Translations under genes and position numbers: made by a program | Origin: a virus | Lineage: Duplodnaviria > Caudoviricetes | Direction: 5' to 3' (one strand) | Length of the DNA: 52,410 bases | IMG/VR virus record: IMGVR_UViG_3300048852_000035 | Location: 1-52,410 of that record | Shown: one piece after another, positions 1-52,410 of the stretch | Position numbering within the stretch: the stretch's first letter is position 1 | Layout of the letters: every line of letters begins with the position of its first letter | Notes under the pieces: generated by a model | What the model was told of the DNA's origin: nothing | Database searches by the model: none | The model's input: only the letters and a program-made list of their open reading frames with translations

Positions 1-114
1 TCGACCTGGAGCAGAGGACTTTGCAAACCATCGACAATCCGTTCGGCACGAGATTGTCACCCTTGTCTTAGGTACATTCTGTTACCTATGTCTTCGGGCT
101 GGACAAATGTCTGA

Positions 115-127
115 TTGGTAGCGGAGG
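115..127. repeat. Left attachment core of the prophage
   Basis: TTGGTAGCGGAGG is the reverse complement of the tRNA-Met 3' end (CCTCCGCTACCA+A); also at 41517-41529 and 52284-52296. Confidence 0.9.
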
Positions 128-240
128 TCCGTTCTGGTCATTATAGCCGAACGGAAGCCATTGATTTCATTGATCTTGGCACCTGGCAGGAAGCGCTCAT
201 CGAAGCGATTCAGTTGTACGGATTGGATAGGCCCAAATAG
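115..240 (+). other. Displaced 3' end of the serine integrase gene (attP-form C-terminus LVAEVRSGHYSRTEAIDFIDLGTWQEALIEAIQLYGLDRPK*)
   Basis: Open frame from the att core (TTG GTA GCG GAG, same frame as integrase LVAE) to TAG at 238-240. Confidence 0.75.
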
Positions 241-326
241 TCCACGAGCCTGTGCTTGAGCAAGCAGGCGCACAGAAGACTCCCGAAGCCGCGCGAAGGT
301 GCTATGTTGCCTGAATTGGCCACGAG

Positions 327-521
327 ATGGACATGTCAGAGAACCGCTACAATCTTCGTCAGGAAGCAGACGGCTCGTGGACTGTGTTCGACATCTTCAC
401 CGGCATGCCGGCCGAGGTAAATGAGGTTGAGCAAGTGGGGCTGGAGCTCGAGCAAGCCGACGATCTCGTCGACCTGCTGAACCTGTTGTACATCAAGCGG
501 AGATCTGGTTCGATGCATTGA
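327..521 (+). CDS. Small acidic hypothetical protein
   Basis: 64 aa ORF with protein-like composition (YNLRQEADGSWTVFDIFTG). Confidence 0.7.
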   Translation: MDMSENRYNLRQEADGSWTVFDIFTGMPAEVNEVEQVGLELEQADDLVDLLNLLYIKRRSGSMH

Positions 522-572
522 GGCCGACGTCAGCTCCTCGCCTTCCGCCCTCGCCTCGGCGTCGACGAGCCG

Positions 573-869
573 CTAGAAATTCAAGTAAATATTGACCGAC
601 GGTCGACGGTTGGAGCGATAGTCGTCGCGATAGCCGTAGCTCTGGGTGTAGTCGTAGCGGGGGAAGCACCTGCCGTAGTAACGGCATGAACGCCAAGCGT
701 GCCGCCTATTCCAATGGCTGTCTCGCCAATTTCGTCGGTGGTTGACTTGCTCAACCGCGCTCGTCTTCAAGTACTCCGGCCTAGGCACGGAGATCGGCGC
801 GGCGCTTGCCGGCAGAGCAAAAGTCGCAGCCAAAACTGCGGCTGTGAGGGCCGATAAGAACTTTCTCAT
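573..869 (-). CDS. Secreted small protein, rhizobial BA14K-like composition
   Basis: Signal peptide MRKFLSALTAAVLAATFALPASA, Arg/Tyr-rich body, upstream GAGGAG RBS. Confidence 0.75.
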   Translation of the reverse strand: MRKFLSALTAAVLAATFALPASAAPISVPRPEYLKTSAVEQVNHRRNWRDSHWNRRHAWRSCRYYGRCFPRYDYTQSYGYRDDYRSNRRPSVNIYLNF

Positions 870-942
870 GAAGGGATCCTCCTCGGTGCGGATGAGATTG
901 CACCGTCGAGGCTGAACTGCTGATGAATGGGTGTCCGCAGCC

Positions 943-978
943 TAGAAAAGGCCCCTCGCCCACGAAGAGCGAAGGGCT
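943..978 (-). terminator. Probable intrinsic terminator after HNH gene
   Basis: Imperfect stem GCCCCTCGC...GCGAAGGGC next to an A-run on the + strand. Confidence 0.4.
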
Positions 979-1070
979 GGCGCCAGTGCGAACCGTCGCC
1001 GGGAGCGCATTGATCCGGTTGGTGAGCCGGCAACCTGGCGGCTGGTGGTGGCAAGTAGCGCTCTGTGTTC

Positions 1071-1340
1071 TTAAAACTCGTCGCGTCGCCAGGACGCATA
1101 ACTCAGCCAATCACGGTCGCCGCGGTTATTGTTGCAGCGCTTGCATGCCATGGCCAGGTTGGACGGATGGCCCGTGCCCCCATCAGCGCGGCGATGTAGA
1201 TGCTCCAGTGTCGCTGCATAGGGCCGCGCGGCGTCGTATGGCCGGTACGTCAGGATCACGTGCTCGCCGCAGTAACAACAGCGCCCCTGCTGCTGCCAGA
1301 ACAGAAGCCACCTGAAATACCTTCCAGCGCGCGTGTCCAT
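1071..1340 (-). CDS. HNH endonuclease
   Basis: CCYC ... TLEHLHRRADGG...NLAMACKRCNN zinc/HNH motif. Confidence 0.88.
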   Translation of the reverse strand: MDTRAGRYFRWLLFWQQQGRCCYCGEHVILTYRPYDAARPYAATLEHLHRRADGGTGHPSNLAMACKRCNNNRGDRDWLSYASWRRDEF

Positions 1341-1426
1341 CGCTGCCTCCAAGTGGTCATCGCCTTCATGGGTCGACGCGGCGCCGAGTCTTGGTCTCGG
1401 CTGCCGCAGATCGGCATGCCTGAAAC

Positions 1427-1759
1427 TTAGGCGGGTTGCAGCGCTTCGGCGGCCCGTTGGATTTCGTGGATTTGAAAAGCGAGTTCATCTAGGCCGGATT
1501 CATCCAGAAGCCTATACTCCAGCAGATCTTCCAGGGCTCTCAGGTTGGTGAATACCTGTCCGATCACGGTGACGGCTACCTTTGCCTTCATCTGAAGATC
1601 ATAGGCGTCCTGCGACCAGGGGCGGTGCGGGCGGCTGTCGTCAGCGCCCTGCACCTGCTTTCTGCCAGTCTCAGCGGACTGGCATCTTAATCTTTTGCCT
1701 TCTTCAGGCTCAAAGGCGATCGTTGGCACGGGTCTTAATCTTGCGATCTTCGCGGTCAT
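1427..1759 (-). CDS. Hypothetical protein divergent from Xre regulator
   Basis: ATG at 1759 with GAGGAG RBS; helical C-terminus. Confidence 0.65.
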   Translation of the reverse strand: MTAKIARLRPVPTIAFEPEEGKRLRCQSAETGRKQVQGADDSRPHRPWSQDAYDLQMKAKVAVTVIGQVFTNLRALEDLLEYRLLDESGLDELAFQIHEIQRAAEALQPA

Positions 1760-1800
1760 GTTGTCTCCTCGTGTTGCGATGTTACCGAAAAACCGGTATG

Positions 1801-1866
1801 TCATTAAAAAACACTAACATCGCATCAATGTCAATATAAAATAATGACATTGGTGTTTTTTAATGA
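1801..1866. promoter_or_regulatory. Nested inverted repeats (operator) in AT-rich divergent promoter region
   Basis: TCATTAAAAAACAC (1801-1814) / GTGTTTTTTAATGA (1853-1866) and CAATGTCA (1826-1833) / TGACATTG (1845-1852). Confidence 0.7.
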
Positions 1867-1875
1867 GGTCAATGA

Positions 1876-2112
1876 ATGTCACCTGCACAGTGTCGTGCCG
1901 CCCGAGCATTGTTGAACTGGACGCAACCCCATCTTGCCGAAGCGGCTGGGGTGTCTCCATCTACCCTTCGCGACTTCGAATCTGGCAAGCGGGTGCCAAT
2001 AGCGAACAACTTGGTTGCAATTCGCACTGCGCTCGAAGCGGTCGGGGTCACCCTCTTGGAGGGCGGCGACGTTGCAGCGGGACCAGGGGTCGCCATGCAT
2101 CCGAAGTCTTAG
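1876..2112 (+). CDS. Xre-family HTH transcriptional regulator
   Basis: AQCRAARALLNWTQPHLAEAAGVSPSTLRDFESG. Confidence 0.92.
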   Translation: MSPAQCRAARALLNWTQPHLAEAAGVSPSTLRDFESGKRVPIANNLVAIRTALEAVGVTLLEGGDVAAGPGVAMHPKS

Positions 2113-2115
2113 ACG

Positions 2116-2895
2116 ATGGCGACGATGTACTTTACTGACAAAGCTCTCAAAGAGCTCGCGTCAGGATACCAAGAGATCAAGCCGAAATGCCTGGCATTGC
2201 GAGAGGAGTTTGTGGACCACCCCTACAAGACCGAACGTGGTCGAGAATACGGAACACATGGATTCGGCAGGAGAGTCGGTACTCTAGCGCGATGCATCCA
2301 GAGAATTTTCTCCGACCTCCCGCCTGATGCTGAAGGTGTTCCCCAGCGGGAAACGCTGCTGGACGTTTCAATCACGCTTCAGGCGCTCATCACGAACGTC
2401 TCGGGCTGCCTGGACAACCTCATTTGGACTTGGGTGTTCGAGAAGAGCGTTGCTCAGCCCGATGGCGCCGCACTTGATCAAAAGATGGTCGGACTTGGAA
2501 AGAGGTACAGGCATGTCTGGCAATCCTTCCCGCCACCCTTCCGCGCCTACCTTAAGAGCCGAACGGATTGGTTCAGGCATGTAAAGGAATTCCGCGATTC
2601 GCTTGCCCACCGCATTCCTCTTTACATTCCACCCTATTCGATCGATCCGAAAAATCAGGTTCGGTATTACGAGCTAGAACGGATGTCCTGGGCCGAGTTG
2701 TGCAATGGGAACATCGAAAAGCATGAATCACTGAAGAAGGAACAAGAGGGCCTAAGGTTCTTCCGACCCGTCATCGCGCATTCCCTGGTCGAGGGGTCAC
2801 CCCTAGCAGTTATCCACGCCCAGATCATTGCTGACTTTAATACAGTGGAGGAGCTCGGTCGCCGTTTCCTCGATGAGATGAAAGCCGAACCTTGA
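2116..2895 (+). CDS. Putative HEPN-domain ribonuclease (Cthe_2314-like)
   Basis: All-helical 259 aa protein with Rx4H motif FRDSLAHR. Confidence 0.6.
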   Translation: MATMYFTDKALKELASGYQEIKPKCLALREEFVDHPYKTERGREYGTHGFGRRVGTLARCIQRIFSDLPPDAEGVPQRETLLDVSITLQALITNVSGCLDNLIWTWVFEKSVAQPDGAALDQKMVGLGKRYRHVWQSFPPPFRAYLKSRTDWFRHVKEFRDSLAHRIPLYIPPYSIDPKNQVRYYELERMSWAELCNGNIEKHESLKKEQEGLRFFRPVIAHSLVEGSPLAVIHAQIIADFNTVEELGRRFLDEMKAEP

Positions 2896-3029
2896 CCGCG
2901 CCAACTCAAGGTAATAGCTTCTAATTTGCGGTCTACCAATCCGCGCAGGCGACCCGGCCTCTCACCACGAAATGGGCTTTCTTGTGCTTTCGGCGCCCGT
3001 CGGGAGCTGCTCTGTTTTTGTGGTGGAAA

Positions 3030-3323
3030 ATGAACGAACCAGCAGCGCTCGACACCGTTTACACAACTGACGAAGCAGCCGAACGTTTGCGCGTATCCCG
3101 ACGGACGATGATCAAGCTCGGCCGCGATCTGGGGGCGTGCTCCATGATCGGCCGGGAGTACTTTTTCAGCGAACGCGATCTGCTCGACATCTGGCAGGCT
3201 CAGCGAGCCATGCCCACGAGCTCCCAGGGGCGTGCCGTTGCGGTGAAGGGGTTTCTGTCCGATGTACGGCTCCAACATTCGCTACACCGGCTCACGCAGA
3301 AAAAGAGGAAGCGCCGCCAATGA
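3030..3323 (+). CDS. Excisionase-like HTH DNA-binding protein
   Basis: YTTDEAAERLRVSRRTM...GREYFFSERDL. Confidence 0.75.
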   Translation: MNEPAALDTVYTTDEAAERLRVSRRTMIKLGRDLGACSMIGREYFFSERDLLDIWQAQRAMPTSSQGRAVAVKGFLSDVRLQHSLHRLTQKKRKRRQ

Positions 3324-3622
3324 AGGTCGATCTGCTTTCCCAACTTCCGCTCTTCGCCACCGACAAAGAACTGGCCGTGGCGATTGTCGGCAAGGAACGC
3401 GCATCCATGTGGGTAAAAACCGTTATCCCGCAACTCGAGCGCAAGGGATTCCCGCGCATCGACCCTCTGCACGACGGCAGACCAGTGCCGCTGGTGAAAA
3501 AATTCTATGACGGATATTTCGGCATCACTGCCGGCTTCGCGGCGGTAGCGCCCGACGGGAAAGAGAACTTGGGCATGTGGAAGGGATCAAGGCGGCGGGC
3601 CAGGAGGCTTGTCGATGAATGA
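3320..3622 (+). CDS. Phage hypothetical protein, possibly a winged-helix partner of the excisionase-like gene
   Basis: ATGA overlap with upstream gene; KGFPRIDPLHDGR. Confidence 0.7.
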   Translation: MKVDLLSQLPLFATDKELAVAIVGKERASMWVKTVIPQLERKGFPRIDPLHDGRPVPLVKKFYDGYFGITAGFAAVAPDGKENLGMWKGSRRRARRLVDE

Positions 3623-3717
3623 CTCCCCTCGCCTCATCGGCAGCAGGCCACCACACCCCGCCTTGACCACCACCCAAAGTCGAGCAACATTTTCACCGGC
3701 AACTGTAGGGGCGACTC

Positions 3718-4107
3718 ATGAAAGCAAAACTTCTAGCCGCGGCTATTATCGCGGCGACGTTACAGGCATGCGCGACCACCGAATCGACGTCGCGCATGCT
3801 CACGTACAAGTTCCCTGTGCACAACGTGAAGATGCCAGACGATACGTATCGCGTGTACGATCATAAGACGGACAACACGCTGATGGTTGCTCCGAGCCTC
3901 GGCACCACGATGGCGATCGGCGCAGCACAAGGCGCAACGCTCGGCCTGGCCGACACCATGACGCCGGAGCAGAAGCTCGAGGCAGCCGCGCAGCAGCACC
4001 TGGCGAATACCGGCCGTGGCGCGTGCAAGATCACCAAGGGGTATTTGCTTCATAAGCCGCTTTACGAGTTCGTGTTTGAATGCCCTGCGCTGGGGCCGAA
4101 AGTGTAG
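3718..4107 (+). CDS. Lipoprotein
   Basis: Signal peptide with lipobox LQAC. Confidence 0.8.
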   Translation: MKAKLLAAAIIAATLQACATTESTSRMLTYKFPVHNVKMPDDTYRVYDHKTDNTLMVAPSLGTTMAIGAAQGATLGLADTMTPEQKLEAAAQQHLANTGRGACKITKGYLLHKPLYEFVFECPALGPKV

Positions 4108-4210
4108 GGGTCTCTCAACCTGTGGAACAACAACCGATCTCCCCTTCCCCATAGCGCGCACCCATGCTTAGTTGCGCGTGGGCTAAATTTCTTCTTTGAG
4201 GGGCATTTAC

Positions 4211-4543
4211 ATGAAAATCCGTTTGATCGTGCTGGCGACCACGCTGGCAGTGGCTTCCTGCGCTAAGCGTCCTGACGCAATCGTGCCGGTCGATATTCCC
4301 ATGGCGGCTTATAGCAACCAGAGCTGTCAGGGCCTGGCGCAAGAGCTCATGAAGGAGCAGGCAAACCTTGCTGCTGTTTCGAAGCAGCAGAACCAAGCGG
4401 CGACAGGCGACGCGATCGGCGTCTTCTTGGTCGGGGTACCTGCGTCCAGCACCTTCGGCGGGGACAAGGAAGGCCAGGTCGCCGTGTCGAAGGGCAAGGT
4501 CAACGCGATCGAAAGCTCGATAAAGGCGAAGGGGTGCAAGTAA
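4211..4543 (+). CDS. Lipoprotein
   Basis: MKIRLIVLATTLAVASC lipobox; GAGGGG RBS. Confidence 0.8.
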   Translation: MKIRLIVLATTLAVASCAKRPDAIVPVDIPMAAYSNQSCQGLAQELMKEQANLAAVSKQQNQAATGDAIGVFLVGVPASSTFGGDKEGQVAVSKGKVNAIESSIKAKGCK

Positions 4544-5115
4544 TGTTCAAGAATTTCCCACAGTCCGATTTGACGCTGGTCAGCACTGCAGGTCTTGAGG
4601 CGAAGCTCAAAGGCATTGTTGCCGAGGACCAAATTGTAGTGCCTGATGTATCAGCAAGCATCGACATTGGGGATGAGATCCGTCGTTCGTTACCCAACGG
4701 AAAAGATGAAACTTTCGAGGTCATGGATCCGGTTTTTCAAGAGGCGTTCGGGGGGATACCAGCGCACTATCAGGTGAAAGTGCGCAAAAAGGGCCTTCTT
4801 CCGACGGGCAGCGGCGGCAACTATACGATTAATGTCAGTGGCAGCAATTCGCGCGTAAACATCCACTCGCAAGACAACTCCCGTAACTTCGCGAACGATC
4901 TGAAAGTGTTTGAAGATGCGCGTGCCGCTGTATTAGCCCATCTGCCCGACAACGATCAGCGAGCGCAGATCGTTCGGGCCCTGGACGCGGCAAAAGCGGC
5001 AACTGGTGATCCGGACTCTTATCGCGCCGCGTATCAGAAGCTAATATCGAGCGCCGCCGATCACATGACTGTTCTGGCGCCGTTCCTTCCAATGCTCACG
5101 TCGTTCCTCGGGTAA
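4543..5115 (+). CDS. Hypothetical protein (beta-rich N-terminus, Asn/Ser-rich linker, helical C-terminus)
   Basis: TAATG coupling to upstream gene; 190 aa. Confidence 0.75.
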   Translation: MFKNFPQSDLTLVSTAGLEAKLKGIVAEDQIVVPDVSASIDIGDEIRRSLPNGKDETFEVMDPVFQEAFGGIPAHYQVKVRKKGLLPTGSGGNYTINVSGSNSRVNIHSQDNSRNFANDLKVFEDARAAVLAHLPDNDQRAQIVRALDAAKAATGDPDSYRAAYQKLISSAADHMTVLAPFLPMLTSFLG

Positions 5116-5121
5116 AGCAAT

Positions 5122-5505
5122 ATGGACCTTAAGACATTCGTTGCAGAGAGCCTGACCCAAATACTCGATGGTGTGCGTGAAGCGCAATCTCGCCCAGGTG
5201 GCGACAACGTGGCAGCAGAGGGTTACATCAACCCAACCAGCGGAAGCTTGATGACCGGCGGAACCAGTGGTTTTTTCACACTGGTCGAGTTCGACGTCTC
5301 CGTCCTAGCAGAAGCAAAAGAAGGTGGTACTTCAGTCAGAGTCGCGAGCGCTGAAATGTCAGAGGGCTCTTCAAGATCTCTGCAAAACGCCAGCAGAGTA
5401 AAGTTCTCGGTTCACGTCCGGTTGCCGGAAGGAGGGCAGAACAGAGACAGATCGTCGCTCTATCCCCGGTCCCACAGAACCAGCGACGACTATGAGCCGT
5501 TTTGA
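5122..5505 (+). CDS. Trypsin-co-occurring domain 2 (Trypco2)-like protein
   Basis: MDLKTFVAESLTQILDGVREAQ...VEFDVSV...RVKFSV pattern. Confidence 0.6.
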   Translation: MDLKTFVAESLTQILDGVREAQSRPGGDNVAAEGYINPTSGSLMTGGTSGFFTLVEFDVSVLAEAKEGGTSVRVASAEMSEGSSRSLQNASRVKFSVHVRLPEGGQNRDRSSLYPRSHRTSDDYEPF

Positions 5506-5538
5506 GTAGACGCGAAGTTCAACTGAGGGAGGGCCCAG

Positions 5539-6516
5539 TCAGCCGTCGAGATCAAACACCCCCGTCGCGTCCGCTCTCTCCCGTATCCCCTTGAACGCCG
5601 CGTGACGCAGCTTTCCGTCATCGGTCCAGGCGCGATATTCGACCTCGGCAATGAGGACCGGCTCGGTAAAGACGGCGCCTTTCCTCCTCAGGGTCACCGC
5701 CGGCGTTTTCGTCGCCATGCCCTCGAGCATTTTGCGGAGCTCCCGCGACAGCTGGTTTGACCATCCGGTTCCGCAGCCGCCGACATAGACGAGGTCGTCG
5801 CCCTTCAGTGCCGCCAGCAGCAATCGCCCGAGATGACCAGGCACAGTAGACGGCTCGAAACCGACGATCACGAAGCTATCGCGCCGCTTGCAGGTGATCT
5901 TCTGCCACCATTCGCTGCGGCCGGAGCGGTAGGGCTTCTCGACGTGCTTGGCGATGATGCCTTCAAGGCCGTGCTCGCAGGCAACCCGCAAGAACTCGTC
6001 GCCGTCCGCCTGAACCTCCTCCGAAAGGCGAACGGCGCCTTCCCGACCGGCGAAAAGCGGCTCGAGCAGCCGCCGGCGCTCTCGCAGCGGCAGGCGACGC
6101 AGATCGCGGCCGTTGAGATAGAGGAGATCGAAGGCGTAGAAGACGATGGCGCCGACTTCGACCGCCGACGGCAAGCGCCCGAGCGCCCGCTGTAGCATGC
6201 CGAAATCGGATCGGCCCTGATCGTCCAGAACGACAGCCTCCCCGTCCAAGATGGCTGTTTTCACGGCGAGCCGCCGTGCGTCATCAGCGATCGAGGGAAA
6301 GCGATCGGTCCAATCGTATCCGCCGCGCGTGAGGATCCGGACCCGGCCAGGCTCGATGTGCACGGCAATTCGATACCCGTCCCATTTCACCTCGTAGGCC
6401 CAGTCCTGACCTTTCGGCGGCTTGTCGACGAGCGTCGCGAGGCAGGGATCGATGCGCGCCGGAATGGTATCTGACGGAGGAAGATCGCGGGGCTTCTTTG
6501 AGGATGCTCTGGCCAT
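5539..6516 (-). CDS. ligD: ATP-dependent DNA ligase (LigD ligase domain only)
   Basis: YEVKWDGYR (KxDG), LDGE, FYAFDLL, EGIIAK, GKLRH. Confidence 0.92.
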   Translation of the reverse strand: MARASSKKPRDLPPSDTIPARIDPCLATLVDKPPKGQDWAYEVKWDGYRIAVHIEPGRVRILTRGGYDWTDRFPSIADDARRLAVKTAILDGEAVVLDDQGRSDFGMLQRALGRLPSAVEVGAIVFYAFDLLYLNGRDLRRLPLRERRRLLEPLFAGREGAVRLSEEVQADGDEFLRVACEHGLEGIIAKHVEKPYRSGRSEWWQKITCKRRDSFVIVGFEPSTVPGHLGRLLLAALKGDDLVYVGGCGTGWSNQLSRELRKMLEGMATKTPAVTLRRKGAVFTEPVLIAEVEYRAWTDDGKLRHAAFKGIRERADATGVFDLDG

Positions 6517-6550
6517 GGACCATTAACGCACAGGCCCGCGAAAAGCCGAA

Positions 6551-6584
6551 TTGACTCTTTCGGCTGAGAGAACATATTAGGAAC
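6551..6584 (+). promoter_or_regulatory. Sigma70-like promoter with alphaproteobacterial LexA (SOS) box
   Basis: TTGACT at 6551-6556; GAAC-ATATTAG-GAAC at 6570-6584 matches GAAC-N7-GAAC and covers the -10 position. Confidence 0.8.
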
Positions 6585-6647
6585 ATTCAGCGGCGATGCG
6601 GCGCGCCAAGTCATTAATCAGGGGCGACAACGACAAAGGCGCGCATC

Positions 6648-7097
6648 ATGCGAACACTTGAAGATGAAATAGGAACCGCGATTGAAGTCGATCTTGCGGT
6701 AATGCCTCCGCACCAAAGGCGGGCCTATGCCGGCCTCGACCAGTATCGCCGTCCCGTCGAGGTGCGCGGCGTCCAGGAGCTCGCCAAGGGAATCGCCGAA
6801 TCGTTCGGGGCCTTTGCCATCTTCGATGTCGAGACGGTGTTGCGGTCTCCGGCGATCGCGCCATTCGTCACGCAGACGCTCTACGCAATCCCGATCGAAC
6901 TGAGGCGGGCCGCCTGCGACAGCGACCGGCTGAAAGCAGAAGGCGCACGAAAGGAGATCGCGCGGATAATCTCGACCGCACTTCTGGCGCGATATCATTT
7001 CGAGCCCTTGAAGCACGTCGGCGCCTCCTGCCATCCGAACTGGGAAGAGGCCTTCGAGCAGCAGTTCGGCGCCGGCCGAGGAGGATCAAGCGGATGA
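6648..7097 (+). CDS. Hypothetical protein, first gene of LexA-box operon
   Basis: 149 aa ORF, ATGA-coupled to next gene. Confidence 0.75.
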
Positions 7098-7312
7098 GTG
7101 ACGAACTGGGAGCGAAACCCCACTACGAGACCGGCCCATATGTCCATTACTGCGAGCATCCCGGCTGCACGAAGTGGGGCAGCTTCGGCTTCGCAGTCGG
7201 CCGCGCCGAGCCGAACTGGTTCTGCTCTGAGCATCAGCCCGAGTGGAAAATCGGCCCTACCACCCAGGCGCCGTTGACGGCGCGGACGAAGCGCGGAATA
7301 CCCGAGCTATGA
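7094..7312 (+). CDS. Small zinc-finger-like protein
   Basis: HYCEHPGC...WFCSEH. Confidence 0.7.
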
Positions 7313-7497
7313 CCGTAACAATCACAGAAGAACAACGCGAAGCCGCCGACAACCTGCGCGAGTCAATGCGGATCTTCAACGATGCCATTCGTATGGCAGC
7401 CTATCGAGGGCTGCACGTAAAGGTGAAGCTGCTTCAGATGCATCGCACCGAAGGGCCGACTCCGGTTCCGCAGGTCGACGTCCTCGCAAAGCTGTGA
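7309..7497 (+). CDS. Small hypothetical protein
   Basis: ATGA overlap with upstream gene; 62 aa. Confidence 0.65.
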   Translation: MTVTITEEQREAADNLRESMRIFNDAIRMAAYRGLHVKVKLLQMHRTEGPTPVPQVDVLAKL

Positions 7498-7527
7498 CGA
7501 AGGCAGCCCCGCGCCTCCCTTCCCGCT

Positions 7528-7905
7528 TTATTTTGTGGCGATTTTTTGCTTCTCTAGTTCATTCGCTCTTATATCGCGTCGGTCGTTATAAATGTATTCC
7601 AATGACTTGGCGGCGATGAACGTCATAAACAAGAAGACACTAACATATACAAACGGCTCTCCTATCTTCTCGACCGTGGTTGCAGTCGCTTGGATGGCGC
7701 CAACTTTGATTGCTAGATTAACCGCCCAGTCTTTCGCCGCCCAAAGCCCGAGTGCAAAGGTTACGATGTTGAGCGACAATATAAGCGCAAGTTTCAACGG
7801 ATCTTTGCGATAGACGATCAGAAAGAAAGCACAAGTTACTACAACTAGGCCAGCGATGGTGTAGCCAAACCCCTGAAGCAATCTGTCGAGCTGGTCCTCA
7901 TTCAT
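7528..7905 (-). CDS. Membrane protein (~3 TM)
   Basis: Three hydrophobic stretches; AT-richer than flanks. Confidence 0.7.
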   Translation of the reverse strand: MNEDQLDRLLQGFGYTIAGLVVVTCAFFLIVYRKDPLKLALILSLNIVTFALGLWAAKDWAVNLAIKVGAIQATATTVEKIGEPFVYVSVFLFMTFIAAKSLEYIYNDRRDIRANELEKQKIATK

Positions 7906-8141
7906 GGCCTTTTCCGACCCTCCATGCAGCTCGCGATGATCAATGCGGGAATGGAGCACAAGACCAAGAAGAACGAGTAGTCATAGACCGAAAATGGCAG
8001 GCGAGATGAGACACCGTGAATTGCGACAGAGAAGCCGTAGAACACGTATACTCCGGCGACAACCCGCACGTAGCTTGCAGGTCCATTGAACCGAAAGAAG
8101 TGTCTCGGGAAAGCAAAAGCTAGAAGACCTTTCAAGTCCAT
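7902..8141 (-). CDS. Small membrane protein (~2 TM)
   Basis: ATGA overlap with downstream gene; hydrophobic segments; start uncertain. Confidence 0.5.
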   Translation of the reverse strand: MDLKGLLAFAFPRHFFRFNGPASYVRVVAGVYVFYGFSVAIHGVSSRLPFSVYDYSFFLVLCSIPALIIASCMEGRKRP

Positions 8142-8358
8142 CAAAAGGTCGCTTTGCCGGCGCCGCTCTTTGCGGCGAGGTCCCGGAACGGTCCCACCAG
8201 TCGCTGACATCAAGGCCCCCACAACAGCAGGCATCAGAAAGATACGTTGAACTCAGAGTACAACTGCAACCAGGGCATAGCAACCATTCGGCCTGCTTTG
8301 CGCTGCGGTTTTTTTAGCTAACGCTGAATTGCTAGTCGCAGGGTTGCCCGCCAACAAC

Positions 8359-8394
8359 AAAAAAGGCCCGCCACCGATTAAGGTAGCGGGCCTT
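8359..8394 (-). terminator. Intrinsic terminator after kinase/DUF3037 operon
   Basis: AAGGCCCGC-CACC...GGTA-GCGGGCCTT stem followed by a T-run on the minus strand. Confidence 0.75.
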
Positions 8395-8421
8395 GGAGGC
8401 GTGCGGGTGGTGAAGCAAGCG

Positions 8422-9204
8422 TTAGTGAGCGGTCCTGCGGATTTCAGCTGCCAGCTCGTTCACTTCCTCGAGCCTGAATAGCTTTGCGCCAACATTCTCA
8501 AAGTCACTGCGCAGGTTTTCCACGAATCGCTCTGGCTGCGAGCCAAATTCCCCAACAACTATCAATCGCCTCCCCATCATCTCAGAAAGTGCTCGTCCCT
8601 CAAGGACACGTTTGCCGGCCTCAGCCAACCCGCGATGCGGATTGTCGAAACGAGCCGCGTCGATGAGGTTGTAAACCCCGTTCTGATACCCGTAATCCGC
8701 TTGGATGCTGACGCCATATTGGTCGATGAATACCGGCTCCGGGCGCTTGTCGAGCAAGGACAGAACTCCAGCGTCCCTAAAGGCACCAGTCAGGAGTGTG
8801 TTAACCCTATCAATACGCTTCGCCGGCGCTTGCCAAGATACCAATTCCTCAAACAATTTCTCAGCGGCAACGTTTGCCTGGCTTCCCGCCACCGCGTTCA
8901 GGGAAGTCAACTGAAAGAGATCGGCGCGCCTAGAATTGAATTCGGCTATCCAAGAACTGCCAAAACCACTGCGTCGCGAGAATTCACGGGAAACTCTCTC
9001 AGAAAAGTCATGCAACGCCCGCCTTAGGAAGATTGCATTTACTTCTCCAAAGAACTTTCGGACACGCGAAAAATCGTCGGTGAGCCGAAGCGAAACCTTC
9101 TTTCCCGCGCCTTCGACTACGACAACGCCGACGTTGACATACTCAAACCGCTCGGGGAACGGGCTGAACTGAATGATAGAGTAATTAAGATTGCCTTCGT
9201 TCAT
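8422..9204 (-). CDS. DUF3037-domain protein
   Basis: YSIIQFSPFPERFEYVNVGVVV...AEKLFEELV. Confidence 0.8.
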   Translation of the reverse strand: MNEGNLNYSIIQFSPFPERFEYVNVGVVVVEGAGKKVSLRLTDDFSRVRKFFGEVNAIFLRRALHDFSERVSREFSRRSGFGSSWIAEFNSRRADLFQLTSLNAVAGSQANVAAEKLFEELVSWQAPAKRIDRVNTLLTGAFRDAGVLSLLDKRPEPVFIDQYGVSIQADYGYQNGVYNLIDAARFDNPHRGLAEAGKRVLEGRALSEMMGRRLIVVGEFGSQPERFVENLRSDFENVGAKLFRLEEVNELAAEIRRTAH

Positions 9205-9207
9205 TCG

Positions 9208-10029
9208 TCAAACCTCCTTCCCCTCTAAATCTAGCTCCGTTTGAGCAAACAGCTTACCCGGCAGCCACCGCTCCATGAGTTTTGCGCGCCTTACGAGGCA
9301 AAGCGAAAGCCGCGTTGCCAAGTCAGGCGTCATTCCCCAATCAGCCGGAACAGAGCGGCATATACCCTCTATATGATCAACTTCCAGACGGCAAATTGCC
9401 GCCAACGCTGATCGGATACTCGCCCGACTGAGCATGGGGGTGAATTCGTTAAATAACCCGTACACATTCTCTTCTGAAATCCACTCATCGTTGATCTCGT
9501 CGTCCAACGTGGTTTCCGCGAACGCGTGACTATGGTCAATCACCAGAAGCCGCGTTTTTCGTTTGTCGGCCTGAAAAAGAATGTTGTCATAGTTCATGTT
9601 GACGCCGTCAAAAGCGTCGGCGAAGCGATCCTTATTTCGGATCCAAGTGTCGAAAGCCACAAGAAGTGGAATGTGGTGTGGCTCACGAAGATTGGCAAGA
9701 AGCTTAGAGTTTGGGGACAAGCTCTGCGCCTGCTCCCATCGGGAGAAGAAAGCCGGCCCCTCCTCCATCGTCAACATTGGGTTAGATGTCGGGATGACGG
9801 GTATTCGAGCAACCGCGAAATCTGGCGTCGCCAACCCAATTTCGGCAGCGAGTTCGGCAGCCAATAGTTCGCCAATAAGAGCGTCGTTTCCTGCGCGATT
9901 ACCCATATACTTGACTAGTGCAGGCCCGGCGTCGGTGACGGCGTGCAAAGGTCGAGTGCTAGACTCTAGAACTCTGGTCACGCGTACAACTTGAGAAGGC
10001 TGCCAGTTTCTTCCAGCTCTCATTTTCAT
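9208..10029 (-). CDS. HipA-like (HipA_2) kinase
   Basis: STRP, LVKY, IGELLA, FDTWIRNKDR, NIL, VIDHSHAF kinase motifs. Confidence 0.85.
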   Translation of the reverse strand: MKMRAGRNWQPSQVVRVTRVLESSTRPLHAVTDAGPALVKYMGNRAGNDALIGELLAAELAAEIGLATPDFAVARIPVIPTSNPMLTMEEGPAFFSRWEQAQSLSPNSKLLANLREPHHIPLLVAFDTWIRNKDRFADAFDGVNMNYDNILFQADKRKTRLLVIDHSHAFAETTLDDEINDEWISEENVYGLFNEFTPMLSRASIRSALAAICRLEVDHIEGICRSVPADWGMTPDLATRLSLCLVRRAKLMERWLPGKLFAQTELDLEGKEV

Positions 10030-10094
10030 CCCCAGCGTGTAGAGGGGTACACGAGCGGACCTGGGAACGCAATGCAGCTATCAACGAGTATTAC

Positions 10095-10379
10095 TCAACT
10101 TGCCCGCCTACCCGACGTTCTCTGCTCGAAAACGCGGTCTAGCCGCTCCCCGAAAGCGTCAATTCGATTGCCGACGCCTTCGATTGCCCTCATAATCTGA
10201 GACGTCTGTTCGAGCATGCCGGCTTTGGTTACGTAGGATTCTGCGACATGCAAACGATGAGCAGATAGCTCATCCCGAACCGCTCCGATCTTGCCATCGA
10301 CGTACTTCCACACGCCAAAAATGGCGCCGAACAAGCCGACGAAGAAACCGACGGCATACATAATCTCGGCGGCGGTCAC
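10095..10379 (-). CDS. Lysis-cassette membrane protein (single TM + coiled coil; holin/antiholin-like)
   Basis: N-terminal TM; GTGA overlap with o-spanin. Confidence 0.65.
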   Translation of the reverse strand: MTAAEIMYAVGFFVGLFGAIFGVWKYVDGKIGAVRDELSAHRLHVAESYVTKAGMLEQTSQIMRAIEGVGNRIDAFGERLDRVFEQRTSGRRAS

Positions 10380-10567
10380 GGCTTCACCCCGCAAAGCTTC
10401 TCCAGCTTGGAGTTCTCCGCCAGGATCTGGCGCTTGGTTCCTTCCGTCATCTTGTCTTCGACGGACGGCCGAACGGCGCGCGCAATGTCGCAGTAGTTAC
10501 CCTGCGTCACGCAGCCACTTAGAGATAGCGCGATCAACGTCGCCACCCCCCATGTTTTGAACTTCAT
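10376..10567 (-). CDS. Outer-membrane spanin (Rz1-like lipoprotein)
   Basis: Lipobox LSGC; overlaps the 3' end of the i-spanin gene by 71 bp. Confidence 0.75.
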   Translation of the reverse strand: MKFKTWGVATLIALSLSGCVTQGNYCDIARAVRPSVEDKMTEGTKRQILAENSKLEKLCGVKP

Positions 10568-10751
10568 CTTCGACGCCCCTCGCCTGTTTTATGGCTTTCG
10601 CGTTTGCCTTAGCCTGCTCCGCCTTGGCGTCAGCCTTGCCGCTGGAGCGTCCATAGAAGAAAGCACCCGCTACGATCGCGAGCGCTACGCCGGCAGTTGC
10701 CAGCCAACCAGAGAAACGGGACCAGATGCCCGCGAAGAACACGGCGATCAC
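10497..10751 (-). CDS. Inner-membrane spanin (Rz-like)
   Basis: N-terminal TM then Ala/Lys-rich coiled coil. Confidence 0.7.
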   Translation of the reverse strand: MIAVFFAGIWSRFSGWLATAGVALAIVAGAFFYGRSSGKADAKAEQAKANAKAIKQARGVEDEVQNMGGGDVDRAISKWLRDAG

Positions 10752-10948
10752 GTGGGCCGCCCCATCTTCTTGGCCCATTTCCACCACGCGACGGGAACGG
10801 CGCCGATGGCCGCAACGATGCCCGCCTCGATGGAGGCTGCGATGGCGGGGTCGTCAGTGATCATAGTCCTGACTTCCTCGCCGATGTAGCCGGAGCCGTA
10901 AAGCCAGCCCGCGACCATGTAGAGCGCAATGCGTATCCATACGCTCAT
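10748..10948 (-). CDS. Putative holin (2 TM)
   Basis: 66 aa, two hydrophobic segments, basic tail, directly after endolysin. Confidence 0.7.
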   Translation of the reverse strand: MSVWIRIALYMVAGWLYGSGYIGEEVRTMITDDPAIAASIEAGIVAAIGAVPVAWWKWAKKMGRPT

Positions 10949-11586
10949 TTCCTGCCTCCTTTGATAAGCGTTAGCAGGAAGCGGCCGAGCGCAGCCCAGA
11001 ATCCGCCAGACGCCGGAACAACGGCGCGCGTGCCATAACCGCCCGCCTTGAGCGCCGCTTCGAACACGACCGCGTGTTCGGCGATCGTCTTGGCCTTGTC
11101 CATGCCGTTGATGATTTTGCGTGCGCCGATGTAGTCGGCCTTGTCGCCGACGATGTAGTCGCTCAGGCGCTTGGTGGTGAACCAGCCTGCGGTCATGCCT
11201 TCGAACATGATTTTGGCCGCGATGTCCTGCCGCATGGCGAGATTGAAGTTGCGCAGGAGCGCGCCCTTCAGGCCAAGCTCCTTATCGGCGCGCTCGTAGT
11301 TCGAGTCCCACGTTAGCTGGACATAGCCGCGCCCATAGGGAACCTGCCCGTACTTGCCTTTCACGCCGTACTTGCGGCCGGCGCCCTTGCCGTACTCGGC
11401 GATCGGCTGCATCGTTCTGGCCGTCTCGTGAAGAGCTGTCGCGAGCATGTAGGCCAGGTGATTCAGAAGCGTGCCGCGGCGCTCGGCCTCGTCAAGAATT
11501 GCGTCGATGCCCTTCACCTGCGCGTCGGACATCTTTCCGGCGAACAAGGGGGAGCGCACCTCCGCGAAGAATTTCGCGCGGTCCAT
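10945..11586 (-). CDS. Endolysin, glycoside hydrolase family 19-like
   Basis: LAYMLATALHET, YGRGYVQLTW, ARKIING. Confidence 0.9.
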   Translation of the reverse strand: MDRAKFFAEVRSPLFAGKMSDAQVKGIDAILDEAERRGTLLNHLAYMLATALHETARTMQPIAEYGKGAGRKYGVKGKYGQVPYGRGYVQLTWDSNYERADKELGLKGALLRNFNLAMRQDIAAKIMFEGMTAGWFTTKRLSDYIVGDKADYIGARKIINGMDKAKTIAEHAVVFEAALKAGGYGTRAVVPASGGFWAALGRFLLTLIKGGRK

Positions 11587-11646
11587 AGTGTCTCCTGCGA
11601 TGTGGTGGTGGTTAGTGGATGCGCGGTGGTGGTGCGCGGAAACGGG

Positions 11647-11675
11647 AAAGAAAAACCCGCTCTATGGCGGGGCTT
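11647..11675 (-). terminator. Probable intrinsic terminator
   Basis: CCCGC-TCTATG-GCGGG stem with flanking A-run on + strand. Confidence 0.5.
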
Positions 11676-11806
11676 GGATTTGCTTGAGCGTCTTTGGTTC
11701 CGCGCCAATGGCTTTAGCCGGAACGATAAACGCACCCTTCGCGCAACTGGACAACTTCAAGTTCTTCAGATATGTCGTGACGCACTTCTAGGGAGAGAGT
11801 TGATCA

Positions 11807-12022
11807 ATGGAAGACGCCGCCGAAATCGTTGCAGCAATTGAAGTCATCAATGGATACCTTGCCAGAGAATGGATTGCGGATGCATGCGAGAAAGAACCAC
11901 ACTCGCTCGGCTGCGCGTCCTGCTCGGCAAAGCTGCTCAAGATGCAACTGGACGGCATCGCGAACAACCTCGGAAATCCCCGCCTCGCCCCAACGCTCAC
12001 GAACAAGGTTCGGGTGGTCTGA
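11807..12022 (+). CDS. Small counter-oriented moron protein with CxxC
   Basis: GGGAGAG RBS; 71 aa between tail fibre and lysis genes. Confidence 0.55.
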   Translation: MEDAAEIVAAIEVINGYLAREWIADACEKEPHSLGCASCSAKLLKMQLDGIANNLGNPRLAPTLTNKVRVV

Positions 12023-12031
12023 GACCGGCGC

Positions 12032-15000
12032 CTAGGCGCCGGTCGTAAAGTTCAGCGGCCTGCTCCAAGGCCCCGGCAGCCCGACACTGGACCTGTGCCG
12101 ATGCCTACCGATTATGGCCGTGGCGGCAGGGAACTGCGATCCGCCCGGGATGGTCAGGGACAGCTTGTTGGCCGCATCTCGGTTCGAATAGACGAGTGTC
12201 CCGCTATCGAGCGATCCGGTCCAGAACTCCCATTCCGTTGTCAGGTGATCGTAGTCTTCATTTCCGTGGCGAGCTTCCAAAGCGGTTGTCTGAAGCGTAG
12301 GTGTACGGCTGACGCCAGTGGCGTTCTGCGCAGGTGACATGCCGGTCCATAGCGGTCGCGTAATACCTTGCACCAAGCCTCCGACGCGGCGGAGATACTT
12401 TTCCAGCGCCGCCATGAATGTCGACACCTTGGCGTCATTCCAATAATGACCCGCCCACCAGACGATATATCGCCGGGAGTTGCCGGACGTGCCGTCGCTC
12501 CCTACCCTAATCGTCGCGCTGGTCGCGCTGCCGGCCGGCGTCCTTGCACCGCTCTCAACAGGCGCAGTGCCACTGTCGGCGTAGAAGTCCCAGGTTGTCG
12601 CATCACCACGGAACATGAACGTTCCGAGACTACCTCTGACCTTCTCCGTCAACGTGATGTCGGTGCCGTTTCCTACGCGCAGTTTCGTCGCGCCGGACGA
12701 GTTTACCGCCGAGATACGGAACTGCGAATTACCCATGTCATAGTTGGCATCGCCGTCGTCCGTGCCGCATGCAAAACCCATGACGTGTGACGTCATGGAG
12801 AAGTGCTTGACCGAACCGGCCGGGTCGAACAGCGTGTTCACGTTCGCAGTGGTGGAGACGCTGTTGAAACCGCGTAGCGCCGAGAACGACGGCGAGCCGA
12901 TCACTGCCCCGTCCATTGTGCCCATCAGATCGATGACAGACTGGCCCATCGTGTCGAGCGATACGTTCAGGAACTCAAAATCGTCGGCAGTCATGCCGCC
13001 ATCGAAAAGATCCCGAACGAAATCCCGTACTGCCGCCTTTGTTCCCGGCAGAGGCTGAGTAGGCATACGCTTGAAAGCCGCCTCGAGCTGACTGTTTTCT
13101 GTAGCCGTGACCGCGCACCATGCAGTGATCAACTCGCCAGAGGTCTCCATCACGTTTCCGACGTAATGGGTCGGATCGTTCATGGTGATCGTCTGCACGC
13201 CCGTATTAGAGTCGGTTGCTGAAACAGGCGTGTTGTTGAAGTCAATCGTTCTCGGCAACATCGCATGACCCGAAATGACTGTGCAGCGAGGGTGCGCGAG
13301 GGTCTTCACCGCGCCGTAAAGCTCGTAGATGACGGCGAGACGATCAGCGTAACCGGCGTTGCCATTCAACGTGTTCGCGACCGGGTCCGTCAGGAAGGCG
13401 ACATGGACTTCAGGGCATTCGAGCTTGCACATGCCACCGATGATCTTAACGGTATCCTGTACGCGCGTCAGGAAAGTGCCGGTGGTGTAATGGTTCTTGT
13501 GCACGGTCTCATTCACGAACACCGCACAGAGGAAGTGCGTCGGGAGAGGAAGGCCGAAGCGTTCGCAGCCGCCCTTGAGCGAGAAGACATTTCCTTCCGG
13601 CGTGATCCACTCTTCGGGCGTTCCGACCGGAGCCGGGACCAGATAGATGTTGTAGAGCGAACGGGTCGCCTCGTCCTGCGCAAGATACCAATCTTCATCG
13701 CCAATCGGCAATGTCAGCAGATTGGCGTCCGCATCGTCTTCAAATCCTGTGTAGGCGTAACCAGTCCGACCGGAGATCGCATTCGTCCAAGCCGACCGAT
13801 AGTTGTCATAGGCGTGCGCCTCCAAGAAACCGCGGCTGCGGAAGGAGTTGAACAGCTTCTGCCCCTTGTGCGCCGCAGACACGAGTTTGCCGTAACGCGC
13901 GATGCTGTCCCCGATGGAGTCAAGCACGACATTTGCCGTCGCGGCTTTGGCGGCACTTACCGTGCGCATCTCGATAAGCTGCTGCCACGCCTTGTCGTCA
14001 GCTATGACCGCAGGTCTTGCCTGAACCTTGATGTTACCCTTCCAGTTCCGAGCATCGACCAGAACAGGCCCCGGAGTCTGCCCAACGAACGGGTAGAAGG
14101 CATTCTCCGCATCACATCCGGACACATCGATATCGATGCCACGCTCCGGTTGCAGCGTCGGAAACAGCGCATCTGGATAGAGGTGCAGCGGCCGCTCCTC
14201 GATCATCATCAGTTCAGAACCGATAACGAGCGGAGATTCATCCGGCACTGACAAAATGGTTTTTGTCAGCGAGGTGATGCTGTCCGTCCCCGTCGGCGCG
14301 ATCGGCGGGAAATCCTTGGTGTGGATCCATCCGGGGTTAGGACCATAGTGGAACTGCCACGCACCGAGTTCGATGGTGTAGAGAGCGATGCCCGAGCAAA
14401 AGACTCCGAGTTCCGCCACCGCATCATCAGTGTTGGTGTTTAGGAAGGTGTAGCGGTAGGTCCGGCATCGCGCCGAATCGATGCTCCACAGCTGCATCGC
14501 AGGGGAACGCAGCGTCGTGCGAACGCCTCCGACATTCTTGTAAACGAATGCGTTCGGCACCGGAGGCGCTTGCACTGCGTCATCCACGTTCATGGCGACC
14601 CTGACAACCATCGTCACCCAGCCGGAGGGGGCCGGATATGGGACAGGCTCAACAACCCCGCACCCACCACCGACCGCGCCACGCACCGTCTTCGTGATGC
14701 CGTCAGCAGACAGCGTCGGGTCGACGACATCACCGCCAGTCGTGCCGGCAAAAAGGAAGTTCGCCTGACCGATGTCCTTGCCGTGGTAAAACTGGTTGTC
14801 CACACGCCCGCCCGGTACGTCACCGACAAGCTCGAATGGGCTGCTGTAATGACCGTTGCAGCCATAGAGGACCGGATAAAACGAATCCGGTGAGCCGATG
14901 ACCGTGTGCGAGAATATCTTGAATTCGTCGATCGCATCCGCGCCGGCCTGGTCGCTTGCGAGGATCAGATCACGCTTCTTCTTCATTTTACCGAGATCGA

Positions 15001-15949
15001 TCGCCAGGATGCGAGGCGACCCAAGAGCGAAACCGGTAATCTTCTTGTGCAGGTTCGCAACCGTGGTTGATCCCGTCCCACTCTCGCCGGCGCCAATGGG
15101 CGGCGTTGCGCTGAAGAAGTGCGGGAGGTAGACAGTGCCATCGGATTCAACAGCAATTGGCCCCTTCGGCACCGCGATCGGCACGTCGTTCCCGACGGTG
15201 ATGACCTGCATGACCGGCGAAGTGAACTGCTTGCCGTTGACCGTGCCCATCTCGACGAGGTTCGTCGATGGCGCGGGAGCCGACGTCTGCTGTTCGTAGG
15301 CGTGCGTCGTCAGGTTGTAGGTGATAAAGATTGGCGTCGAGCCCAGCGTAACGACGAGGGGCACATAATTCTCATAACCAGGGATAGTGCTGACTGTCCC
15401 TGTGCTGGCCTCAGTGACCGTAGTCTCGCCGTTCTTGCGGATCGTCAGGCTTTTCGGCAGCAATAGCAAACCTGCGCCGCCGCCGAGGTCGTTGTTGTAA
15501 TCCCAAAAGGCGATAGCACCTTCGATGTTCGCGCTCAGGCCAAGGATGCGCGGCTTCGTTAGGGCAGAGTTGAGGTTGATGCTATCAAGGTAGCTGGCCA
15601 ACGTCGTGCTGTCGACATAGTCGCCGACACGTTCCCACCCCGCAGGACTGGTCGACCAGGAAAACTCACCTTCGTTATTCACCGTGCCGCCGGCTACAGG
15701 ATCTGTATGAGTACCCTCATCCCCCTTTACGTAGGCCGTTTGGCCAGCAGCCGTGCCGGGATTTGCAGAAAGATCAGACCACGTCGTGAAGGTCTTGATG
15801 CCGGCTGCGGCAGCCGTTAACGCCTCATCTATAGCACCCCCAATCTGGCGAATTTCCGACTTCTTGGGTTTGTTGTTGCCGGTAGACGGGACGCCATCGG
15901 TTACGTAGTCTCGCCATGCAGTGTTGAACAGGTCAGAAAACTGGCCCAT
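12032..15949 (-). CDS. Tail fibre/spike protein with putative SGNH esterase domain
   Basis: 1305 aa after tail tip gene; N-terminal anchor WRDYVTDGVPS; IGDSI and NDPTH motifs. Confidence 0.8.
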   Translation of the reverse strand: MGQFSDLFNTAWRDYVTDGVPSTGNNKPKKSEIRQIGGAIDEALTAAAAGIKTFTTWSDLSANPGTAAGQTAYVKGDEGTHTDPVAGGTVNNEGEFSWSTSPAGWERVGDYVDSTTLASYLDSINLNSALTKPRILGLSANIEGAIAFWDYNNDLGGGAGLLLLPKSLTIRKNGETTVTEASTGTVSTIPGYENYVPLVVTLGSTPIFITYNLTTHAYEQQTSAPAPSTNLVEMGTVNGKQFTSPVMQVITVGNDVPIAVPKGPIAVESDGTVYLPHFFSATPPIGAGESGTGSTTVANLHKKITGFALGSPRILAIDLGKMKKKRDLILASDQAGADAIDEFKIFSHTVIGSPDSFYPVLYGCNGHYSSPFELVGDVPGGRVDNQFYHGKDIGQANFLFAGTTGGDVVDPTLSADGITKTVRGAVGGGCGVVEPVPYPAPSGWVTMVVRVAMNVDDAVQAPPVPNAFVYKNVGGVRTTLRSPAMQLWSIDSARCRTYRYTFLNTNTDDAVAELGVFCSGIALYTIELGAWQFHYGPNPGWIHTKDFPPIAPTGTDSITSLTKTILSVPDESPLVIGSELMMIEERPLHLYPDALFPTLQPERGIDIDVSGCDAENAFYPFVGQTPGPVLVDARNWKGNIKVQARPAVIADDKAWQQLIEMRTVSAAKAATANVVLDSIGDSIARYGKLVSAAHKGQKLFNSFRSRGFLEAHAYDNYRSAWTNAISGRTGYAYTGFEDDADANLLTLPIGDEDWYLAQDEATRSLYNIYLVPAPVGTPEEWITPEGNVFSLKGGCERFGLPLPTHFLCAVFVNETVHKNHYTTGTFLTRVQDTVKIIGGMCKLECPEVHVAFLTDPVANTLNGNAGYADRLAVIYELYGAVKTLAHPRCTVISGHAMLPRTIDFNNTPVSATDSNTGVQTITMNDPTHYVGNVMETSGELITAWCAVTATENSQLEAAFKRMPTQPLPGTKAAVRDFVRDLFDGGMTADDFEFLNVSLDTMGQSVIDLMGTMDGAVIGSPSFSALRGFNSVSTTANVNTLFDPAGSVKHFSMTSHVMGFACGTDDGDANYDMGNSQFRISAVNSSGATKLRVGNGTDITLTEKVRGSLGTFMFRGDATTWDFYADSGTAPVESGARTPAGSATSATIRVGSDGTSGNSRRYIVWWAGHYWNDAKVSTFMAALEKYLRRVGGLVQGITRPLWTGMSPAQNATGVSRTPTLQTTALEARHGNEDYDHLTTEWEFWTGSLDSGTLVYSNRDAANKLSLTIPGGSQFPAATAIIGRHRHRSSVGLPGPWSRPLNFTTGA

Positions 15950-16062
15950 CTAAAATCCTTCCATATTTGGGAACTAGGTCGGGCTGCCGTTCGCCGTGAA
16001 GCGCAGGCACGCCGTCTGCTCGCCCCGCGTGCGAGACTCGTGATTGAAGTAATTTTTGAGAT

Positions 16063-18567
16063 TCAAATGATAGTTACTGTCACAGGACCACTGGGCGGCC
16101 CCGACACGTTGGAGCCGTTGAACGGCACAGCGTAATAGTCCCAAACCCCGGCTGGCGCGCAGGAGCCGGACTGTAAGTACATCGCAAAGTCATCGACGGA
16201 TCCGACGAAGGATGCGCTGCCAGCCATTCCAGCCTGGGTATTTGCGGCATCCGTATTGACGAGCGTCCCGAAGAACTGGCCATTCGCGGAAACCCCAGGG
16301 CCATTGACCGTTGTGCTACCAAGAACGCGCGGCGTCAGCGAACCCGCGGATATACCCGAGGTAAACCCGCCGTACCGATACGTCCCCAGAGCAAGCGCCC
16401 CCACCGTTTGTAGAAGGTTCGAAGCAGTTCCGGCAGTCTTCGACGCTTTCCCCGCTGTGATTGTCCAACCGGTCCCCTTCGACCAAACGCTATCGGTGGC
16501 GAAATCACCGTTGGCAATGAGGTTAGTCCGCGTGGTGTCTCCATCAGTGTGCGCGTAAGTTACTGACGGCCCGACAACTAGTGTGGCAACCGGTGTATCG
16601 GAGCTTAGATCAAGAGCAACGCCGGCTGTCTTCCGATAGAGAGACACAGCCCTTACGTGGCCGTCATTTTCGGTCGTGACCGAGAACTTTGCAGATCCAA
16701 GTCGTGGTGCAGCATCCGTCGAGATGAAGGATGTTAATGCGGCTGGCGCAACCGGATCTGCCGTAGCCGTCAGGAAGATGTAATCCGTCCACTCGGACTT
16801 GGAGCCTCCGCCCCATGCTCGCAGGCGCACCTTGTACTCTTCGCCATCGACCAGATAGCCCGAGCGAACCTGCGTGGCGCCAGCCTCAGAGAACAACGAC
16901 TGAACTCCCGTCGAGCCGCTGGTGCGGTCGTATTCGAGCTCGTAGGTCAGCGTGTCGTCGACGAAGTCCCACGTCGCATTAATGAATGCCGCCGTAGCGC
17001 CACCCGAAACGACTTCCGTTTGGATCGTTGCCGCGAAATCGACAGGAACCGGAACACCCTCATCGGGCAAGGGCTCGACGGATTCGCCTGGCTCGCCTTC
17101 TTCCGTGGCAGCGTCGAAGGCATACAAAGACGACGAAACCAGAATGCCCGAGAACGATATGCGCATGTTGCGCAGGTCGATCGTCACGCTGGACGTGATC
17201 TCCACGACAGCCTCGGCCAGCCCCCGCGAAGGATAATGCAACGTCACAAAGCGCCGGTAAGGAATGTCTCGCGCACCGTCGGCCGTGTAATCCGCCACCA
17301 CCGACACCCGCCTTGCGTTTGCCCTGACGAAGGTCAGCTTCTGCTTGCGCTGGCAGTGGTTGTGGCTCTGGATCGCGGCATTCTCGAAAGTCCGCGTGCG
17401 TTCCGTGTTGTCGTCGACGACGGCATAGGGGTCGCCGTAGATCGCGGCGTCTTCCGTGATGTAGTCCTTGGCCGTGTTGACGTACCGGCCGCGCACGCCG
17501 AGCACGGTGTTCGCGCGGCGCTTGTTCTTGTCGACGCGGATGCTGTAGACGTTCTCGGCGGTTAAACGCACATCGGGCGCCACGAACTCGCCGGCATGCA
17601 CTCCGATCTTCCCGTCGGCTCGCTCGTAGACGACAAGCTCGGCCGCCTCGTCCATGATGCGGCCAACTTCGATCGGATCATTGCTGGCGCGGAACCAGAA
17701 GCCGCCGTGATAGCGCTTTTCCGTGCCGCCGCTGCGGTTGGTGACGTTCTGATCGCAGACGTTCGCGGCATTCGCCCAATCGGGCAGATACATGTTCTCG
17801 TAGGCCATCTTGCCGCCGACGGGGTGGCAGAGATGCCAGAGACGCATCAGCGCCAGATTGCTCGAGAATTCCCACGTGCTCGGGTTGCTGTATCGGTGCG
17901 AGCCGGATCCGCCCTGCGTGCTGTCCTTGCGCGGGTCGTAGAGAAGCGCCCCGTCGCCAACTGCCGAGTGCTCCGGCATGCCGTTGGGATACACGTCGAG
18001 GTGGTCTTTTTGGTCAACCGTACTGACGCGCATGTAGACGGACGCGAGGCCGTCGCCGCGGCAGTTGTTATTCCAGATCGTCGGGAACGCGGTGACAACG
18101 TCGGCGTATGCCGTCTCGGCGTTTAGCCCCTGCCTCGTCTTGATATGAACGAAGCTAACCCCGTCCTTGTCGTAATTCCCAGGTGAGGTGACGCCGCCGT
18201 CCACATCCAGTGTGGCCTTCTCATCGTGCAGGTAGTGCTGCACGAATTGATGAATGCGATGACCGGCCCACACCATGATGTGGTGAGCCTTGCCGCCTTT
18301 CTCCTCTAGGAAGACGTAGTCGCTGCCCTTCTTGGTCCTGCCGAGCACATACGCGAGAGACGGCACACTTTGCTTCAGGTTGTAGCTGCCGTCGTCTGGT
18401 TTCGGCACCTTCGGCTGTTCTGGCGAGAAAACAGAACTGGCGAGGTAGAGACCACCAGCAAAAACAGCGTAACCAAGTGCCGTAGCCAATGGGCCGGCCA
18501 AGGTGGTGGCGATTGCCGTCGAGGAAATGAGGAAGGAGAAAATCGGCCCGGCGATTAACTGTGGCAT
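16063..18567 (-). CDS. Tail tip / host-specificity (J-like) protein with FN3-like domain
   Basis: 834 aa; LYDPRKDST, SNLAL, YKVRLRAW; position in tail module. Confidence 0.85.
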   Translation of the reverse strand: MPQLIAGPIFSFLISSTAIATTLAGPLATALGYAVFAGGLYLASSVFSPEQPKVPKPDDGSYNLKQSVPSLAYVLGRTKKGSDYVFLEEKGGKAHHIMVWAGHRIHQFVQHYLHDEKATLDVDGGVTSPGNYDKDGVSFVHIKTRQGLNAETAYADVVTAFPTIWNNNCRGDGLASVYMRVSTVDQKDHLDVYPNGMPEHSAVGDGALLYDPRKDSTQGGSGSHRYSNPSTWEFSSNLALMRLWHLCHPVGGKMAYENMYLPDWANAANVCDQNVTNRSGGTEKRYHGGFWFRASNDPIEVGRIMDEAAELVVYERADGKIGVHAGEFVAPDVRLTAENVYSIRVDKNKRRANTVLGVRGRYVNTAKDYITEDAAIYGDPYAVVDDNTERTRTFENAAIQSHNHCQRKQKLTFVRANARRVSVVADYTADGARDIPYRRFVTLHYPSRGLAEAVVEITSSVTIDLRNMRISFSGILVSSSLYAFDAATEEGEPGESVEPLPDEGVPVPVDFAATIQTEVVSGGATAAFINATWDFVDDTLTYELEYDRTSGSTGVQSLFSEAGATQVRSGYLVDGEEYKVRLRAWGGGSKSEWTDYIFLTATADPVAPAALTSFISTDAAPRLGSAKFSVTTENDGHVRAVSLYRKTAGVALDLSSDTPVATLVVGPSVTYAHTDGDTTRTNLIANGDFATDSVWSKGTGWTITAGKASKTAGTASNLLQTVGALALGTYRYGGFTSGISAGSLTPRVLGSTTVNGPGVSANGQFFGTLVNTDAANTQAGMAGSASFVGSVDDFAMYLQSGSCAPAGVWDYYAVPFNGSNVSGPPSGPVTVTII

Positions 18568-18568
18568 T

Positions 18569-19009
18569 CTATATTCTCCAAGCCGCTAGTGTGCGCGCCG
18601 TCATTCGCCCGAAGCCGCCGTGCATGCGCACAAGCCAGCCTTGGCCGTCATGGATTGCGCCGAATTGGCGATGGATGTTGGATGGACTGCCGATGACGCC
18701 GATAGCGCCGCGCGCGGGCCGCTGGATGCGCTTGCCGTTGATGTTGGCAACGCAGGTCGCCACGAGCGGAACAGCGCCATCGTGGGCCGTTATGATGGCG
18801 AGGAAGCCTTCGTCGCTGTCGTACGTGCCGCGTAAGTGACTGGCGGGGTCGGGATGACCGAGCCAAACGGCCCAGTCTGCGAGAACCATGCAGCAATCAA
18901 CGTGGCCCGGTTGCCAATGGCGGGTGTTGTTGTCGGCGAGGAAGGCGGCGAGTTGACACGACTTATGGTGGTCGCCATGCTGAGGTGCATGCAACTTGGA
19001 GAGGGACAT
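18569..19009 (-). CDS. NlpC/P60-like tail protein (DUF6950-like)
   Basis: WQPGHVDCCMVLADW...LRGTY; start uncertain. Confidence 0.75.
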   Translation of the reverse strand: MSLSKLHAPQHGDHHKSCQLAAFLADNNTRHWQPGHVDCCMVLADWAVWLGHPDPASHLRGTYDSDEGFLAIITAHDGAVPLVATCVANINGKRIQRPARGAIGVIGSPSNIHRQFGAIHDGQGWLVRMHGGFGRMTARTLAAWRI

Positions 19010-19214
19010 GGAAATTAAGGAACTTCAGCAGAGGGTCGAGGCGCTTGAGCTAGTGCTCAAGGAGGTGATCGGCGTCATAATTGGCACCAATCCTCAATTG
19101 CGCAGCGCGCTTAGTCCCGCGTTGCGCGACGTAGCCAGCGGACAACCGGACGGACCCACCAAGGATATGATTGAACGACTTCTTTCTCTTCCCGAACGGC
19201 AGAGTCAGCAATAA
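19008..19214 (+). CDS. Small counter-oriented hypothetical protein
   Basis: GGAGAGGG RBS; coiled-coil MEIKELQQRVEALE. Confidence 0.6.
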   Translation: MEIKELQQRVEALELVLKEVIGVIIGTNPQLRSALSPALRDVASGQPDGPTKDMIERLLSLPERQSQQ

Positions 19215-19311
19215 TCTCCGCCAGCCGACGCGGTATCGGCCATTCAGGAGGCGTCGCATTGAGCGGGGCTTTACCCAAGCCCCACTCCTCAAATGTCTTC
19301 TCTTCAGCCAT
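19111..19311 (-). CDS. Small hypothetical protein
   Basis: GGAG RBS directly after the tail gene stop; overlaps a + strand ORF. Confidence 0.4.
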   Translation of the reverse strand: MAEEKTFEEWGLGKAPLNATPPEWPIPRRLAEIIADSAVREEKEVVQSYPWWVRPVVRWLRRATRD

Positions 19312-19320
19312 TTCGGTCTC

Positions 19321-19893
19321 CTACCAGTTCGGCCACGATATTTTTTGATCTCGCATCAGCGGCACGCGCTTGCAGAACTCGTCGTCGGCCGCAGATGGAT
19401 TCAAGATGGCGGAACGCGCCCGCTGGTCGACGTCCGACAAGACCGCGCCGTTCGTCACAGTGCGGAGCGTGAAGCGGTTGGTGATTTCGATATTCACCAT
19501 CGACCGAATGCCGTCAGCGCTCGATTCGTCAACAACGTCGAGATTGTCGATCTCGCCGGTAAACACGACAATCGCATCGCCGTCGGGCTGCTCGTCCTCG
19601 TCGAGGATTTGCAATTTCACCACGAACGGCGAGCCCTGCACCGTGCTCGTCTCGTCGTAATCCCAGATGCTATCGGCGGCCGATTGGCTGATCGAGATGA
19701 GCGACAGCGCCAGCGTGAACGCCTCGCCGTTGATTGCCGCCTCGATCGACTGCAGCGCGTCCTCTGTGAACTGCGCCGGCCGATAGATATTGCCCTCGCC
19801 GTCGACGAACCTGCCGCCAGATCCATCCCACACGCGAATGGTCTCTTCCGGAAGAACCGCGTCGCAGAGGATGCGCAGCGATTTAATCGGCAT
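19321..19893 (-). CDS. Minor tail protein (hub-associated)
   Basis: Position between distal tail and NlpC genes; LSDVDQRAR...WPNW. Confidence 0.75.
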   Translation of the reverse strand: MPIKSLRILCDAVLPEETIRVWDGSGGRFVDGEGNIYRPAQFTEDALQSIEAAINGEAFTLALSLISISQSAADSIWDYDETSTVQGSPFVVKLQILDEDEQPDGDAIVVFTGEIDNLDVVDESSADGIRSMVNIEITNRFTLRTVTNGAVLSDVDQRARSAILNPSAADDEFCKRVPLMRDQKISWPNW

Positions 19894-20059
19894 TGTCGCC
19901 CGCCCGCCCGTCGTCCGCTTGCTTGCGGAAGATCAGCCGCCAACTGTAAGTGGCGCGCCGAATGACCTGGAACGGCTCGTAACCGTCGGCTTCCCACTCG
20001 TTCAGGGTGCTCTCTACGGTCGTGCGCTCGTCTTCAATAAGATCAACAACCTTGTACAT
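19883..20059 (-). CDS. Small hypothetical protein (DUF4177-like)
   Basis: GGAGG RBS; MYKVV...LNEWEADGYE...LIFRK. Confidence 0.6.
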   Translation of the reverse strand: MYKVVDLIEDERTTVESTLNEWEADGYEPFQVIRRATYSWRLIFRKQADDGRAGDNAD

Positions 20060-20084
20060 GCGGCCCTCCCTTCCTTGGCGGACG

Positions 20085-20792
20085 CTACAAATTCGACCAA
20101 TAATCAACCGCTTCCACAAACGAGACCGACGGCAACGAGAATTTCCCAACCGCGTTCTGGTCGATGTCCATGCCGCGGTCCTCCGCCAGATGGCAGAGGC
20201 ACGTCGGCTGATCGAACTCGAGAGCGGCGCCGGCAGGAATAAGCTCGCGTACCGACGGTGAAATCGGCACGGTCCAGATGTCGCCGCTTATGCTGGTGAC
20301 TGGCCCGGTTTCGTAGAGCGCGTGGTTGTAGCTGAATCTCACACCCACGAGGTTGGCGTCGGCGTTGATGATGCGCAGCCGGATAGACGTTGCGCCTACC
20401 GGCGTCACGCCGTCGGTGACGACCGAAATGGCGCCCTGCGTATACGGCGTGTCGTCGTCAAACGGCGAGTCGTCGCTATGGTCGGTCTCGATGACAGGCT
20501 CGAACTTGCCGGAGACATACGGCGCCGACAGGCTAGAACGGACACGGACCGCGATCAGACCGGAGCGGCCGCCGAGCTTTTGGGCTATAGCATTCCACGT
20601 TTGCCAAGCCTGGCGCGAGCGGTTCTGCATCACAATGCCGGAGTACGTTATGATCCAATAACCGAGGTCCGTCCTCGTACTCGGCTCAATGCCACCTAGC
20701 GTTCTGCCGCCCGATCTGGTGAACGGCACCAGATCGGCAGAAGCGCTCTGCGGCGTTAGCACGCAGAGCGGCCATTGCAGAATCGAACTCAT
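20085..20792 (-). CDS. Distal tail protein
   Basis: Immediately after the tape measure gene; ISPSVR...LEFDQP. Confidence 0.75.
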   Translation of the reverse strand: MSSILQWPLCVLTPQSASADLVPFTRSGGRTLGGIEPSTRTDLGYWIITYSGIVMQNRSRQAWQTWNAIAQKLGGRSGLIAVRVRSSLSAPYVSGKFEPVIETDHSDDSPFDDDTPYTQGAISVVTDGVTPVGATSIRLRIINADANLVGVRFSYNHALYETGPVTSISGDIWTVPISPSVRELIPAGAALEFDQPTCLCHLAEDRGMDIDQNAVGKFSLPSVSFVEAVDYWSNL

Positions 20793-23053
20793 CAGCGCCA
20801 CTCTGCTCCCGCTTTATTTTTCTGGTGAGCCGCCATCGTCGGAACGACGTTCTGGTTTGCAGCAGACACGATCTTGGGGGCCGCGGTTGCGACTTCCTTC
20901 TGAGAGACGGACTGGACAAACGGCAAAAGATTTCCGTTGTTGTCGGCAGACACGCCAACCGTCACGTGAACCTGCTGTTGCCCCGCGCTGCTGCGCTTCG
21001 GGATCGACGGAGCCTGAAACTTCACCGGAATACTGCGGCCATCCGGAAGCGGAACCGCCGCCTCTGGCCCAGCCTCGCCAAAAATCGCAGCCGATCGCGA
21101 AACGCCGCCACGCGCGAAGCGCTTCAGTGGCTGCGGCCGACCGTGCGCAGCAATGCCGCCATTGGCAAACGGGAAGATCGCCCCGAGTAACCCGCCAAGG
21201 AGCCCTCCGCTTCCGCCTCCGCCAGGTGCGCCAAACGGCCCCTTGCCGAGGATTGCGGCCTGAGCCACAGCCTCAATGAGGGTATTCAGGAACTTGTCGA
21301 GCGCCTTGTTGCCAGTCTCGATCTTAGGGATGAGCTCGGAGAATGCGTCGTAAAATGCATCACCGAAGAACTCGGCCTGCTCTCGTACCTTGTCCTGCGT
21401 GGCCGCCAGCTTCTCAGCCGCTGACGAGGCATTGGCGTACCCTGCGGCCAGTCCGTCGATTTGCGCGGTGAGTTCTGGCGTAATTTCCTTGCCAGCGCTC
21501 TTTGCTGCATTCAGCAAATCTTGCTTTGAAGCAGCGAATTCAACGGCATATCCGAAATCATTTAGAAGCGGGTTTAGCCCAGCCTGCGCGGCAGTCTCGG
21601 CCTGAATGGCTGCTGTGCGCTCCTGGATCTGCTCGATTTCTCGCTGCAGTTCGTCAGCGCTGCCACTACCACCGCCGCCACCGCCTCGGCTGCGACCACC
21701 TCCTCCGCCGCCGCGACTCGGTGGCGGCTTGAAATCAGGTAAGGAGACTGGATTAACGGCGGCCTTCTTGCGCTTGCCGCCTCTCGTCCTTGGCCCACCT
21801 ATAGAGGTCGACCCAGACTCGGGCACGGCTTCGATGCCGTTCTCGCCAAGTTGGTAGCCTTCGACAAAGTCCGGCATGGCTGCCGCAGCGGCCCTGACTT
21901 CGGCAAGCTTGCCGAGCACTTCATTCAGGCGAGCGACCGCCTCGGTGTTATCGAATCCGAGGTTGGTGTTTTTCTCAATGGTCGCCTGAAGCAGCTCGAC
22001 TTCCCGCTCGAGCGCCTTTACCGCGTCCTCCGCCGGCTCTTTATCAACGTTTATCACGTTGCCGGCGGCGTCGGTTACGCCGGAGATTCTGTTCAGTGTA
22101 TCAAGAACCGCATTCAATCCCTCGTTGTTGGCGAGGAAATCCCTGAATGCCGTGTCGGCGTCCTGAATTTTCTTGATCAGGCCAGAAACGTCGAAACTAT
22201 CAATGGCGCCGGCTGCATTGTTAATGCCATGCGCAAAACGCTCGCTCGCGCCAGTCGACTGATTAAACTCGCGAACGACATTTGTTAGGGACGTCCAGAG
22301 ATTGTTAGAGGCCTGTGCGATCGTGAATGTTGCTGTGGCGGCCTTTTGCTCAAGGATGACGGAGCCAGCTTCGAAAGCGCGAAAGAAGGCCTCTGAAGAA
22401 ATCTGACCGTCTACAACCAACTGCTTCAATTGCGAAACAGATCCGCCGGCTTCCTTCAGGCCGGCAGCTGCCGCCTGAGCGATGGTCGGCGCGCCTTCAA
22501 GGATAGAGTTGAATTCCTCGGCCTGCACCTTGCCGCTGCCGAGCGCCTGGCCCAACTGCAACAATGCGCCACTGGCGGCCTGCGCGTCCGTACCGGCCAC
22601 GCGCAGAGCCAAGGCAACGTTGTTGGTGAAATTGAGCAGTTCCCCGCTGGTGACGCCAAGTTCCTTCTGCGCCTGCGCCGCTTTGCTGTACAGCGAAGCA
22701 AGCGTCTCGATGGGGGCTCCATTGGCTATCGCCGCCTTAGACAGCCCTTCGTACACACGCTCTAATTCCGCGCCAGAGAGACCAGCCACCTTCAGCGAGT
22801 TGTCAATGCGGGTGGCCGCCTCAGAGAGGCTGCCAAGACCGCGGATAACATCCGTGAAGACGAAGGCGCCGGCAACTGCGGCTCCTGCCTGCACCAGGGA
22901 TGCGGTCATGGCCTTGCCGGTAGATGCGGCTTGCTTTTGAATTTGCCCCATCTGGCGATTGGTTATACCGCGCGCCTTGGTGAGGGAATTTTGGTATCCG
23001 CGCAGGTCCGCACTCAACTGGACGACGAGGCGCTCAAGATCGGTTCCAGCCAT
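20792..23053 (-). CDS. Tail tape measure protein
   Basis: LERLVVQLSAD; ALLQLGQALGSGKVQAEEFNSILE; FGEAGPEA. Confidence 0.93.
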   Translation of the reverse strand: MAGTDLERLVVQLSADLRGYQNSLTKARGITNRQMGQIQKQAASTGKAMTASLVQAGAAVAGAFVFTDVIRGLGSLSEAATRIDNSLKVAGLSGAELERVYEGLSKAAIANGAPIETLASLYSKAAQAQKELGVTSGELLNFTNNVALALRVAGTDAQAASGALLQLGQALGSGKVQAEEFNSILEGAPTIAQAAAAGLKEAGGSVSQLKQLVVDGQISSEAFFRAFEAGSVILEQKAATATFTIAQASNNLWTSLTNVVREFNQSTGASERFAHGINNAAGAIDSFDVSGLIKKIQDADTAFRDFLANNEGLNAVLDTLNRISGVTDAAGNVINVDKEPAEDAVKALEREVELLQATIEKNTNLGFDNTEAVARLNEVLGKLAEVRAAAAAMPDFVEGYQLGENGIEAVPESGSTSIGGPRTRGGKRKKAAVNPVSLPDFKPPPSRGGGGGGRSRGGGGGGSGSADELQREIEQIQERTAAIQAETAAQAGLNPLLNDFGYAVEFAASKQDLLNAAKSAGKEITPELTAQIDGLAAGYANASSAAEKLAATQDKVREQAEFFGDAFYDAFSELIPKIETGNKALDKFLNTLIEAVAQAAILGKGPFGAPGGGGSGGLLGGLLGAIFPFANGGIAAHGRPQPLKRFARGGVSRSAAIFGEAGPEAAVPLPDGRSIPVKFQAPSIPKRSSAGQQQVHVTVGVSADNNGNLLPFVQSVSQKEVATAAPKIVSAANQNVVPTMAAHQKNKAGAEWR

Positions 23054-23067
23054 TCGCTTTACGCCTT

Positions 23068-23391
23068 ATGATTGATCCACGCACGACCCCGGGGGGCGGC
23101 ATGAAGAAGACTGTTCTGGCCGCAGTCGCGGCCATATTGCCCACTGGCGCTTCAGCCAACGAGATTGAAGACGCGATGAAGCGAATTGGCCCCGCTTACA
23201 TGTGCGGGCCAACGCATGAGTACCGCGAGGCTTTAGATGAACTGAAGCAGGCGCTCCTAGGTGCCGGAGTTCCGGAGACGTTGGCTGGATACGCGATTGA
23301 CGGTGTATCCGACTTCGTCACTAGGGAGCATGCTGCCAAGCGCCAAACGATAACGGCAAAGGAATGCGCAGAAGTATACGGCAGGGCTTAA
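23068..23391 (+). CDS. Counter-oriented secreted moron protein
   Basis: Signal peptide MKKTVLAAVAAILPTGASA (likely start 23101); two Cys. Confidence 0.65.
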   Translation: MIDPRTTPGGGMKKTVLAAVAAILPTGASANEIEDAMKRIGPAYMCGPTHEYREALDELKQALLGAGVPETLAGYAIDGVSDFVTREHAAKRQTITAKECAEVYGRA

Positions 23392-23603
23392 AACCCGCCT
23401 TCTTCCTTCGACTGCATCCACTTCCACAGATCGTCTGCTTCTGCGCTCGACATCTTGTCTTCACCGCCGCCGTTCGCCCTGACGTGCCCGTCAAACGCAG
23501 CCGTGAACTGCCACATTGACATCTCGTTTACTTGCTGCGGCGTGAATCCCATTGAGGCGCCAACTCCGTAAATAGAAGCAAAGCGCCACTTGCCGTTAGG
23601 CAA
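23388..23603 (-). CDS. Tail assembly chaperone, downstream (T-like) frame
   Basis: MGFTPQQVNEMSMWQF; in the -1 frame relative to the upstream chaperone. Confidence 0.7.
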   Translation of the reverse strand: MPNGKWRFASIYGVGASMGFTPQQVNEMSMWQFTAAFDGHVRANGGGEDKMSSAEADDLWKWMQSKEEGGF

Positions 23604-23608
23604 GTCAT

Positions 23609-23965
23609 CTACGCTGCTTCTGGAATTGGCGCCTCCGGCTCCCCCACCGGCTCCTCAGGTGCTCCAAGAAGGCCGGCAGACAGAACGGCAATCGCATAGG
23701 GGTGGTTCTCGAGGGGTGGCCTCGCCTCGACGTAGGCGCGCACCTTTCTGAGCGCGGCGGACGGCTCCATGCCACCGCCGATTAGCCCTAGGCGGATAAC
23801 GTTCGAGATATCCTCAACGCGCCACTGGTGCGAATGCAGGCGATGCAGGACCACGTATGGCCCCGCATCTGTCTTTTCTTGGAGCTCTGCGAGTTGCCCC
23901 CAGCGGAGCGCAAATCGGTATGTGCCGTCCGCCCAGTCTAGGTCAATCGCGGCGTCGCGGCTCAT
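23609..23965 (-). CDS. Tail assembly chaperone (GTA gp10-like)
   Basis: WADGTYRFALRWGQLAELQE...IRLGLIGGGM; between tube and tape measure genes. Confidence 0.85.
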   Translation of the reverse strand: MSRDAAIDLDWADGTYRFALRWGQLAELQEKTDAGPYVVLHRLHSHQWRVEDISNVIRLGLIGGGMEPSAALRKVRAYVEARPPLENHPYAIAVLSAGLLGAPEEPVGEPEAPIPEAA

Positions 23966-24402
23966 TAGAACGTATCCGTGCGAACCAACGCGCCGTCGGA
24001 CTGCATCGACACATTGAGAGTGACGCGACCGCCCTGCTCGGCGCCGATCTCGAGCGATTCAACGTGCATAGAACCGGTCCAAGTGACCGTGCCCGTCGAA
24101 AACTCGATTTCCACTTTGACGGCAACCGAATTGACGCTTTCGTAGGCGTCAAGCCAGGTCTCGACAGCGGATGCAGCGAGAACGCCCTCGCCGGAGACCG
24201 ACGCCGAAATGCTCTCAACGTCGCGGCCGAGCGTGATCGGCGCATCAGGGTCATCGCAATCGGGGAGCGCGACTTCGGAAAGCGACTTCGAAAGCGTCAG
24301 CGACTTAGAGGTGAACCCGCAAGGCGCGGTGTAGGTGCCGGTGCCTGCAAGGTCGAGCAGCACGCGGAATTTGCCAAAGCGAGCCGTTACAGGCTGAGCC
24401 AT
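23965..24402 (-). CDS. Tail tube (major tail) protein
   Basis: APCGFTSKSLT...SVSGEGV...MQSDG. Confidence 0.88.
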   Translation of the reverse strand: MAQPVTARFGKFRVLLDLAGTGTYTAPCGFTSKSLTLSKSLSEVALPDCDDPDAPITLGRDVESISASVSGEGVLAASAVETWLDAYESVNSVAVKVEIEFSTGTVTWTGSMHVESLEIGAEQGGRVTLNVSMQSDGALVRTDTF

Positions 24403-24442
24403 GTCGTAATCTCCAAATTGTAATGGTGGGTGCGGCGTGCCG

Positions 24443-24859
24443 CTAGTTGACTTCGAGAAGCGCCGTAACGCTGATTATCGCGCGATTGGTCGCACCGTCG
24501 CTTTCGCGCTGGTATCGCGTGATGCGGTGGCGAATGCTCGCCAGCGCATTGGTAGGAAGAGAAATTTCAGCCTCGTGCAGCGCGGCACGGACGGCGCCGG
24601 AAAGTTTGCGGACCTGGGCATCGCTGAACGCCTCTCCGCTCCCCCACGACCAGCAATCAATCTGCATGGTCACCTCTAGGCCGTCTATGCAGTCCGCGTC
24701 GTCCGTCAGCGCGTCAGACGGCCCCATCGAGATGTATGGCGGCGTCAGGGCCCCATCTGGAGGCCGGTTATAGACGCGAGAGCCGACGAATGACGCAACC
24801 GTCGGGGCAGCCTTCAAGCGCGATATGATGGCGGCTGTTAGTTCATAAGTAGGGTCCAC
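24443..24859 (-). CDS. Tail terminator (DUF3168)
   Basis: RVYNRPP...PYISMG...QIDCWS. Confidence 0.85.
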   Translation of the reverse strand: MDPTYELTAAIISRLKAAPTVASFVGSRVYNRPPDGALTPPYISMGPSDALTDDADCIDGLEVTMQIDCWSWGSGEAFSDAQVRKLSGAVRAALHEAEISLPTNALASIRHRITRYQRESDGATNRAIISVTALLEVN

Positions 24860-25341
24860 TAGCCGCCTCCTGCTGCCACTTCTTTAGCGGATTTGTTGAT
24901 GGCGCGAGTGATGCGACTTTTGACGCGCTTGCGGTTGGCCCTAAAACTCACAAAGAAGAATGGCGATGCCGCGATTGCCGGTATCGTTGCACCAGCGAAC
25001 ATGCCGCCAGCAGTGTGCGCTGCCGTGCCGAATTCCACGAAGCGCGCGTAATAAGCGTCAGCGTTGCCGGCATAGATCGTGATCGTGTTCTCGCTGCCTG
25101 TATTGCGCATGCCTTGGCCACGCACAGTAGCTATCGTCAGCGCGCCTTTGGGGGCTGTACCCCAAGTCCAGTCAATACTGTTTTTGAGGTCGCCACTATC
25201 TGTCGGAACTAGCGCCTTCATCATGGCGACGATTTCGTCGGCACCCTGCTGCATCGCCTCGCGAATCCGCCTGCGCGCCGCTACCGGCAGAAGCGCAAGC
25301 TTCCTGTTAAGCCGATCGAGCCCAATAACTTTCGAACTCAT
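24859..25341 (-). CDS. HK97 gp10-like tail completion protein
   Basis: VPTDSGDLKNSI, YYARFVEFGT. Confidence 0.88.
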   Translation of the reverse strand: MSSKVIGLDRLNRKLALLPVAARRRIREAMQQGADEIVAMMKALVPTDSGDLKNSIDWTWGTAPKGALTIATVRGQGMRNTGSENTITIYAGNADAYYARFVEFGTAAHTAGGMFAGATIPAIAASPFFFVSFRANRKRVKSRITRAINKSAKEVAAGGG

Positions 25342-25688
25342 GCCGCCGCCTGCGTGCCGATCGTCGCCAGCATCTCGATGTAACGATTTTTCTGATCGGT
25401 ATTCACTGGCGGAGAGGTAATGGCGTATTCTGCTCCAGATCGCGCGTCAACTGCGCGCCAAGTGGCATCCACGGCGCGCGTGGCGACATGCGACCTCACG
25501 CGAATCGTGACCGGCTGCAAGCCCTGCAAACGAGCGCCCATGACGGCCTCGGAGCCCATGCGCGGGATTATCTCGGCGGGGTCGGTGAATACTGTTGCGA
25601 AGTCGCCCACAACCTCGTTGCCGTAGCCGTCCGACTCAACGGTTCGCCGTTGGAAGTGTAGCGACGCGCGAAGCTTGCCTGCGGTCAT
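25338..25688 (-). CDS. Head closure / head-tail adaptor (SPP1 gp16-like)
   Basis: MTAGKLR...DGYGN...VTIRVR. Confidence 0.85.
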   Translation of the reverse strand: MTAGKLRASLHFQRRTVESDGYGNEVVGDFATVFTDPAEIIPRMGSEAVMGARLQGLQPVTIRVRSHVATRAVDATWRAVDARSGAEYAITSPPVNTDQKNRYIEMLATIGTQAAA

Positions 25689-25839
25689 TTGTCGGCCTTT
25701 CGGTGGGTTCAGCCCTGCCTGCCGCAATCGCCGCGGCCGCGCAAGCGCGCGTGACATTCTTCACGTCGCCCGCCCTGAAGGCGATCGTCACAGGCGGTCG
25801 AGGTTTCCAGTCGTAGTCGGCCAGAAACCTCATCCACAT
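25636..25839 (-). CDS. Small head-region hypothetical protein
   Basis: TAATG coupling; VTRACAAAAIAAGRA. Confidence 0.65.
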   Translation of the reverse strand: MWMRFLADYDWKPRPPVTIAFRAGDVKNVTRACAAAAIAAGRAEPTERPTNDRRQASRVATLPTANR

Positions 25840-26249
25840 TAGAGAGCAACACCGGTATAGCTGATGTCGAGCGCCAGTACTGTCGTCGACTTCGACATGC
25901 CAAGCAGGACAACGTAGTCGCCCGCGAGAATGTCGGCGTAAGGCGCCATTCCGCCAGGGGTCGCCGACAAGTAGTAAGATACGCCGGCCGTGAGTGTGCC
26001 GCCGATAGTAATGTCGCCTGACTTCTGCACTGCAATCGGTTGGCTGTCGCTGGCGCCGTTCAGCGCTATGCCCTGCGCTTGTCGTACAGCTGCCGTAGCG
26101 GAGTCATTGTCAGCCAGCATCCACTTCTTCGTGGTTGAATTCTGGTAGACGACTTGGCCCGCCGTGATTGCTTCCCCAGCCGCGCCGTGCACGACAGCAG
26201 CATTGCTTCCGGCAAGTACGCTCGCCGGAGTAATTACGATATCCGCCAT
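25839..26249 (-). CDS. Capsid decoration/cement-like protein
   Basis: AGEAITAGQVVY...GIALNGA...YYLSATPG. Confidence 0.7.
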   Translation of the reverse strand: MADIVITPASVLAGSNAAVVHGAAGEAITAGQVVYQNSTTKKWMLADNDSATAAVRQAQGIALNGASDSQPIAVQKSGDITIGGTLTAGVSYYLSATPGGMAPYADILAGDYVVLLGMSKSTTVLALDISYTGVAL

Positions 26250-26266
26250 TTGAATCCCTCTGCGGC

Positions 26267-26812
26267 TTACGCGCCGCGTCTATAATTTGTCAGCAGCGCG
26301 TCAAACGCCGTCCAATCGTCAAGCTTCGCGTTCTCGCGAACCTCGTAGGCATCAGCGATAAACAGCAGGATTGCATGCTTCACGGCCGCAGGCGCGTCGG
26401 CGTAACCGACAACTGCAGTCACGGTGATTCGCGAACCGATCTGTATCGGCGGCCACTGCTGGCCGTATTTCGCGACGATCGACGCCTCTAGCCCATCCGC
26501 GCGAAGCTCGTAAACAGATCCAGCTACGGTTTGCTCTGTTCCCTCGGCATCGATGTACTTAATCGAAGTCACCGACGAAACGGGCGCCTCTGGCAACCGT
26601 TCGAGATCGCAAAAACCGTCGCACTTCATTTCAACGGTTTGTGTCGCGAAACGCGTGTTGCAGTATTTCTCAGCGTGATCCCGCGCCGATTCGATCATCA
26701 AGTCGATGTCGGAGTCGTCGTCACCGAAATCTACGCGCAGACGACGCTTTGCGTATTCAGTCGTGACCGGCTCACTCGTCGCCGGGATCGTTATTCTCGT
26801 TGGATACCACAT
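26267..26812 (-). CDS. Head-tail connector (gp6-like)
   Basis: EPVTTEYAKRRLRVD...PAAVKHAILL..YEVRE. Confidence 0.88.
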   Translation of the reverse strand: MWYPTRITIPATSEPVTTEYAKRRLRVDFGDDDSDIDLMIESARDHAEKYCNTRFATQTVEMKCDGFCDLERLPEAPVSSVTSIKYIDAEGTEQTVAGSVYELRADGLEASIVAKYGQQWPPIQIGSRITVTAVVGYADAPAAVKHAILLFIADAYEVRENAKLDDWTAFDALLTNYRRGA

Positions 26813-27002
26813 CAGCCTTGCCCTTCTTGCGCCTCTCTGCGGCAGGCTGCGCGACTGCGCGCTCTGTCTTTTCCTCAGCAACCGGAACGGCGTAGCCAGC
26901 GTCGATCAGCCTGATTGCTTCCGCCTGCGTGAAGTCACGCTCATCGCCAGGGCTAAGCGAATATTCATTGCCAGCTAGGCTGACCAACATTTTAATTTTC
27001 AT
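26772..27002 (-). CDS. Small hypothetical protein following the major capsid gene
   Basis: EAIRLIDAGYAVPV; GGAG RBS. Confidence 0.7.
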   Translation of the reverse strand: MKIKMLVSLAGNEYSLSPGDERDFTQAEAIRLIDAGYAVPVAEEKTERAVAQPAAERRKKGKADVVSNENNDPGDE

Positions 27003-27048
27003 GATATCTCCCAAGGAAGGAAGGCGGGCCGAAGCCCGCCATCCAAGA

Positions 27049-28329
27049 TTAAGCAGCAGCCATTACGAGGTGCTTCACCGCAGCGGTGTCGCCGAGCTCT
27101 CCGTCGAAGCGGATCAGGCCAGCAATGCCGAGATCCGGCCAGAAGCGCTCACGGAGGACACCGATGACCGGCGAGCCAACCTTACGGACGAAATACTTGG
27201 AGAAGTCGCCGAAGATCACCGGCTTGGCGCTAGCAGCGATTGCCGGCACGTCATCGTTGATCTCGTAGCGGAAGCCAAGCAGCGTGCCAGGCTCGCCCTT
27301 CTGGATGTCACCCATCTGCCATAGATAGTTGCCGTCGCCGTCCTTCAGCTTGCGGATAGCGGCGAGAGTGAGGTCTGCGAACATCCAGCGCGTCTTCGGA
27401 GAACGGCGATAGGCCGCATTGACCGAGTGCAGGAGATCGATGAGTTCGTCGGAGGTCAGGGCAGCTGCAGCAGCGGCAGTCTTGCCGAGCGAAGACGCGG
27501 TGACAACACCGTGCGGGTCATCGGTTCCATCTCCGATGGTCAGCTCGCGGTTCGCGATGCGGCCGAGACGTTCGCCGAGCAGAGCGCCGAGCAGAGCTTC
27601 CATGTTGAAGATGCTGTCCTGCGCCAGCTCCATCGAGAACTTCACGAACTCGGTGTCGTAGACGTACGCATCCAGTCTCTTTTGGCCGAACGTGGCGTCC
27701 TTAGCGCCGGTATCACCGAGGGCGTTGCCTTCCGTGTGCTTGACTGCGGTCACAGCCGTGTCGTCGACAGTCGGGATATTGATCTGATTTCCGGAGTTGG
27801 TGGAAATCACGGTAGCGATGTTTTCGTCGTACATCGGCCCGAAATCCTTCATCGACTTGACGATGAAGTCGGCGAGCTCGACAGGAACGGTGTAGCCGCC
27901 GGCAGTGTTGGTGCCGGTCGTCTGCATGCGGAATTCCTTGGTGGACTGAACGCCCGCCTTCAGAACCGAGCGCTCTTCGGCAGAGAGTTCGCCGAGATCA
28001 GCGCCGCTAGCAAGAAACTTGTAGAACACATTGCGGTATTCAAGCTTCTCTCCAGCATCCTGGCCACGGGCTTCGCCGTCGCCGCCGTTCGGGCGCTTCT
28101 TTGCGCGCTCCTCGCGTTGACGCTCTTCGAAGCGGGATTCCAGAGCCGACATGCGCTCTTCACGCTCGATCCTGCGCTCGAGAGCGTCGAACTCGGACAT
28201 GATGGTGTCGTGTCGGGCCTCGAGCTCGGCGGAGCGGGCTTCGTCGATGTTGGCATTGATTTCGTTCAGAGCTTCGCGGGCCTGCGTCATAAGACGGCCG
28301 CGCTTCTCCTGCATCTCAGCAAGATTCAT
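27049..28329 (-). CDS. Major capsid protein, HK97 fold (prophage)
   Basis: Coiled-coil delta domain, AGGYTVP, LKDGDGNYLWQ, IFGDFS. Confidence 0.95.
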   Translation of the reverse strand: MNLAEMQEKRGRLMTQAREALNEINANIDEARSAELEARHDTIMSEFDALERRIEREERMSALESRFEERQREERAKKRPNGGDGEARGQDAGEKLEYRNVFYKFLASGADLGELSAEERSVLKAGVQSTKEFRMQTTGTNTAGGYTVPVELADFIVKSMKDFGPMYDENIATVISTNSGNQINIPTVDDTAVTAVKHTEGNALGDTGAKDATFGQKRLDAYVYDTEFVKFSMELAQDSIFNMEALLGALLGERLGRIANRELTIGDGTDDPHGVVTASSLGKTAAAAAALTSDELIDLLHSVNAAYRRSPKTRWMFADLTLAAIRKLKDGDGNYLWQMGDIQKGEPGTLLGFRYEINDDVPAIAASAKPVIFGDFSKYFVRKVGSPVIGVLRERFWPDLGIAGLIRFDGELGDTAAVKHLVMAAA

Positions 28330-28407
28330 TGCAGTCTCCAATCTGTGGTGGGGTGGTGAAATGGCAGGACGGTCCTGCCCTCCGCTTGCCGCGCGGCCCG
28401 CGGGTGA

Positions 28408-29016
28408 CTACGGGTCAGTCCTGCCGGATATGCCCCGAAACTTCTGCTCCATGGCGGCGCGTTTGCCGGCCACTCGGCGGGCCGCGGCGACGGCGTTCTG
28501 TTGGCTGCGCGATCCTGACCGCCACTGAGCAAGCGAGCGGACGCCAACCGTGGTGTCGGTGTAGGCCGGGAAGGTGACGATCGAAACTTCGCTGATTTCG
28601 ACCTTCTCCAACGTGCGCTTCGGCGGGTCGACGGTGTCGTCCCACGACTGTTTCAGCGCTCTGAAGTCGAACGAGCAGCCGCTTATGTCGCCGCGGCTGA
28701 CCAGCGTGCCAACGTCCCTGCCCAATCCCGTGTCAGGGAGGTCAACTTCGAACCGTAGACCTCGCTCGTCTTCCCAGAGACGCAGCGTGCCGCTTGTGGT
28801 TCGCCCAAGAACGTTGCCGCTCTCGTGGTTGAAGAGGCACCGAACATCGCCCTTGATCGTCTCGGCGAACGCGCCTGGCGCGATCTGCTCGATGAAATAC
28901 CCGCCAATGTCGGTTGGCGAATTAAACACCGCAGCATAGCCGGTGAGCGTCCTTGTGCCGCCCTCATCCGCGCGCAGTTCAACCTGCCGCGCTATGCGTT
29001 TTTCAAAGTCCGTCAT
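28408..29016 (-). CDS. HK97-family prohead protease (prophage)
   Basis: GYAAVFN, LFNH, CSFDF, EVSIVTFPAY. Confidence 0.95.
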   Translation of the reverse strand: MTDFEKRIARQVELRADEGGTRTLTGYAAVFNSPTDIGGYFIEQIAPGAFAETIKGDVRCLFNHESGNVLGRTTSGTLRLWEDERGLRFEVDLPDTGLGRDVGTLVSRGDISGCSFDFRALKQSWDDTVDPPKRTLEKVEISEVSIVTFPAYTDTTVGVRSLAQWRSGSRSQQNAVAAARRVAGKRAAMEQKFRGISGRTDP

Positions 29017-30290
29017 GCGGCTTCCGCCTCGTTCTGATTATTGTCATTGGCTGGAGGTTCTGTGCCGCTACTCGCAGTCATCTGCTCGCCAAGCGGCACG
29101 GTAGCGCCCTGAATATGCAGTTTCTCAGCAGATCCGCCCTGCGCCGGCAGGTTCTCCAGAGCCCTGACCTCGTCTGGCGTCCTAATCGCATTTTGAATAG
29201 CGATTCCGTAGCCTTCCATGCGAGTCTTGAAGTCGCCTCTCAGTAGACCGTCAAGATTGTGCTCGACGTACCGACTGCGGTTCTCGCGCCCGAACATCTT
29301 GAGGTTCATCTCGCCCTCAAACGCTTCGGCCCACTGGCCGATCAGGTGCTTGACGAGATGCAAATCCTGCTGCTCGACGTTGCTGAATGTCGCTCGAGTC
29401 AGATCCTGCAGGAACACAGGCGGCAACTGGTATGCGCGTGCGATCTCCTCCACCTGAAAGCGGCGCGCATCGACCATCTGGCCCTTTGCCGGGTCAAGGC
29501 CAACCGGCTTAAGCTCGTAGCCTGGCGGGATAGGGAACACCTGCTCGCCAGCGTTCTTGGCCGCGTCCACCGCCCTCTTAATGTCCGCCTGTGCTCGCTT
29601 CATCGCTTCAGCGCCAGCGGGGAGTGGCCCAGTTAGCGCCAATGGCGGAACGCCTCCGCCAGAGAAGAATGCACTGCCGTAATCGTTCATGGCGACGGCA
29701 AGCTGAATGGCCTTCGTAGCCATCGCTATCGGGCCGTAATGGTCAAGCCCGTTCGACTTCAGCATGAACGGAACGTCGATGACGTCGGATGCCGGATATT
29801 CCTTCGTACCGGAGGCGTCGGTGTACTGATAAACGACCTTTAACCCTGTGCGCTTGATCACCGTCTTAGTCGGATCCATCGGCCATAGCGCCTCAACACC
29901 CTGCGGCGTGCGCTCAATCCAAGCCAGACCACGGCCGCCGGTAAAGACCTGCGTCCAAAAGTAGGCGCGGAACTTGAACGAATCCATTCCGTCGTTCGGC
30001 GCGTCGTGCACGACAGTCTCTAGCTTGCCGCTAACACGCTTCGGGCCATCCTTTGTCGACCTGTAGGCATGCAGCGGAAGGGCCGCCATGGTGCGCGACA
30101 GAAACGCAACCGCAGCCCACACCGCGGGGACGCCAAGCGCGTTGTCGATCGTCACGTGCGGCAGATTCGCCGACTGGACGCCGAAGAACGCGAGAAAGTT
30201 TTCAGCGCTCACTGGAACTGTCGGGTTTTCGATCGTTGCGCGCGATTCCGACGCATTGTTCGACGTTTGGCGGCTAAATGGCCACTTCAT
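29013..30290 (-). CDS. Portal protein (HK97 family)
   Basis: ALPLHAY, RFQVEEIAR, TFSNVEQQ, LLRGD, TPDEVRALENL. Confidence 0.95.
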   Translation of the reverse strand: MKWPFSRQTSNNASESRATIENPTVPVSAENFLAFFGVQSANLPHVTIDNALGVPAVWAAVAFLSRTMAALPLHAYRSTKDGPKRVSGKLETVVHDAPNDGMDSFKFRAYFWTQVFTGGRGLAWIERTPQGVEALWPMDPTKTVIKRTGLKVVYQYTDASGTKEYPASDVIDVPFMLKSNGLDHYGPIAMATKAIQLAVAMNDYGSAFFSGGGVPPLALTGPLPAGAEAMKRAQADIKRAVDAAKNAGEQVFPIPPGYELKPVGLDPAKGQMVDARRFQVEEIARAYQLPPVFLQDLTRATFSNVEQQDLHLVKHLIGQWAEAFEGEMNLKMFGRENRSRYVEHNLDGLLRGDFKTRMEGYGIAIQNAIRTPDEVRALENLPAQGGSAEKLHIQGATVPLGEQMTASSGTEPPANDNNQNEAEAA

Positions 30291-30298
30291 ACGGCCTC

Positions 30299-31951
30299 CT
30301 ATGCCGCTAGAGAATATTCGGGGTCGTCCCATGGGCTGTAGGCGCTTGCCGCACCCTCATAGGTGCCGGCCATTGCCGTCGCCATCGCCAGGGCGACAGC
30401 GCCGTCGATGCGACCGCGAGACTTCTGCTTGTCGAGTTTTCGGTTCCCGCTCGGATCCTGGCGCACCGTGGCATTCATCATGCACATCGTCAGAACTGGA
30501 TGGGCGCCGTGCACCAGCCGCTTGTTGAGTAGAATGCTCTCTAGGTCGCGCAGTGCCGGCGACATGGACGCGAAGCCCTGCCCGAACGGCTCAAATACCG
30601 CGGCGTCACCATCAAGCTGCTCGTCGGTAAAGCCGACCTTCTGCAGCCAGGGCTTCAAGTGCCGCCAGTTGTATCGGTCGAATGCAATCTTCCTGATGTC
30701 CATTCGGCCGAACAGTTCATGCAGGTGGTAGGCAACGAACTCGTAATCGACAGTCGGGCCAGGCGTTGCCTCCAGATAGCCTTGATCGCGCCAGATGTCG
30801 TATGGCACGCGATCGGCTTTCGCTTTCTCGCGCAGGCTATCCCCCGGCAACCAGAACGTCGGCTTCACATGCCAAATGGTCGAGCCGTCATCTTCCTTGG
30901 GCGCCATAAGCACGAGTGAGGTAAGGTCGGACACCTCTGAAAGGTCGAGCCCACCAAACACAGGTAGACCGTCAAAAGCCTCATCAATCGGAGCATCGCA
31001 CGCCCTCCAAACAGCCGGCGCCACGAACGGCGCCGAAGCATCAATGCGCTGATTGAGGAACAGCCAGCGGAAACTGGCCTCCTTCGTCGGCATGCGTTGA
31101 GCCAGAAGTGAAAAGTCCTCGACGTCCTTAGTGGACCTGAAAATGCCAAGCGCCGGATTTGCTGCTGCCCATGCCGTGCGGTCATCCAACTCGCACTCGG
31201 CCGGCGCAGTGTAGATATGGCTGACGATGCGCGGATCCTTCGACGTCTCTGCGTCGTCAATCCAGCGCGAAAATAGATCGTTGTCGGTCGCCGCCTGCGT
31301 CGATATCGCAAACAACATCGCGCGGCCTTCGTAGGCACCCTGCGAGGTCTCGATCGCCTCGACGAAGTCGTCGGTCGGCCCTTTGATCTGCCCCACCTCG
31401 TCGAGGATGGCCAGAATAGGCGACCCGCCGTGCGAACTCTTGGCCTCGGCTGAACTAGCGTAGTACTCGACATTGAGGGCTAGGCCGATAATGGTCTTGG
31501 CCGACGGGACAACACGAGCGAGCTTTGCTAGCTTCGGCGACATGTAGATCATTTTCGAGGCGTAGTTGAACACCTCGGCAGCCTGCTTGCGGCTTCTGGC
31601 GCCAGATACGATGCGACCGTTAGGATACGCTTCCGGCCCGACGATGTGGGCAAGCAAGAGGCAGGCAATGGTCGCAGTCTTGGAATTCTTACGCGCGATC
31701 GACAAGTATGCGCGAGACGTGCCTGCCGGGTTGTCGTAGACAGACAGGATGAAGGCTTCTTGAAACGGCACAAGCCTGATTGGCTGGCCGATTAGTGTCC
31801 CTTCTGGGACAACTAGATAGTCTTCTATGAATCGGCATACTTTCTCGCCGCGGCTTAGCAGCTTCGTCGGAAGCTTACGCCAGTCCCTGAACTTCGGAAT
31901 ATGGCCGCACTGTATTGCCGCCCTCGTAGTTTCTGGCAGCCTTACTGGCAT
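30299..31951 (-). CDS. terL: Terminase large subunit
   Basis: ARKNSKT Walker A, ILDE Walker B, GGLDLS, RIDGAVA. Confidence 0.95.
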   Translation of the reverse strand: MPVRLPETTRAAIQCGHIPKFRDWRKLPTKLLSRGEKVCRFIEDYLVVPEGTLIGQPIRLVPFQEAFILSVYDNPAGTSRAYLSIARKNSKTATIACLLLAHIVGPEAYPNGRIVSGARSRKQAAEVFNYASKMIYMSPKLAKLARVVPSAKTIIGLALNVEYYASSAEAKSSHGGSPILAILDEVGQIKGPTDDFVEAIETSQGAYEGRAMLFAISTQAATDNDLFSRWIDDAETSKDPRIVSHIYTAPAECELDDRTAWAAANPALGIFRSTKDVEDFSLLAQRMPTKEASFRWLFLNQRIDASAPFVAPAVWRACDAPIDEAFDGLPVFGGLDLSEVSDLTSLVLMAPKEDDGSTIWHVKPTFWLPGDSLREKAKADRVPYDIWRDQGYLEATPGPTVDYEFVAYHLHELFGRMDIRKIAFDRYNWRHLKPWLQKVGFTDEQLDGDAAVFEPFGQGFASMSPALRDLESILLNKRLVHGAHPVLTMCMMNATVRQDPSGNRKLDKQKSRGRIDGAVALAMATAMAGTYEGAASAYSPWDDPEYSLAA

Positions 31952-31958
31952 TCATCAC

Positions 31959-32423
31959 CTAAATCGGTCTGGCCAGCAAATCATCCTCTAGCGGGTTGTC
32001 TCCCTCGATTCCCTTCGCCGCTTCCCGCCTCTTGGCAGCATCCCTTGCCTCGCCTTGGACGGCGCGAGCGTGGAGTGCGAGCGATCGGCGGAAGGACAGA
32101 ATGCTGCTGGCGTGCATCTGCACGATTGATTTTCGAGGGTTGGCGACCGGAGTCCCTTTCTCGGTGACGGCGACGCCGCCCTCTTCCCTGAGAAGCTTCT
32201 GTTCGCGCACCAGGTCGGCCATCGTCCTTGCGAGCATCGCGGCGAGCTCGAGCTGGTGGTCGGTCCATTCCGACCTAGCGAACTCCGCAACAACGTTCTG
32301 GAAGAACGGGCGGTCCCCGGCGTCAAGCGGCACGTTTGCCGGCGGCAGAATCTCGGTGGTCGCCTTGGCCATGACGCGCACGGCTTCGGTCGCGCTGTCA
32401 ATGCGCGCCTTTCTCTTCGCCAT
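31959..32423 (-). CDS. terS: Terminase small subunit (P27-like)
   Basis: Directly upstream of terL; KGTPVANP. Confidence 0.85.
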   Translation of the reverse strand: MAKRKARIDSATEAVRVMAKATTEILPPANVPLDAGDRPFFQNVVAEFARSEWTDHQLELAAMLARTMADLVREQKLLREEGGVAVTEKGTPVANPRKSIVQMHASSILSFRRSLALHARAVQGEARDAAKRREAAKGIEGDNPLEDDLLARPI

Positions 32424-32692
32424 GTCGTGAAACCTCACCAACTCTCGCGCGCTTGCGCGCAGGAGGCAAAAAACTGTATTAGCACTAACGCTCTTGGTCC
32501 CCGCCGGTCCCTGGCCGAATCGGCCCAGAGACGAAGGCACCCCCTCCCCGAGGGGCAACCTTCCATCCTATCACCCATCAAAGGGGGTGTCAAGCATGAA
32601 ATGCGAAATAATATTGCGTTTTCAATGATTTCGCGCAATATTCTTGCGTTTTGGTCGAGGTTTCGCCTTCATCGCCTTGATATCGTTCATTC
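32424..32692 (-). other. Probable cos packaging region of the prophage
   Basis: Non-coding gap between HNH and terS; G-run GGGGAGGGGG then GGACCGGCG on the minus strand; exact cut site not determinable. Confidence 0.55.
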
Positions 32693-33004
32693 TTACCCCA
32701 GTTCGATGGGGTATCCGTCGACGCCGATGACCGCGACCTTCTTGCCATGGTCGATCATCTGCTTTGCGCTGTCGTGATGGTGTTTGCAGAGAGACTGCAG
32801 GTTGTCTGGATCGTAGAACAGATCCGCATCGCCGTCGTGCCTGCGCACGTGGTCGACAATCGTTGCCTCGGTCACGTCCTCAGTGAGAAGGCAGAAGCGG
32901 CACAGTGGATGCGTCGCCAGTTGATACTCGCGCAGCCTTTTCCACCGAGCCGTCTTATACAAGCGCCGATAGCGCGCTGCTTCTTCGCTGCGATGGTCGG
33001 TCAT
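32693..33004 (-). CDS. Terminase-associated HNH endonuclease (HK97 gp74-like)
   Basis: HPLCRFC...VDHVRRH...NLQSLCKHHHD. Confidence 0.92.
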   Translation of the reverse strand: MTDHRSEEAARYRRLYKTARWKRLREYQLATHPLCRFCLLTEDVTEATIVDHVRRHDGDADLFYDPDNLQSLCKHHHDSAKQMIDHGKKVAVIGVDGYPIELG

Positions 33005-33251
33005 GTGCACCATGAAAACAAGAAGCGGCAGGGAGGCGCCCGGTTTATCTGCCCGGACCTCGACCTGCCGCATGATTACCCAAGCAGCGAGAGGAGGACG
33101 CGCTAGGGTAATGAAGGCCAGCGCGTGCCTAAGCAGTGGCGCTGGTCGATAGGTGGGATGGCCGACCGCTGCAGACGGTACGCTGCCTGTGTGGCAGGTG
33201 GCCAATCCCGGCGGAGATGCCCATGACGAACCACGGACAACCCGCAAACAG

Positions 33252-33350
33252 TCAGAAGAAACGAGCGCCCGACAGAGCGCTGCCAAGCCACACCAAGACT
33301 GCAGCGGCGCCCACAATGACGCCTCCCACAACGCATGCGGCAATCAGCAT
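33252..33350 (-). CDS. 32-aa single-TM microprotein MLIAACVVGGVIVGAAAVLVWLGSALSGARFF (not in ORF track)
   Basis: ATG at 33350 preceded by GAGGA; TGA at 33252-33254. Confidence 0.55.
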   Translation of the reverse strand: MLIAACVVGGVIVGAAAVLVWLGSALSGARFF

Positions 33351-33471
33351 ATTCGTTTCCTCTGGATAGTTACGCCCGGCTCACACGTGGCCGAGCGTCC
33401 GTCGCAACTCATTTGTGCGCCCGGAAGGGTGTGGGATGGAGCCGGCGCCCCATCCCTTCACCCTTGTAGGG

Positions 33472-34641
33472 TCATGACTTGCGAGAAACTTCCCGCCTCT
33501 CCGGTTCGGCGCCGTATTCCGCCAGTTCCATGGCTTTGAGAAAGTTGTCGTTCGCAGCCCGCAGGAGGCGGCGCCCTGCATCGACTGCATGCCGCCCTTT
33601 GTAGCCGCGCTTCTCTCCAAGCTCGGCTAGGCTCTTGGCGCTCATCGCTTCGGTGAGCACTCGAACGTGAGAGTCTTGCATGGCGTCAAGGCCTCTCTGG
33701 AAATTCTCGCGGTTTTCCTTTTCTGTGTAGATGTCCTCCCAAGCCATCGATCCGCTCTCGCCCTTTTTGCCCTTGCGGCCTCCGATGAAAAGCTGGCGGA
33801 GGTTCGTGGGGCTAGCCGGGAAGCCGTCGGGGCATTTGGTCACCGACACTGTGGTTTTCGCCATCGCTTCCGCAAGCATCTGCCGGTCCTGCGCCTTGGT
33901 GGTCTTTTCTCGTTCTTGCTTTCGGGGACGCTGCTTTGGGGGCTTGGCAGTGCGGGCCGCACCTACAATCCATCGGTAGTGCGCGTTGCTTCCAGACGTG
34001 TCCTCCTCGCCTCCCTTGTCTCGCGTCGACTTCTCGCGGCATCCGAGCATTGCGCCGACCGGCATCTCAATTTGCGCATCTACGACCTTATCCAGGACAA
34101 GCTTCCGGCCCTTTTCGGTCTGGGATCCGTCGCTGAAGCGAAGTTTGCCGATCCGAACAATGACCATGTGTTTGCCGCCATCTTCGTCGATGTGGGTGCC
34201 GTACTCGAAATCACCGTCGATCGGGATCGCATGAATCTCACGACCCGCCCGCTGCGCCTCATGCCGGCCACCGGCGAGCATCATTGGCTCCCGTCGATAT
34301 CTCAGGGTGACTTTGGCGAACGACTTTTCGAGTTCCTGTGGCGAGGGGATGTATTCGACGGCACGTTCCGCGCCGAATCCCTCTTCGGGCTGTTTGTTAT
34401 CGTTGGCGGGGGCCAGCCTCCAATTGGTCGACATTTCTGGAGCGGGGTCTGCGGGCACACTTTCGGCGACGCCTGTTGGACGGCTACGCATCGCGAGCAG
34501 CGCAGATAACTCGGAGAGATCCCGATGGCGGGGCTTCTCTGTCTTTGGCTTCCGGCCAAATATTTGGTGGTCGTGTTCGGGCGCAGTCGAGCGCCAGGCT
34601 TCGACGGCAGCTCGATGTTCTGCGGCGTTGCGTTCGGTCAT
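33472..34641 (-). CDS. Hypothetical protein with C-terminal HTH-like region; candidate late-gene activator
   Basis: SLAELGEKRGYKG; position between replication and packaging modules. Confidence 0.65.
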   Translation of the reverse strand: MTERNAAEHRAAVEAWRSTAPEHDHQIFGRKPKTEKPRHRDLSELSALLAMRSRPTGVAESVPADPAPEMSTNWRLAPANDNKQPEEGFGAERAVEYIPSPQELEKSFAKVTLRYRREPMMLAGGRHEAQRAGREIHAIPIDGDFEYGTHIDEDGGKHMVIVRIGKLRFSDGSQTEKGRKLVLDKVVDAQIEMPVGAMLGCREKSTRDKGGEEDTSGSNAHYRWIVGAARTAKPPKQRPRKQEREKTTKAQDRQMLAEAMAKTTVSVTKCPDGFPASPTNLRQLFIGGRKGKKGESGSMAWEDIYTEKENRENFQRGLDAMQDSHVRVLTEAMSAKSLAELGEKRGYKGRHAVDAGRRLLRAANDNFLKAMELAEYGAEPERREVSRKS

Positions 34642-34862
34642 GGTTTCCCCTTCTCGTTCCACTGCTTGATTGCCGCTTGCCCTTTCGGCGACAAGCCGCG
34701 GTAATATGTTCCGTCGCCAGCTGGCCTCCATGCGAACATCCGTCTGGCTTCAAGGATGATTTCAGTTCGATCCTGAATTCGTTGATGGACTGAGCTCTGT
34801 CCGGTTCGAAGAAAGTCAGCCTGGATCTTGGTGAGCCTCAGCTCCCTGCTCGACCACGTCAT
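34638..34862 (-). CDS. Small hypothetical protein
   Basis: ATGA overlaps on both sides. Confidence 0.7.
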   Translation of the reverse strand: MTWSSRELRLTKIQADFLRTGQSSVHQRIQDRTEIILEARRMFAWRPAGDGTYYRGLSPKGQAAIKQWNEKGKP

Positions 34863-35266
34863 CGCAGCGACCATAGCCTTGGCTCCGGCAACTCCACCTC
34901 GTCGATCTCCACCGTGAGTTGGTTCGGCATTCCCGGCGCCTCCTCGAACTTCGCGACGATCCCCTGACGCACCCGCTCACCGTGTCTGCGCATTTCCTCG
35001 AGAGCAGCCTCGTGTCCGATGGTGCTCTCTTTCAGCGACCCGACCACATTCTCGTGGCAGGCCTCGAAACCGCGTCGGAACGCATCGTCGGCAACAAAGC
35101 GGACGGCATCGCGTGCGGCATCCAACGCGGCGTCGACGTCTATGCCTCCGGCATCGTCATCAAGACGGGCGATCATCGCAGCGAAGGCTCGGAGATATCT
35201 GTCGGTATCGCGCTCGCTGTCGACTAGGTGCGGGATGTTGGTCAGGTGATGCTCGAACAGGTTCAT
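34859..35266 (-). CDS. Hypothetical protein
   Basis: AAGGAG RBS; 135 aa. Confidence 0.75.
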   Translation of the reverse strand: MNLFEHHLTNIPHLVDSERDTDRYLRAFAAMIARLDDDAGGIDVDAALDAARDAVRFVADDAFRRGFEACHENVVGSLKESTIGHEAALEEMRRHGERVRQGIVAKFEEAPGMPNQLTVEIDEVELPEPRLWSLR

Positions 35267-35289
35267 CGCTTCTCCTTCCTATTCGGGGG

Positions 35290-35490
35290 GACGGCGTTCC
35301 CAGACGCCTCCCCCTCTGAAAGAGGGGCAATTGCTGGGAACGTGGGAATGCGTTTATTTTCAACAACTTAAGCCGTTCCCAAAAATCTTGGGAACGCTGG
35401 GAATGGGAACGGGAAACCACGTCTTTTCAATTACTTAGCGTTCCCATTCCCATGGGAACGACCCGTTCCCAGACGTTCCTGGGAACGGAT
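35290..35490. repeat. Iteron cluster, probable prophage replication origin
   Basis: About 13 GGGAA/TTCCC units in both orientations, hairpin CCCCTCT-GAA-AGAGGGG, two TTTCAA-N4-TTA IHF-like boxes; directly downstream of the primase-helicase. Confidence 0.75.
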
Positions 35491-35497
35491 TTAGCGG

Positions 35498-37816
35498 CTA
35501 TGTCCGTGGGGTTCCGGTCGAGAAATTCCCGAGCCCGATCGCGAACGTACCGCCCGGGACATCCAGCCACTTTGCGGTCTTTTCGCCTCGCGCCGTCGCA
35601 CGTACGATCTCGCCACGTTCAAGGGCTTGGCCGGCGAGCGCGTCGAGTTTGCCCTTGGCGAGCCCACGCAGTTCCTCTGGAAGCCGCTCGCGCATTTCGT
35701 AGAGCCCGCTGGCGCCCGTCTTCGTGAACGGTGATCCGGCAGCAGCCGCGGCCTCAACAGCGATGACCAGCGCTGCCCGCAGATCGTCTTGCGGCGGGGC
35801 AGATGCGCCTAGCCCAGCAGACCTGTCGACCAACAAGCCGTGCTCATTTCGGACGTAGGTCGAGACCACCCGCCGGGCCGCACCGTTCGCCTTAACGACG
35901 CCGCCGAGGACGACCTTCGCCGGCTGGAAATCGGTGCCTAGATCCTTGCAAACACGCTTCGCCCTCGCCTCCTCGGCGGGCCACATGGCGTATGCAAGGC
36001 GGAGTCCGTCAACGAGTGCGGTGCTGCCGCGAATGGCGTCGCGGGCATCTCCAAGCGTCTCGATAGGCTTGGCGACCTTGCGCATGTGGTGGGCTACCAG
36101 CGTCGTGGCGCCGGTCTCGGTCGCCAAGCGCGACAGCGACGTGCACACGAACTGTCCCGCTGCCGGATCTTCGTTCAACGGCAGGTGCGCAAAACTCGCC
36201 AACGGGTCGAAGGTGATGAGACGTAGATCTGAAATGGACGCGAGCTCATCTCGGATCCGCATGAAGTCGTCTGTTTCGACGAGACCCTTCTTTTTGTCTT
36301 CCCGCCAGAACGCTCTAGCGCCCCCTGCGGATGGAAGGGGAACAACGATCATCCGTTGACCGGCTTTGCTAAAGCGAAACCCCTTGTCGTCGAGCGCAGC
36401 GATGCGCCGATGCACTTCGTTCGCATCGTCTTCCGACGTGATCATCACTGACGTTCCATCGACAACGACCTTTCCGCCGAAGATCGGCGCGGCTAATGTG
36501 CCCTGACCAAAAGCAACCCGTCGATGAAGCTCCAGTAAGGCGAACGACTTTCCAGTGTCACCCATCGCCGACACCATGCCAGGGATGCCGAGCGGGATCA
36601 CGCCGTCGACCAAATATTTGACTGCCGGCGCCTCGCCGACGAATCGGCTCACAGGCCAGTCGAAGATCGAAAATGCCCGCGGTTCGGCTGGGACGGCGCT
36701 GCTGTCGCTTGCTTGCTTCGGCAACGTCGCTGATTTCGTAGCAGCCGTTGCCGCGATTCTCATGGCCCTTTCGTGTGCCTCCTGAGGCGAGATCCAGTTT
36801 CCACGCTCGCCGCCACGGTGCTTCGTTGCAATCGCAGACAAATCTGCGCCGCCGTCGCGGGCCAGCTGCGCGACCGTGCTCAAGGTGACACCTTTACCCG
36901 CTGTGAACCCTTTCCACCGCGCGGCCACATCGCCTTTTCTGTATTTGGCGCCGCGAGCGCTCCATGCGTCGGCGATGGCCAGCCCATTGCTCCCGAGTGC
37001 GCCATGAACTGCCATTAGGACGTTGACCCAGTCTTGGTAGCCGATATCCGGATCGATGAAGGAAAGAAGTTCCTCGACTTCGGCGGCCTCTGCGGGCGCG
37101 TTGTCATTTGCATGCGAAGGGATGTAGTCCTGCCGCGGCGCGCGCCTTGGCGTGCGTATGCGCTCCACAAGCCACGCAGGCGCGTCTGCAATGGCAGCAA
37201 TGAAGTCGGATGCAGTATGATCTTCCAGGAACTCGTAGAACGTGCCGTCTGGCAGCGTGCTGCCCGCGGCAATGACGTATCCGCCTGTTGCTCTCACGTC
37301 GATGTCTGCTGGAAGGCTGCCCGTTGAGTTGGTCATGCCGTCGACATGGCGGAATAGGAAGTGCAGCCCCCCTGTGGCAGTCCGGACGACGACGGTAGGC
37401 GTCAGCGCCCCGTGCTCGGCCTCCATGGATGCCAGGTTCGCGTCCCCGGCCTTGCCCTCTTTGACGTCAACGTCAAGTGCGAAAAAGCCTGTTCTCTCGC
37501 CAGTCGGAATGCCGATGAGGGCGTCTGGCCAGTCCGACCACCACCGCCGGACAATATGTTCTCTCGTGCTTGCTCCGTACAAGCCGTCGCTGGTGAGCGG
37601 ACTCTTGGGGCCGTAGACCCGACCCGTATGAGGGTCGGTTTCCTCGCTGACGCGGCAAGGGAAAATCGGGATGCCGGCCGCGATGTACTCGAGCGCAACG
37701 GAAAGGTTGTTCGCGATGATTGGAGTGTCTGAGTTAGGCTGGACGGCGGATGCGGTTGTCGGCAAGCTGGCCTCCCAAAAGTGCGTTCGATGCTGCTTTG
37801 GTGATTTTCTCGGCAA
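35498..37816 (-). CDS. Bifunctional primase/polymerase + PriCT-2 + AAA_25 (RepA-like) helicase
   Basis: IFPC, IGIPTG, ALDVD, TATGGLHFLF, YQDWVNVLMA, GDTGKS, ITFDP, VAHHMRK, IRGSTA. Confidence 0.92.
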   Translation of the reverse strand: MPRKSPKQHRTHFWEASLPTTASAVQPNSDTPIIANNLSVALEYIAAGIPIFPCRVSEETDPHTGRVYGPKSPLTSDGLYGASTREHIVRRWWSDWPDALIGIPTGERTGFFALDVDVKEGKAGDANLASMEAEHGALTPTVVVRTATGGLHFLFRHVDGMTNSTGSLPADIDVRATGGYVIAAGSTLPDGTFYEFLEDHTASDFIAAIADAPAWLVERIRTPRRAPRQDYIPSHANDNAPAEAAEVEELLSFIDPDIGYQDWVNVLMAVHGALGSNGLAIADAWSARGAKYRKGDVAARWKGFTAGKGVTLSTVAQLARDGGADLSAIATKHRGGERGNWISPQEAHERAMRIAATAATKSATLPKQASDSSAVPAEPRAFSIFDWPVSRFVGEAPAVKYLVDGVIPLGIPGMVSAMGDTGKSFALLELHRRVAFGQGTLAAPIFGGKVVVDGTSVMITSEDDANEVHRRIAALDDKGFRFSKAGQRMIVVPLPSAGGARAFWREDKKKGLVETDDFMRIRDELASISDLRLITFDPLASFAHLPLNEDPAAGQFVCTSLSRLATETGATTLVAHHMRKVAKPIETLGDARDAIRGSTALVDGLRLAYAMWPAEEARAKRVCKDLGTDFQPAKVVLGGVVKANGAARRVVSTYVRNEHGLLVDRSAGLGASAPPQDDLRAALVIAVEAAAAAGSPFTKTGASGLYEMRERLPEELRGLAKGKLDALAGQALERGEIVRATARGEKTAKWLDVPGGTFAIGLGNFSTGTPRT

Positions 37817-37994
37817 TAGCCGGCTGGAACGACGCGCAGTGCTGACCGCCTATATTCGGCGCAATGGTTCGTCTGGTGCCGTCAGGGAACTCGCGAAGAA
37901 GAAGGCCGTAGAGCCTGATGTCGGGCGATGGTTCTGGCGCCGCTGGAAGACGGCGGCCTTTCGACCGCCGATATTGACTGGATGACGGGATCCA

Positions 37995-38351
37995 TCACTG
38001 GCCGCTTGCCTGCCGTTCAATTTTTTCGATGACGGCTTGCCACACGAACTCCGCCGTTCGATGGTCCGCGAAGAACGCGTCGCCGACGTATCGAATGAGG
38101 CCGGACTTGGGCGGCGTCCCCTCGCCCCAGTACTCGACAAAACCAAAGCGTCTGCGGTCTCCCTTCGCGCCCTCGGTGAGTACAGCCTTTTCAGGAAACA
38201 GTGCGGGCGAGTGGTCAAGCAGGCGAGCGTCGTGGGGATAGCCGTCGAGCGTGTCTATGGCCAAGCCGAATCCGCGGACCCGGCTGGGGGCCGCCGCTTC
38301 GCGTTCTCGGATCAATCGAAACGCGCGGGGTTCGTGGGTGAATGTACGCAA
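37995..38351 (-). CDS. Early hypothetical protein, first gene of the leftward operon
   Basis: GAGGA RBS, TTG start; downstream of a strong leftward promoter. Confidence 0.65.
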   Translation of the reverse strand: MRTFTHEPRAFRLIREREAAAPSRVRGFGLAIDTLDGYPHDARLLDHSPALFPEKAVLTEGAKGDRRRFGFVEYWGEGTPPKSGLIRYVGDAFFADHRTAEFVWQAVIEKIERQASGQ

Positions 38352-38484
38352 AGGTCCTCCTCGCCGCCCGAAGGCGGTCGTGCTGTGTTGATCGGTGTGG
38401 TGGGTTGCTGGGGTTAAGTAACCTGGCTTGCTTCCCGAGCGTCAAGGGGTTGGGCTTTTTCTGCTGGCTGCTGCAGGTCTCGTG

Positions 38485-38537
38485 TTGCGACCAGCATAAT
38501 TCTTGTATATGCTATCTTTACAAATTTGTCAAGATAG
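38485..38537. promoter_or_regulatory. Genetic switch: overlapping opposed sigma70 promoters plus 26-bp operator palindrome
   Basis: Leftward TTGACA(38532-38527)-N17-TATACA(38509-38504); rightward TTGCGA(38485-38490)-N17-TATGCT(38508-38513); CTATCTTTACAAATTTGTCAAGATAG at 38512-38537. Confidence 0.78.
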
Positions 38538-38546
38538 GTTAAAAGG

Positions 38547-39062
38547 ATGAAAGAAGTAAAGAGAACGCGACTGGCGCAAATGATCATCAATGAACATATC
38601 CGAAGTGGCTTGACTGAGCGCGAACTGGCCACGCGCCACGGGTTTAGCCAGCAGGCGCTTCAGACATGGAAGAAGGGGGCGGTTCCGCGTCCAGTGATGT
38701 TTCCTGCTCTTGCCTCGTACCTGAATATATCGGTCGATCAGGTTGCCGAACTGGCGGAGGAGGCGAAGATTAGCTCAGGCAATACAAAGCTACCGGAACT
38801 CGGCGCTCCGGTGATGGGATCTGGCGCCGGAAACGCCATAAACATCGATAAATTCGCTAGCGGCTACGCAAAGCCGGCAGTTGGCGGCACCTACGCCGTA
38901 CGGGTCGACGGAAAACTGATGTGGGTGAACCCGCGCCTCGCCCCGCGCGACGGCAACACGGTGCTTCTGCGAACTGGATCCTCGGGTCGCCTCTCAACGT
39001 GGCCTTGTTCACTGCAGCAAGGCGAAGAGGCTCATGTCGTAACACTGGCTGAGTTGGTCTGA
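38547..39062 (+). CDS. CI-like repressor (Xre HTH + degenerate S24-like domain)
   Basis: GLTERELATRHGFSQQALQTWKKG..PRP; TYAVRVDG-KLMWVNP...PRDGNTVL. Confidence 0.8.
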   Translation: MKEVKRTRLAQMIINEHIRSGLTERELATRHGFSQQALQTWKKGAVPRPVMFPALASYLNISVDQVAELAEEAKISSGNTKLPELGAPVMGSGAGNAINIDKFASGYAKPAVGGTYAVRVDGKLMWVNPRLAPRDGNTVLLRTGSSGRLSTWPCSLQQGEEAHVVTLAELV

Positions 39063-39118
39063 GCGAGCAGTCGGAGTTTACACTTCACTCAATTTTCGAC
39101 GAAACCACAGGAGGATAA

Positions 39119-39292
39119 ATGACAAAGAATGCCGTCCAGGCACTACCCTGCAATGACCATCGGCAGGACATTTCCAGCGCTCACTCAGCATTCCTGGCTT
39201 TCGTCAGAGCCTTGGCCGTGAGGCAGGCGCGCATTGACGCCATGGTCGTGTCGGCAGCCAACGATAACGACCCCTCTAGGGCAGTGGCGTGA
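39119..39292 (+). CDS. 57-aa protein (not in ORF track) heading the peptidase-integrase operon
   Basis: AGGAGG RBS; MTKNAVQ...FLAFVRALAVRQAR...AANDN; GTGA overlap with next gene. Confidence 0.7.
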   Translation: MTKNAVQALPCNDHRQDISSAHSAFLAFVRALAVRQARIDAMVVSAANDNDPSRAVA

Positions 39293-39963
39293 TGCGCGAA
39301 ACGATCCGCATGTGCCCACCTGCGTCTGATCATATCTGGGAACACGTTGCACGGCACGAGGCCGCCCATGCTGTCGCCTATATCCTAGCCACCATCGACA
39401 TCTTCGGAAATCCGCACGGTGTCCACAGCTTACAGATCAGGCCCGATCGGACAAACATGGTTTTCGGTCGGAAGGGTCGGCCAGTCTTTTGTTGGGGTCT
39501 CTGCGAATCATCCGGCGTCTATAACGGTGTCGGCATGGGCATCGCTGAAGCGTACGTTCGGCAGAAGAGCGCGCTCATCCCCCAACGCATCAAAGCCGCC
39601 GAATGGGAAATCGTCTCCTGTATAGCTGGGCCGTTCGCGGATGTGTTTTCGCAAGGGTGCACGAGCTTGCATGCCATGCGATGGAACTCCCGATTGATGC
39701 GCGTCGGCACCAGTGACTTTGAGACAGCGGAAGCTGTATTCGCGGATCTGCGCATCCTTGCCGGAAGGCGGGCCGGATGGGTGAAGCTGCTTGAGCGTAC
39801 CCGCCGTCTGGTGATCGATCATTGGGACGCGATCGACGCCCTGGCTCATGCTCTTCTTAATAAGCATCGTCTTGAAGGTGATGAAGTCCTTGCCGTAATT
39901 GGACAGCATTCCCGAACCGTGACCGAAGCGGCACGAGCCGCCAACGACAATCGCCTACCATGA
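39289..39963 (+). CDS. HExxH zinc metallopeptidase (M41/FtsH-protease-domain-like, no ATPase)
   Basis: ARHEAAHAV, IAGPFA, TSDFE, HWDAIDALAHALL...LEGDEV. Confidence 0.8.
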   Translation: MMRETIRMCPPASDHIWEHVARHEAAHAVAYILATIDIFGNPHGVHSLQIRPDRTNMVFGRKGRPVFCWGLCESSGVYNGVGMGIAEAYVRQKSALIPQRIKAAEWEIVSCIAGPFADVFSQGCTSLHAMRWNSRLMRVGTSDFETAEAVFADLRILAGRRAGWVKLLERTRRLVIDHWDAIDALAHALLNKHRLEGDEVLAVIGQHSRTVTEAARAANDNRLP

Positions 39964-41561
39964 AGCGCGCCGTTATTTACGCCAGGTACTCCACCGACCT
40001 GCAAAACGATCAGTCAGTCGAAGACCAAATCCGACTTTGCAAGGCTCACGCTGAACGGCTGGGCCTTCAAGTCGTTCATGAATACTTCGATCGCGCAAAG
40101 TCCGGAGCGTCTATGTTCGGCCGACCTGGTTTGTCGAGCCTCATGCAGGCTGCCGAGCTAGGCTCATTCGACGTGCTCATCGCCGAGGCACCTGACCGCA
40201 TCTCCCGCGATATCGCCGACCTCGCCCACATCCACAAGACGCTTCGATTCCGCCAGGTCGAAATGAACTGCGTCAACGGCGGGCGCATGGATACCGTGCA
40301 AATTGGGATGTACGGCGTCGTCGGCCAGATGCAGAGGGAAGAGGGTGCGAAGAAGGTAAAGCGCGGCATGGTGGGTGTCGTGCGCTCTGGCCGCAATGCT
40401 GGCGGCAAGGCCTATGGCTACCGTCCTGTGCTTGGCAAGAAAGGTGAACTCGAAATCGTCGAGGAGGAAGCGACGACGGTGCGGAGAATATTCGAGCTCT
40501 ATGCCACCGGCATCTCCCCGCGCGCCATTGCCGCAACATTGAATGCTGATGGCATCCCTGCCCCGCGCGGGCTGCGCTGGAACGGCTCAACGATCAACGG
40601 CAACGGCCAGCGTGGCAACGGTATCCTGCGCAATCCGATCTACGCCGGCAGGCTGATCTGGAACCGCGTGCACATGGTCAAAGACCCGTCAACCGGCCGG
40701 CGCATCTCGCGCATCAATCCAGAAAGCGAATACGAAGAGATCGACGCGCCTCACCTTCGCATTGTCGACCAGTCGCTCTTCGACGCCGTACAGGTACGTA
40801 AAGAGGCGACGGGAGGCGCACGTGCCCGAGACGTGCCGAAGTCCAAGCGCTTGCTTTCCGGCCTGTTGCGCTGTGGCTGCTGTGGCGGCGGCATGGCGCT
40901 GATCGGCGTTGACCGCAGCGGCCCGCGGATTCAGTGCAGCACCTATCGGGAATCGCGAAGCTGCACAAACGGCGCTCGCTATTACATTGAGAAGCTCGAG
41001 CGCCAGGTGCTCGACAGCTTGCGCATCCAGTTTGCTGACACGGCCATCATCGACGAATACGTAAAGGCCTATCGCGAAGAACGTCGCCGAATTGAAGCCG
41101 AGGCACGCAGAAACCGGAGCACTTCCGAGAAATCTCTTGCCGACGCTAAGGCAGGTATCACGCGAATCGTCGAACGGATCGCCAAGGGCCTAATCGATGA
41201 CGAAGAGGCGGCATCAATGCTACAGCCACTGCGGCAAGAGCGAGAGCGGCTCGAGCGAGAGCTCGCAGCAAGTGAGGCGCCGTCGAACGTTATCGAGCTT
41301 CACCCGCAAGCCGTTAAGCGTTTCAAGGAAAACGTCGAGCATCTTGCCGACATCGTCGCAACAAAGACCGGCACGGTTGACGTTGGCGCGGCAAGCGCCT
41401 TCCGTCAGTTGGTGGCGGCAGTTATCGTTCACCCAAGGGAGAAAGGAGAGCCGTACACAATCCAAATAAAAGGATACTTGTCGAGCCTTATCGATTCCAC
41501 ACTGTCGGCTATTTCGTTGGTAGCGGAGGAGGGATTCGAACCCCCGACACAAGGATTATGA
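39960..41561 (+). CDS. Large serine recombinase (prophage integrase)
   Basis: YARYSTDLQ catalytic Ser, DRISR, ILRNPIYAG, Zn ribbon LLRCGCCG, coiled coil; ends inside the tRNA-derived repeat. Confidence 0.95.
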   Translation: MKRAVIYARYSTDLQNDQSVEDQIRLCKAHAERLGLQVVHEYFDRAKSGASMFGRPGLSSLMQAAELGSFDVLIAEAPDRISRDIADLAHIHKTLRFRQVEMNCVNGGRMDTVQIGMYGVVGQMQREEGAKKVKRGMVGVVRSGRNAGGKAYGYRPVLGKKGELEIVEEEATTVRRIFELYATGISPRAIAATLNADGIPAPRGLRWNGSTINGNGQRGNGILRNPIYAGRLIWNRVHMVKDPSTGRRISRINPESEYEEIDAPHLRIVDQSLFDAVQVRKEATGGARARDVPKSKRLLSGLLRCGCCGGGMALIGVDRSGPRIQCSTYRESRSCTNGARYYIEKLERQVLDSLRIQFADTAIIDEYVKAYREERRRIEAEARRNRSTSEKSLADAKAGITRIVERIAKGLIDDEEAASMLQPLRQERERLERELAASEAPSNVIELHPQAVKRFKENVEHLADIVATKTGTVDVGAASAFRQLVAAVIVHPREKGEPYTIQIKGYLSSLIDSTLSAISLVAEEGFEPPTQGL

Positions 41562-41565
41562 TTCC
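41516..41565. repeat. 50-bp direct repeat of the tRNA-Met 3' portion (satellite left att; includes the prophage right att core)
   Basis: GTTGGTAGCGGAGGAGGGATTCGAACCCCCGACACAAGGATTATGATTCC identical to 52283-52332. Confidence 0.97.
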
Positions 41566-41600
41566 CGTGTCAACCTTGTTTTTATTGGGCTTTTTGCATT

Positions 41601-41621
41601 TATGTCGCAGTTATGTCGCAA
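41601..41621. repeat. Integrase arm-type sites (TATGTCGCA x2)
   Basis: TATGTCGCAGTTATGTCGCAA; the same motif recurs at 52136-52156 and inverted at 52205-52223. Confidence 0.8.
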
Positions 41622-41647
41622 TGAGCCCTGCCTTGTAGCGCTAGCCT

Positions 41648-42886
41648 TTAGCCTAGAAGGGACCGCTCAGCAGCGGCTAGCTCGTCGGCATCGTCGCCGC
41701 GCGGGAAAAGGTGCCCGTAGGTGTCCAGCGTCATCTGAATAGAAGAGTGGCCCAGCCTTTCCTGCACCGACTTGACCGGCAGCTCTAGGCCGCCGTCAAC
41801 CTTTCGGTTGATGCACCACGAGGCAAAGAAGTGCCGGAGCGAGTGAAGGCCCGTGTACTTCGCCAGCATGACGGGTTTGCCGTTCTTGTCCAGTTCCTCT
41901 GAGGGAACCGAGACCCCTGCCCTGACACCAGCCGGGATCAGCGCCCGGTTGATGATGTTAGCGTGGCTTTCGATGTTGCCGTTCCCGTTGGGGAAGACGT
42001 AATGAAGCTCGCGAATGGGATTGCCGGCAGCATCGACCCGGCCGGTATCACGTCGCGGGCAACCAAGGCGCCATTCCCGGAGAGTGTTGATGACGAATGG
42101 CGGGATCGGAATTGTCCTCTCGCCCGCCTCCGTCTTCGGTCGCCCGATTTTGCCGTACTCGTCCGCTCGTTGGGTGACGCTAATCGAACGTCCCTCCAGA
42201 TCAACATCCTCCCAGCGCAGTCCGCGCAACTCCGAAGATCGCATACCGCTGAAGATCGCGGTTATCAGCAGCGGACGCCAGTGACCCATGCCGTCGAGCG
42301 CATTGATGATCGCGCGGACCTCGGCCGGCGCCGGGATATGCACGCCCACCTTGAGCTTGCCCTTGTGACGCTTCTCAGCCCGAGCCTCTTTTCCCTTTCG
42401 GCGCTGGCGCATGTCCCTGACTGGGTTCCGCGTTGCCAGCCCGCGTTCAACCGCATCGCCCAGGATACCGCCGAGTGACACGAGCACCTTCTTGATCATC
42501 GCGGCAGACCGGCCATTCTCCCTGAGCTTGTCCTCGAACTCCCGAATCAACGGCACCGACAGCTTGGAGACCAGCGTATCGCCGAGAAACTCCTCGATAT
42601 GAAATTTCAGATGACGCTTTCGCTGATCTATGGAGCTGCGCTCAAGGCCCTCCCCTTCGCCGGTTGCAATCCATAGCTCGGCGGCCTTCTTGACGGTAAC
42701 GCTATCGCGGTCGGCAACGTGAACGCCTTCCTTAACCTCCATATGTGCTTTGCTGGCGAAGGTGTCCGCGTCTTTCTTCTTCGCGAACGTCTTCTGGCGC
42801 TTTACCCCTTTGGTGTCGAAGTAAGTGACAATCCACGCCTCTTTCTGAACGCCGTGCCCAGTCCATGTGCGCTTACGTACCGACAT
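41648..42886 (-). CDS. Tyrosine integrase (satellite)
   Basis: SGMRSSE, RPKT, HSLRH, LGHSSIQMTLDTY catalytic residues. Confidence 0.95.
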   Translation of the reverse strand: MSVRKRTWTGHGVQKEAWIVTYFDTKGVKRQKTFAKKKDADTFASKAHMEVKEGVHVADRDSVTVKKAAELWIATGEGEGLERSSIDQRKRHLKFHIEEFLGDTLVSKLSVPLIREFEDKLRENGRSAAMIKKVLVSLGGILGDAVERGLATRNPVRDMRQRRKGKEARAEKRHKGKLKVGVHIPAPAEVRAIINALDGMGHWRPLLITAIFSGMRSSELRGLRWEDVDLEGRSISVTQRADEYGKIGRPKTEAGERTIPIPPFVINTLREWRLGCPRRDTGRVDAAGNPIRELHYVFPNGNGNIESHANIINRALIPAGVRAGVSVPSEELDKNGKPVMLAKYTGLHSLRHFFASWCINRKVDGGLELPVKSVQERLGHSSIQMTLDTYGHLFPRGDDADELAAAERSLLG

Positions 42887-42913
42887 GATCAGTTCCTCCC
42901 TCTCGGTTGCGCT

Positions 42914-43408
42914 TCATTCGTCGTCCTCGTCTAAACGGTCCTCCTCAATGGCCTGGAGCATGACCTGCACCATCTTGGCCCTCTCTTCCGCCTCTTTCCG
43001 GATTTCATCGGCTTCCTTGGTCTTGTCGGTCACCTTGCCGTCGGCCCGCAGGCGGTGCACCTGCTCCGTCAATGAGGTCACTTCAACCATGAGCGGCGTA
43101 AGCGCCTTGGTAAGATCGCCGAGAGCGAGAAGCGCGGCTTTTAAGGTCAGATCATGATCGAGTGGATCAGATGTAATCGCGTCGGTCCGGCTGAGAAGCT
43201 GCACGTACGCCTCTCGCAGCTGGTGATAGATGCCGTCGACCGGCGCATCGACCCGCAAGGCCAGTTGGGTTAACCGCCTCACGGCATCTGCCCGGGTTCC
43301 TACGCGGTTGTTGAAACGCCATGTGTCAATCGCTTCAAGCTCGCCGGGCGAGATCAGCATATGCAGGCGCTCGGTCTTCTTTGATTGGGCGGCGTCATCA
43401 TTCGTCAT
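42914..43408 (-). CDS. Ribbon-helix-helix-type regulator (probable satellite repressor)
   Basis: TERLHMLISPGELEAIDTWRFNNRVGTRADAVRRL. Confidence 0.75.
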   Translation of the reverse strand: MTNDDAAQSKKTERLHMLISPGELEAIDTWRFNNRVGTRADAVRRLTQLALRVDAPVDGIYHQLREAYVQLLSRTDAITSDPLDHDLTLKAALLALGDLTKALTPLMVEVTSLTEQVHRLRADGKVTDKTKEADEIRKEAEERAKMVQVMLQAIEEDRLDEDDE

Positions 43409-43441
43409 CTACGATCCCCTTTCTGTCCCTTCATGCACCTT

Positions 43442-43495
43442 ATGCACATATTGTTGTTGTGGGCAATCCGTGTCCGTCCTATGTTATATGTGCAT
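43442..43495. promoter_or_regulatory. Inverted-repeat operator between the divergent satellite regulators
   Basis: ATGCACATAT (43442-43451) / ATATGTGCAT (43486-43495). Confidence 0.65.
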
Positions 43496-43529
43496 GTGAC
43501 ACATTAACCGCATATAGAAGGGATCGAAG

Positions 43530-43736
43530 ATGACGCTCGACGAAGCACTTTCCCGCCCGACGCTTCCCGTCCCTGATGCAGGCCGCGTCTTCTATGGCCT
43601 GAGCCGGAACGGCAGCTATGAGGCGGCCAAGCGTGGCGACATTCCAACAATAAAAATCGGCCGCAAGATTATGGTGCCCGTTGCATTGATCGCAGACCGG
43701 CTAGGACTTCATCACAATCTAAGTGAGCAAAGTTGA
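43530..43736 (+). CDS. AlpA/excisionase-like DNA-binding protein
   Basis: GLSRNGSYEAAKRGDIPTIKIGRKIMVP. Confidence 0.85.
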   Translation: MTLDEALSRPTLPVPDAGRVFYGLSRNGSYEAAKRGDIPTIKIGRKIMVPVALIADRLGLHHNLSEQS

Positions 43737-43867
43737 TTGAGCCTGCCGCTGAAGTTTGCCGCGCGCCAGGCTCAGGCTCGATCACGATGGTGGGGGAAGT
43801 GAAAAGATAACCTGAGCTTTGGCTCGCGTCAATTTTGGCGGCGGTTTCCGCAAGGGAGATCGCACGA

Positions 43868-44395
43868 ATGACGAATTTCGCATCCTATCCCAATCTCGGC
43901 GGCTATCCTCGGCTGACGCAAAATCACTTGGATTGGCTTTGCGCGCAGGGCGTGTCGCTGTCGGCGTTGCGAGGTCCGCCGATGATCTTGCTCGCTGACG
44001 GGGTCCGGGCGGCTGATGGCTGCTTTGAGCACGATGCGGATGGTCAGCAATGGCTGGCTTTTCCTGAGCATGACGATGTCATCTACTGGCAGCCGCGATC
44101 CGGCGAGTTTGCGACATGGAACAATCGGCGCTTCGCGCTCGGAGAGGACGCGATTCACGCCGCAGCGACCTACTCGTTCGGCCACTGCCTTAACATCCTC
44201 GAAAGCCCGCTCGAATGGCTTCGGGCCAGTCGTGACGGGATCGTGATCGTCGATTGGGATCAAGCGTTCGACCGGCTCCGCGATGTCCAGCGCATCGCCG
44301 TCGTCGAAAGCCTTCTGAGTAAGTTGGAGCATCATTTACAGCCGCCGCGCCTACCGGAAATCTTCGTTTTGCCACGACGGGAGGCGGTGGCATGA
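43868..44395 (+). CDS. Hypothetical protein coupled to the helicase (possible degenerate primase-like fold)
   Basis: AGGGAG RBS; LESPLEWLRA..DGIVIVDW; ATGA overlap. Confidence 0.7.
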   Translation: MTNFASYPNLGGYPRLTQNHLDWLCAQGVSLSALRGPPMILLADGVRAADGCFEHDADGQQWLAFPEHDDVIYWQPRSGEFATWNNRRFALGEDAIHAAATYSFGHCLNILESPLEWLRASRDGIVIVDWDQAFDRLRDVQRIAVVESLLSKLEHHLQPPRLPEIFVLPRREAVA

Positions 44396-45528
44396 GCGGC
44401 GCCGCTTCCGCAATCGGAGACCCAATTCCCAAGCGGCAATACCGCCGCGCGCAAGAGCGTGCGAGGCGGAAATTTGCGCTCACCTTTCTTTCCGAGATCG
44501 TCGTCGACGATGCCGACCCGGAATTCTTGGTCGACGATCTGCTCCCGTTGCGCGGACTGGCGACGATCTATGGCCCACCCGGCTCGGCCAAGACATTCCT
44601 TGCCCTTGACCTTGCCCTTTCCGTTGCCGGCGGCCTGCCGTTCTTCGGCAAGCCGGTAAGCCAGGGCGGCGTTGTTTATATCGCCGCCGAGGCGGGTGAC
44701 GGGCTGAGAAAACGCGTCATCGCCGCCCGCGAAGATAAGGCCATACCGCCCGATATCGCGCCGTTCGCGATGATGGCATTGGCGCCCAATCTCGGCCCCA
44801 AGAGGAGCGAGGCCGCCCCGCTGATCGCCGACATGCAAGCGGAATGGCCCAGTGATGCCGGGCCGATCCGGCTCATCGTCATAGATACCTTGGCGCGCAC
44901 ACTGCGAGGCGACGAGAATTCCGCCGCCGACATGGGAGCCTTCGTCGCCAATGCCGCTGCCATCGCCGCCGCATTCAATTGCCTCGTGCTCGTCATTCAT
45001 CACAGCGGAAAGGATGCTGAGCGCGGGATGCGCGGATCGTCCAACCTAAACGGAGCGACCGATGCCGAATGGCAGATATCGAGCAAGGACGGCATCCGCA
45101 CGGTTTCTCTGCACAAGATGAAGGATGGAGAGCACGGCCTAGAGTGGTCCTTCCGGCTGGAAAAACGGCAGGTTTCGGGCAATTCCGGCAAGCGCCCCCG
45201 ATCCACGTGCGTCGTCGTTGCCGAAACCGAACCGAAACCTGTGGAGGGCAAGCCGAGGCGCGATCCGCCGAAGGGAGTGAGGAAGCTGGTTTGGGAGGCT
45301 GTCCTCGATGCGCTTGGCACCTATGGCGAGCTGATGCCGGTTTGCGAGGACTTGCCGCGCTGCAAGGGCGTGAACCGCAAGTATGTCCGGAAAAACGCTA
45401 TCTCGCGCGGCGTCGGCAACCCCGACAACCCGGATGGCCAACGCGCCCTGATCAGCAAGGAACTGGCCAATCTGAACGCCGATGGCTGGATCAAGCAATG
45501 GGAGGATTGGATATGGCTGCCGCACTGA
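44392..45528 (+). CDS. AAA_25 / RepA-family replicative helicase
   Basis: GPPGSAKT, YIAAE, IVIDTL, IHHSGKD, RGSS. Confidence 0.92.
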   Translation: MSGAASAIGDPIPKRQYRRAQERARRKFALTFLSEIVVDDADPEFLVDDLLPLRGLATIYGPPGSAKTFLALDLALSVAGGLPFFGKPVSQGGVVYIAAEAGDGLRKRVIAAREDKAIPPDIAPFAMMALAPNLGPKRSEAAPLIADMQAEWPSDAGPIRLIVIDTLARTLRGDENSAADMGAFVANAAAIAAAFNCLVLVIHHSGKDAERGMRGSSNLNGATDAEWQISSKDGIRTVSLHKMKDGEHGLEWSFRLEKRQVSGNSGKRPRSTCVVVAETEPKPVEGKPRRDPPKGVRKLVWEAVLDALGTYGELMPVCEDLPRCKGVNRKYVRKNAISRGVGNPDNPDGQRALISKELANLNADGWIKQWEDWIWLPH

Positions 45529-45690
45529 GCGAAACCCGCGAAACTTTGCTGAAACCTTCCCCGAAAGACGCGGGCGCAACGTCCCAGCCGCAGTACCACT
45601 CACCGAAACCTGGGGGGATGAAAACCTCCCCCCCTACGGGGGAGGTTTCACCCCGTTTCGGAGGTACGGAGGCGTTGCGGCGGTTTCGGG
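45529..45690. repeat. Iteron cluster, probable satellite origin
   Basis: GAAAC at 45531, 45540, 45551, 45605 and GTTTC at 45645, 45655, 45683 around the palindrome GAAAACCTCCCCC..GGGGGAGGTTTC (45620-45649). Confidence 0.7.
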
Positions 45691-45718
45691 GGGTTCAGGA
45701 AGAAGAGGAGAAAGGAAA

Positions 45719-46387
45719 GTGACCGACATGATGACCAAAGGTGAACGCGAGGACCTGCAACGCCTGATCCGACAACGTGAGAAGGTGCTGAAAAGCGCAG
45801 CCAAGCAGCGATCAACAGAACTGCTTGCCGACTTCGAAAACCAGATATCCGCGATGTACCAGTTCGACGACGACGAGGTTTGGGCAGCGGCCGAAAAGGC
45901 GGCAGCGGTAGAAGTTGAAAAGGCGCAACAGCGCGTGGCAGCCCGCTGCGCGGAACTCGGCATCCCCAAGCAATTCGCGCCCAGCCTCAATCTCTACTGG
46001 AGCGGACGCAGCTATCATAATGGCGTCAAGAAACGCCGTGATGAACTGCGCCTGGCGGCAAAAGCGCAGGTCGCCGCGCTGGAACAGAAGGCCGTTGTCG
46101 CTATCGAAACGGCATCCGTAGAGGCGCAAACGCAGGTCGCCGTCGCCGGCCTGACGAGTGAAGCAGCGCGCGCCTTCATGGCTAATCTCCCCGCCGTCGA
46201 TACCCTGATGCCGTCGCTGTCCTATCAAGAGATCGCGGGCGAAAGCGATACGCCGATAGTCGAGCAAATGCTGACGCCCAACGCCCTGCGGCAACGCCGA
46301 TTTCGGGAACGCCAAAAGGCGTTACGTAACGGGAGTGTAACACCTGAAAATGCTCAGGTTGATGATCTTCAGGAGGAAAAATCATGA
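45719..46387 (+). CDS. Helical hypothetical protein
   Basis: GAGGAGAAAGGA RBS; C-terminal NALRQRRFRERQK basic motif. Confidence 0.8.
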   Translation: MTDMMTKGEREDLQRLIRQREKVLKSAAKQRSTELLADFENQISAMYQFDDDEVWAAAEKAAAVEVEKAQQRVAARCAELGIPKQFAPSLNLYWSGRSYHNGVKKRRDELRLAAKAQVAALEQKAVVAIETASVEAQTQVAVAGLTSEAARAFMANLPAVDTLMPSLSYQEIAGESDTPIVEQMLTPNALRQRRFRERQKALRNGSVTPENAQVDDLQEEKS

Positions 46388-46647
46388 CCACCTTCAACGA
46401 GAGCCAGAACCGCATTCTCCTTGCCCTCGTCGAGCAGGCCGTCGAGGGAGCCCGTCGCAAAGGCAAGATGACCGAGGTAGACGCGCTGCTCGGCCTTCAA
46501 TTTTGCGTGGCGCTGAACAGCGAGGCGATAGTCGGCTCGCGACAGGCTGCAGCGTCATTGCGCGACATCGCTGACCAGATGGAACAACGCGGACTCGAGC
46601 CGCTGCGGCTCCCGAAGAAAAACATCGTGGCTGACGATGAGGCGTAA
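46384..46647 (+). CDS. Hypothetical protein
   Basis: AGGAGG RBS, ATGA overlap. Confidence 0.75.
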   Translation: MTTFNESQNRILLALVEQAVEGARRKGKMTEVDALLGLQFCVALNSEAIVGSRQAAASLRDIADQMEQRGLEPLRLPKKNIVADDEA

Positions 46648-46671
46648 CACCAGCGCGAAAGGAGGCCACCC

Positions 46672-46950
46672 ATGTCAAAGGAGCCAAAAATTTCATTGAC
46701 GGAAAAAGCGAAGCAAGTGGCGTGCGATGCGATCATCGAACGCGCCGTCGTGAAGATGGTCGTAGAGGCCGGCGCGCCGGTCTCGCTGGTGATCGACCGG
46801 CTGCTGACATATGCCGCCGGGCAGGCCGCGACATTGGAGGGATCAGCCGTCACGGCCGAGCATTTCCGGCGCTTCGCGGATCAGATCGAGAGCGGGCTGT
46901 TCTGGTCGATTACCGGTGAGGACAAGCCGAGCGGGGGGACGGCGAATTGA
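46672..46950 (+). CDS. Hypothetical protein
   Basis: AGGAGG RBS; 92 aa. Confidence 0.75.
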   Translation: MSKEPKISLTEKAKQVACDAIIERAVVKMVVEAGAPVSLVIDRLLTYAAGQAATLEGSAVTAEHFRRFADQIESGLFWSITGEDKPSGGTAN

Positions 46951-47123
46951 CCCCCACGGAAAACTTTCCTATCTTGTGGGTGGCTCGATTGTGCACGCGC
47001 CAGCGGCAGGACCGCGACGCAAAGCCGACGCGCCACTTCGATCAGCAGCGGCTGGCCCGCGCCCGAAGCAACCCAACGACGAGCGATTTGCGCTCGCGTG
47101 CTTTGACGCGCCCGAGGTGAGCC

Positions 47124-47801
47124 ATGAGCCATTTCTCGAAATTCGATCCGACCGCGATCCGACTCGCGCCAGCGCTCGACCTTGAGGTCAAGGCGGCCGG
47201 CGACGGGCTTATCGAAGGTTATGCGTCGACATTCGGGGGCAAGCCGGATCGTGCCGGCGATATCGTCGCCATGGGAGCCTTCGCCCGGACCCTCGCTGAG
47301 CATTCCCGCGAAGGCACGTCGCCGGCCATGTTGTGGAGCCATCAGATCGAGGCGCCAATCGGCAAGTGGACGGCGCTCCAAGAAGACCGTGACGGTCTGC
47401 ACGTCGCCGGCCGGATCAACCTCAAGACCACGCGCGGCCGGGAGGCGTTCGAGCATATTGCGGCCGGCGATGCCGGCGCTTTCAGCATCGGCTATTTGGT
47501 CCGCGAAGGCGGCAGGAAATATCTCGGCAACGGCGTTTTTTCCCTGACGGATGTCGACCTAGTCGAGATCAGCGTCGTCACCGTTCCCGCCAATCCACGC
47601 GCTCGGATCGCCGGCGTCAAAAGCCTTACCAACAAGGGCGAGCTTGTCGATCTTCTACATGATGCCGGCCTGGCAAAGGCCGCCGCAAAACAGATCGCCA
47701 ACGGCGGTTGGCCGGCGCTCTCCGGCGACGATACCCAGCAAAAAGCGGCGCGCCTCCTGGCCGCCATAGACGCCGCGACAGCGCGGTTAAGGAGCGAATG
47801 A
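47124..47801 (+). CDS. HK97-family prohead protease (satellite)
   Basis: EGYASTFG, MLWSH, PIGKW, FSIGY, EISVVTVPANP. Confidence 0.95.
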   Translation: MSHFSKFDPTAIRLAPALDLEVKAAGDGLIEGYASTFGGKPDRAGDIVAMGAFARTLAEHSREGTSPAMLWSHQIEAPIGKWTALQEDRDGLHVAGRINLKTTRGREAFEHIAAGDAGAFSIGYLVREGGRKYLGNGVFSLTDVDLVEISVVTVPANPRARIAGVKSLTNKGELVDLLHDAGLAKAAAKQIANGGWPALSGDDTQQKAARLLAAIDAATARLRSE

Positions 47802-47802
47802 C

Positions 47803-48999
47803 ATGACGTATTACGAGAAGCATTTGACCCGTTCCGCCGCCGCCCTCTTGGCCGCCGGTCAGCATCTCCGCCGCAAGGATGCCGGCGGCGCAGATGAAAT
47901 CTTTGAGCAGCTATCTCACAAGTTCGGGGAGCACGCGGCTACAGTCATGAAGAAGCTTGGCGAGGCTGACGTGAAAATGGCTGCGTTTGCCGAGCAGGTC
48001 GCGGAGATGGAGCAGCGGCACGCGCGCGGCGGTGGCGGCTTTCAGCCGGCGCAGCCCGACACGTGGGGTGAGCAGTTCACAAAGCATAAGGGTCTGGCGG
48101 CCTTCCGCGAGGAGCATAGCCGGCCCGGTCGCTTCCGCGTTGAAATGAAGGCCACCCTGACCAATGACCCTGCCTCCGGCGGCAGCCTGGGTGTCCCGAA
48201 GCGCGATCAGGTCAGCATGATGCCTCGCCGTCGCATGGCCGTGCGCGACCTCCTACCGGTCGTCAGCGTCTCGTCGAATGCCGTCGAATATCCTGCTCAG
48301 ACCGGACGGACGAACAACGCCGCACCGGTGGCCGAGGGCGCGGTCAAGCCCGAGTCGGCGCTGGCGTTTGAACTGCGGACGCTGCCTACGCAGGTGATCG
48401 CGCACTGGATTCCAGCCAGCCGACAGGTGCTTGAGGATGTGCCGCAACTGCGAGACATCATCGACGGTGAGCTTCGCTACGGCCTAGCCTTTGTCGAAGA
48501 GGGCCAACTTCTCTACGGTGACGGCAACGGCAGTAATCTCGACGGCATGGTGCCTAACGCCACGGCCTTTGCGGCGCCGTTCACGATCAGCAGTGCGACC
48601 ATGATCGATACGGTCGGCTTGGCGATCTTGCAGAATGCCTTGGCCGATTTCCCGGCGGACGGGATCGTCATGCATCCGTCGGACTGGATGCGGATACGCC
48701 TGTTGAAGGACGCGGACGGCAAATACATCCTCGGCGACCCGCAGGCGGTGATCACGCCCGCCTTGTTCGGATTGCCGGTTGTGGCTACGCAGGCGATGGC
48801 CGTCGACAAGTTCCTCGTCGGTAACTTTCAGGTGGCGGCGACGCTCTACGACCGCTGGGCGGCGCGGGTCGAGGTCAGCACCGAACACGCCGACTTCTTC
48901 GTCAGAAACCTCGTCGCAATCCTTGCTGAGGAAAGGATCGGCCTCGCCGTTAAGCAGCCGCTCGCTTTGACCTACGGCGATTTCGGCAACGTGACGTGA
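47803..48999 (+). CDS. Major capsid protein, HK97 gp5-like (satellite)
   Basis: VAEGAVKPES, IAHWIPASRQVLED, LLKDADGKYI, LFGLPVV, AILAEERIGLAV. Confidence 0.95.
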   Translation: MTYYEKHLTRSAAALLAAGQHLRRKDAGGADEIFEQLSHKFGEHAATVMKKLGEADVKMAAFAEQVAEMEQRHARGGGGFQPAQPDTWGEQFTKHKGLAAFREEHSRPGRFRVEMKATLTNDPASGGSLGVPKRDQVSMMPRRRMAVRDLLPVVSVSSNAVEYPAQTGRTNNAAPVAEGAVKPESALAFELRTLPTQVIAHWIPASRQVLEDVPQLRDIIDGELRYGLAFVEEGQLLYGDGNGSNLDGMVPNATAFAAPFTISSATMIDTVGLAILQNALADFPADGIVMHPSDWMRIRLLKDADGKYILGDPQAVITPALFGLPVVATQAMAVDKFLVGNFQVAATLYDRWAARVEVSTEHADFFVRNLVAILAEERIGLAVKQPLALTYGDFGNVT

Positions 49000-49592
49000 T
49001 TGCTACTTGAGCCATTTGAGCTACCGGAAACAGAGTCCATCGTGCTTCCCCTAGCTATTCCGCCCGCGAGGTAAAGCGTGATCATGGTCACAATCAGCAC
49101 AAGCATTACTGACTTGTAGAAAAGCTCGATCTTGCCGTCTGAATGCAGCTGTTTATCCTGACGAAATCTCTCGTGCCGGACGAGTAACCACGCCAGCCAG
49201 TTTACCGGCCATCTCGGCTTATATGGACTGACATCGCCGATAGCAGCACTCAATGACAACTCGGGTATGTCTGTGCTGTATTTGGTTTCGATCTTAATCG
49301 CGTGTTTGACGGACCCCGTAAGGAGTCGATGGTACCAGTAACGATCTATGAAGTAGAAAAGCCAAGTGGCGAAAAGCCCGAAGGCGGCTACGATGATGGC
49401 ATACTGAACCTTCATTCCGAGCAAATCGAGAGTGAGTTTTTTGTCAATTGTGAAGCCCATGGCCGCGAAGAAGGCCAATAGGATTGTTACAAACATCCCT
49501 CGAATTCGCATGCTTATTTCGTTGAAATGCCGCTGAACTTCAACAACGGACTTCCAAATCTCAATAATCTGATCTCGTTCTTCGTTTTGCAT
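48972..49592 (-). CDS. Three-TM membrane protein, partner of the HAD hydrolase
   Basis: Three hydrophobic segments; 5 bp downstream of the HAD gene. Confidence 0.8.
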   Translation of the reverse strand: MQNEERDQIIEIWKSVVEVQRHFNEISMRIRGMFVTILLAFFAAMGFTIDKKLTLDLLGMKVQYAIIVAAFGLFATWLFYFIDRYWYHRLLTGSVKHAIKIETKYSTDIPELSLSAAIGDVSPYKPRWPVNWLAWLLVRHERFRQDKQLHSDGKIELFYKSVMLVLIVTMITLYLAGGIARGSTMDSVSGSSNGSSSNHVTLPKSP

Positions 49593-49597
49593 TTTAT

Positions 49598-50482
49598 TTA
49601 TGCCCGCGCAGCAAAGTCGGCAAAGTCGAATAAATTCAGAATTTCTGAATACGTCTCTTCAAGCGTATACGTGGGATGAACGTGCTCGCGCTCCTTTATT
49701 CTCTGTTCCCGCTCAACCTCCTGCGGCGTCCAGTGCGTCACCTCTTGAAGAAGTTTATATTCCGGACGCTTATGCGCTTGCCCAAACTTGGCCCAAACGT
49801 CGTCAATGCCGCAATCAATTGCCATTGCAACGTCTTTCATCAGATTGTCGCCAACGTAGACGCAATCTGCCTTGCTGAGCCCGAGATTGCTAATGATCGT
49901 ATTCAGCACCACGGGGTCGGGTTTCTTCGAGCTGCGCGGCGTGAATTCTTGCTTCGTATATGTGAGCTCATATCGCTCGGCCGGGTACCTGCGGAAATCC
50001 TCTGGACCCAGACCTTCCGGCAATAGATGGTCCCGGGGGCAAAATACGAAATCGAGTACTCCATCTAAGCCTAATCGGCGGAGGCGATAGTTTGAATAGA
50101 ACGCCATCGATTCGGTGTAGCCAATAATCCTGGCCCCACGACCTTTGATCTTCAGCAGTGTCTCGGCCACAGTCGGGTAAAGTTTTAGATGCTCGCTGCG
50201 TTGCTCGCGGTAAATTTCAATCGCTCGAGCGAACACTTCGGTCGCCGGACGGCCGTCGAGAATGCGTTTCAGCGAAGGAAGTTCCTCGATCAAGAACGAA
50301 TACTCTGAGGTCCCGTGCGTTTGGTGTACTGCCGCAATTTCGGGGATAAGCGTCTCTCTGGATATGCCGCTGATCGCAGCGATCTCGTCCAGCATAGGAG
50401 AGAAACAATTTAACCAAAGCTCCACCCAGTCGAAGAGTGTGTTGTCCAAATCCGTGATCAGCGCGCGCTTTCTGGTTCGCAT
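49598..50482 (-). CDS. HAD-superfamily hydrolase
   Basis: Motif I DLDNT, motif II GYTES, motif III KPDP, motif IV GDNLMKD. Confidence 0.92.
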   Translation of the reverse strand: MRTRKRALITDLDNTLFDWVELWLNCFSPMLDEIAAISGISRETLIPEIAAVHQTHGTSEYSFLIEELPSLKRILDGRPATEVFARAIEIYREQRSEHLKLYPTVAETLLKIKGRGARIIGYTESMAFYSNYRLRRLGLDGVLDFVFCPRDHLLPEGLGPEDFRRYPAERYELTYTKQEFTPRSSKKPDPVVLNTIISNLGLSKADCVYVGDNLMKDVAMAIDCGIDDVWAKFGQAHKRPEYKLLQEVTHWTPQEVEREQRIKEREHVHPTYTLEETYSEILNLFDFADFAARA

Positions 50483-50604
50483 CCTACCCCTCAGTGTTCG
50501 GTCCGCCATTTGTCGATGCGCTTTGTAATGGAAACAGATCAAAAGTCCACGTCACGCGCGATAGAGTAACGGGGCGCCAGCGCACAAATTTGTACAAATG
50601 GTAC

Positions 50605-50700
50605 GCAGTGCGGGGGGGCGGCAAAATCTTGCCCTATCTATGCAGCGACGGACCCGCGCCGCCCTCACGCGGAGAATTTTTGGTTGGTTCCAAAAAACAG
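50605..50700 (+). other. cos-like packaging signal of the satellite
   Basis: G7 run (50612-50618), GGACCCGCG (50650-50658), then GAGAATTTTT just upstream of the TerS-like gene. Confidence 0.5.
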
Positions 50701-50724
50701 GGCAGGAGGTTTTTCCCTACCGCC

Positions 50725-51033
50725 ATGAAAATTACCCGAAGCAGAGGTCGGCCGCCGCATACCCCCAGCCTGATCGACCGCCGTGTCGTGGAGCTGTTGG
50801 CTTCAAAGGGAGTTCCGCAGGCGCAGATTTGCTCGGTTTTGGGTATCTCCGAGAAAACGCTGAGGCGTCGCTATCCCGAGCAGTTACACCGAGGCGCATC
50901 GAAGCTCGAAAGCGCTCTAGTCATGCATTTGTACCGCATTGCCTGCGGCATGGACAGGACCGCCATGCGAGCCATCGAGTTCATATTGAAGGCGCGTTTC
51001 GGTTGGAGCGAATTCGCGCCCCCGCGCCGCTAA
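50725..51033 (+). CDS. HTH protein resembling a terminase small subunit
   Basis: GRPPHTP...GVPQAQICSVLGISEKTLRRRY...AIEFILKARFGWSE. Confidence 0.65.
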   Translation: MKITRSRGRPPHTPSLIDRRVVELLASKGVPQAQICSVLGISEKTLRRRYPEQLHRGASKLESALVMHLYRIACGMDRTAMRAIEFILKARFGWSEFAPPRR

Positions 51034-51099
51034 TGCACCAACCGGCCTCGGCGAGCGTTGGGAACCACTGGGGTATTTCTCTGGTCACAGCCGCTCAAT

Positions 51100-51330
51100 G
51101 TCATGCTGGGTTTTTGGATAACCCGGCACCGTGCAGATTTTGCGAGCCCGACCGTTGCCTTTTGCGCCTGCCGCATCTGATCAAGCCGCCTTGTCGCCCG
51201 TATCCGAGTTTCGCCAGCCTCGGCGAGGGTTGGCATAATTGGGTTTTTCTGCATCCCGATTTCCGGGGGGCGCCCAGCCTTGCAAGCCCGCAAGGGTGGG
51301 ACGCGGGTTTTCGGCTAACCCCGCGTGCCC
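51100..51330 (-). pseudogene. Possible decayed phage gene fragment
   Basis: PTLAEAG and RIRATRRLDQMRQAQKATVGLAK resemble linkers of phage DNA-binding/methylase proteins; no intact gene. Confidence 0.35.
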
Positions 51331-51468
51331 CTGTTGAGTCCGACCCAAGCGCGGGCGCAACTACCCCGGTTTCTGGCGACCGCCTCTGGATAACCCGGTC
51401 GTCTCGACCGCAACGGTGAGAAAGAAAGACGTGCCAGCGATATATGACCGACCAGAGTTCCGCCTTGC

Positions 51469-51717
51469 TCATTCGTAGGCGATACCACGCTTGAAGAACC
51501 GGCGTACCCTCTCAGTGAGTGAATTAGGGTCGGGAACTAAGGGCCAGTTCCTTTGAAAGGGTTCTTTGTGCTTTTCCCATTCCTCGTCAGTCAGGGCTCG
51601 CCCCATTGTCTGTTCCGCTGCGGCGCGAGGCGTTTTCAGGCCGATGTATTTGGCCATGTAAATGATCCGCTGCACCACTTGATCTTGTTCGCTAGGTGAA
51701 CCCACGAAAGCCTCCAT
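51469..51717 (-). CDS. Hypothetical protein
   Basis: 82 aa from ATG 51717; protein-like GRALTDEEWEKHK. Confidence 0.5.
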   Translation of the reverse strand: MEAFVGSPSEQDQVVQRIIYMAKYIGLKTPRAAAEQTMGRALTDEEWEKHKEPFQRNWPLVPDPNSLTERVRRFFKRGIAYE

Positions 51718-52135
51718 CGATCTCAGGCTTTTTGTAGTTGCAACAGCTGAAAAATTCAATCGACCCGGAGGCTTTAAGCCCCGCAAGGAGCGGCCAGCGC
51801 TCCACGGCGCGGATGCTCGGGGTGAGTCACACGACAATCGGTGATGATTTGAGGAGCGGCAAAACGCTGCCAGCGCCCGAATCGAAGGCCCTGGGAAGCA
51901 AGCCCGCCGAGAATTTAAATGGCAATGATCTGCCGCCTGAGTAGTTTAAGGATAAGGAAGCCAACCCGGCAAAGCCCGCCAAGGGCAGACCTACAAGGCC
52001 GCTTCCCCAGCGCCTTCTGCCCCGGCTATACCCGCGAAGCGCGTCCTCGGGCTCCGGAGGCGGCAACGCGGGCCATCAGGACGGCTCTTTCCCAGGTGCA
52101 TTTCATGTTCTTACGGCGGGGTTTTGTGTGCCATC

Positions 52136-52223
52136 TATGTCGCAGTCTATGTCGCATGGACCCGCTGGCACTAAAAAGGACTCATTGGAAAACAAGGGTA
52201 TTTCTTGCGACATAACTGCGACA
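52136..52223. repeat. Integrase arm-type sites at the right end of the satellite
   Basis: TATGTCGCA at 52136-52144 and 52148-52156; TTGCGACATAACTGCGACA (52205-52223) is the exact reverse complement of 41603-41621. Confidence 0.8.
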
Positions 52224-52284
52224 AAGGCCCCGGAAAAACCGGAGCCAATCTCATCTAAGCCGCTGATATCGTTAGGGAATTTGT

Positions 52285-52361
52285 TGGTAGCGGAGGAGGG
52301 ATTCGAACCCCCGACACAAGGATTATGATTCCTCTGCTCTAACCTACTGAGCTACTCCGCC
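52285..52361 (-). tRNA. tRNA-Met(CAT), elongator type, 77 nt with encoded CCA
   Basis: GGCGGAGTAGCTCAGTAGGTTAGAGCAGAGGAATCATAATCCTTGTGTCGGGGGTTCGAATCCCTCCTCCGCTACCA. Confidence 0.96.
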
Positions 52362-52410
52362 GCCGGTGCCGTGAAGCTTCTGAGCGAAGCCCGTCTTGGC
52401 TGGTCGGGCG

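Follow-up and report, generated by a model that had tools for sequence, protein, structure and literature searches.

The prophage that occupies most of the window, by which we mean the whole 52,410-nucleotide stretch of DNA analysed here, carries a large serine integrase gene (int) that appears to contain the element's own attachment site. The predicted attP of about 52 bp lies wholly inside the last int codons, and integration changes the C-terminus that the gene encodes. The lysogen would possess a 533-residue enzyme that ends in codons read antisense through tRNA-Met sequence, and the excised genome a 560-residue enzyme with a tail encoded by the phage. We consider it fairly probable that this anatomy and the exchange of tails go together with a tail that is under selection.

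The int gene (39960..41561, plus strand; 533 aa in its integrated form) encodes a large serine recombinase, composed of a resolvase domain with the nucleophile serine, a recombinase domain and a zinc ribbon with coiled coil. Pfam places Resolvase (PF00239) at residues 4-145, Recombinase (PF07508) at 168-282 and Zn_ribbon_recom (PF13408) at 298-355, the structure model has long helices at 361-437, and S11 is invariant in both of two alignments of int relatives (35 and 33 sequences). The modelled fold matches the SPbeta, phiC31 and Bxb1 integrases with E values of 4e-22 to 1e-15, and the PHROG integrase family phrog_95 covers residues 1-497. Upstream are an HTH regulator (38547-39062, plus strand; HTH_3 E 4.5e-4, phrog_8 E 2e-6) and a 224-aa ORF with a HEAAH motif and without a family match (39289-39963, plus strand), the stop of which overlaps the int start (ATGA); these genes (38547..39963) and int probably form one transcription unit, a putative operon. 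Coverage in RNA run X9 was confined to the tRNA piece and 151 nt of a tyrosine-integrase gene. Enzymes of this kind join attP to attB unaided and are expected to act on attL and attR only together with a separate directionality factor; among the ORFs near both ends PHROG and Pfam recognised none, only HTH regulators and an HNH nuclease.

At its 3′ end the int frame crosses an exact 13-bp core, TTGGTAGCGGAGG, at 41517-41529 and continues antisense through tRNA-Met sequence for the codons EGFEPPTQGL, up to a TGA (41559-41561) that lies opposite the anticodon loop and overlaps the complement of the CAT anticodon; the integrated form ends ...SLVAEEGFEPPTQGL*. A previous sequence-only reading of this DNA had placed the core inside the int frame and assigned the same last residues to the 533-aa form, and both claims are borne out. 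It had also described an antisense passage through the tRNA, which is correct for the sequence and for the position of the stop but not for the gene, since only a 49-bp 3′ fragment lies beside int. This fragment (41517..41565, minus strand) is an exact copy of positions 30-77 of the tRNA-Met and supplies the B′ half-site; ARAGORN and Rfam called no tRNA at 41517-41590, and as judged from these calls the piece is a displaced 3′ fragment and not a whole tRNA. The intact tRNA-Met (anticodon CAT) is found at 52285..52361 on the minus strand (ARAGORN; Rfam RF00005, 66.9 bits).

The core occurs exactly three times in the window, at 115-127, 41517-41529 and 52284-52296. The three exact copies confirm the 13-bp repeat of the sequence-only reading, but the crossover itself is unlikely to span 13 bp. 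Most likely the core consists of a 2-bp crossover, GG at 126-127, and 11 bp that would restore the tRNA end; the crossover is put there because the dyad symmetry of the predicted attP sites centres between G126 and G127, the last two core bases, in all 11 sites aligned. At attL (115..127, plus strand) the core accordingly comprises the terminal 11 nt of the tRNA sequence at its 3′ end (the complement of ...TCCGCTACCAA) followed by the inferred GG. The P′ half-site of attP (128..153, plus strand) has the outer inverted-repeat motif ATAGCCGAAC and coincides with tail codons 1-9, and the P half-site together with the core (41503..41529, plus strand; outer motif TGTCGGCTAT) lies within int codons and forms the left half of attR in the prophage. 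Across the 11 sites between 12 and 19 of 26 positions are paired around the symmetry centre, and both arms carry outer inverted repeats that are clade-specific. A CCGA motif occupies +20..+23 of P′ and +15..+18 of B′, a 5-bp shift on the tRNA side that is seen for one motif only and that agrees with the 5-bp ZD register shift named in 10.1101/2025.05.02.651858. In serine integrase sites the zinc-ribbon motif of attB is expected 5 bp closer to the centre than that of attP; reading of the host-flank arm revealed no CCGA-like motif with a 5-bp shift. In the P′ region (tail codons 1-9) pS and pN nearly coincide (0.27 and 0.28) and third positions show no excess of variability, which indicates constraint at the level of the DNA at 128-153.

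The core at 115-127 marks the far end of a siphovirus-like prophage of 41.4 kb (128..41516), which carries minus-strand genes, identified with Pfam, for TerL (30299-31951), portal (29013-30332), capsid (27049-28341), tape measure (20792-23053) and a Prim-Pol/helicase (35498-37816). Beyond it (1..114) lies the host flank downstream of the tRNA gene, of which positions 1-106 are a repeat found in 6 of 23 genomes of the genus, in searches centred on genome G001. In genus relatives this repeat is located just 3′ of several different tRNA genes, and in 10 of 14 BLAST rows a tRNA 3′ end, read as a GGATTCGAACC-like T-arm, lies within about 8-20 nt. A similar flank abuts the intact orthologous tRNA-Met in two congeners (L129 and L137) and represents the empty site. 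The tRNA fragment is separated from the intact tRNA-Met by a distinct tandem island of 10.7 kb (41566..52283), bounded by the 49-bp tRNA repeat, which encodes a tyrosine integrase (41648-42886, minus strand), an AAA_25 protein (44392-45528, plus strand) and an HK97-type capsid protein (47803-48999, plus strand).

The tyrosine integrase and the 49-bp repeat would also suit an arrangement in which the match at 115-127 is not a prophage end at all, either because the whole 52 kb is moved by the tyrosine integrase or because the match is a chance repeat. We find this scarcely credible. Three exact core copies stand against a mean of 0.06 expected, with none of 100 dinucleotide shuffles giving three matches; the dyad symmetry centred on the core is of the serine type; the 49-bp repeat encloses 41566-52283 and nothing more; the tyrosine-integrase island is missing from relatives that share this int and these ends; and in the contigs of run X3 the island adjoins flank-type sequence, and no contig falls on int. 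Neither a circle junction nor a restored attB of the prophage was present in the sequencing runs, all of them assembled into contigs that are interrupted at the tRNA repeat and would not reveal rare forms.

The prophage is read as ending at the core, from which the int frame resumes. Starting from 115 the frame encodes LVAE followed by 37 codons (VRSGHYSRTEAIDFIDLGTWQEALIEAIQLYGLDRPK*) with a stop at 238-240, and a TGA is present upstream in the same frame at 112-114. The tail (128..240 with its stop, plus strand) would be joined to int only in the predicted excised, attP form, giving 523 + 37 = 560 aa, just as the sequence-only reading had computed. Its suggestion that conservation of the tail be compared among relatives yielded a divided answer: the proximal 24-30 residues or so are conserved in the close clade, but total length ranges from 34 to 66 aa past VAE, and the distal part is conserved neither in length nor in sequence. 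In all ten close-clade tails VAE is followed by 17 aa and then by (L/F)G(T/N/M)W, and R6, R12, G22 and W24 are invariant in the ten-row alignment. For tail codons 10-24, pooled over these ten related sequences, pS is 0.72 and pN 0.38, a pN/pS of 0.53 that derives from non-independent pairs and at about 0.5 denotes moderate constraint only; the shifted frames give 1.09 and 1.21, and variability is 0.63 at third positions against 0.39 and 0.34 at the others. The pair L079 and L082 differs by 7.5 synonymous and 2.5 non-synonymous changes. A 16.5-kb element of E. aridi shares with the window only the flank, the core, the tail to window position 198 and int. The proximal tail thus keeps its spacing and sequence and shows purifying selection, which speaks for a function. 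An antisense ORF was considered as the cause of this conservation and rejected: the minus-strand frame at 82-273 is open in five of ten sequences (nine close-clade tails and the distant L089) and has one to three stops in the other five.

The same anatomy could be accompanied by a tail swap that is a harmless by-product, with directionality set only by a separate factor. On this view attP, which must contain the tRNA end, would overlap the 3′ end of int by chance, and residues encoded beyond the crossover would serve no purpose. The models lend this some weight: in structure prediction of both forms, another proposal of the sequence-only reading, the exchanged residues belong to a C-terminal extension that is modelled with low confidence and lies outside the folded domains. 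The folded body of either form reaches to about residue 508, residues 509-533 of the integrated form and the phage tail have pLDDT < 50, and the crossover would lie beyond the body. Prediction of a complex between the body (1-510) and the tail alignment gave a score of 0.28, below the mark of 0.32, and weighs on neither side. The Pfam and PHROG profiles end near residue 497, so that the swap costs the enzyme no known domain, and tails are not only distally variable but also short (mostly 12-26 aa) in distant relatives among the best 150 of 1950. Against a by-product stand the frame-specific coding signature, the LGxW spacing fixed in 10/10 tails, a frame without a stop in the first 34 codons or more beyond VAE in each of the ten, homology with the E. 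aridi element that runs exactly through tail codon 24, and the strong excess of -AA ends among relatives in that set of the best 150 of 1950. We deem this explanation unlikely, if plausible.

Selection might instead act on a separate small gene, if lysogens made a free 41-aa peptide from an NTG codon at attL (TTG here). The codon before GTA is TTG, ATG or GTG in seven of eight attL ends (in the window, L073-L076, L079 and L082; CTG in L100), but the start base comes from host DNA and not from the phage, reading of the variable host flank disclosed no consistent ribosome-binding site or promoter, and the tail is part of int in contiguous forms. This is very improbable.

Comparison with relatives shows that the location of att within int at tRNA-Met is a family-wide design. 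In 44 of 69 related loci the int frame stops within an antisense tRNA-Met(CAT) that ARAGORN recognised, and in 11 more, with a truncated locus or tRNA, it ends in T-arm antisense, a total of 55/69 with tRNA-Met antisense. The free phage RR1-A has a contiguous int with TGGTAGCGG at the aligned VAG codons, and the phage record Mae-JY30 has TGGTAGCGG at aligned VAE codons and a tail ending in VIAA. Far-end tails in frame with the core are present in E. aridi, E. sesbaniae, R. aouanii, R. laguerreae, two Hansschlegelia, G012, G011 and L070. Only two contiguous forms belong to the close clade, and neither is a proven free genome of it: L059/G011 is a hybrid junction of two different tandem prophages with int genes 69% identical, and L070 is a 6.6-kb metagenome fragment. 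Word-index searches with short queries (the L059 tail region, and the window tail against longer proteins) scored no contiguous int-plus-tail proteins.

We propose that the prophage (128-41516) integrates and excises by means of its own large serine recombinase. The left arm of attP (int codons ...LSAISLVAE) would duplicate 11 bp from the 3′ end of tRNA-Met, because of which a 2-bp crossover at GG would rebuild the tRNA on integration. Integration would also move the 37 codons 3′ of the crossover to the far end of the prophage and join int to antisense tRNA sequence, so that the lysogen would make the 533-aa enzyme ending in EGFEPPTQGL, with its stop taken from the anticodon loop, and the free or circular genome the 560-aa enzyme. 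Both forms should recombine DNA because the swap spares the catalytic, recombinase, zinc-ribbon and coiled-coil parts. The phage-encoded tail may tune the enzyme in the free state, a control that integration would remove. Sequence and comparison together show the anatomy, its family-wide presence and a proximal tail that is translated and under selection; the specific functional role, taken by itself, is possible, though we would call it rather less than probable.

The most likely target of the tail would be the abundance of the enzyme, because many tails of relatives end like an ssrA-type -AA degradation tag. In a census of C-termini (the best 150 of 1950 representatives with E < 1e-30), 71 full-length proteins had no recognisable tRNA tail; 21 of these end in AA and 36 in A, where composition predicts 1.4% and 11.7% (binomial 2e-22 and 1e-15), and among the 45 in which V[AG]x stands 10-44 aa before the last residue, the final residues are AA in 16 and A in 28. 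This excess lends indirect support to the idea of the sequence-only reading that the tails could set stability. Tag-like ends occur in L070 (ELAA), L079 (LLAA) and Mae-JY30 (VIAA). An ssrA-like (...AA) end that integration would remove is therefore a trait of relatives and not of the window tail, which ends ...GLDRPK without a final Ala; only two of ten close-clade tails (L070 and L079) end in LAA. A second possibility is that the tail deals with a directionality factor. In phiC31 the extreme C-terminus of the integrase contacts the directionality factor. More tentatively, and with considerable doubt on our part, serine integrases of phages and islands that act at the 3′ ends of tRNA genes may, throughout a broad clade, use integration as a switch of state at the protein level: the free genome would encode a selected tail that in many lineages has an ssrA-like -AA tag at its end, and the tag would keep the free-form enzyme short-lived and make lysogenisation dependent on the host protease; recombination within the gene would exchange this tail for tRNA-antisense residues, the lysogen would keep a stable enzyme poised for excision, and the Ensifer-type tail, lengthened past an old LGxW..AA end, may have acquired another role such as contact with the directionality factor.

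The integrases of phiC31, Bxb1, SPbeta and Listeria A118/LI share their domain order and fold with the window int, and canonical phage large serine integrases have short (about 40-50 bp), near-palindromic att sites with a 2-bp centre, like those predicted in the window. To our knowledge attP lies outside the int frame in all of the former, and their targets are protein genes. A passage of the Islander paper of 2015 (PMC4383910) states that tRNA genes were not known as targets of serine integrases. Overlap of a serine integrase with an RNA gene is nonetheless already on record in the passages on DsiB (McMurdie et al. 2011; PMC3146451), where the serine recombinase gene of Dehalococcoides ssrA islands always overlaps attL at ssrA. 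There, as described, the 3′ end of the gene overlaps the att repeat and runs antisense into a tRNA-like RNA gene with its stop outside the element, and the authors raised the possibility that dsiB is fully functional only on the circle. They also judged the ssrA-antisense part unlikely to be functional and found it divergent, which favours a by-product. DsiB differs in that the target is tmRNA rather than tRNA-Met and in that the islands are non-phage and have a second small recombinase, DsiA; a conserved far-end tail, a selection test and a degradation-tag pattern are not reported in the DsiB passages. The sequence-only reading had attributed att-in-integrase switches to tyrosine integrases (Mx8 and SSV1), which is right for Mx8 but incomplete given DsiB. 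For Mx8 IntP/IntX (Tojo 1996; Magrini 1999, via PMC6070905 and PMC4383910), passages of the two later papers describe a new int 3′ end on integration, a prophage enzyme that is altered rather than inactivated, and a molecular switch. The literature searched contained no account of serine integrases that act at tRNA-Met or of an exchanged tail in those of phages, and the supplementary LSR-att tables of Durrant 2022 and the TIGER database might hold such sites. The mycobacteriophage BPs, in the relevant passages of PMC4557955 (and Broussard 2013 cited there), has integration-dependent immunity and an integrase with a C-terminal proteolysis signal. As those sources portray them, Mx8 resembles the window prophage in having attP inside int but uses a tyrosine recombinase of other chemistry with a long heterobivalent attP; BPs resembles the window prophage in having attP inside a coding gene, but in BPs it is the repressor gene that is split and the integrase is of the tyrosine type, whereas here the split gene is the serine integrase and the tail lacks an Ala end.

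Serine integrases are major tools of genome engineering, and a separate factor is regarded as the sole determinant of their direction. The tail described here would offer a simple handle for tuning the level or the direction of an integrase. The case shows use of tRNA genes by serine integrases, which PMC4383910 had described as not known, and finders that seek only tyrosine integrases at tRNA genes, or that trust annotated C-termini, will mis-map such elements. Because attP appears to be coded within the protein that binds it, the constraints of a protein, a binding site and a tRNA end would be layered on some 50 bp, and a natural family in which every recombination event rewrites the gene of the enzyme would bring with it an inherent memory of the state of integration.

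The virus record from IMG/VR (52,410 bases; completeness rating 83%) encodes on its plus strand, at 39960–41561, a large serine recombinase of 533 amino acids in its integrated form, identified by its ORF and by Pfam and PHROG matches. A Pfam scan places the Resolvase domain at residues 4–145, Recombinase at 168–282 and Zn_ribbon_recom at 298–355, and residues 1–497 match the integrase family phrog_95 (PHROG). The 13-bp core repeat TTGGTAGCGGAGG occurs in three exact copies in the window (115–127, 41517–41529 and 52284–52296), a number of matches reached by 0 of 100 shuffles. The sequence-only reading had placed the core inside the integrase (int) ORF and had the 533-residue protein end in EGFEPPTQGL; the ORF as read from the sequence has just these frames, the prophage form ending ...SLVAE-EGFEPPTQGL before a TGA stop at 41559–41561. 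It had also claimed that the copy at 115–127 continues in the same frame for 37 codons, which is borne out: LVAE is followed there by 37 codons up to a stop at 238–240, and an in-frame TGA lies just upstream (112–114). The location of attP inside int, and a C-terminal tail dependent on the integration state, are real.

The tRNA said to lie beside int stands in part: antisense tRNA-Met sequence is read by the integrase frame, but the tRNA itself is not intact: ARAGORN and Rfam call none there, and just a 49-bp 3′ fragment is present. Judged by its sequence, 41517–41565 is a displaced 3′ fragment of tRNA-Met, being an exact 49-bp copy of positions 30–77 of the intact tRNA-Met(CAT) at 52285–52361 on the minus strand, which is the sole tRNA called in the window by ARAGORN and Rfam. 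Between the two tRNA copies lies an island of 10.7 kb (41566–52283), bounded by the 49-bp repeat and carrying a tyrosine integrase (41648–42886, minus strand; Pfam), an AAA_25 (primase/helicase-type) protein and an HK97-type major capsid gene, the only structural gene among the island genes scanned. The island resembles a phage satellite with a capsid gene. A single tRNA gene thus bears two elements one after the other, in the order host flank (1–114), core, a 41.4-kb prophage with terminase, portal, capsid, tape measure and Prim-Pol/helicase genes (Pfam), core with tRNA fragment, island and intact tRNA. In an isolate sequencing run (X3), assembled contigs contain the island with the tRNA repeat at its borders; one contig joins flank-type sequence straight to 41516, and none of them lies on int; the island therefore also occurs without the serine-integrase prophage.

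Window positions 1–106 are a repeat of ~105 bp, possibly a terminator or a REP-like element. Of 23 genomes from the genus that includes Ensifer sesbaniae, 6 carry it a few bases (8–20 nt) 3′ of several different tRNA genes (e.g. L105–L116 among the related loci). The orthologous tRNA-Met locus is present in 23/23 of these genomes. Window-type flank abuts intact tRNA-Met at two empty sites (L129, L137), three sites occupied by an integrase relative (L119, L123, L127) have, next to the tRNA-Met 3′ end, an open frame of 499 codons or more, and two further loci (L125, L131) look, judged by sequence, like decayed integrase copies at tRNA-Met. A provirus with a window-like layout (record G012, loci L063/L103), whose int ends in a tRNA fragment diverging after the anticodon loop, runs on for a further 17 kb past int, and tandem occupation of tRNA-Met seems to recur.

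We infer that crossover takes place at the GG (126–127), because the dyad symmetry of all 11 attP sites examined (three natural, eight rebuilt computationally from both ends of one element) is best centred between G126 and G127, with 12–19 of 26 positions paired. [quoted passage not shown] In the window clade the outer left arm of attP has TGTCGGCTAT and the outer right arm ATAGCCGAAC; the clade of the phages RR1-A and Mae-JY30 has a different G-run/C-run pair on both arms. CCGA is found at +20 to +23 in the phage arm and at +15 to +18 in the tRNA arm, with the mirror TCGG at −23 to −20; this 5-bp offset, which rests on one motif that the host-flank arm does not have, fits a zinc-ribbon register shift. 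A 5-bp shift of the zinc-ribbon domain between sites is named in passages of a phiC31 preprint (10.1101/2025.05.02.651858).

The reading of int into antisense tRNA-Met is a family trait. Among 69 related loci (52 from genome contigs and 17 from viral contigs; identity 25–95%, the closest being Ensifer sesbaniae at 95% and E. aridi at 93%), the int stop lies within an ARAGORN-called antisense tRNA-Met(CAT) in the ..GFEPPT.. frame at 39 and in another frame or position at 5; at 11 the T-arm is read antisense and the locus stops short or, as in the window, retains only a tRNA fragment, and 14 are partial or broken genes, contig ends or non-tRNA junctions. The hosts named in the records range from Rhizobiales and Rhodobacterales to Nitrosomonas, Verrucomicrobiales and Terriglobales. 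The free phage Rhizobium RR1-A (44% identity) carries int mid-genome, with TGGTAGCGG at the aligned VAG codons and then 16 more codons; the Microcystis phage Mae-JY30 record has TGGTAGCGG at the aligned VAE codons, and the frame likewise continues. Other tRNA-antisense frames end in ..GSGGGT, ..GCGGRI or ..GTRTPDTRIMIPLL directly before the stop (cluster representatives P0001, P0011, P0029, P0039, P0043 and others; loci L006, L028, L036), so that subfamilies differ in where the crossover falls with respect to codon phase. At a further locus (L069, 4571–4983) the tail opens tRNA-antisense-like (EEGSEPP) and diverges into a 150-codon open frame, and this locus could be either a decayed fragment or another kind of junction.

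In-frame tails at the distal end are found in E. aridi, E. sesbaniae, Rhizobium aouanii, R. laguerreae, two Hansschlegelia genomes, one distant Hyphomicrobiales genome and provirus G012. The tail is contiguous with int in two loci: L070, a 6.6-kb metagenome fragment, and L059, within an 86-kb provirus (record G011) holding two different tandem prophages with int genes 69% identical, where the junction joins one phage's int to the other's tail; in R. laguerreae (L076), too, another long open frame is joined to the tail. At L059/L096 (record G011) and at L076, a single tRNA-Met carries a tandem pair of unlike serine-integrase prophages, and the inner one's int runs in frame into the tail of its neighbour; the second phage might have entered the occupied site by recombination of attP with attR or attL.

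The spacing from VAE to (L/F)G(T/N/M)W is 17 residues in 10/10 close-clade tails, and R6, R12, G22 and W24 are invariant in the 10-row alignment; the total length after VAE is 34–66 residues with unrelated distal parts, and distant relatives have tails of 16–22 residues (three read from DNA). Nei–Gojobori counts on 10 sequences, a short stretch with non-independent pairs, give a pS of 0.27 and a pN of 0.28 for codons 1–9 with no third-position excess, a pattern that reads as DNA-level constraint, as expected of a binding site. For codons 10–24 pS is 0.72 and pN 0.38 (ratio 0.53; variability at codon positions 1, 2 and 3 of 0.39, 0.34 and 0.63), the two shifted frames give 1.09 and 1.21, and the tails of the pair L079/L082 show 7.5 synonymous versus 2.5 non-synonymous differences; this stretch reads as coding in the int frame under moderate purifying selection. 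The conservation (dN/dS) that the sequence-only reading had proposed to look for thus holds for the proximal part, whose spacing and sequence are kept at this ratio, but not for the length, which varies, or for the unrelated distal part. A 16.5-kb element of E. aridi (L147; int 93% identical) has only int and the left end in common with the window, the homology there running to position 198, tail codon 24; the travelling unit is therefore int, attP and proximal tail. An integrase 93–95% identical to the window's moves this 16.5-kb element of otherwise unrelated content in E. aridi and also in E. sesbaniae.

An exhaustive search with the L059 protein returned 1950 cluster representatives at E < 1e-30. 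Among the best 150 of these 1950, which were read, 122 have at least 500 residues, and 51 of the 122 end in tRNA-antisense sequence in several frames. The other 71 include 21 ending in AA and 36 in A, where composition predicts 1.4% and 11.7% (binomial 2e-22 and 1e-15); because some of the 71 are other-frame tRNA tails or broken genes, these counts may understate the real proportion of Ala ends. A stricter filter (V[AG]x 10–44 residues from the end) leaves 45 proteins, 16 ending in AA and 28 in A. The pattern ..(S)(L/F)GR(W/F)R.AA recurs in several tails and is similar to I(D/S)LGTW in the window's clade, where the tails look like extended forms of it; the Ala-Ala end is kept in this clade by L070 (ELAA) and L079 (LLAA), and the window tail ends in DRPK. 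Ala-Ala tails recall ssrA-type degradation tags and might act as such. [quoted passage not shown]

Two AlphaFold2 models, built on alignments of 35 and 33 relatives, place the state-dependent part outside the folded enzyme. The L059 junction form (576 aa; mean pLDDT 79.5) is ordered to ~507, with pLDDT < 50 at 508–576 and one helix at 540–555, and the integrated form of the window (533 aa; mean pLDDT 81.0) is ordered to ~508, with pLDDT < 50 at 509–533. The modelled body matches the solved SPbeta, phiC31 and Bxb1 integrases, and the crossover (VAE 520–523) falls 10–12 residues beyond the last ordered element, so that in these models the tail swap should leave catalysis and DNA binding intact.

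Att-in-integrase switches had been described as a property of tyrosine integrases, for which Mx8, with attP inside int and an altered prophage form, is the precedent (passages of PMC6070905 and PMC4383910). The statement was incomplete: the overlap of the serine recombinase gene dsiB was printed in 2011, in passages which report that dsiB always overlaps attL at ssrA and is maybe fully functional only on the circle, its antisense part being judged unlikely to be functional (McMurdie et al. 2011; PMC3146451). Serine integrases are said not to be known to target tRNA genes in a passage of the 2015 Islander paper (PMC4383910), tRNA is not mentioned in the main text of Durrant 2022, and in a 2024 S. 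meliloti survey all integrases found at tRNA genes were of the tyrosine type, apart from one ambiguous case. In the passages that it covered, a literature search found no paper on this serine integrase family.

On infection, the circular genome would express the 560-residue form, which would recombine attP with the tRNA-Met end, the tRNA being rebuilt from the 11-bp copy in the core. Integration would cost int its 37-codon tail and give it instead 10 residues encoded by the tRNA, followed by a stop codon available from the anticodon loop of every tRNA with a CAT anticodon. Downstream of an HTH regulator lies an ORF of 224 residues (39289–39963) with a metalloprotease-like HEAAH motif and no Pfam or PHROG hit; its stop codon and the start of int overlap, and in the lysogen the three genes probably make up a single transcription unit, a layout reminiscent of repressor/anti-repressor-protease/int operons. 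Given such a shared unit, the short form may be made constantly in the lysogen, awaiting a directionality factor, and excision would restore the long form. The phiC31 integrase touches its directionality factor with the extreme end of its C-terminus (passages of 10.1101/2025.05.02.651858). We regard the state-dependent tail as real and its proximal part, from the substitution pattern, as selected; the window tail is without the Ala end, and the functional switch is a proposal, in which the favoured role of the tail would be control of the enzyme level or of the response to the factor.

Follow-up and report, generated by a model that had tools for sequence, protein, structure and literature searches.

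A major capsid protein (MCP) gene lies outside a complete prophage near one end of the 52.4-kb window (the whole stretch of DNA analysed, 52,410 nt), on a 10.8-kb element with no portal gene. This locus raises the question of what the element is and how it could spread.

Boundaries, integration site and gene content

We found 53-nt direct repeats, identical at 52 of 53 positions, at 41513-41565 and 52280-52332, with a spacing of 10,767 nt. The right copy consists of the 3' 48 nt of a tRNA-Met(CAT) gene plus 5 nt, and the left copy is also the right boundary of the neighbouring prophage, with a 13-nt core (41517-41529) that recurs at 115-127. When the window was searched for the arm-type 9-mer TATGTCGCA, five exact matches were found (41601, 41612, 52136 and 52148 on the plus strand and 52206 on the minus strand), all inside the element and about 150 nt or less from the repeats, together with a one-mismatch copy at 52217(-). 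At one mismatch or fewer, the window total of 13 is not significantly above the 9.1 expected; what marks the arm sites is that the exact copies cluster. The intact att and arm sites proposed for a 10,767-bp element in an earlier note on this DNA are therefore borne out, and, judged from its sequence, the element is a discrete 10,767-nt (10.8-kb) island in the tRNA-Met gene of a rhizobial host. Its features and context are as follows.

115..41529, unstranded: complete HK97-like siphovirus prophage (context), in tandem at the same tRNA end
41513..41565, unstranded: attL, left repeat copy, a pseudo 3' end of tRNA-Met
41601..41620, +: two direct arm-type sites, exact matches to TATGTCGCA
41648..42886, -: tyrosine integrase, 412 aa (PF00589 57.3 bits; phrog_1 E 7.2e-66)
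42914..43408, -: 164-aa ORF, probable RHH-type repressor with coiled-coil tail (phrog_4738, weak)
43392..43546, unstranded: divergent control region with 27-nt inverted repeat (arms 43392-43418 and 43520-43546)
43530..43736, +: small HTH protein, 68 aa, AlpA/excisionase-like (HTH_17, phrog_1864, position)
43835..44395, +: 186-aa ORF upstream of the helicase gene (GC3 0.68)
44392..45528, +: AAA_25 (RepA/RecA-type) replicative helicase, 378 aa (PF13481 129 bits; phrog_2850; phrog_906)
45482..46387, +: coiled-coil ORF, 301 aa as listed (start at Met83/84, 45728/45731, possible)
46384..46647, +: 87-aa ORF (GC3 0.75)
46672..46950, +: conserved three-helix protein, 92 aa, immediately preceding the protease gene
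47124..47801, +: HK97-family prohead serine protease (S78), 225 aa (95.5 bits; TIGR01543 109.6)
47803..48999, +: full-length HK97-type MCP, 398 aa (PF05065 180 bits; TIGR01554 164.8)
48972..49592, -: Hydrolase-TM anti-phage system membrane protein, cargo (PADLOC PDLC03009 E 7.4e-31)
49598..50542, -: Hydrolase-TM HAD-type hydrolase, cargo (PADLOC PDLC03008 E 3.5e-87; Pfam HAD; local G+C 0.49)
50725..51033, +: small terminase subunit (TerS), 102-aa HTH protein (phrog_309 via its family; phage synteny)
51034..52127, unstranded: variable right-hand region, coding signal weak, replaced by other DNA in the organism A copy
52136..52225, unstranded: four arm-type sites, two direct and two inverted, matching TATGTCGCA (one of the inverted copies with one mismatch)
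52280..52332, unstranded: attR, right repeat copy, within tRNA-Met(CAT) 52285-52361(-)

An integrase, an RHH/AlpA switch, a helicase and an origin had been read into the element earlier. The integrase and helicase are confirmed by their profile scores, and the two regulator assignments both fall under curated cut-offs. The 164-aa ORF matches a transcriptional repressor family (phrog_4738) at E 1.6e-3 over residues 24-51, and one relative (L008) carries an Arc-domain gene in the equivalent position, with no detectable sequence similarity between the two. The 68-aa HTH protein scores 21.2 bits with HTH_17, under the Pfam cut-off of 27, and matches phrog_1864 at E 1.4e-5; its gene occupies the position of alpA in PICIs. 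The 27-nt inverted repeat of the divergent control region is a putative operator. The helicase matches the C-terminal (helicase) part of the phrog_906 DNA polymerase/primase, and profile searches of the element found no primase domain. A repeat search for the origin found no iteron array, just weak two-copy repeats at 46057-46232. The 186-aa ORF has no family match in Pfam, PHROG, NCBIfam or PADLOC, and family searches likewise gave none for the coiled-coil and 87-aa ORFs. The 92-aa protein, for which fold searches gave no match, is kept 5' of the protease in three relatives (L003, L004 and L008) and in Sinorhizobium genomes. Towards the right end, adjacent hydrolase and membrane-protein genes match both PADLOC profiles of the Hydrolase-TM system (Rousset et al. 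2022), a predicted two-gene HAD-hydrolase and membrane-protein anti-phage system; defence cargo is typical of satellites (PMC9122126).

Shell genes, small terminase and absent virion genes

The satellite MCP scores above the curated cut-off of the HK97 family (TIGR01554/PF05065), aligns with HK97 gp5 at E 1.6e-71 and has the N-terminal delta domain. Its K182, N369 and E376 align with HK97 K169, N356 and E363, which we take to be the cross-link (chainmail) residues. In the same alignment HK97 K103|S104 falls opposite A117|T118 of the satellite protein (EMKA|TL), so that the maturation site suggested earlier, EMK/AT, lies in the right region with the exact bond one residue off. The match to family 3 encapsulins (NF041188) reaches 76.9 bits, under the cut-off of 180. 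In the S78 protease, His73 and Ser121 are invariant in nine of nine aligned proteases, and together the MCP, with its delta scaffolding domain, and the protease form what is predicted to be a complete shell-making pair.

The TerS-like gene claimed earlier is real and corresponds to the 102-aa HTH protein: 15 of 17 members of its family match the phrog_309 TerS (best E 7.8e-15). Homologues lie directly upstream of TerL and portal genes in all three phages inspected, which points to packaging by a terminase. In agreement with the absence of portal, TerL and neck genes noted earlier, profile searches found no portal, TerL, neck/connector, tail or lysis gene among the element's 20 main ORFs, and none of 124 further stop-to-stop frames of at least 45 aa matched any PHROG at E<=0.001. 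Nor did the Pfam, PHROG and NCBIfam matches include a P4-type Sid, Psu, Delta or alpha primase, which speaks against a P4-like satellite. We located no cos or pac site in the element; the longest match between it and the neighbouring prophage is 23 nt at 91% identity (E 0.03) and falls within coding sequence, and the cos-like site proposed earlier is thus unsupported.

Relatives and the helper question

To place the element among its relatives, which were recruited by similarity to its MCP, we counted those whose MCP shares 50% identity or more and whose surroundings are readable (n = 12). Portal and TerL are entirely absent in ten, and the other two merely abut a phage head module with its own, different MCP. 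Ten of the 12 have the protease and/or MCP in small islands with an integrase and four types of replication gene. This counters the reading of the element as a decayed cf-PICI, for which the earlier note had looked to close relatives all carrying portal or terL. Six delimited members (9,497-10,943 nt) occupy six different tRNA genes, and the architecture is found in three alphaproteobacterial orders with differing integrases and replication genes. Thirteen island-borne MCPs form one clade (support 99/94) apart from phage capsids, and none of the clade members examined has its own portal or TerL, a link between clade and context that is partly built in, given the MCP-based recruitment. The clade is sister (99/98) to eight MCPs, four from named phages, three portal-adjacent and one of unknown context. 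Among 50,697 phage genomes no record matched at 60% identity or above, and the best 25 matches listed were 41-49% identical.

The neighbouring prophage, about 41.4 kb long given the third 13-nt copy of the tRNA end at 115-127, encodes HNH, TerS, TerL, portal, protease, MCP, connectors, tail, lysis proteins and a serine integrase. The element is 0.26 of its size (10,767/41,402), as stated earlier, and the divergence claimed for the two shell genes also holds: the proteases share 27% identity over 177 aa, and for the MCPs the best match (19/55, E 0.008) amounts to no real similarity. The two TerS sequences are unrelated, and with neither MCP nor TerS related, portal and terminase compatibility with the neighbour is unsupported. 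Organism A has a near-identical element at the same tRNA-Met (59 differences in 9.5 kb) without the prophage that adjoins it here, so that the tandem neighbour is no more than a candidate helper. In assembled contigs, depth of the element equals that of the chromosome or prophage (85.3 for the element and 85.8 for the prophage in what is probably the source sample), which weighs against the satellite reading. The extra virion genes of relatives share PHROGs with the neighbour-type prophage (TerS phrog_5601, tape measure (TMP) phrog_17300, phrog_2134 and Neck1 phrog_5). In organism B the flanks differ, the core (43730-48992) is about 96.5% identical and the tRNA-Met site is empty. Synonymous changes make up 19 of the 35 coding differences listed, the other 16 being nonsynonymous.

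Mode of spread and comparison with known systems

An element that has shell, protease and TerS genes of its own and lacks a portal, a packaging motor and a tail most likely spreads by parasitism of a helper phage. We consider it probable that the element is an intact, helper-dependent satellite of the PICI kind, whose own MCP and protease form proheads on a helper portal and whose TerS guides the helper TerL. A helper siphovirus would lift repression, upon which the island would excise and replicate; the satellite MCP and protease would then build satellite-specific proheads around the helper portal. A small prohead (T=3 or T=4) is probable, given that six members whose genes differ considerably all fall within 9.5-10.9 kb. 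The satellite TerS would steer the helper TerL to the satellite's DNA, and the particle, finished with connectors and tails from the helper, would be freed by helper lysis.

A satellite capsid gene need not build a small shell, as in Escherichia coli EcCICFT073, where lambda still failed to form plaques after deletion of either the capsid-homologue or the head-decoration gene and the packaged DNA was all phage-sized (PMC6092414). It is conceivable, if unlikely, that the MCP and protease mainly interfere with helper head assembly, as a decoy or a Ccm-type co-assembling size redirector, with satellite DNA carried in helper-protein capsids, perhaps as concatemers. Ccm of SaPIbov5 requires the helper capsid protein (PMC6893505), EcCICFT073 is packaged in full-size capsids despite its capsid homologue (PMC6092414), marine satellites travel as concatemers inside full-size heads (PMC9618062), and four copies of 10.77 kb would make 43.1 kb, matching the neighbour's 41.4 kb. 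However, a decoy would need less than a full-length MCP that has its own scaffolding domain and intact cross-linking residues and is served by a dedicated protease, the want of usable similarity between the MCPs makes co-assembly with the neighbour phage unlikely, and the narrow size range despite varied gene content favours monomers in a small head.

We regard as improbable a decaying prophage or cf-PICI remnant whose head genes persist without a role in transfer. True remnants do occur in the family (L001, which lacks a protease and whose MCP is truncated at the N terminus, and L012, with only the last 79 MCP residues), and the cited text on phiRv1 describes it without evidence of particle production (PMC12268328). 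Against this stand the intact att repeats and arm sites, profile matches over nearly the whole length of the integrase, helicase, protease, MCP, TerS and defence pair, the recurrence of the architecture across orders without an own portal or TerL, the presence/absence polymorphism at the site and the excess of synonymous change. Least credible is an autonomous portal-less mini-virus of the HK97 'twilight zone', or an encapsulin-like compartment, with the helper terminase unused. Small integrase/RepA/MCP genomes lacking portal, terminase and tail are known, and both satellite and non-canonical lifestyles have been proposed for them (PMC13669383); the MCP also has its sub-threshold encapsulin match. 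However, the element's TerS has phage homologues adjoining TerL and portal, a prohead protease and chainmail residues are marks of a maturing phage head, and no encapsulin cargo gene was seen in the element.

Returning to a helper-dependent satellite, the SatelliteFinder PICI model comprises an integrase, an AlpA-type regulator (AlpA, MerR or Stl homologue), a primase-replicase, a capsid homologue and terS; a serine protease is 'occasionally' included, and portal, connector/adaptor, tail and holin are absent. The same source lists putative PICIs for 'Sinorizhobium' (PMC10085698). Family profiles match the integrase, capsid-homologue and TerS components, and portal, connector, tail and holin are absent. 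The regulator (the HTH_17 protein in the right position) and the replication component (the AAA_25 helicase and the helicase part of phrog_906) were assigned with profiles other than the model's own. Compared by gene content, not sequence, the Gram-negative PICIs EcCICFT073 and PmCI172 are alike in their integrase, capsid-homologue and TerS genes, length of about 10 kb, lack of portal, connector, tail and holin, occasional protease and accessory or defence genes; their AlpA-type regulator and replication module have putative counterparts here (PMC10085698, PMC6092414). Those that the 2018 paper studied all come from Gammaproteobacteria (PMC6092414), whereas the host here is alphaproteobacterial and the element has an AAA_25 helicase and a full-length HK97 MCP with S78 protease.

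By gene list, phiRv1 and phiRv2 of Mycobacterium tuberculosis are also alike (integrase, excisionase, primase, terminase, prohead protease and capsid in about 10 kb, with no other virion genes in the cited description; PMC12268328), and SatelliteFinder classes them as PICIs (PMC10085698). They differ in their actinobacterial host, in the insertion of phiRv1 in a biotin operon rather than a tRNA gene and in that, in the same account, particle production is not known (PMC12268328). The cf-PICI EcCIEDL933 likewise brings a capsid protein and a protease and relies on stolen tails, but cf-PICIs also encode portal, head-tail adaptor, connector and TerL (PMC10085698), none of which was found in any frame of the element. 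SaPIbov5, which lacks portal and TerL, likewise encodes a capsid homologue of the HK97 fold; this protein, Ccm, acts with the helper capsid protein and, as described there, without its own protease (PMC6893505), whereas the MCP here combines a delta domain with chainmail residues and is paired with a protease from the element itself. In 2026, Aguilar et al. (PMC13669383) described HK97 mini-genomes that carry integrase and RepA/helicase genes and lack portal and terminase. These 'twilight-zone' genomes are alike in size (<11.6 kb), integrase, RepA/helicase, regulators, HK97-fold MCP and lack of portal and tail; they are mainly from human gut (mean 8.75 kb), with encapsulin-like MCPs, a scaffold protein and no terminase gene (PMC13669383), unlike the element with its TerS, S78 protease and classical HK97 MCP.

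Of the intermediate satellite class envisaged in the earlier note, an intact satellite with a shell pair and TerS but no portal, TerL or neck finds support, and the suggestion that the class is undescribed does not, since its genes correspond, with putative counterparts for the regulator and the replication module, to the SatelliteFinder PICI model (PMC10085698), phiRv1 has the same set by gene list (PMC12268328) and portal-less mini-genomes are in print (PMC13669383). By its gene content, the element is a genuine, well-preserved satellite of an already known layout, and own-capsid satellites of this layout, known elsewhere, have been little studied in rhizobial bacteria.

Architecture and mobility of the element

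The 52,410-base record, a whole 'genome' entry of its own in the virus database, contains an island (41513-52332) in the tRNA-Met of a rhizobial host. Judged by its gene content, this element appears to carry everything that a PICI-type satellite needs and nothing for making a particle alone. Its features are as follows:

41513-41565 and 52280-52332: direct repeat of 53 nt, 52/53 identical, spacing 10,767 nt
52285-52361 (-): tRNA-Met(CAT); the right repeat is its 3' 48 nt plus 5 nt
41601, 41612, 52136, 52148 and, inverted, 52206: exact copies of the 9-mer TATGTCGCA
52217: one-mismatch partner of the 9-mer
Between the repeats: tyrosine integrase gene (profile matches)
164-aa ORF (RHH-like, weak assignment) and, divergent from it, a small gene (HTH_17/AlpA-like, likewise weak)
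Between the AlpA-like and helicase genes: 186-aa ORF without assigned function
AAA_25 helicase gene, then a coiled-coil ORF (301 aa, 45482-46387, +), then two small ORFs
47124-47801 (+), then 47803-48999 (+): S78 prohead protease and HK97-type major capsid protein (MCP) genes
48972-50542 (-): two cargo genes, HAD-hydrolase and membrane protein, in a low-G+C patch (0.49) after the MCP gene, between the capsid and small-terminase genes
50725-51033 (102 aa by the database call): small HTH gene (predicted TerS), then about 1.1 kb with weak coding signal, at the right end of the satellite

All five exact copies of the 9-mer in the window lie within the element beside the repeats, an arrangement that reads as an integrase arm-site layout. 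The evidence for arm sites is this clustering of exact copies, because the total with one mismatch allowed (13 in the window versus 9.1 expected) is not above chance.

When the window from 36000 to 52410 was compared with the assembled contigs of four public runs, the sample holding both element and neighbouring prophage gave the element as a separate 10,777-nt contig at a depth of 85.3 versus 85.8 for the prophage, and thus no sign of excess satellite copies. Organism A, the source of a near-identical copy, carries the element between the same bounding repeats and differs from it at 59 positions over 9.5 kb, with zero depth across the neighbouring prophage and other DNA in place of the right-hand 51041-52128. 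A 48-nt piece of the repeat occurs there at double depth (99.4 versus 49.4), which fits the presence of both att copies. Among the 40 listed of the 59 differences, 35 fall in coding sequence, 19 of them synonymous and 16 nonsynonymous, a split consistent with purifying selection. Organism B has only the core, 43730-48992, with 186 differences and different flanks on an 11,005-nt contig; its tRNA-Met runs straight into the chromosomal flank, which shows the site to be unoccupied.

Two of the remaining ORFs gave little. The conserved 92-aa protein (46672-46950, +) has 15 homologues, none carrying a name; its AF2 model (pLDDT 84.8) found nothing at E<=0.001 by Foldseek against PDB and BFVD, and its best match in a PDB profile search had an E of only 0.17. 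Five of the homologues (P0007, P0008, P0013, P0015 and P0016) lie on Logan contigs whose length, 9.6-11.2 kb, matches that of the element. These are probably an assembly effect of the repeats rather than proof of free circles, since the satellite also assembles as its own att-bounded contig in public runs. For the 301-aa coiled-coil ORF there was no family match, and the ESM Atlas offered no usable one.

Head, packaging and cargo genes

The satellite MCP aligns with HK97 gp5 nearly end to end (E 1.6e-71), N-terminal delta domain included, and its K182, N369 and E376 fall opposite HK97 K169, N356 and E363, which we take to be the cross-link (chainmail) residues. The maturation cut of gp5, presumably between K103 and S104, aligns with A117 and T118 of the satellite protein; this predicted cut is one residue away from the site that the earlier note had proposed (EMK/AT). 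His73 and Ser121 of the protease are invariant in an alignment of nine proteases. On these alignments the satellite's two head genes, MCP and protease, appear complete.

The small HTH gene is predicted to encode a small terminase, as had been suspected: 15 of 17 members of its family match phrog_309 (terminase small subunit; best E 7.8e-15), the remaining two match phrog_4102, another small-terminase family, and in all three phages inspected a homologue immediately precedes the genes for large terminase and portal. Structure searches added little. Foldseek with the AF2 model (pLDDT 84.4) returned generic HTH domains only (best E 0.68), the PDB sequence search gave nothing useful, and the ESM Atlas search yielded only unnamed viral clusters.

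The absence of portal, large terminase (TerL) and neck genes, claimed at first sight, held up: the 20 main ORFs gave no match to portal, TerL, connector, tail or lysis families, and 0/124 further stop-to-stop frames of at least 45 aa match any PHROG at E<=0.001. Two other proposed features were not confirmed. For the cos-like site, blastn and blastn-short comparisons of satellite with prophage found no common sequence longer than 23 nt, and for the origin, repeat and tandem-repeat scans found no iteron array, only weak two-copy repeats.

The cargo pair matches the PADLOC models 'Hydrolase' (E 3.5e-87) and 'Hydrolase-TM' (E 7.4e-31), and is by these matches a predicted HAD-like hydrolase plus transmembrane anti-phage system. 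Such a pair is described from the P4 satellite hotspot and was shown to inhibit T7 (PMC9122126). With this family, soil and rhizosphere Alphaproteobacteria join the hosts whose satellites carry anti-phage cargo.

Related islands and the capsid protein clade

Pattern scans with the MCP found 16 loci: the 185,579 species genomes gave 12 of them and IMG/VR the other 4. We counted as relatives the 12 whose MCP reaches 50% identity and whose surroundings can be read over 5 kb or more (L001-L008, L010, L013-L015), leaving out a 1.8-kb contig (L009), a 41% identical locus with no further annotation (L011), a locus with the last 79 MCP residues only (L012) and a phage-type locus with a portal fragment (L016). 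Portal and TerL are both absent around 10 of the 12. The other two, L005 (1541-16415) and L010 (5235-18120), have a satellite-type MCP island directly against a phage TerL-portal-protease-MCP block, whose own MCP is 43-44% identical to the query; each may be a satellite sitting inside its helper's prophage. In L010 the integrase adjoins TerL, and repeats of 188, 82 and 52 nt, 3.74 kb apart, flank HNH and TerS genes. L001 is a remnant, its MCP lacking the first 44 residues and its protease absent.

A maximum-likelihood MCP tree of 22 rows, from which the too short sequences of L009, L011 and L012, the L001 duplicate L017 and the overly divergent neighbour MCP were omitted, places 13/13 island-borne MCPs in one clade (99/94), though clade and genomic context are not fully independent since relatives were recruited by likeness to the query MCP. 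The sister clade (99/98) holds eight rows: four named phages, three portal-adjacent MCPs and one without readable context. L016 sits on a long branch. Among 50,697 phage records, 1,025 match the satellite MCP, none with as much as 60% identity, and the best 25 listed are 41-49% identical. In a class-wide sample of 401 alphaproteobacterial genomes, just two gave an MCP match at E<=1e-80, one being the centre genome; this cut-off was too stringent to be informative.

Around protease and MCP the islands pair four replication gene types (AAA_25, DUF5906, PrimPol-D5 and DUF1376). Four islands have a recognisable small terminase, drawn from three families: phrog_309 in the window, phrog_83 in L004 and L013, and phrog_5601 in L007. 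Six members are delimited by tRNA-derived repeats.

Table. Family members delimited by tRNA-derived repeats (length; tRNA)
Window satellite: 10,767 nt; tRNA-Met
L002: 10,668 nt; tRNA-Thr
L007: 9,520 nt; tRNA-Val
L003: 9,497 nt; tRNA-Glu
L008: 10,870 nt; tRNA-Arg
L014: 10,943 nt; tRNA-Gln

We conclude that the satellite family is real and conserved. The strongest indirect case for packaging of monomers into a small head is that members stay within 9.5-10.9 kb while differing in most of their other genes.

Individual members carry further genes. Right behind the capsid gene, three have a genuine tape-measure homologue (L008:11687-14318, L014:6272-8281 and L005:11274-13844) that belongs to phrog_17300 (E values as low as 7e-118); the neighbour's tape measure falls in this PHROG too. 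L008 also has a Neck1/tail-completion homologue (phrog_5). A tape measure encoded by a satellite is unusual; the delimited elements that bear one are still about 10.9 kb. As cargo, L007 (Tsuneonella) has one gene with a ProQ/FinO domain and one for an Mrr restriction endonuclease (7993-8343 and 11294-12382). On L006, a 10.35-kb MAG contig with no integrase, protease and MCP lie beside ParA, RHH antitoxin-like and NusG-like genes; L006 could represent a plasmid-like or episomal form of the family.

The candidate helper, the proposed cycle and known satellites

The neighbour, at 115-41529, is a complete HK97-like siphovirus prophage of about 41.4 kb between copies of the tRNA end, and the size ratio of 0.26 put forward earlier is accurate. 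Its limits and genes are:

115-127: 13-nt copy of the tRNA-Met 3' end (left limit)
41517-41529: within the satellite's left repeat (right limit)
Head and packaging: HNH, TerS, TerL, portal, protease, MCP, adaptor, head closure, Neck1
Other: tail terminator, tail tube, tape measure, distal tail, fibre, endolysin, spanin, serine integrase

The large serine recombinase ORF (39960-41561) extends 49 nt into the satellite's left att repeat, its last 16 codons being tRNA-derived sequence. Given this overlap and the 13-nt tRNA-end copies, prophage and satellite stand in tandem at one tRNA end with two recombinase types. The prophage also has an ATP-dependent DNA ligase homologue (5539-6516; phrog_114, E 8.8e-44).

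By position the neighbour is a candidate helper. Counting for this role, the relatives' extra virion genes fall in the same PHROGs as the neighbour's TerS, tape measure, phrog_2134 protein and Neck1. Counting against it, organism A keeps the satellite without this prophage, and the prophage's MCP and TerS do not match the satellite's: the two MCPs have no real similarity and the small terminases are unrelated, with proteases 27% identical, so that the head genes are indeed as divergent as had been noted. A complex prediction for neighbour TerL with satellite TerS, run without controls, scored 0.00 and gives no verdict.

The satellite reading is well supported. In the cycle that we find most economical, a helper would trigger derepression, the satellite would excise and replicate, its MCP and protease would assemble upon the helper portal, its TerS would retarget helper TerL, and helper connectors and tails would finish the particle; the step in which the satellite's own shell is built on a borrowed portal is one that we infer. 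As a tentative proposal, which we think somewhat more apt to fail than to hold, these elements form an Alphaproteobacteria-wide satellite lineage of about 10 kb with a cross-linked HK97 shell that is all-satellite, reduced in size and built on a helper portal, and with a helper motor guided by their own TerS, some members also replacing the helper's tape measure and neck protein. If true, this would place them as a real intermediate form between the classical PICIs, which use the helper's shell, and the cf-PICIs, which bring a shell, portal and motor of their own.

The interest is mechanistic and lies in whether the shell is truly satellite-made and seated on a foreign portal. The family offers a clean natural series in non-pathogenic, genetically tractable rhizobia, in which the protease/MCP core is conserved, integrases, replication genes and small terminases are interchangeable, and genome size is tight. 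This makes it testable whether an HK97 shell of one lineage nucleates on a foreign portal, and whether that sets satellite genome size.

The published cases that bear on the role of a full-length satellite capsid protein without a portal are EcCICFT073, PmCI172 and phiRv1. In EcCICFT073, which encodes a putative capsid protein along with a head-decoration protein, the packaged DNA was nonetheless all phage-sized, and deletion of the capsid-homologue or head-decoration gene left lambda interference in place (PMC6092414). PmCI172 has an MCP homologue and small heads, which are not assigned to a gene (PMC6092414; PMC6893505). The 10-kb phiRv1 carries integrase, excisionase, primase, terminase, prohead protease and capsid genes and has no known particles (PMC12268328). 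Marine VEIMEs are described without capsid genes (PMC9618062). Aguilar et al. 2026 report genomes below 11.6 kb with an HK97 MCP, an integrase and a RepA/helicase, in which tail, portal and terminase are lacking, and put forward a satellite lifestyle as a hypothesis (PMC13669383).

The SatelliteFinder PICI model comprises an integrase, an AlpA/MerR/Stl regulator, a primase-replicase, a capsid-morphogenesis gene and terS. Genes for portal, connector, tail and holin are excluded, a serine protease is occasionally present, and a capsid homologue as the capsid-morphogenesis gene is commoner in Proteobacteria (PMC10085698). The Gram-negative PICIs in PMC6092414 are all from Gammaproteobacteria, whereas the host here is alphaproteobacterial. 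Putative PICIs are listed in 'Sinorizhobium' (PMC10085698), and beyond this one-word mention the literature consulted gave no dedicated description of such elements in Alphaproteobacteria or rhizobia. The earlier note was largely right in its observation, but the element belongs to a recognised kind and not to a new class; what it adds is an alphaproteobacterial family of that already recognised kind of satellite.
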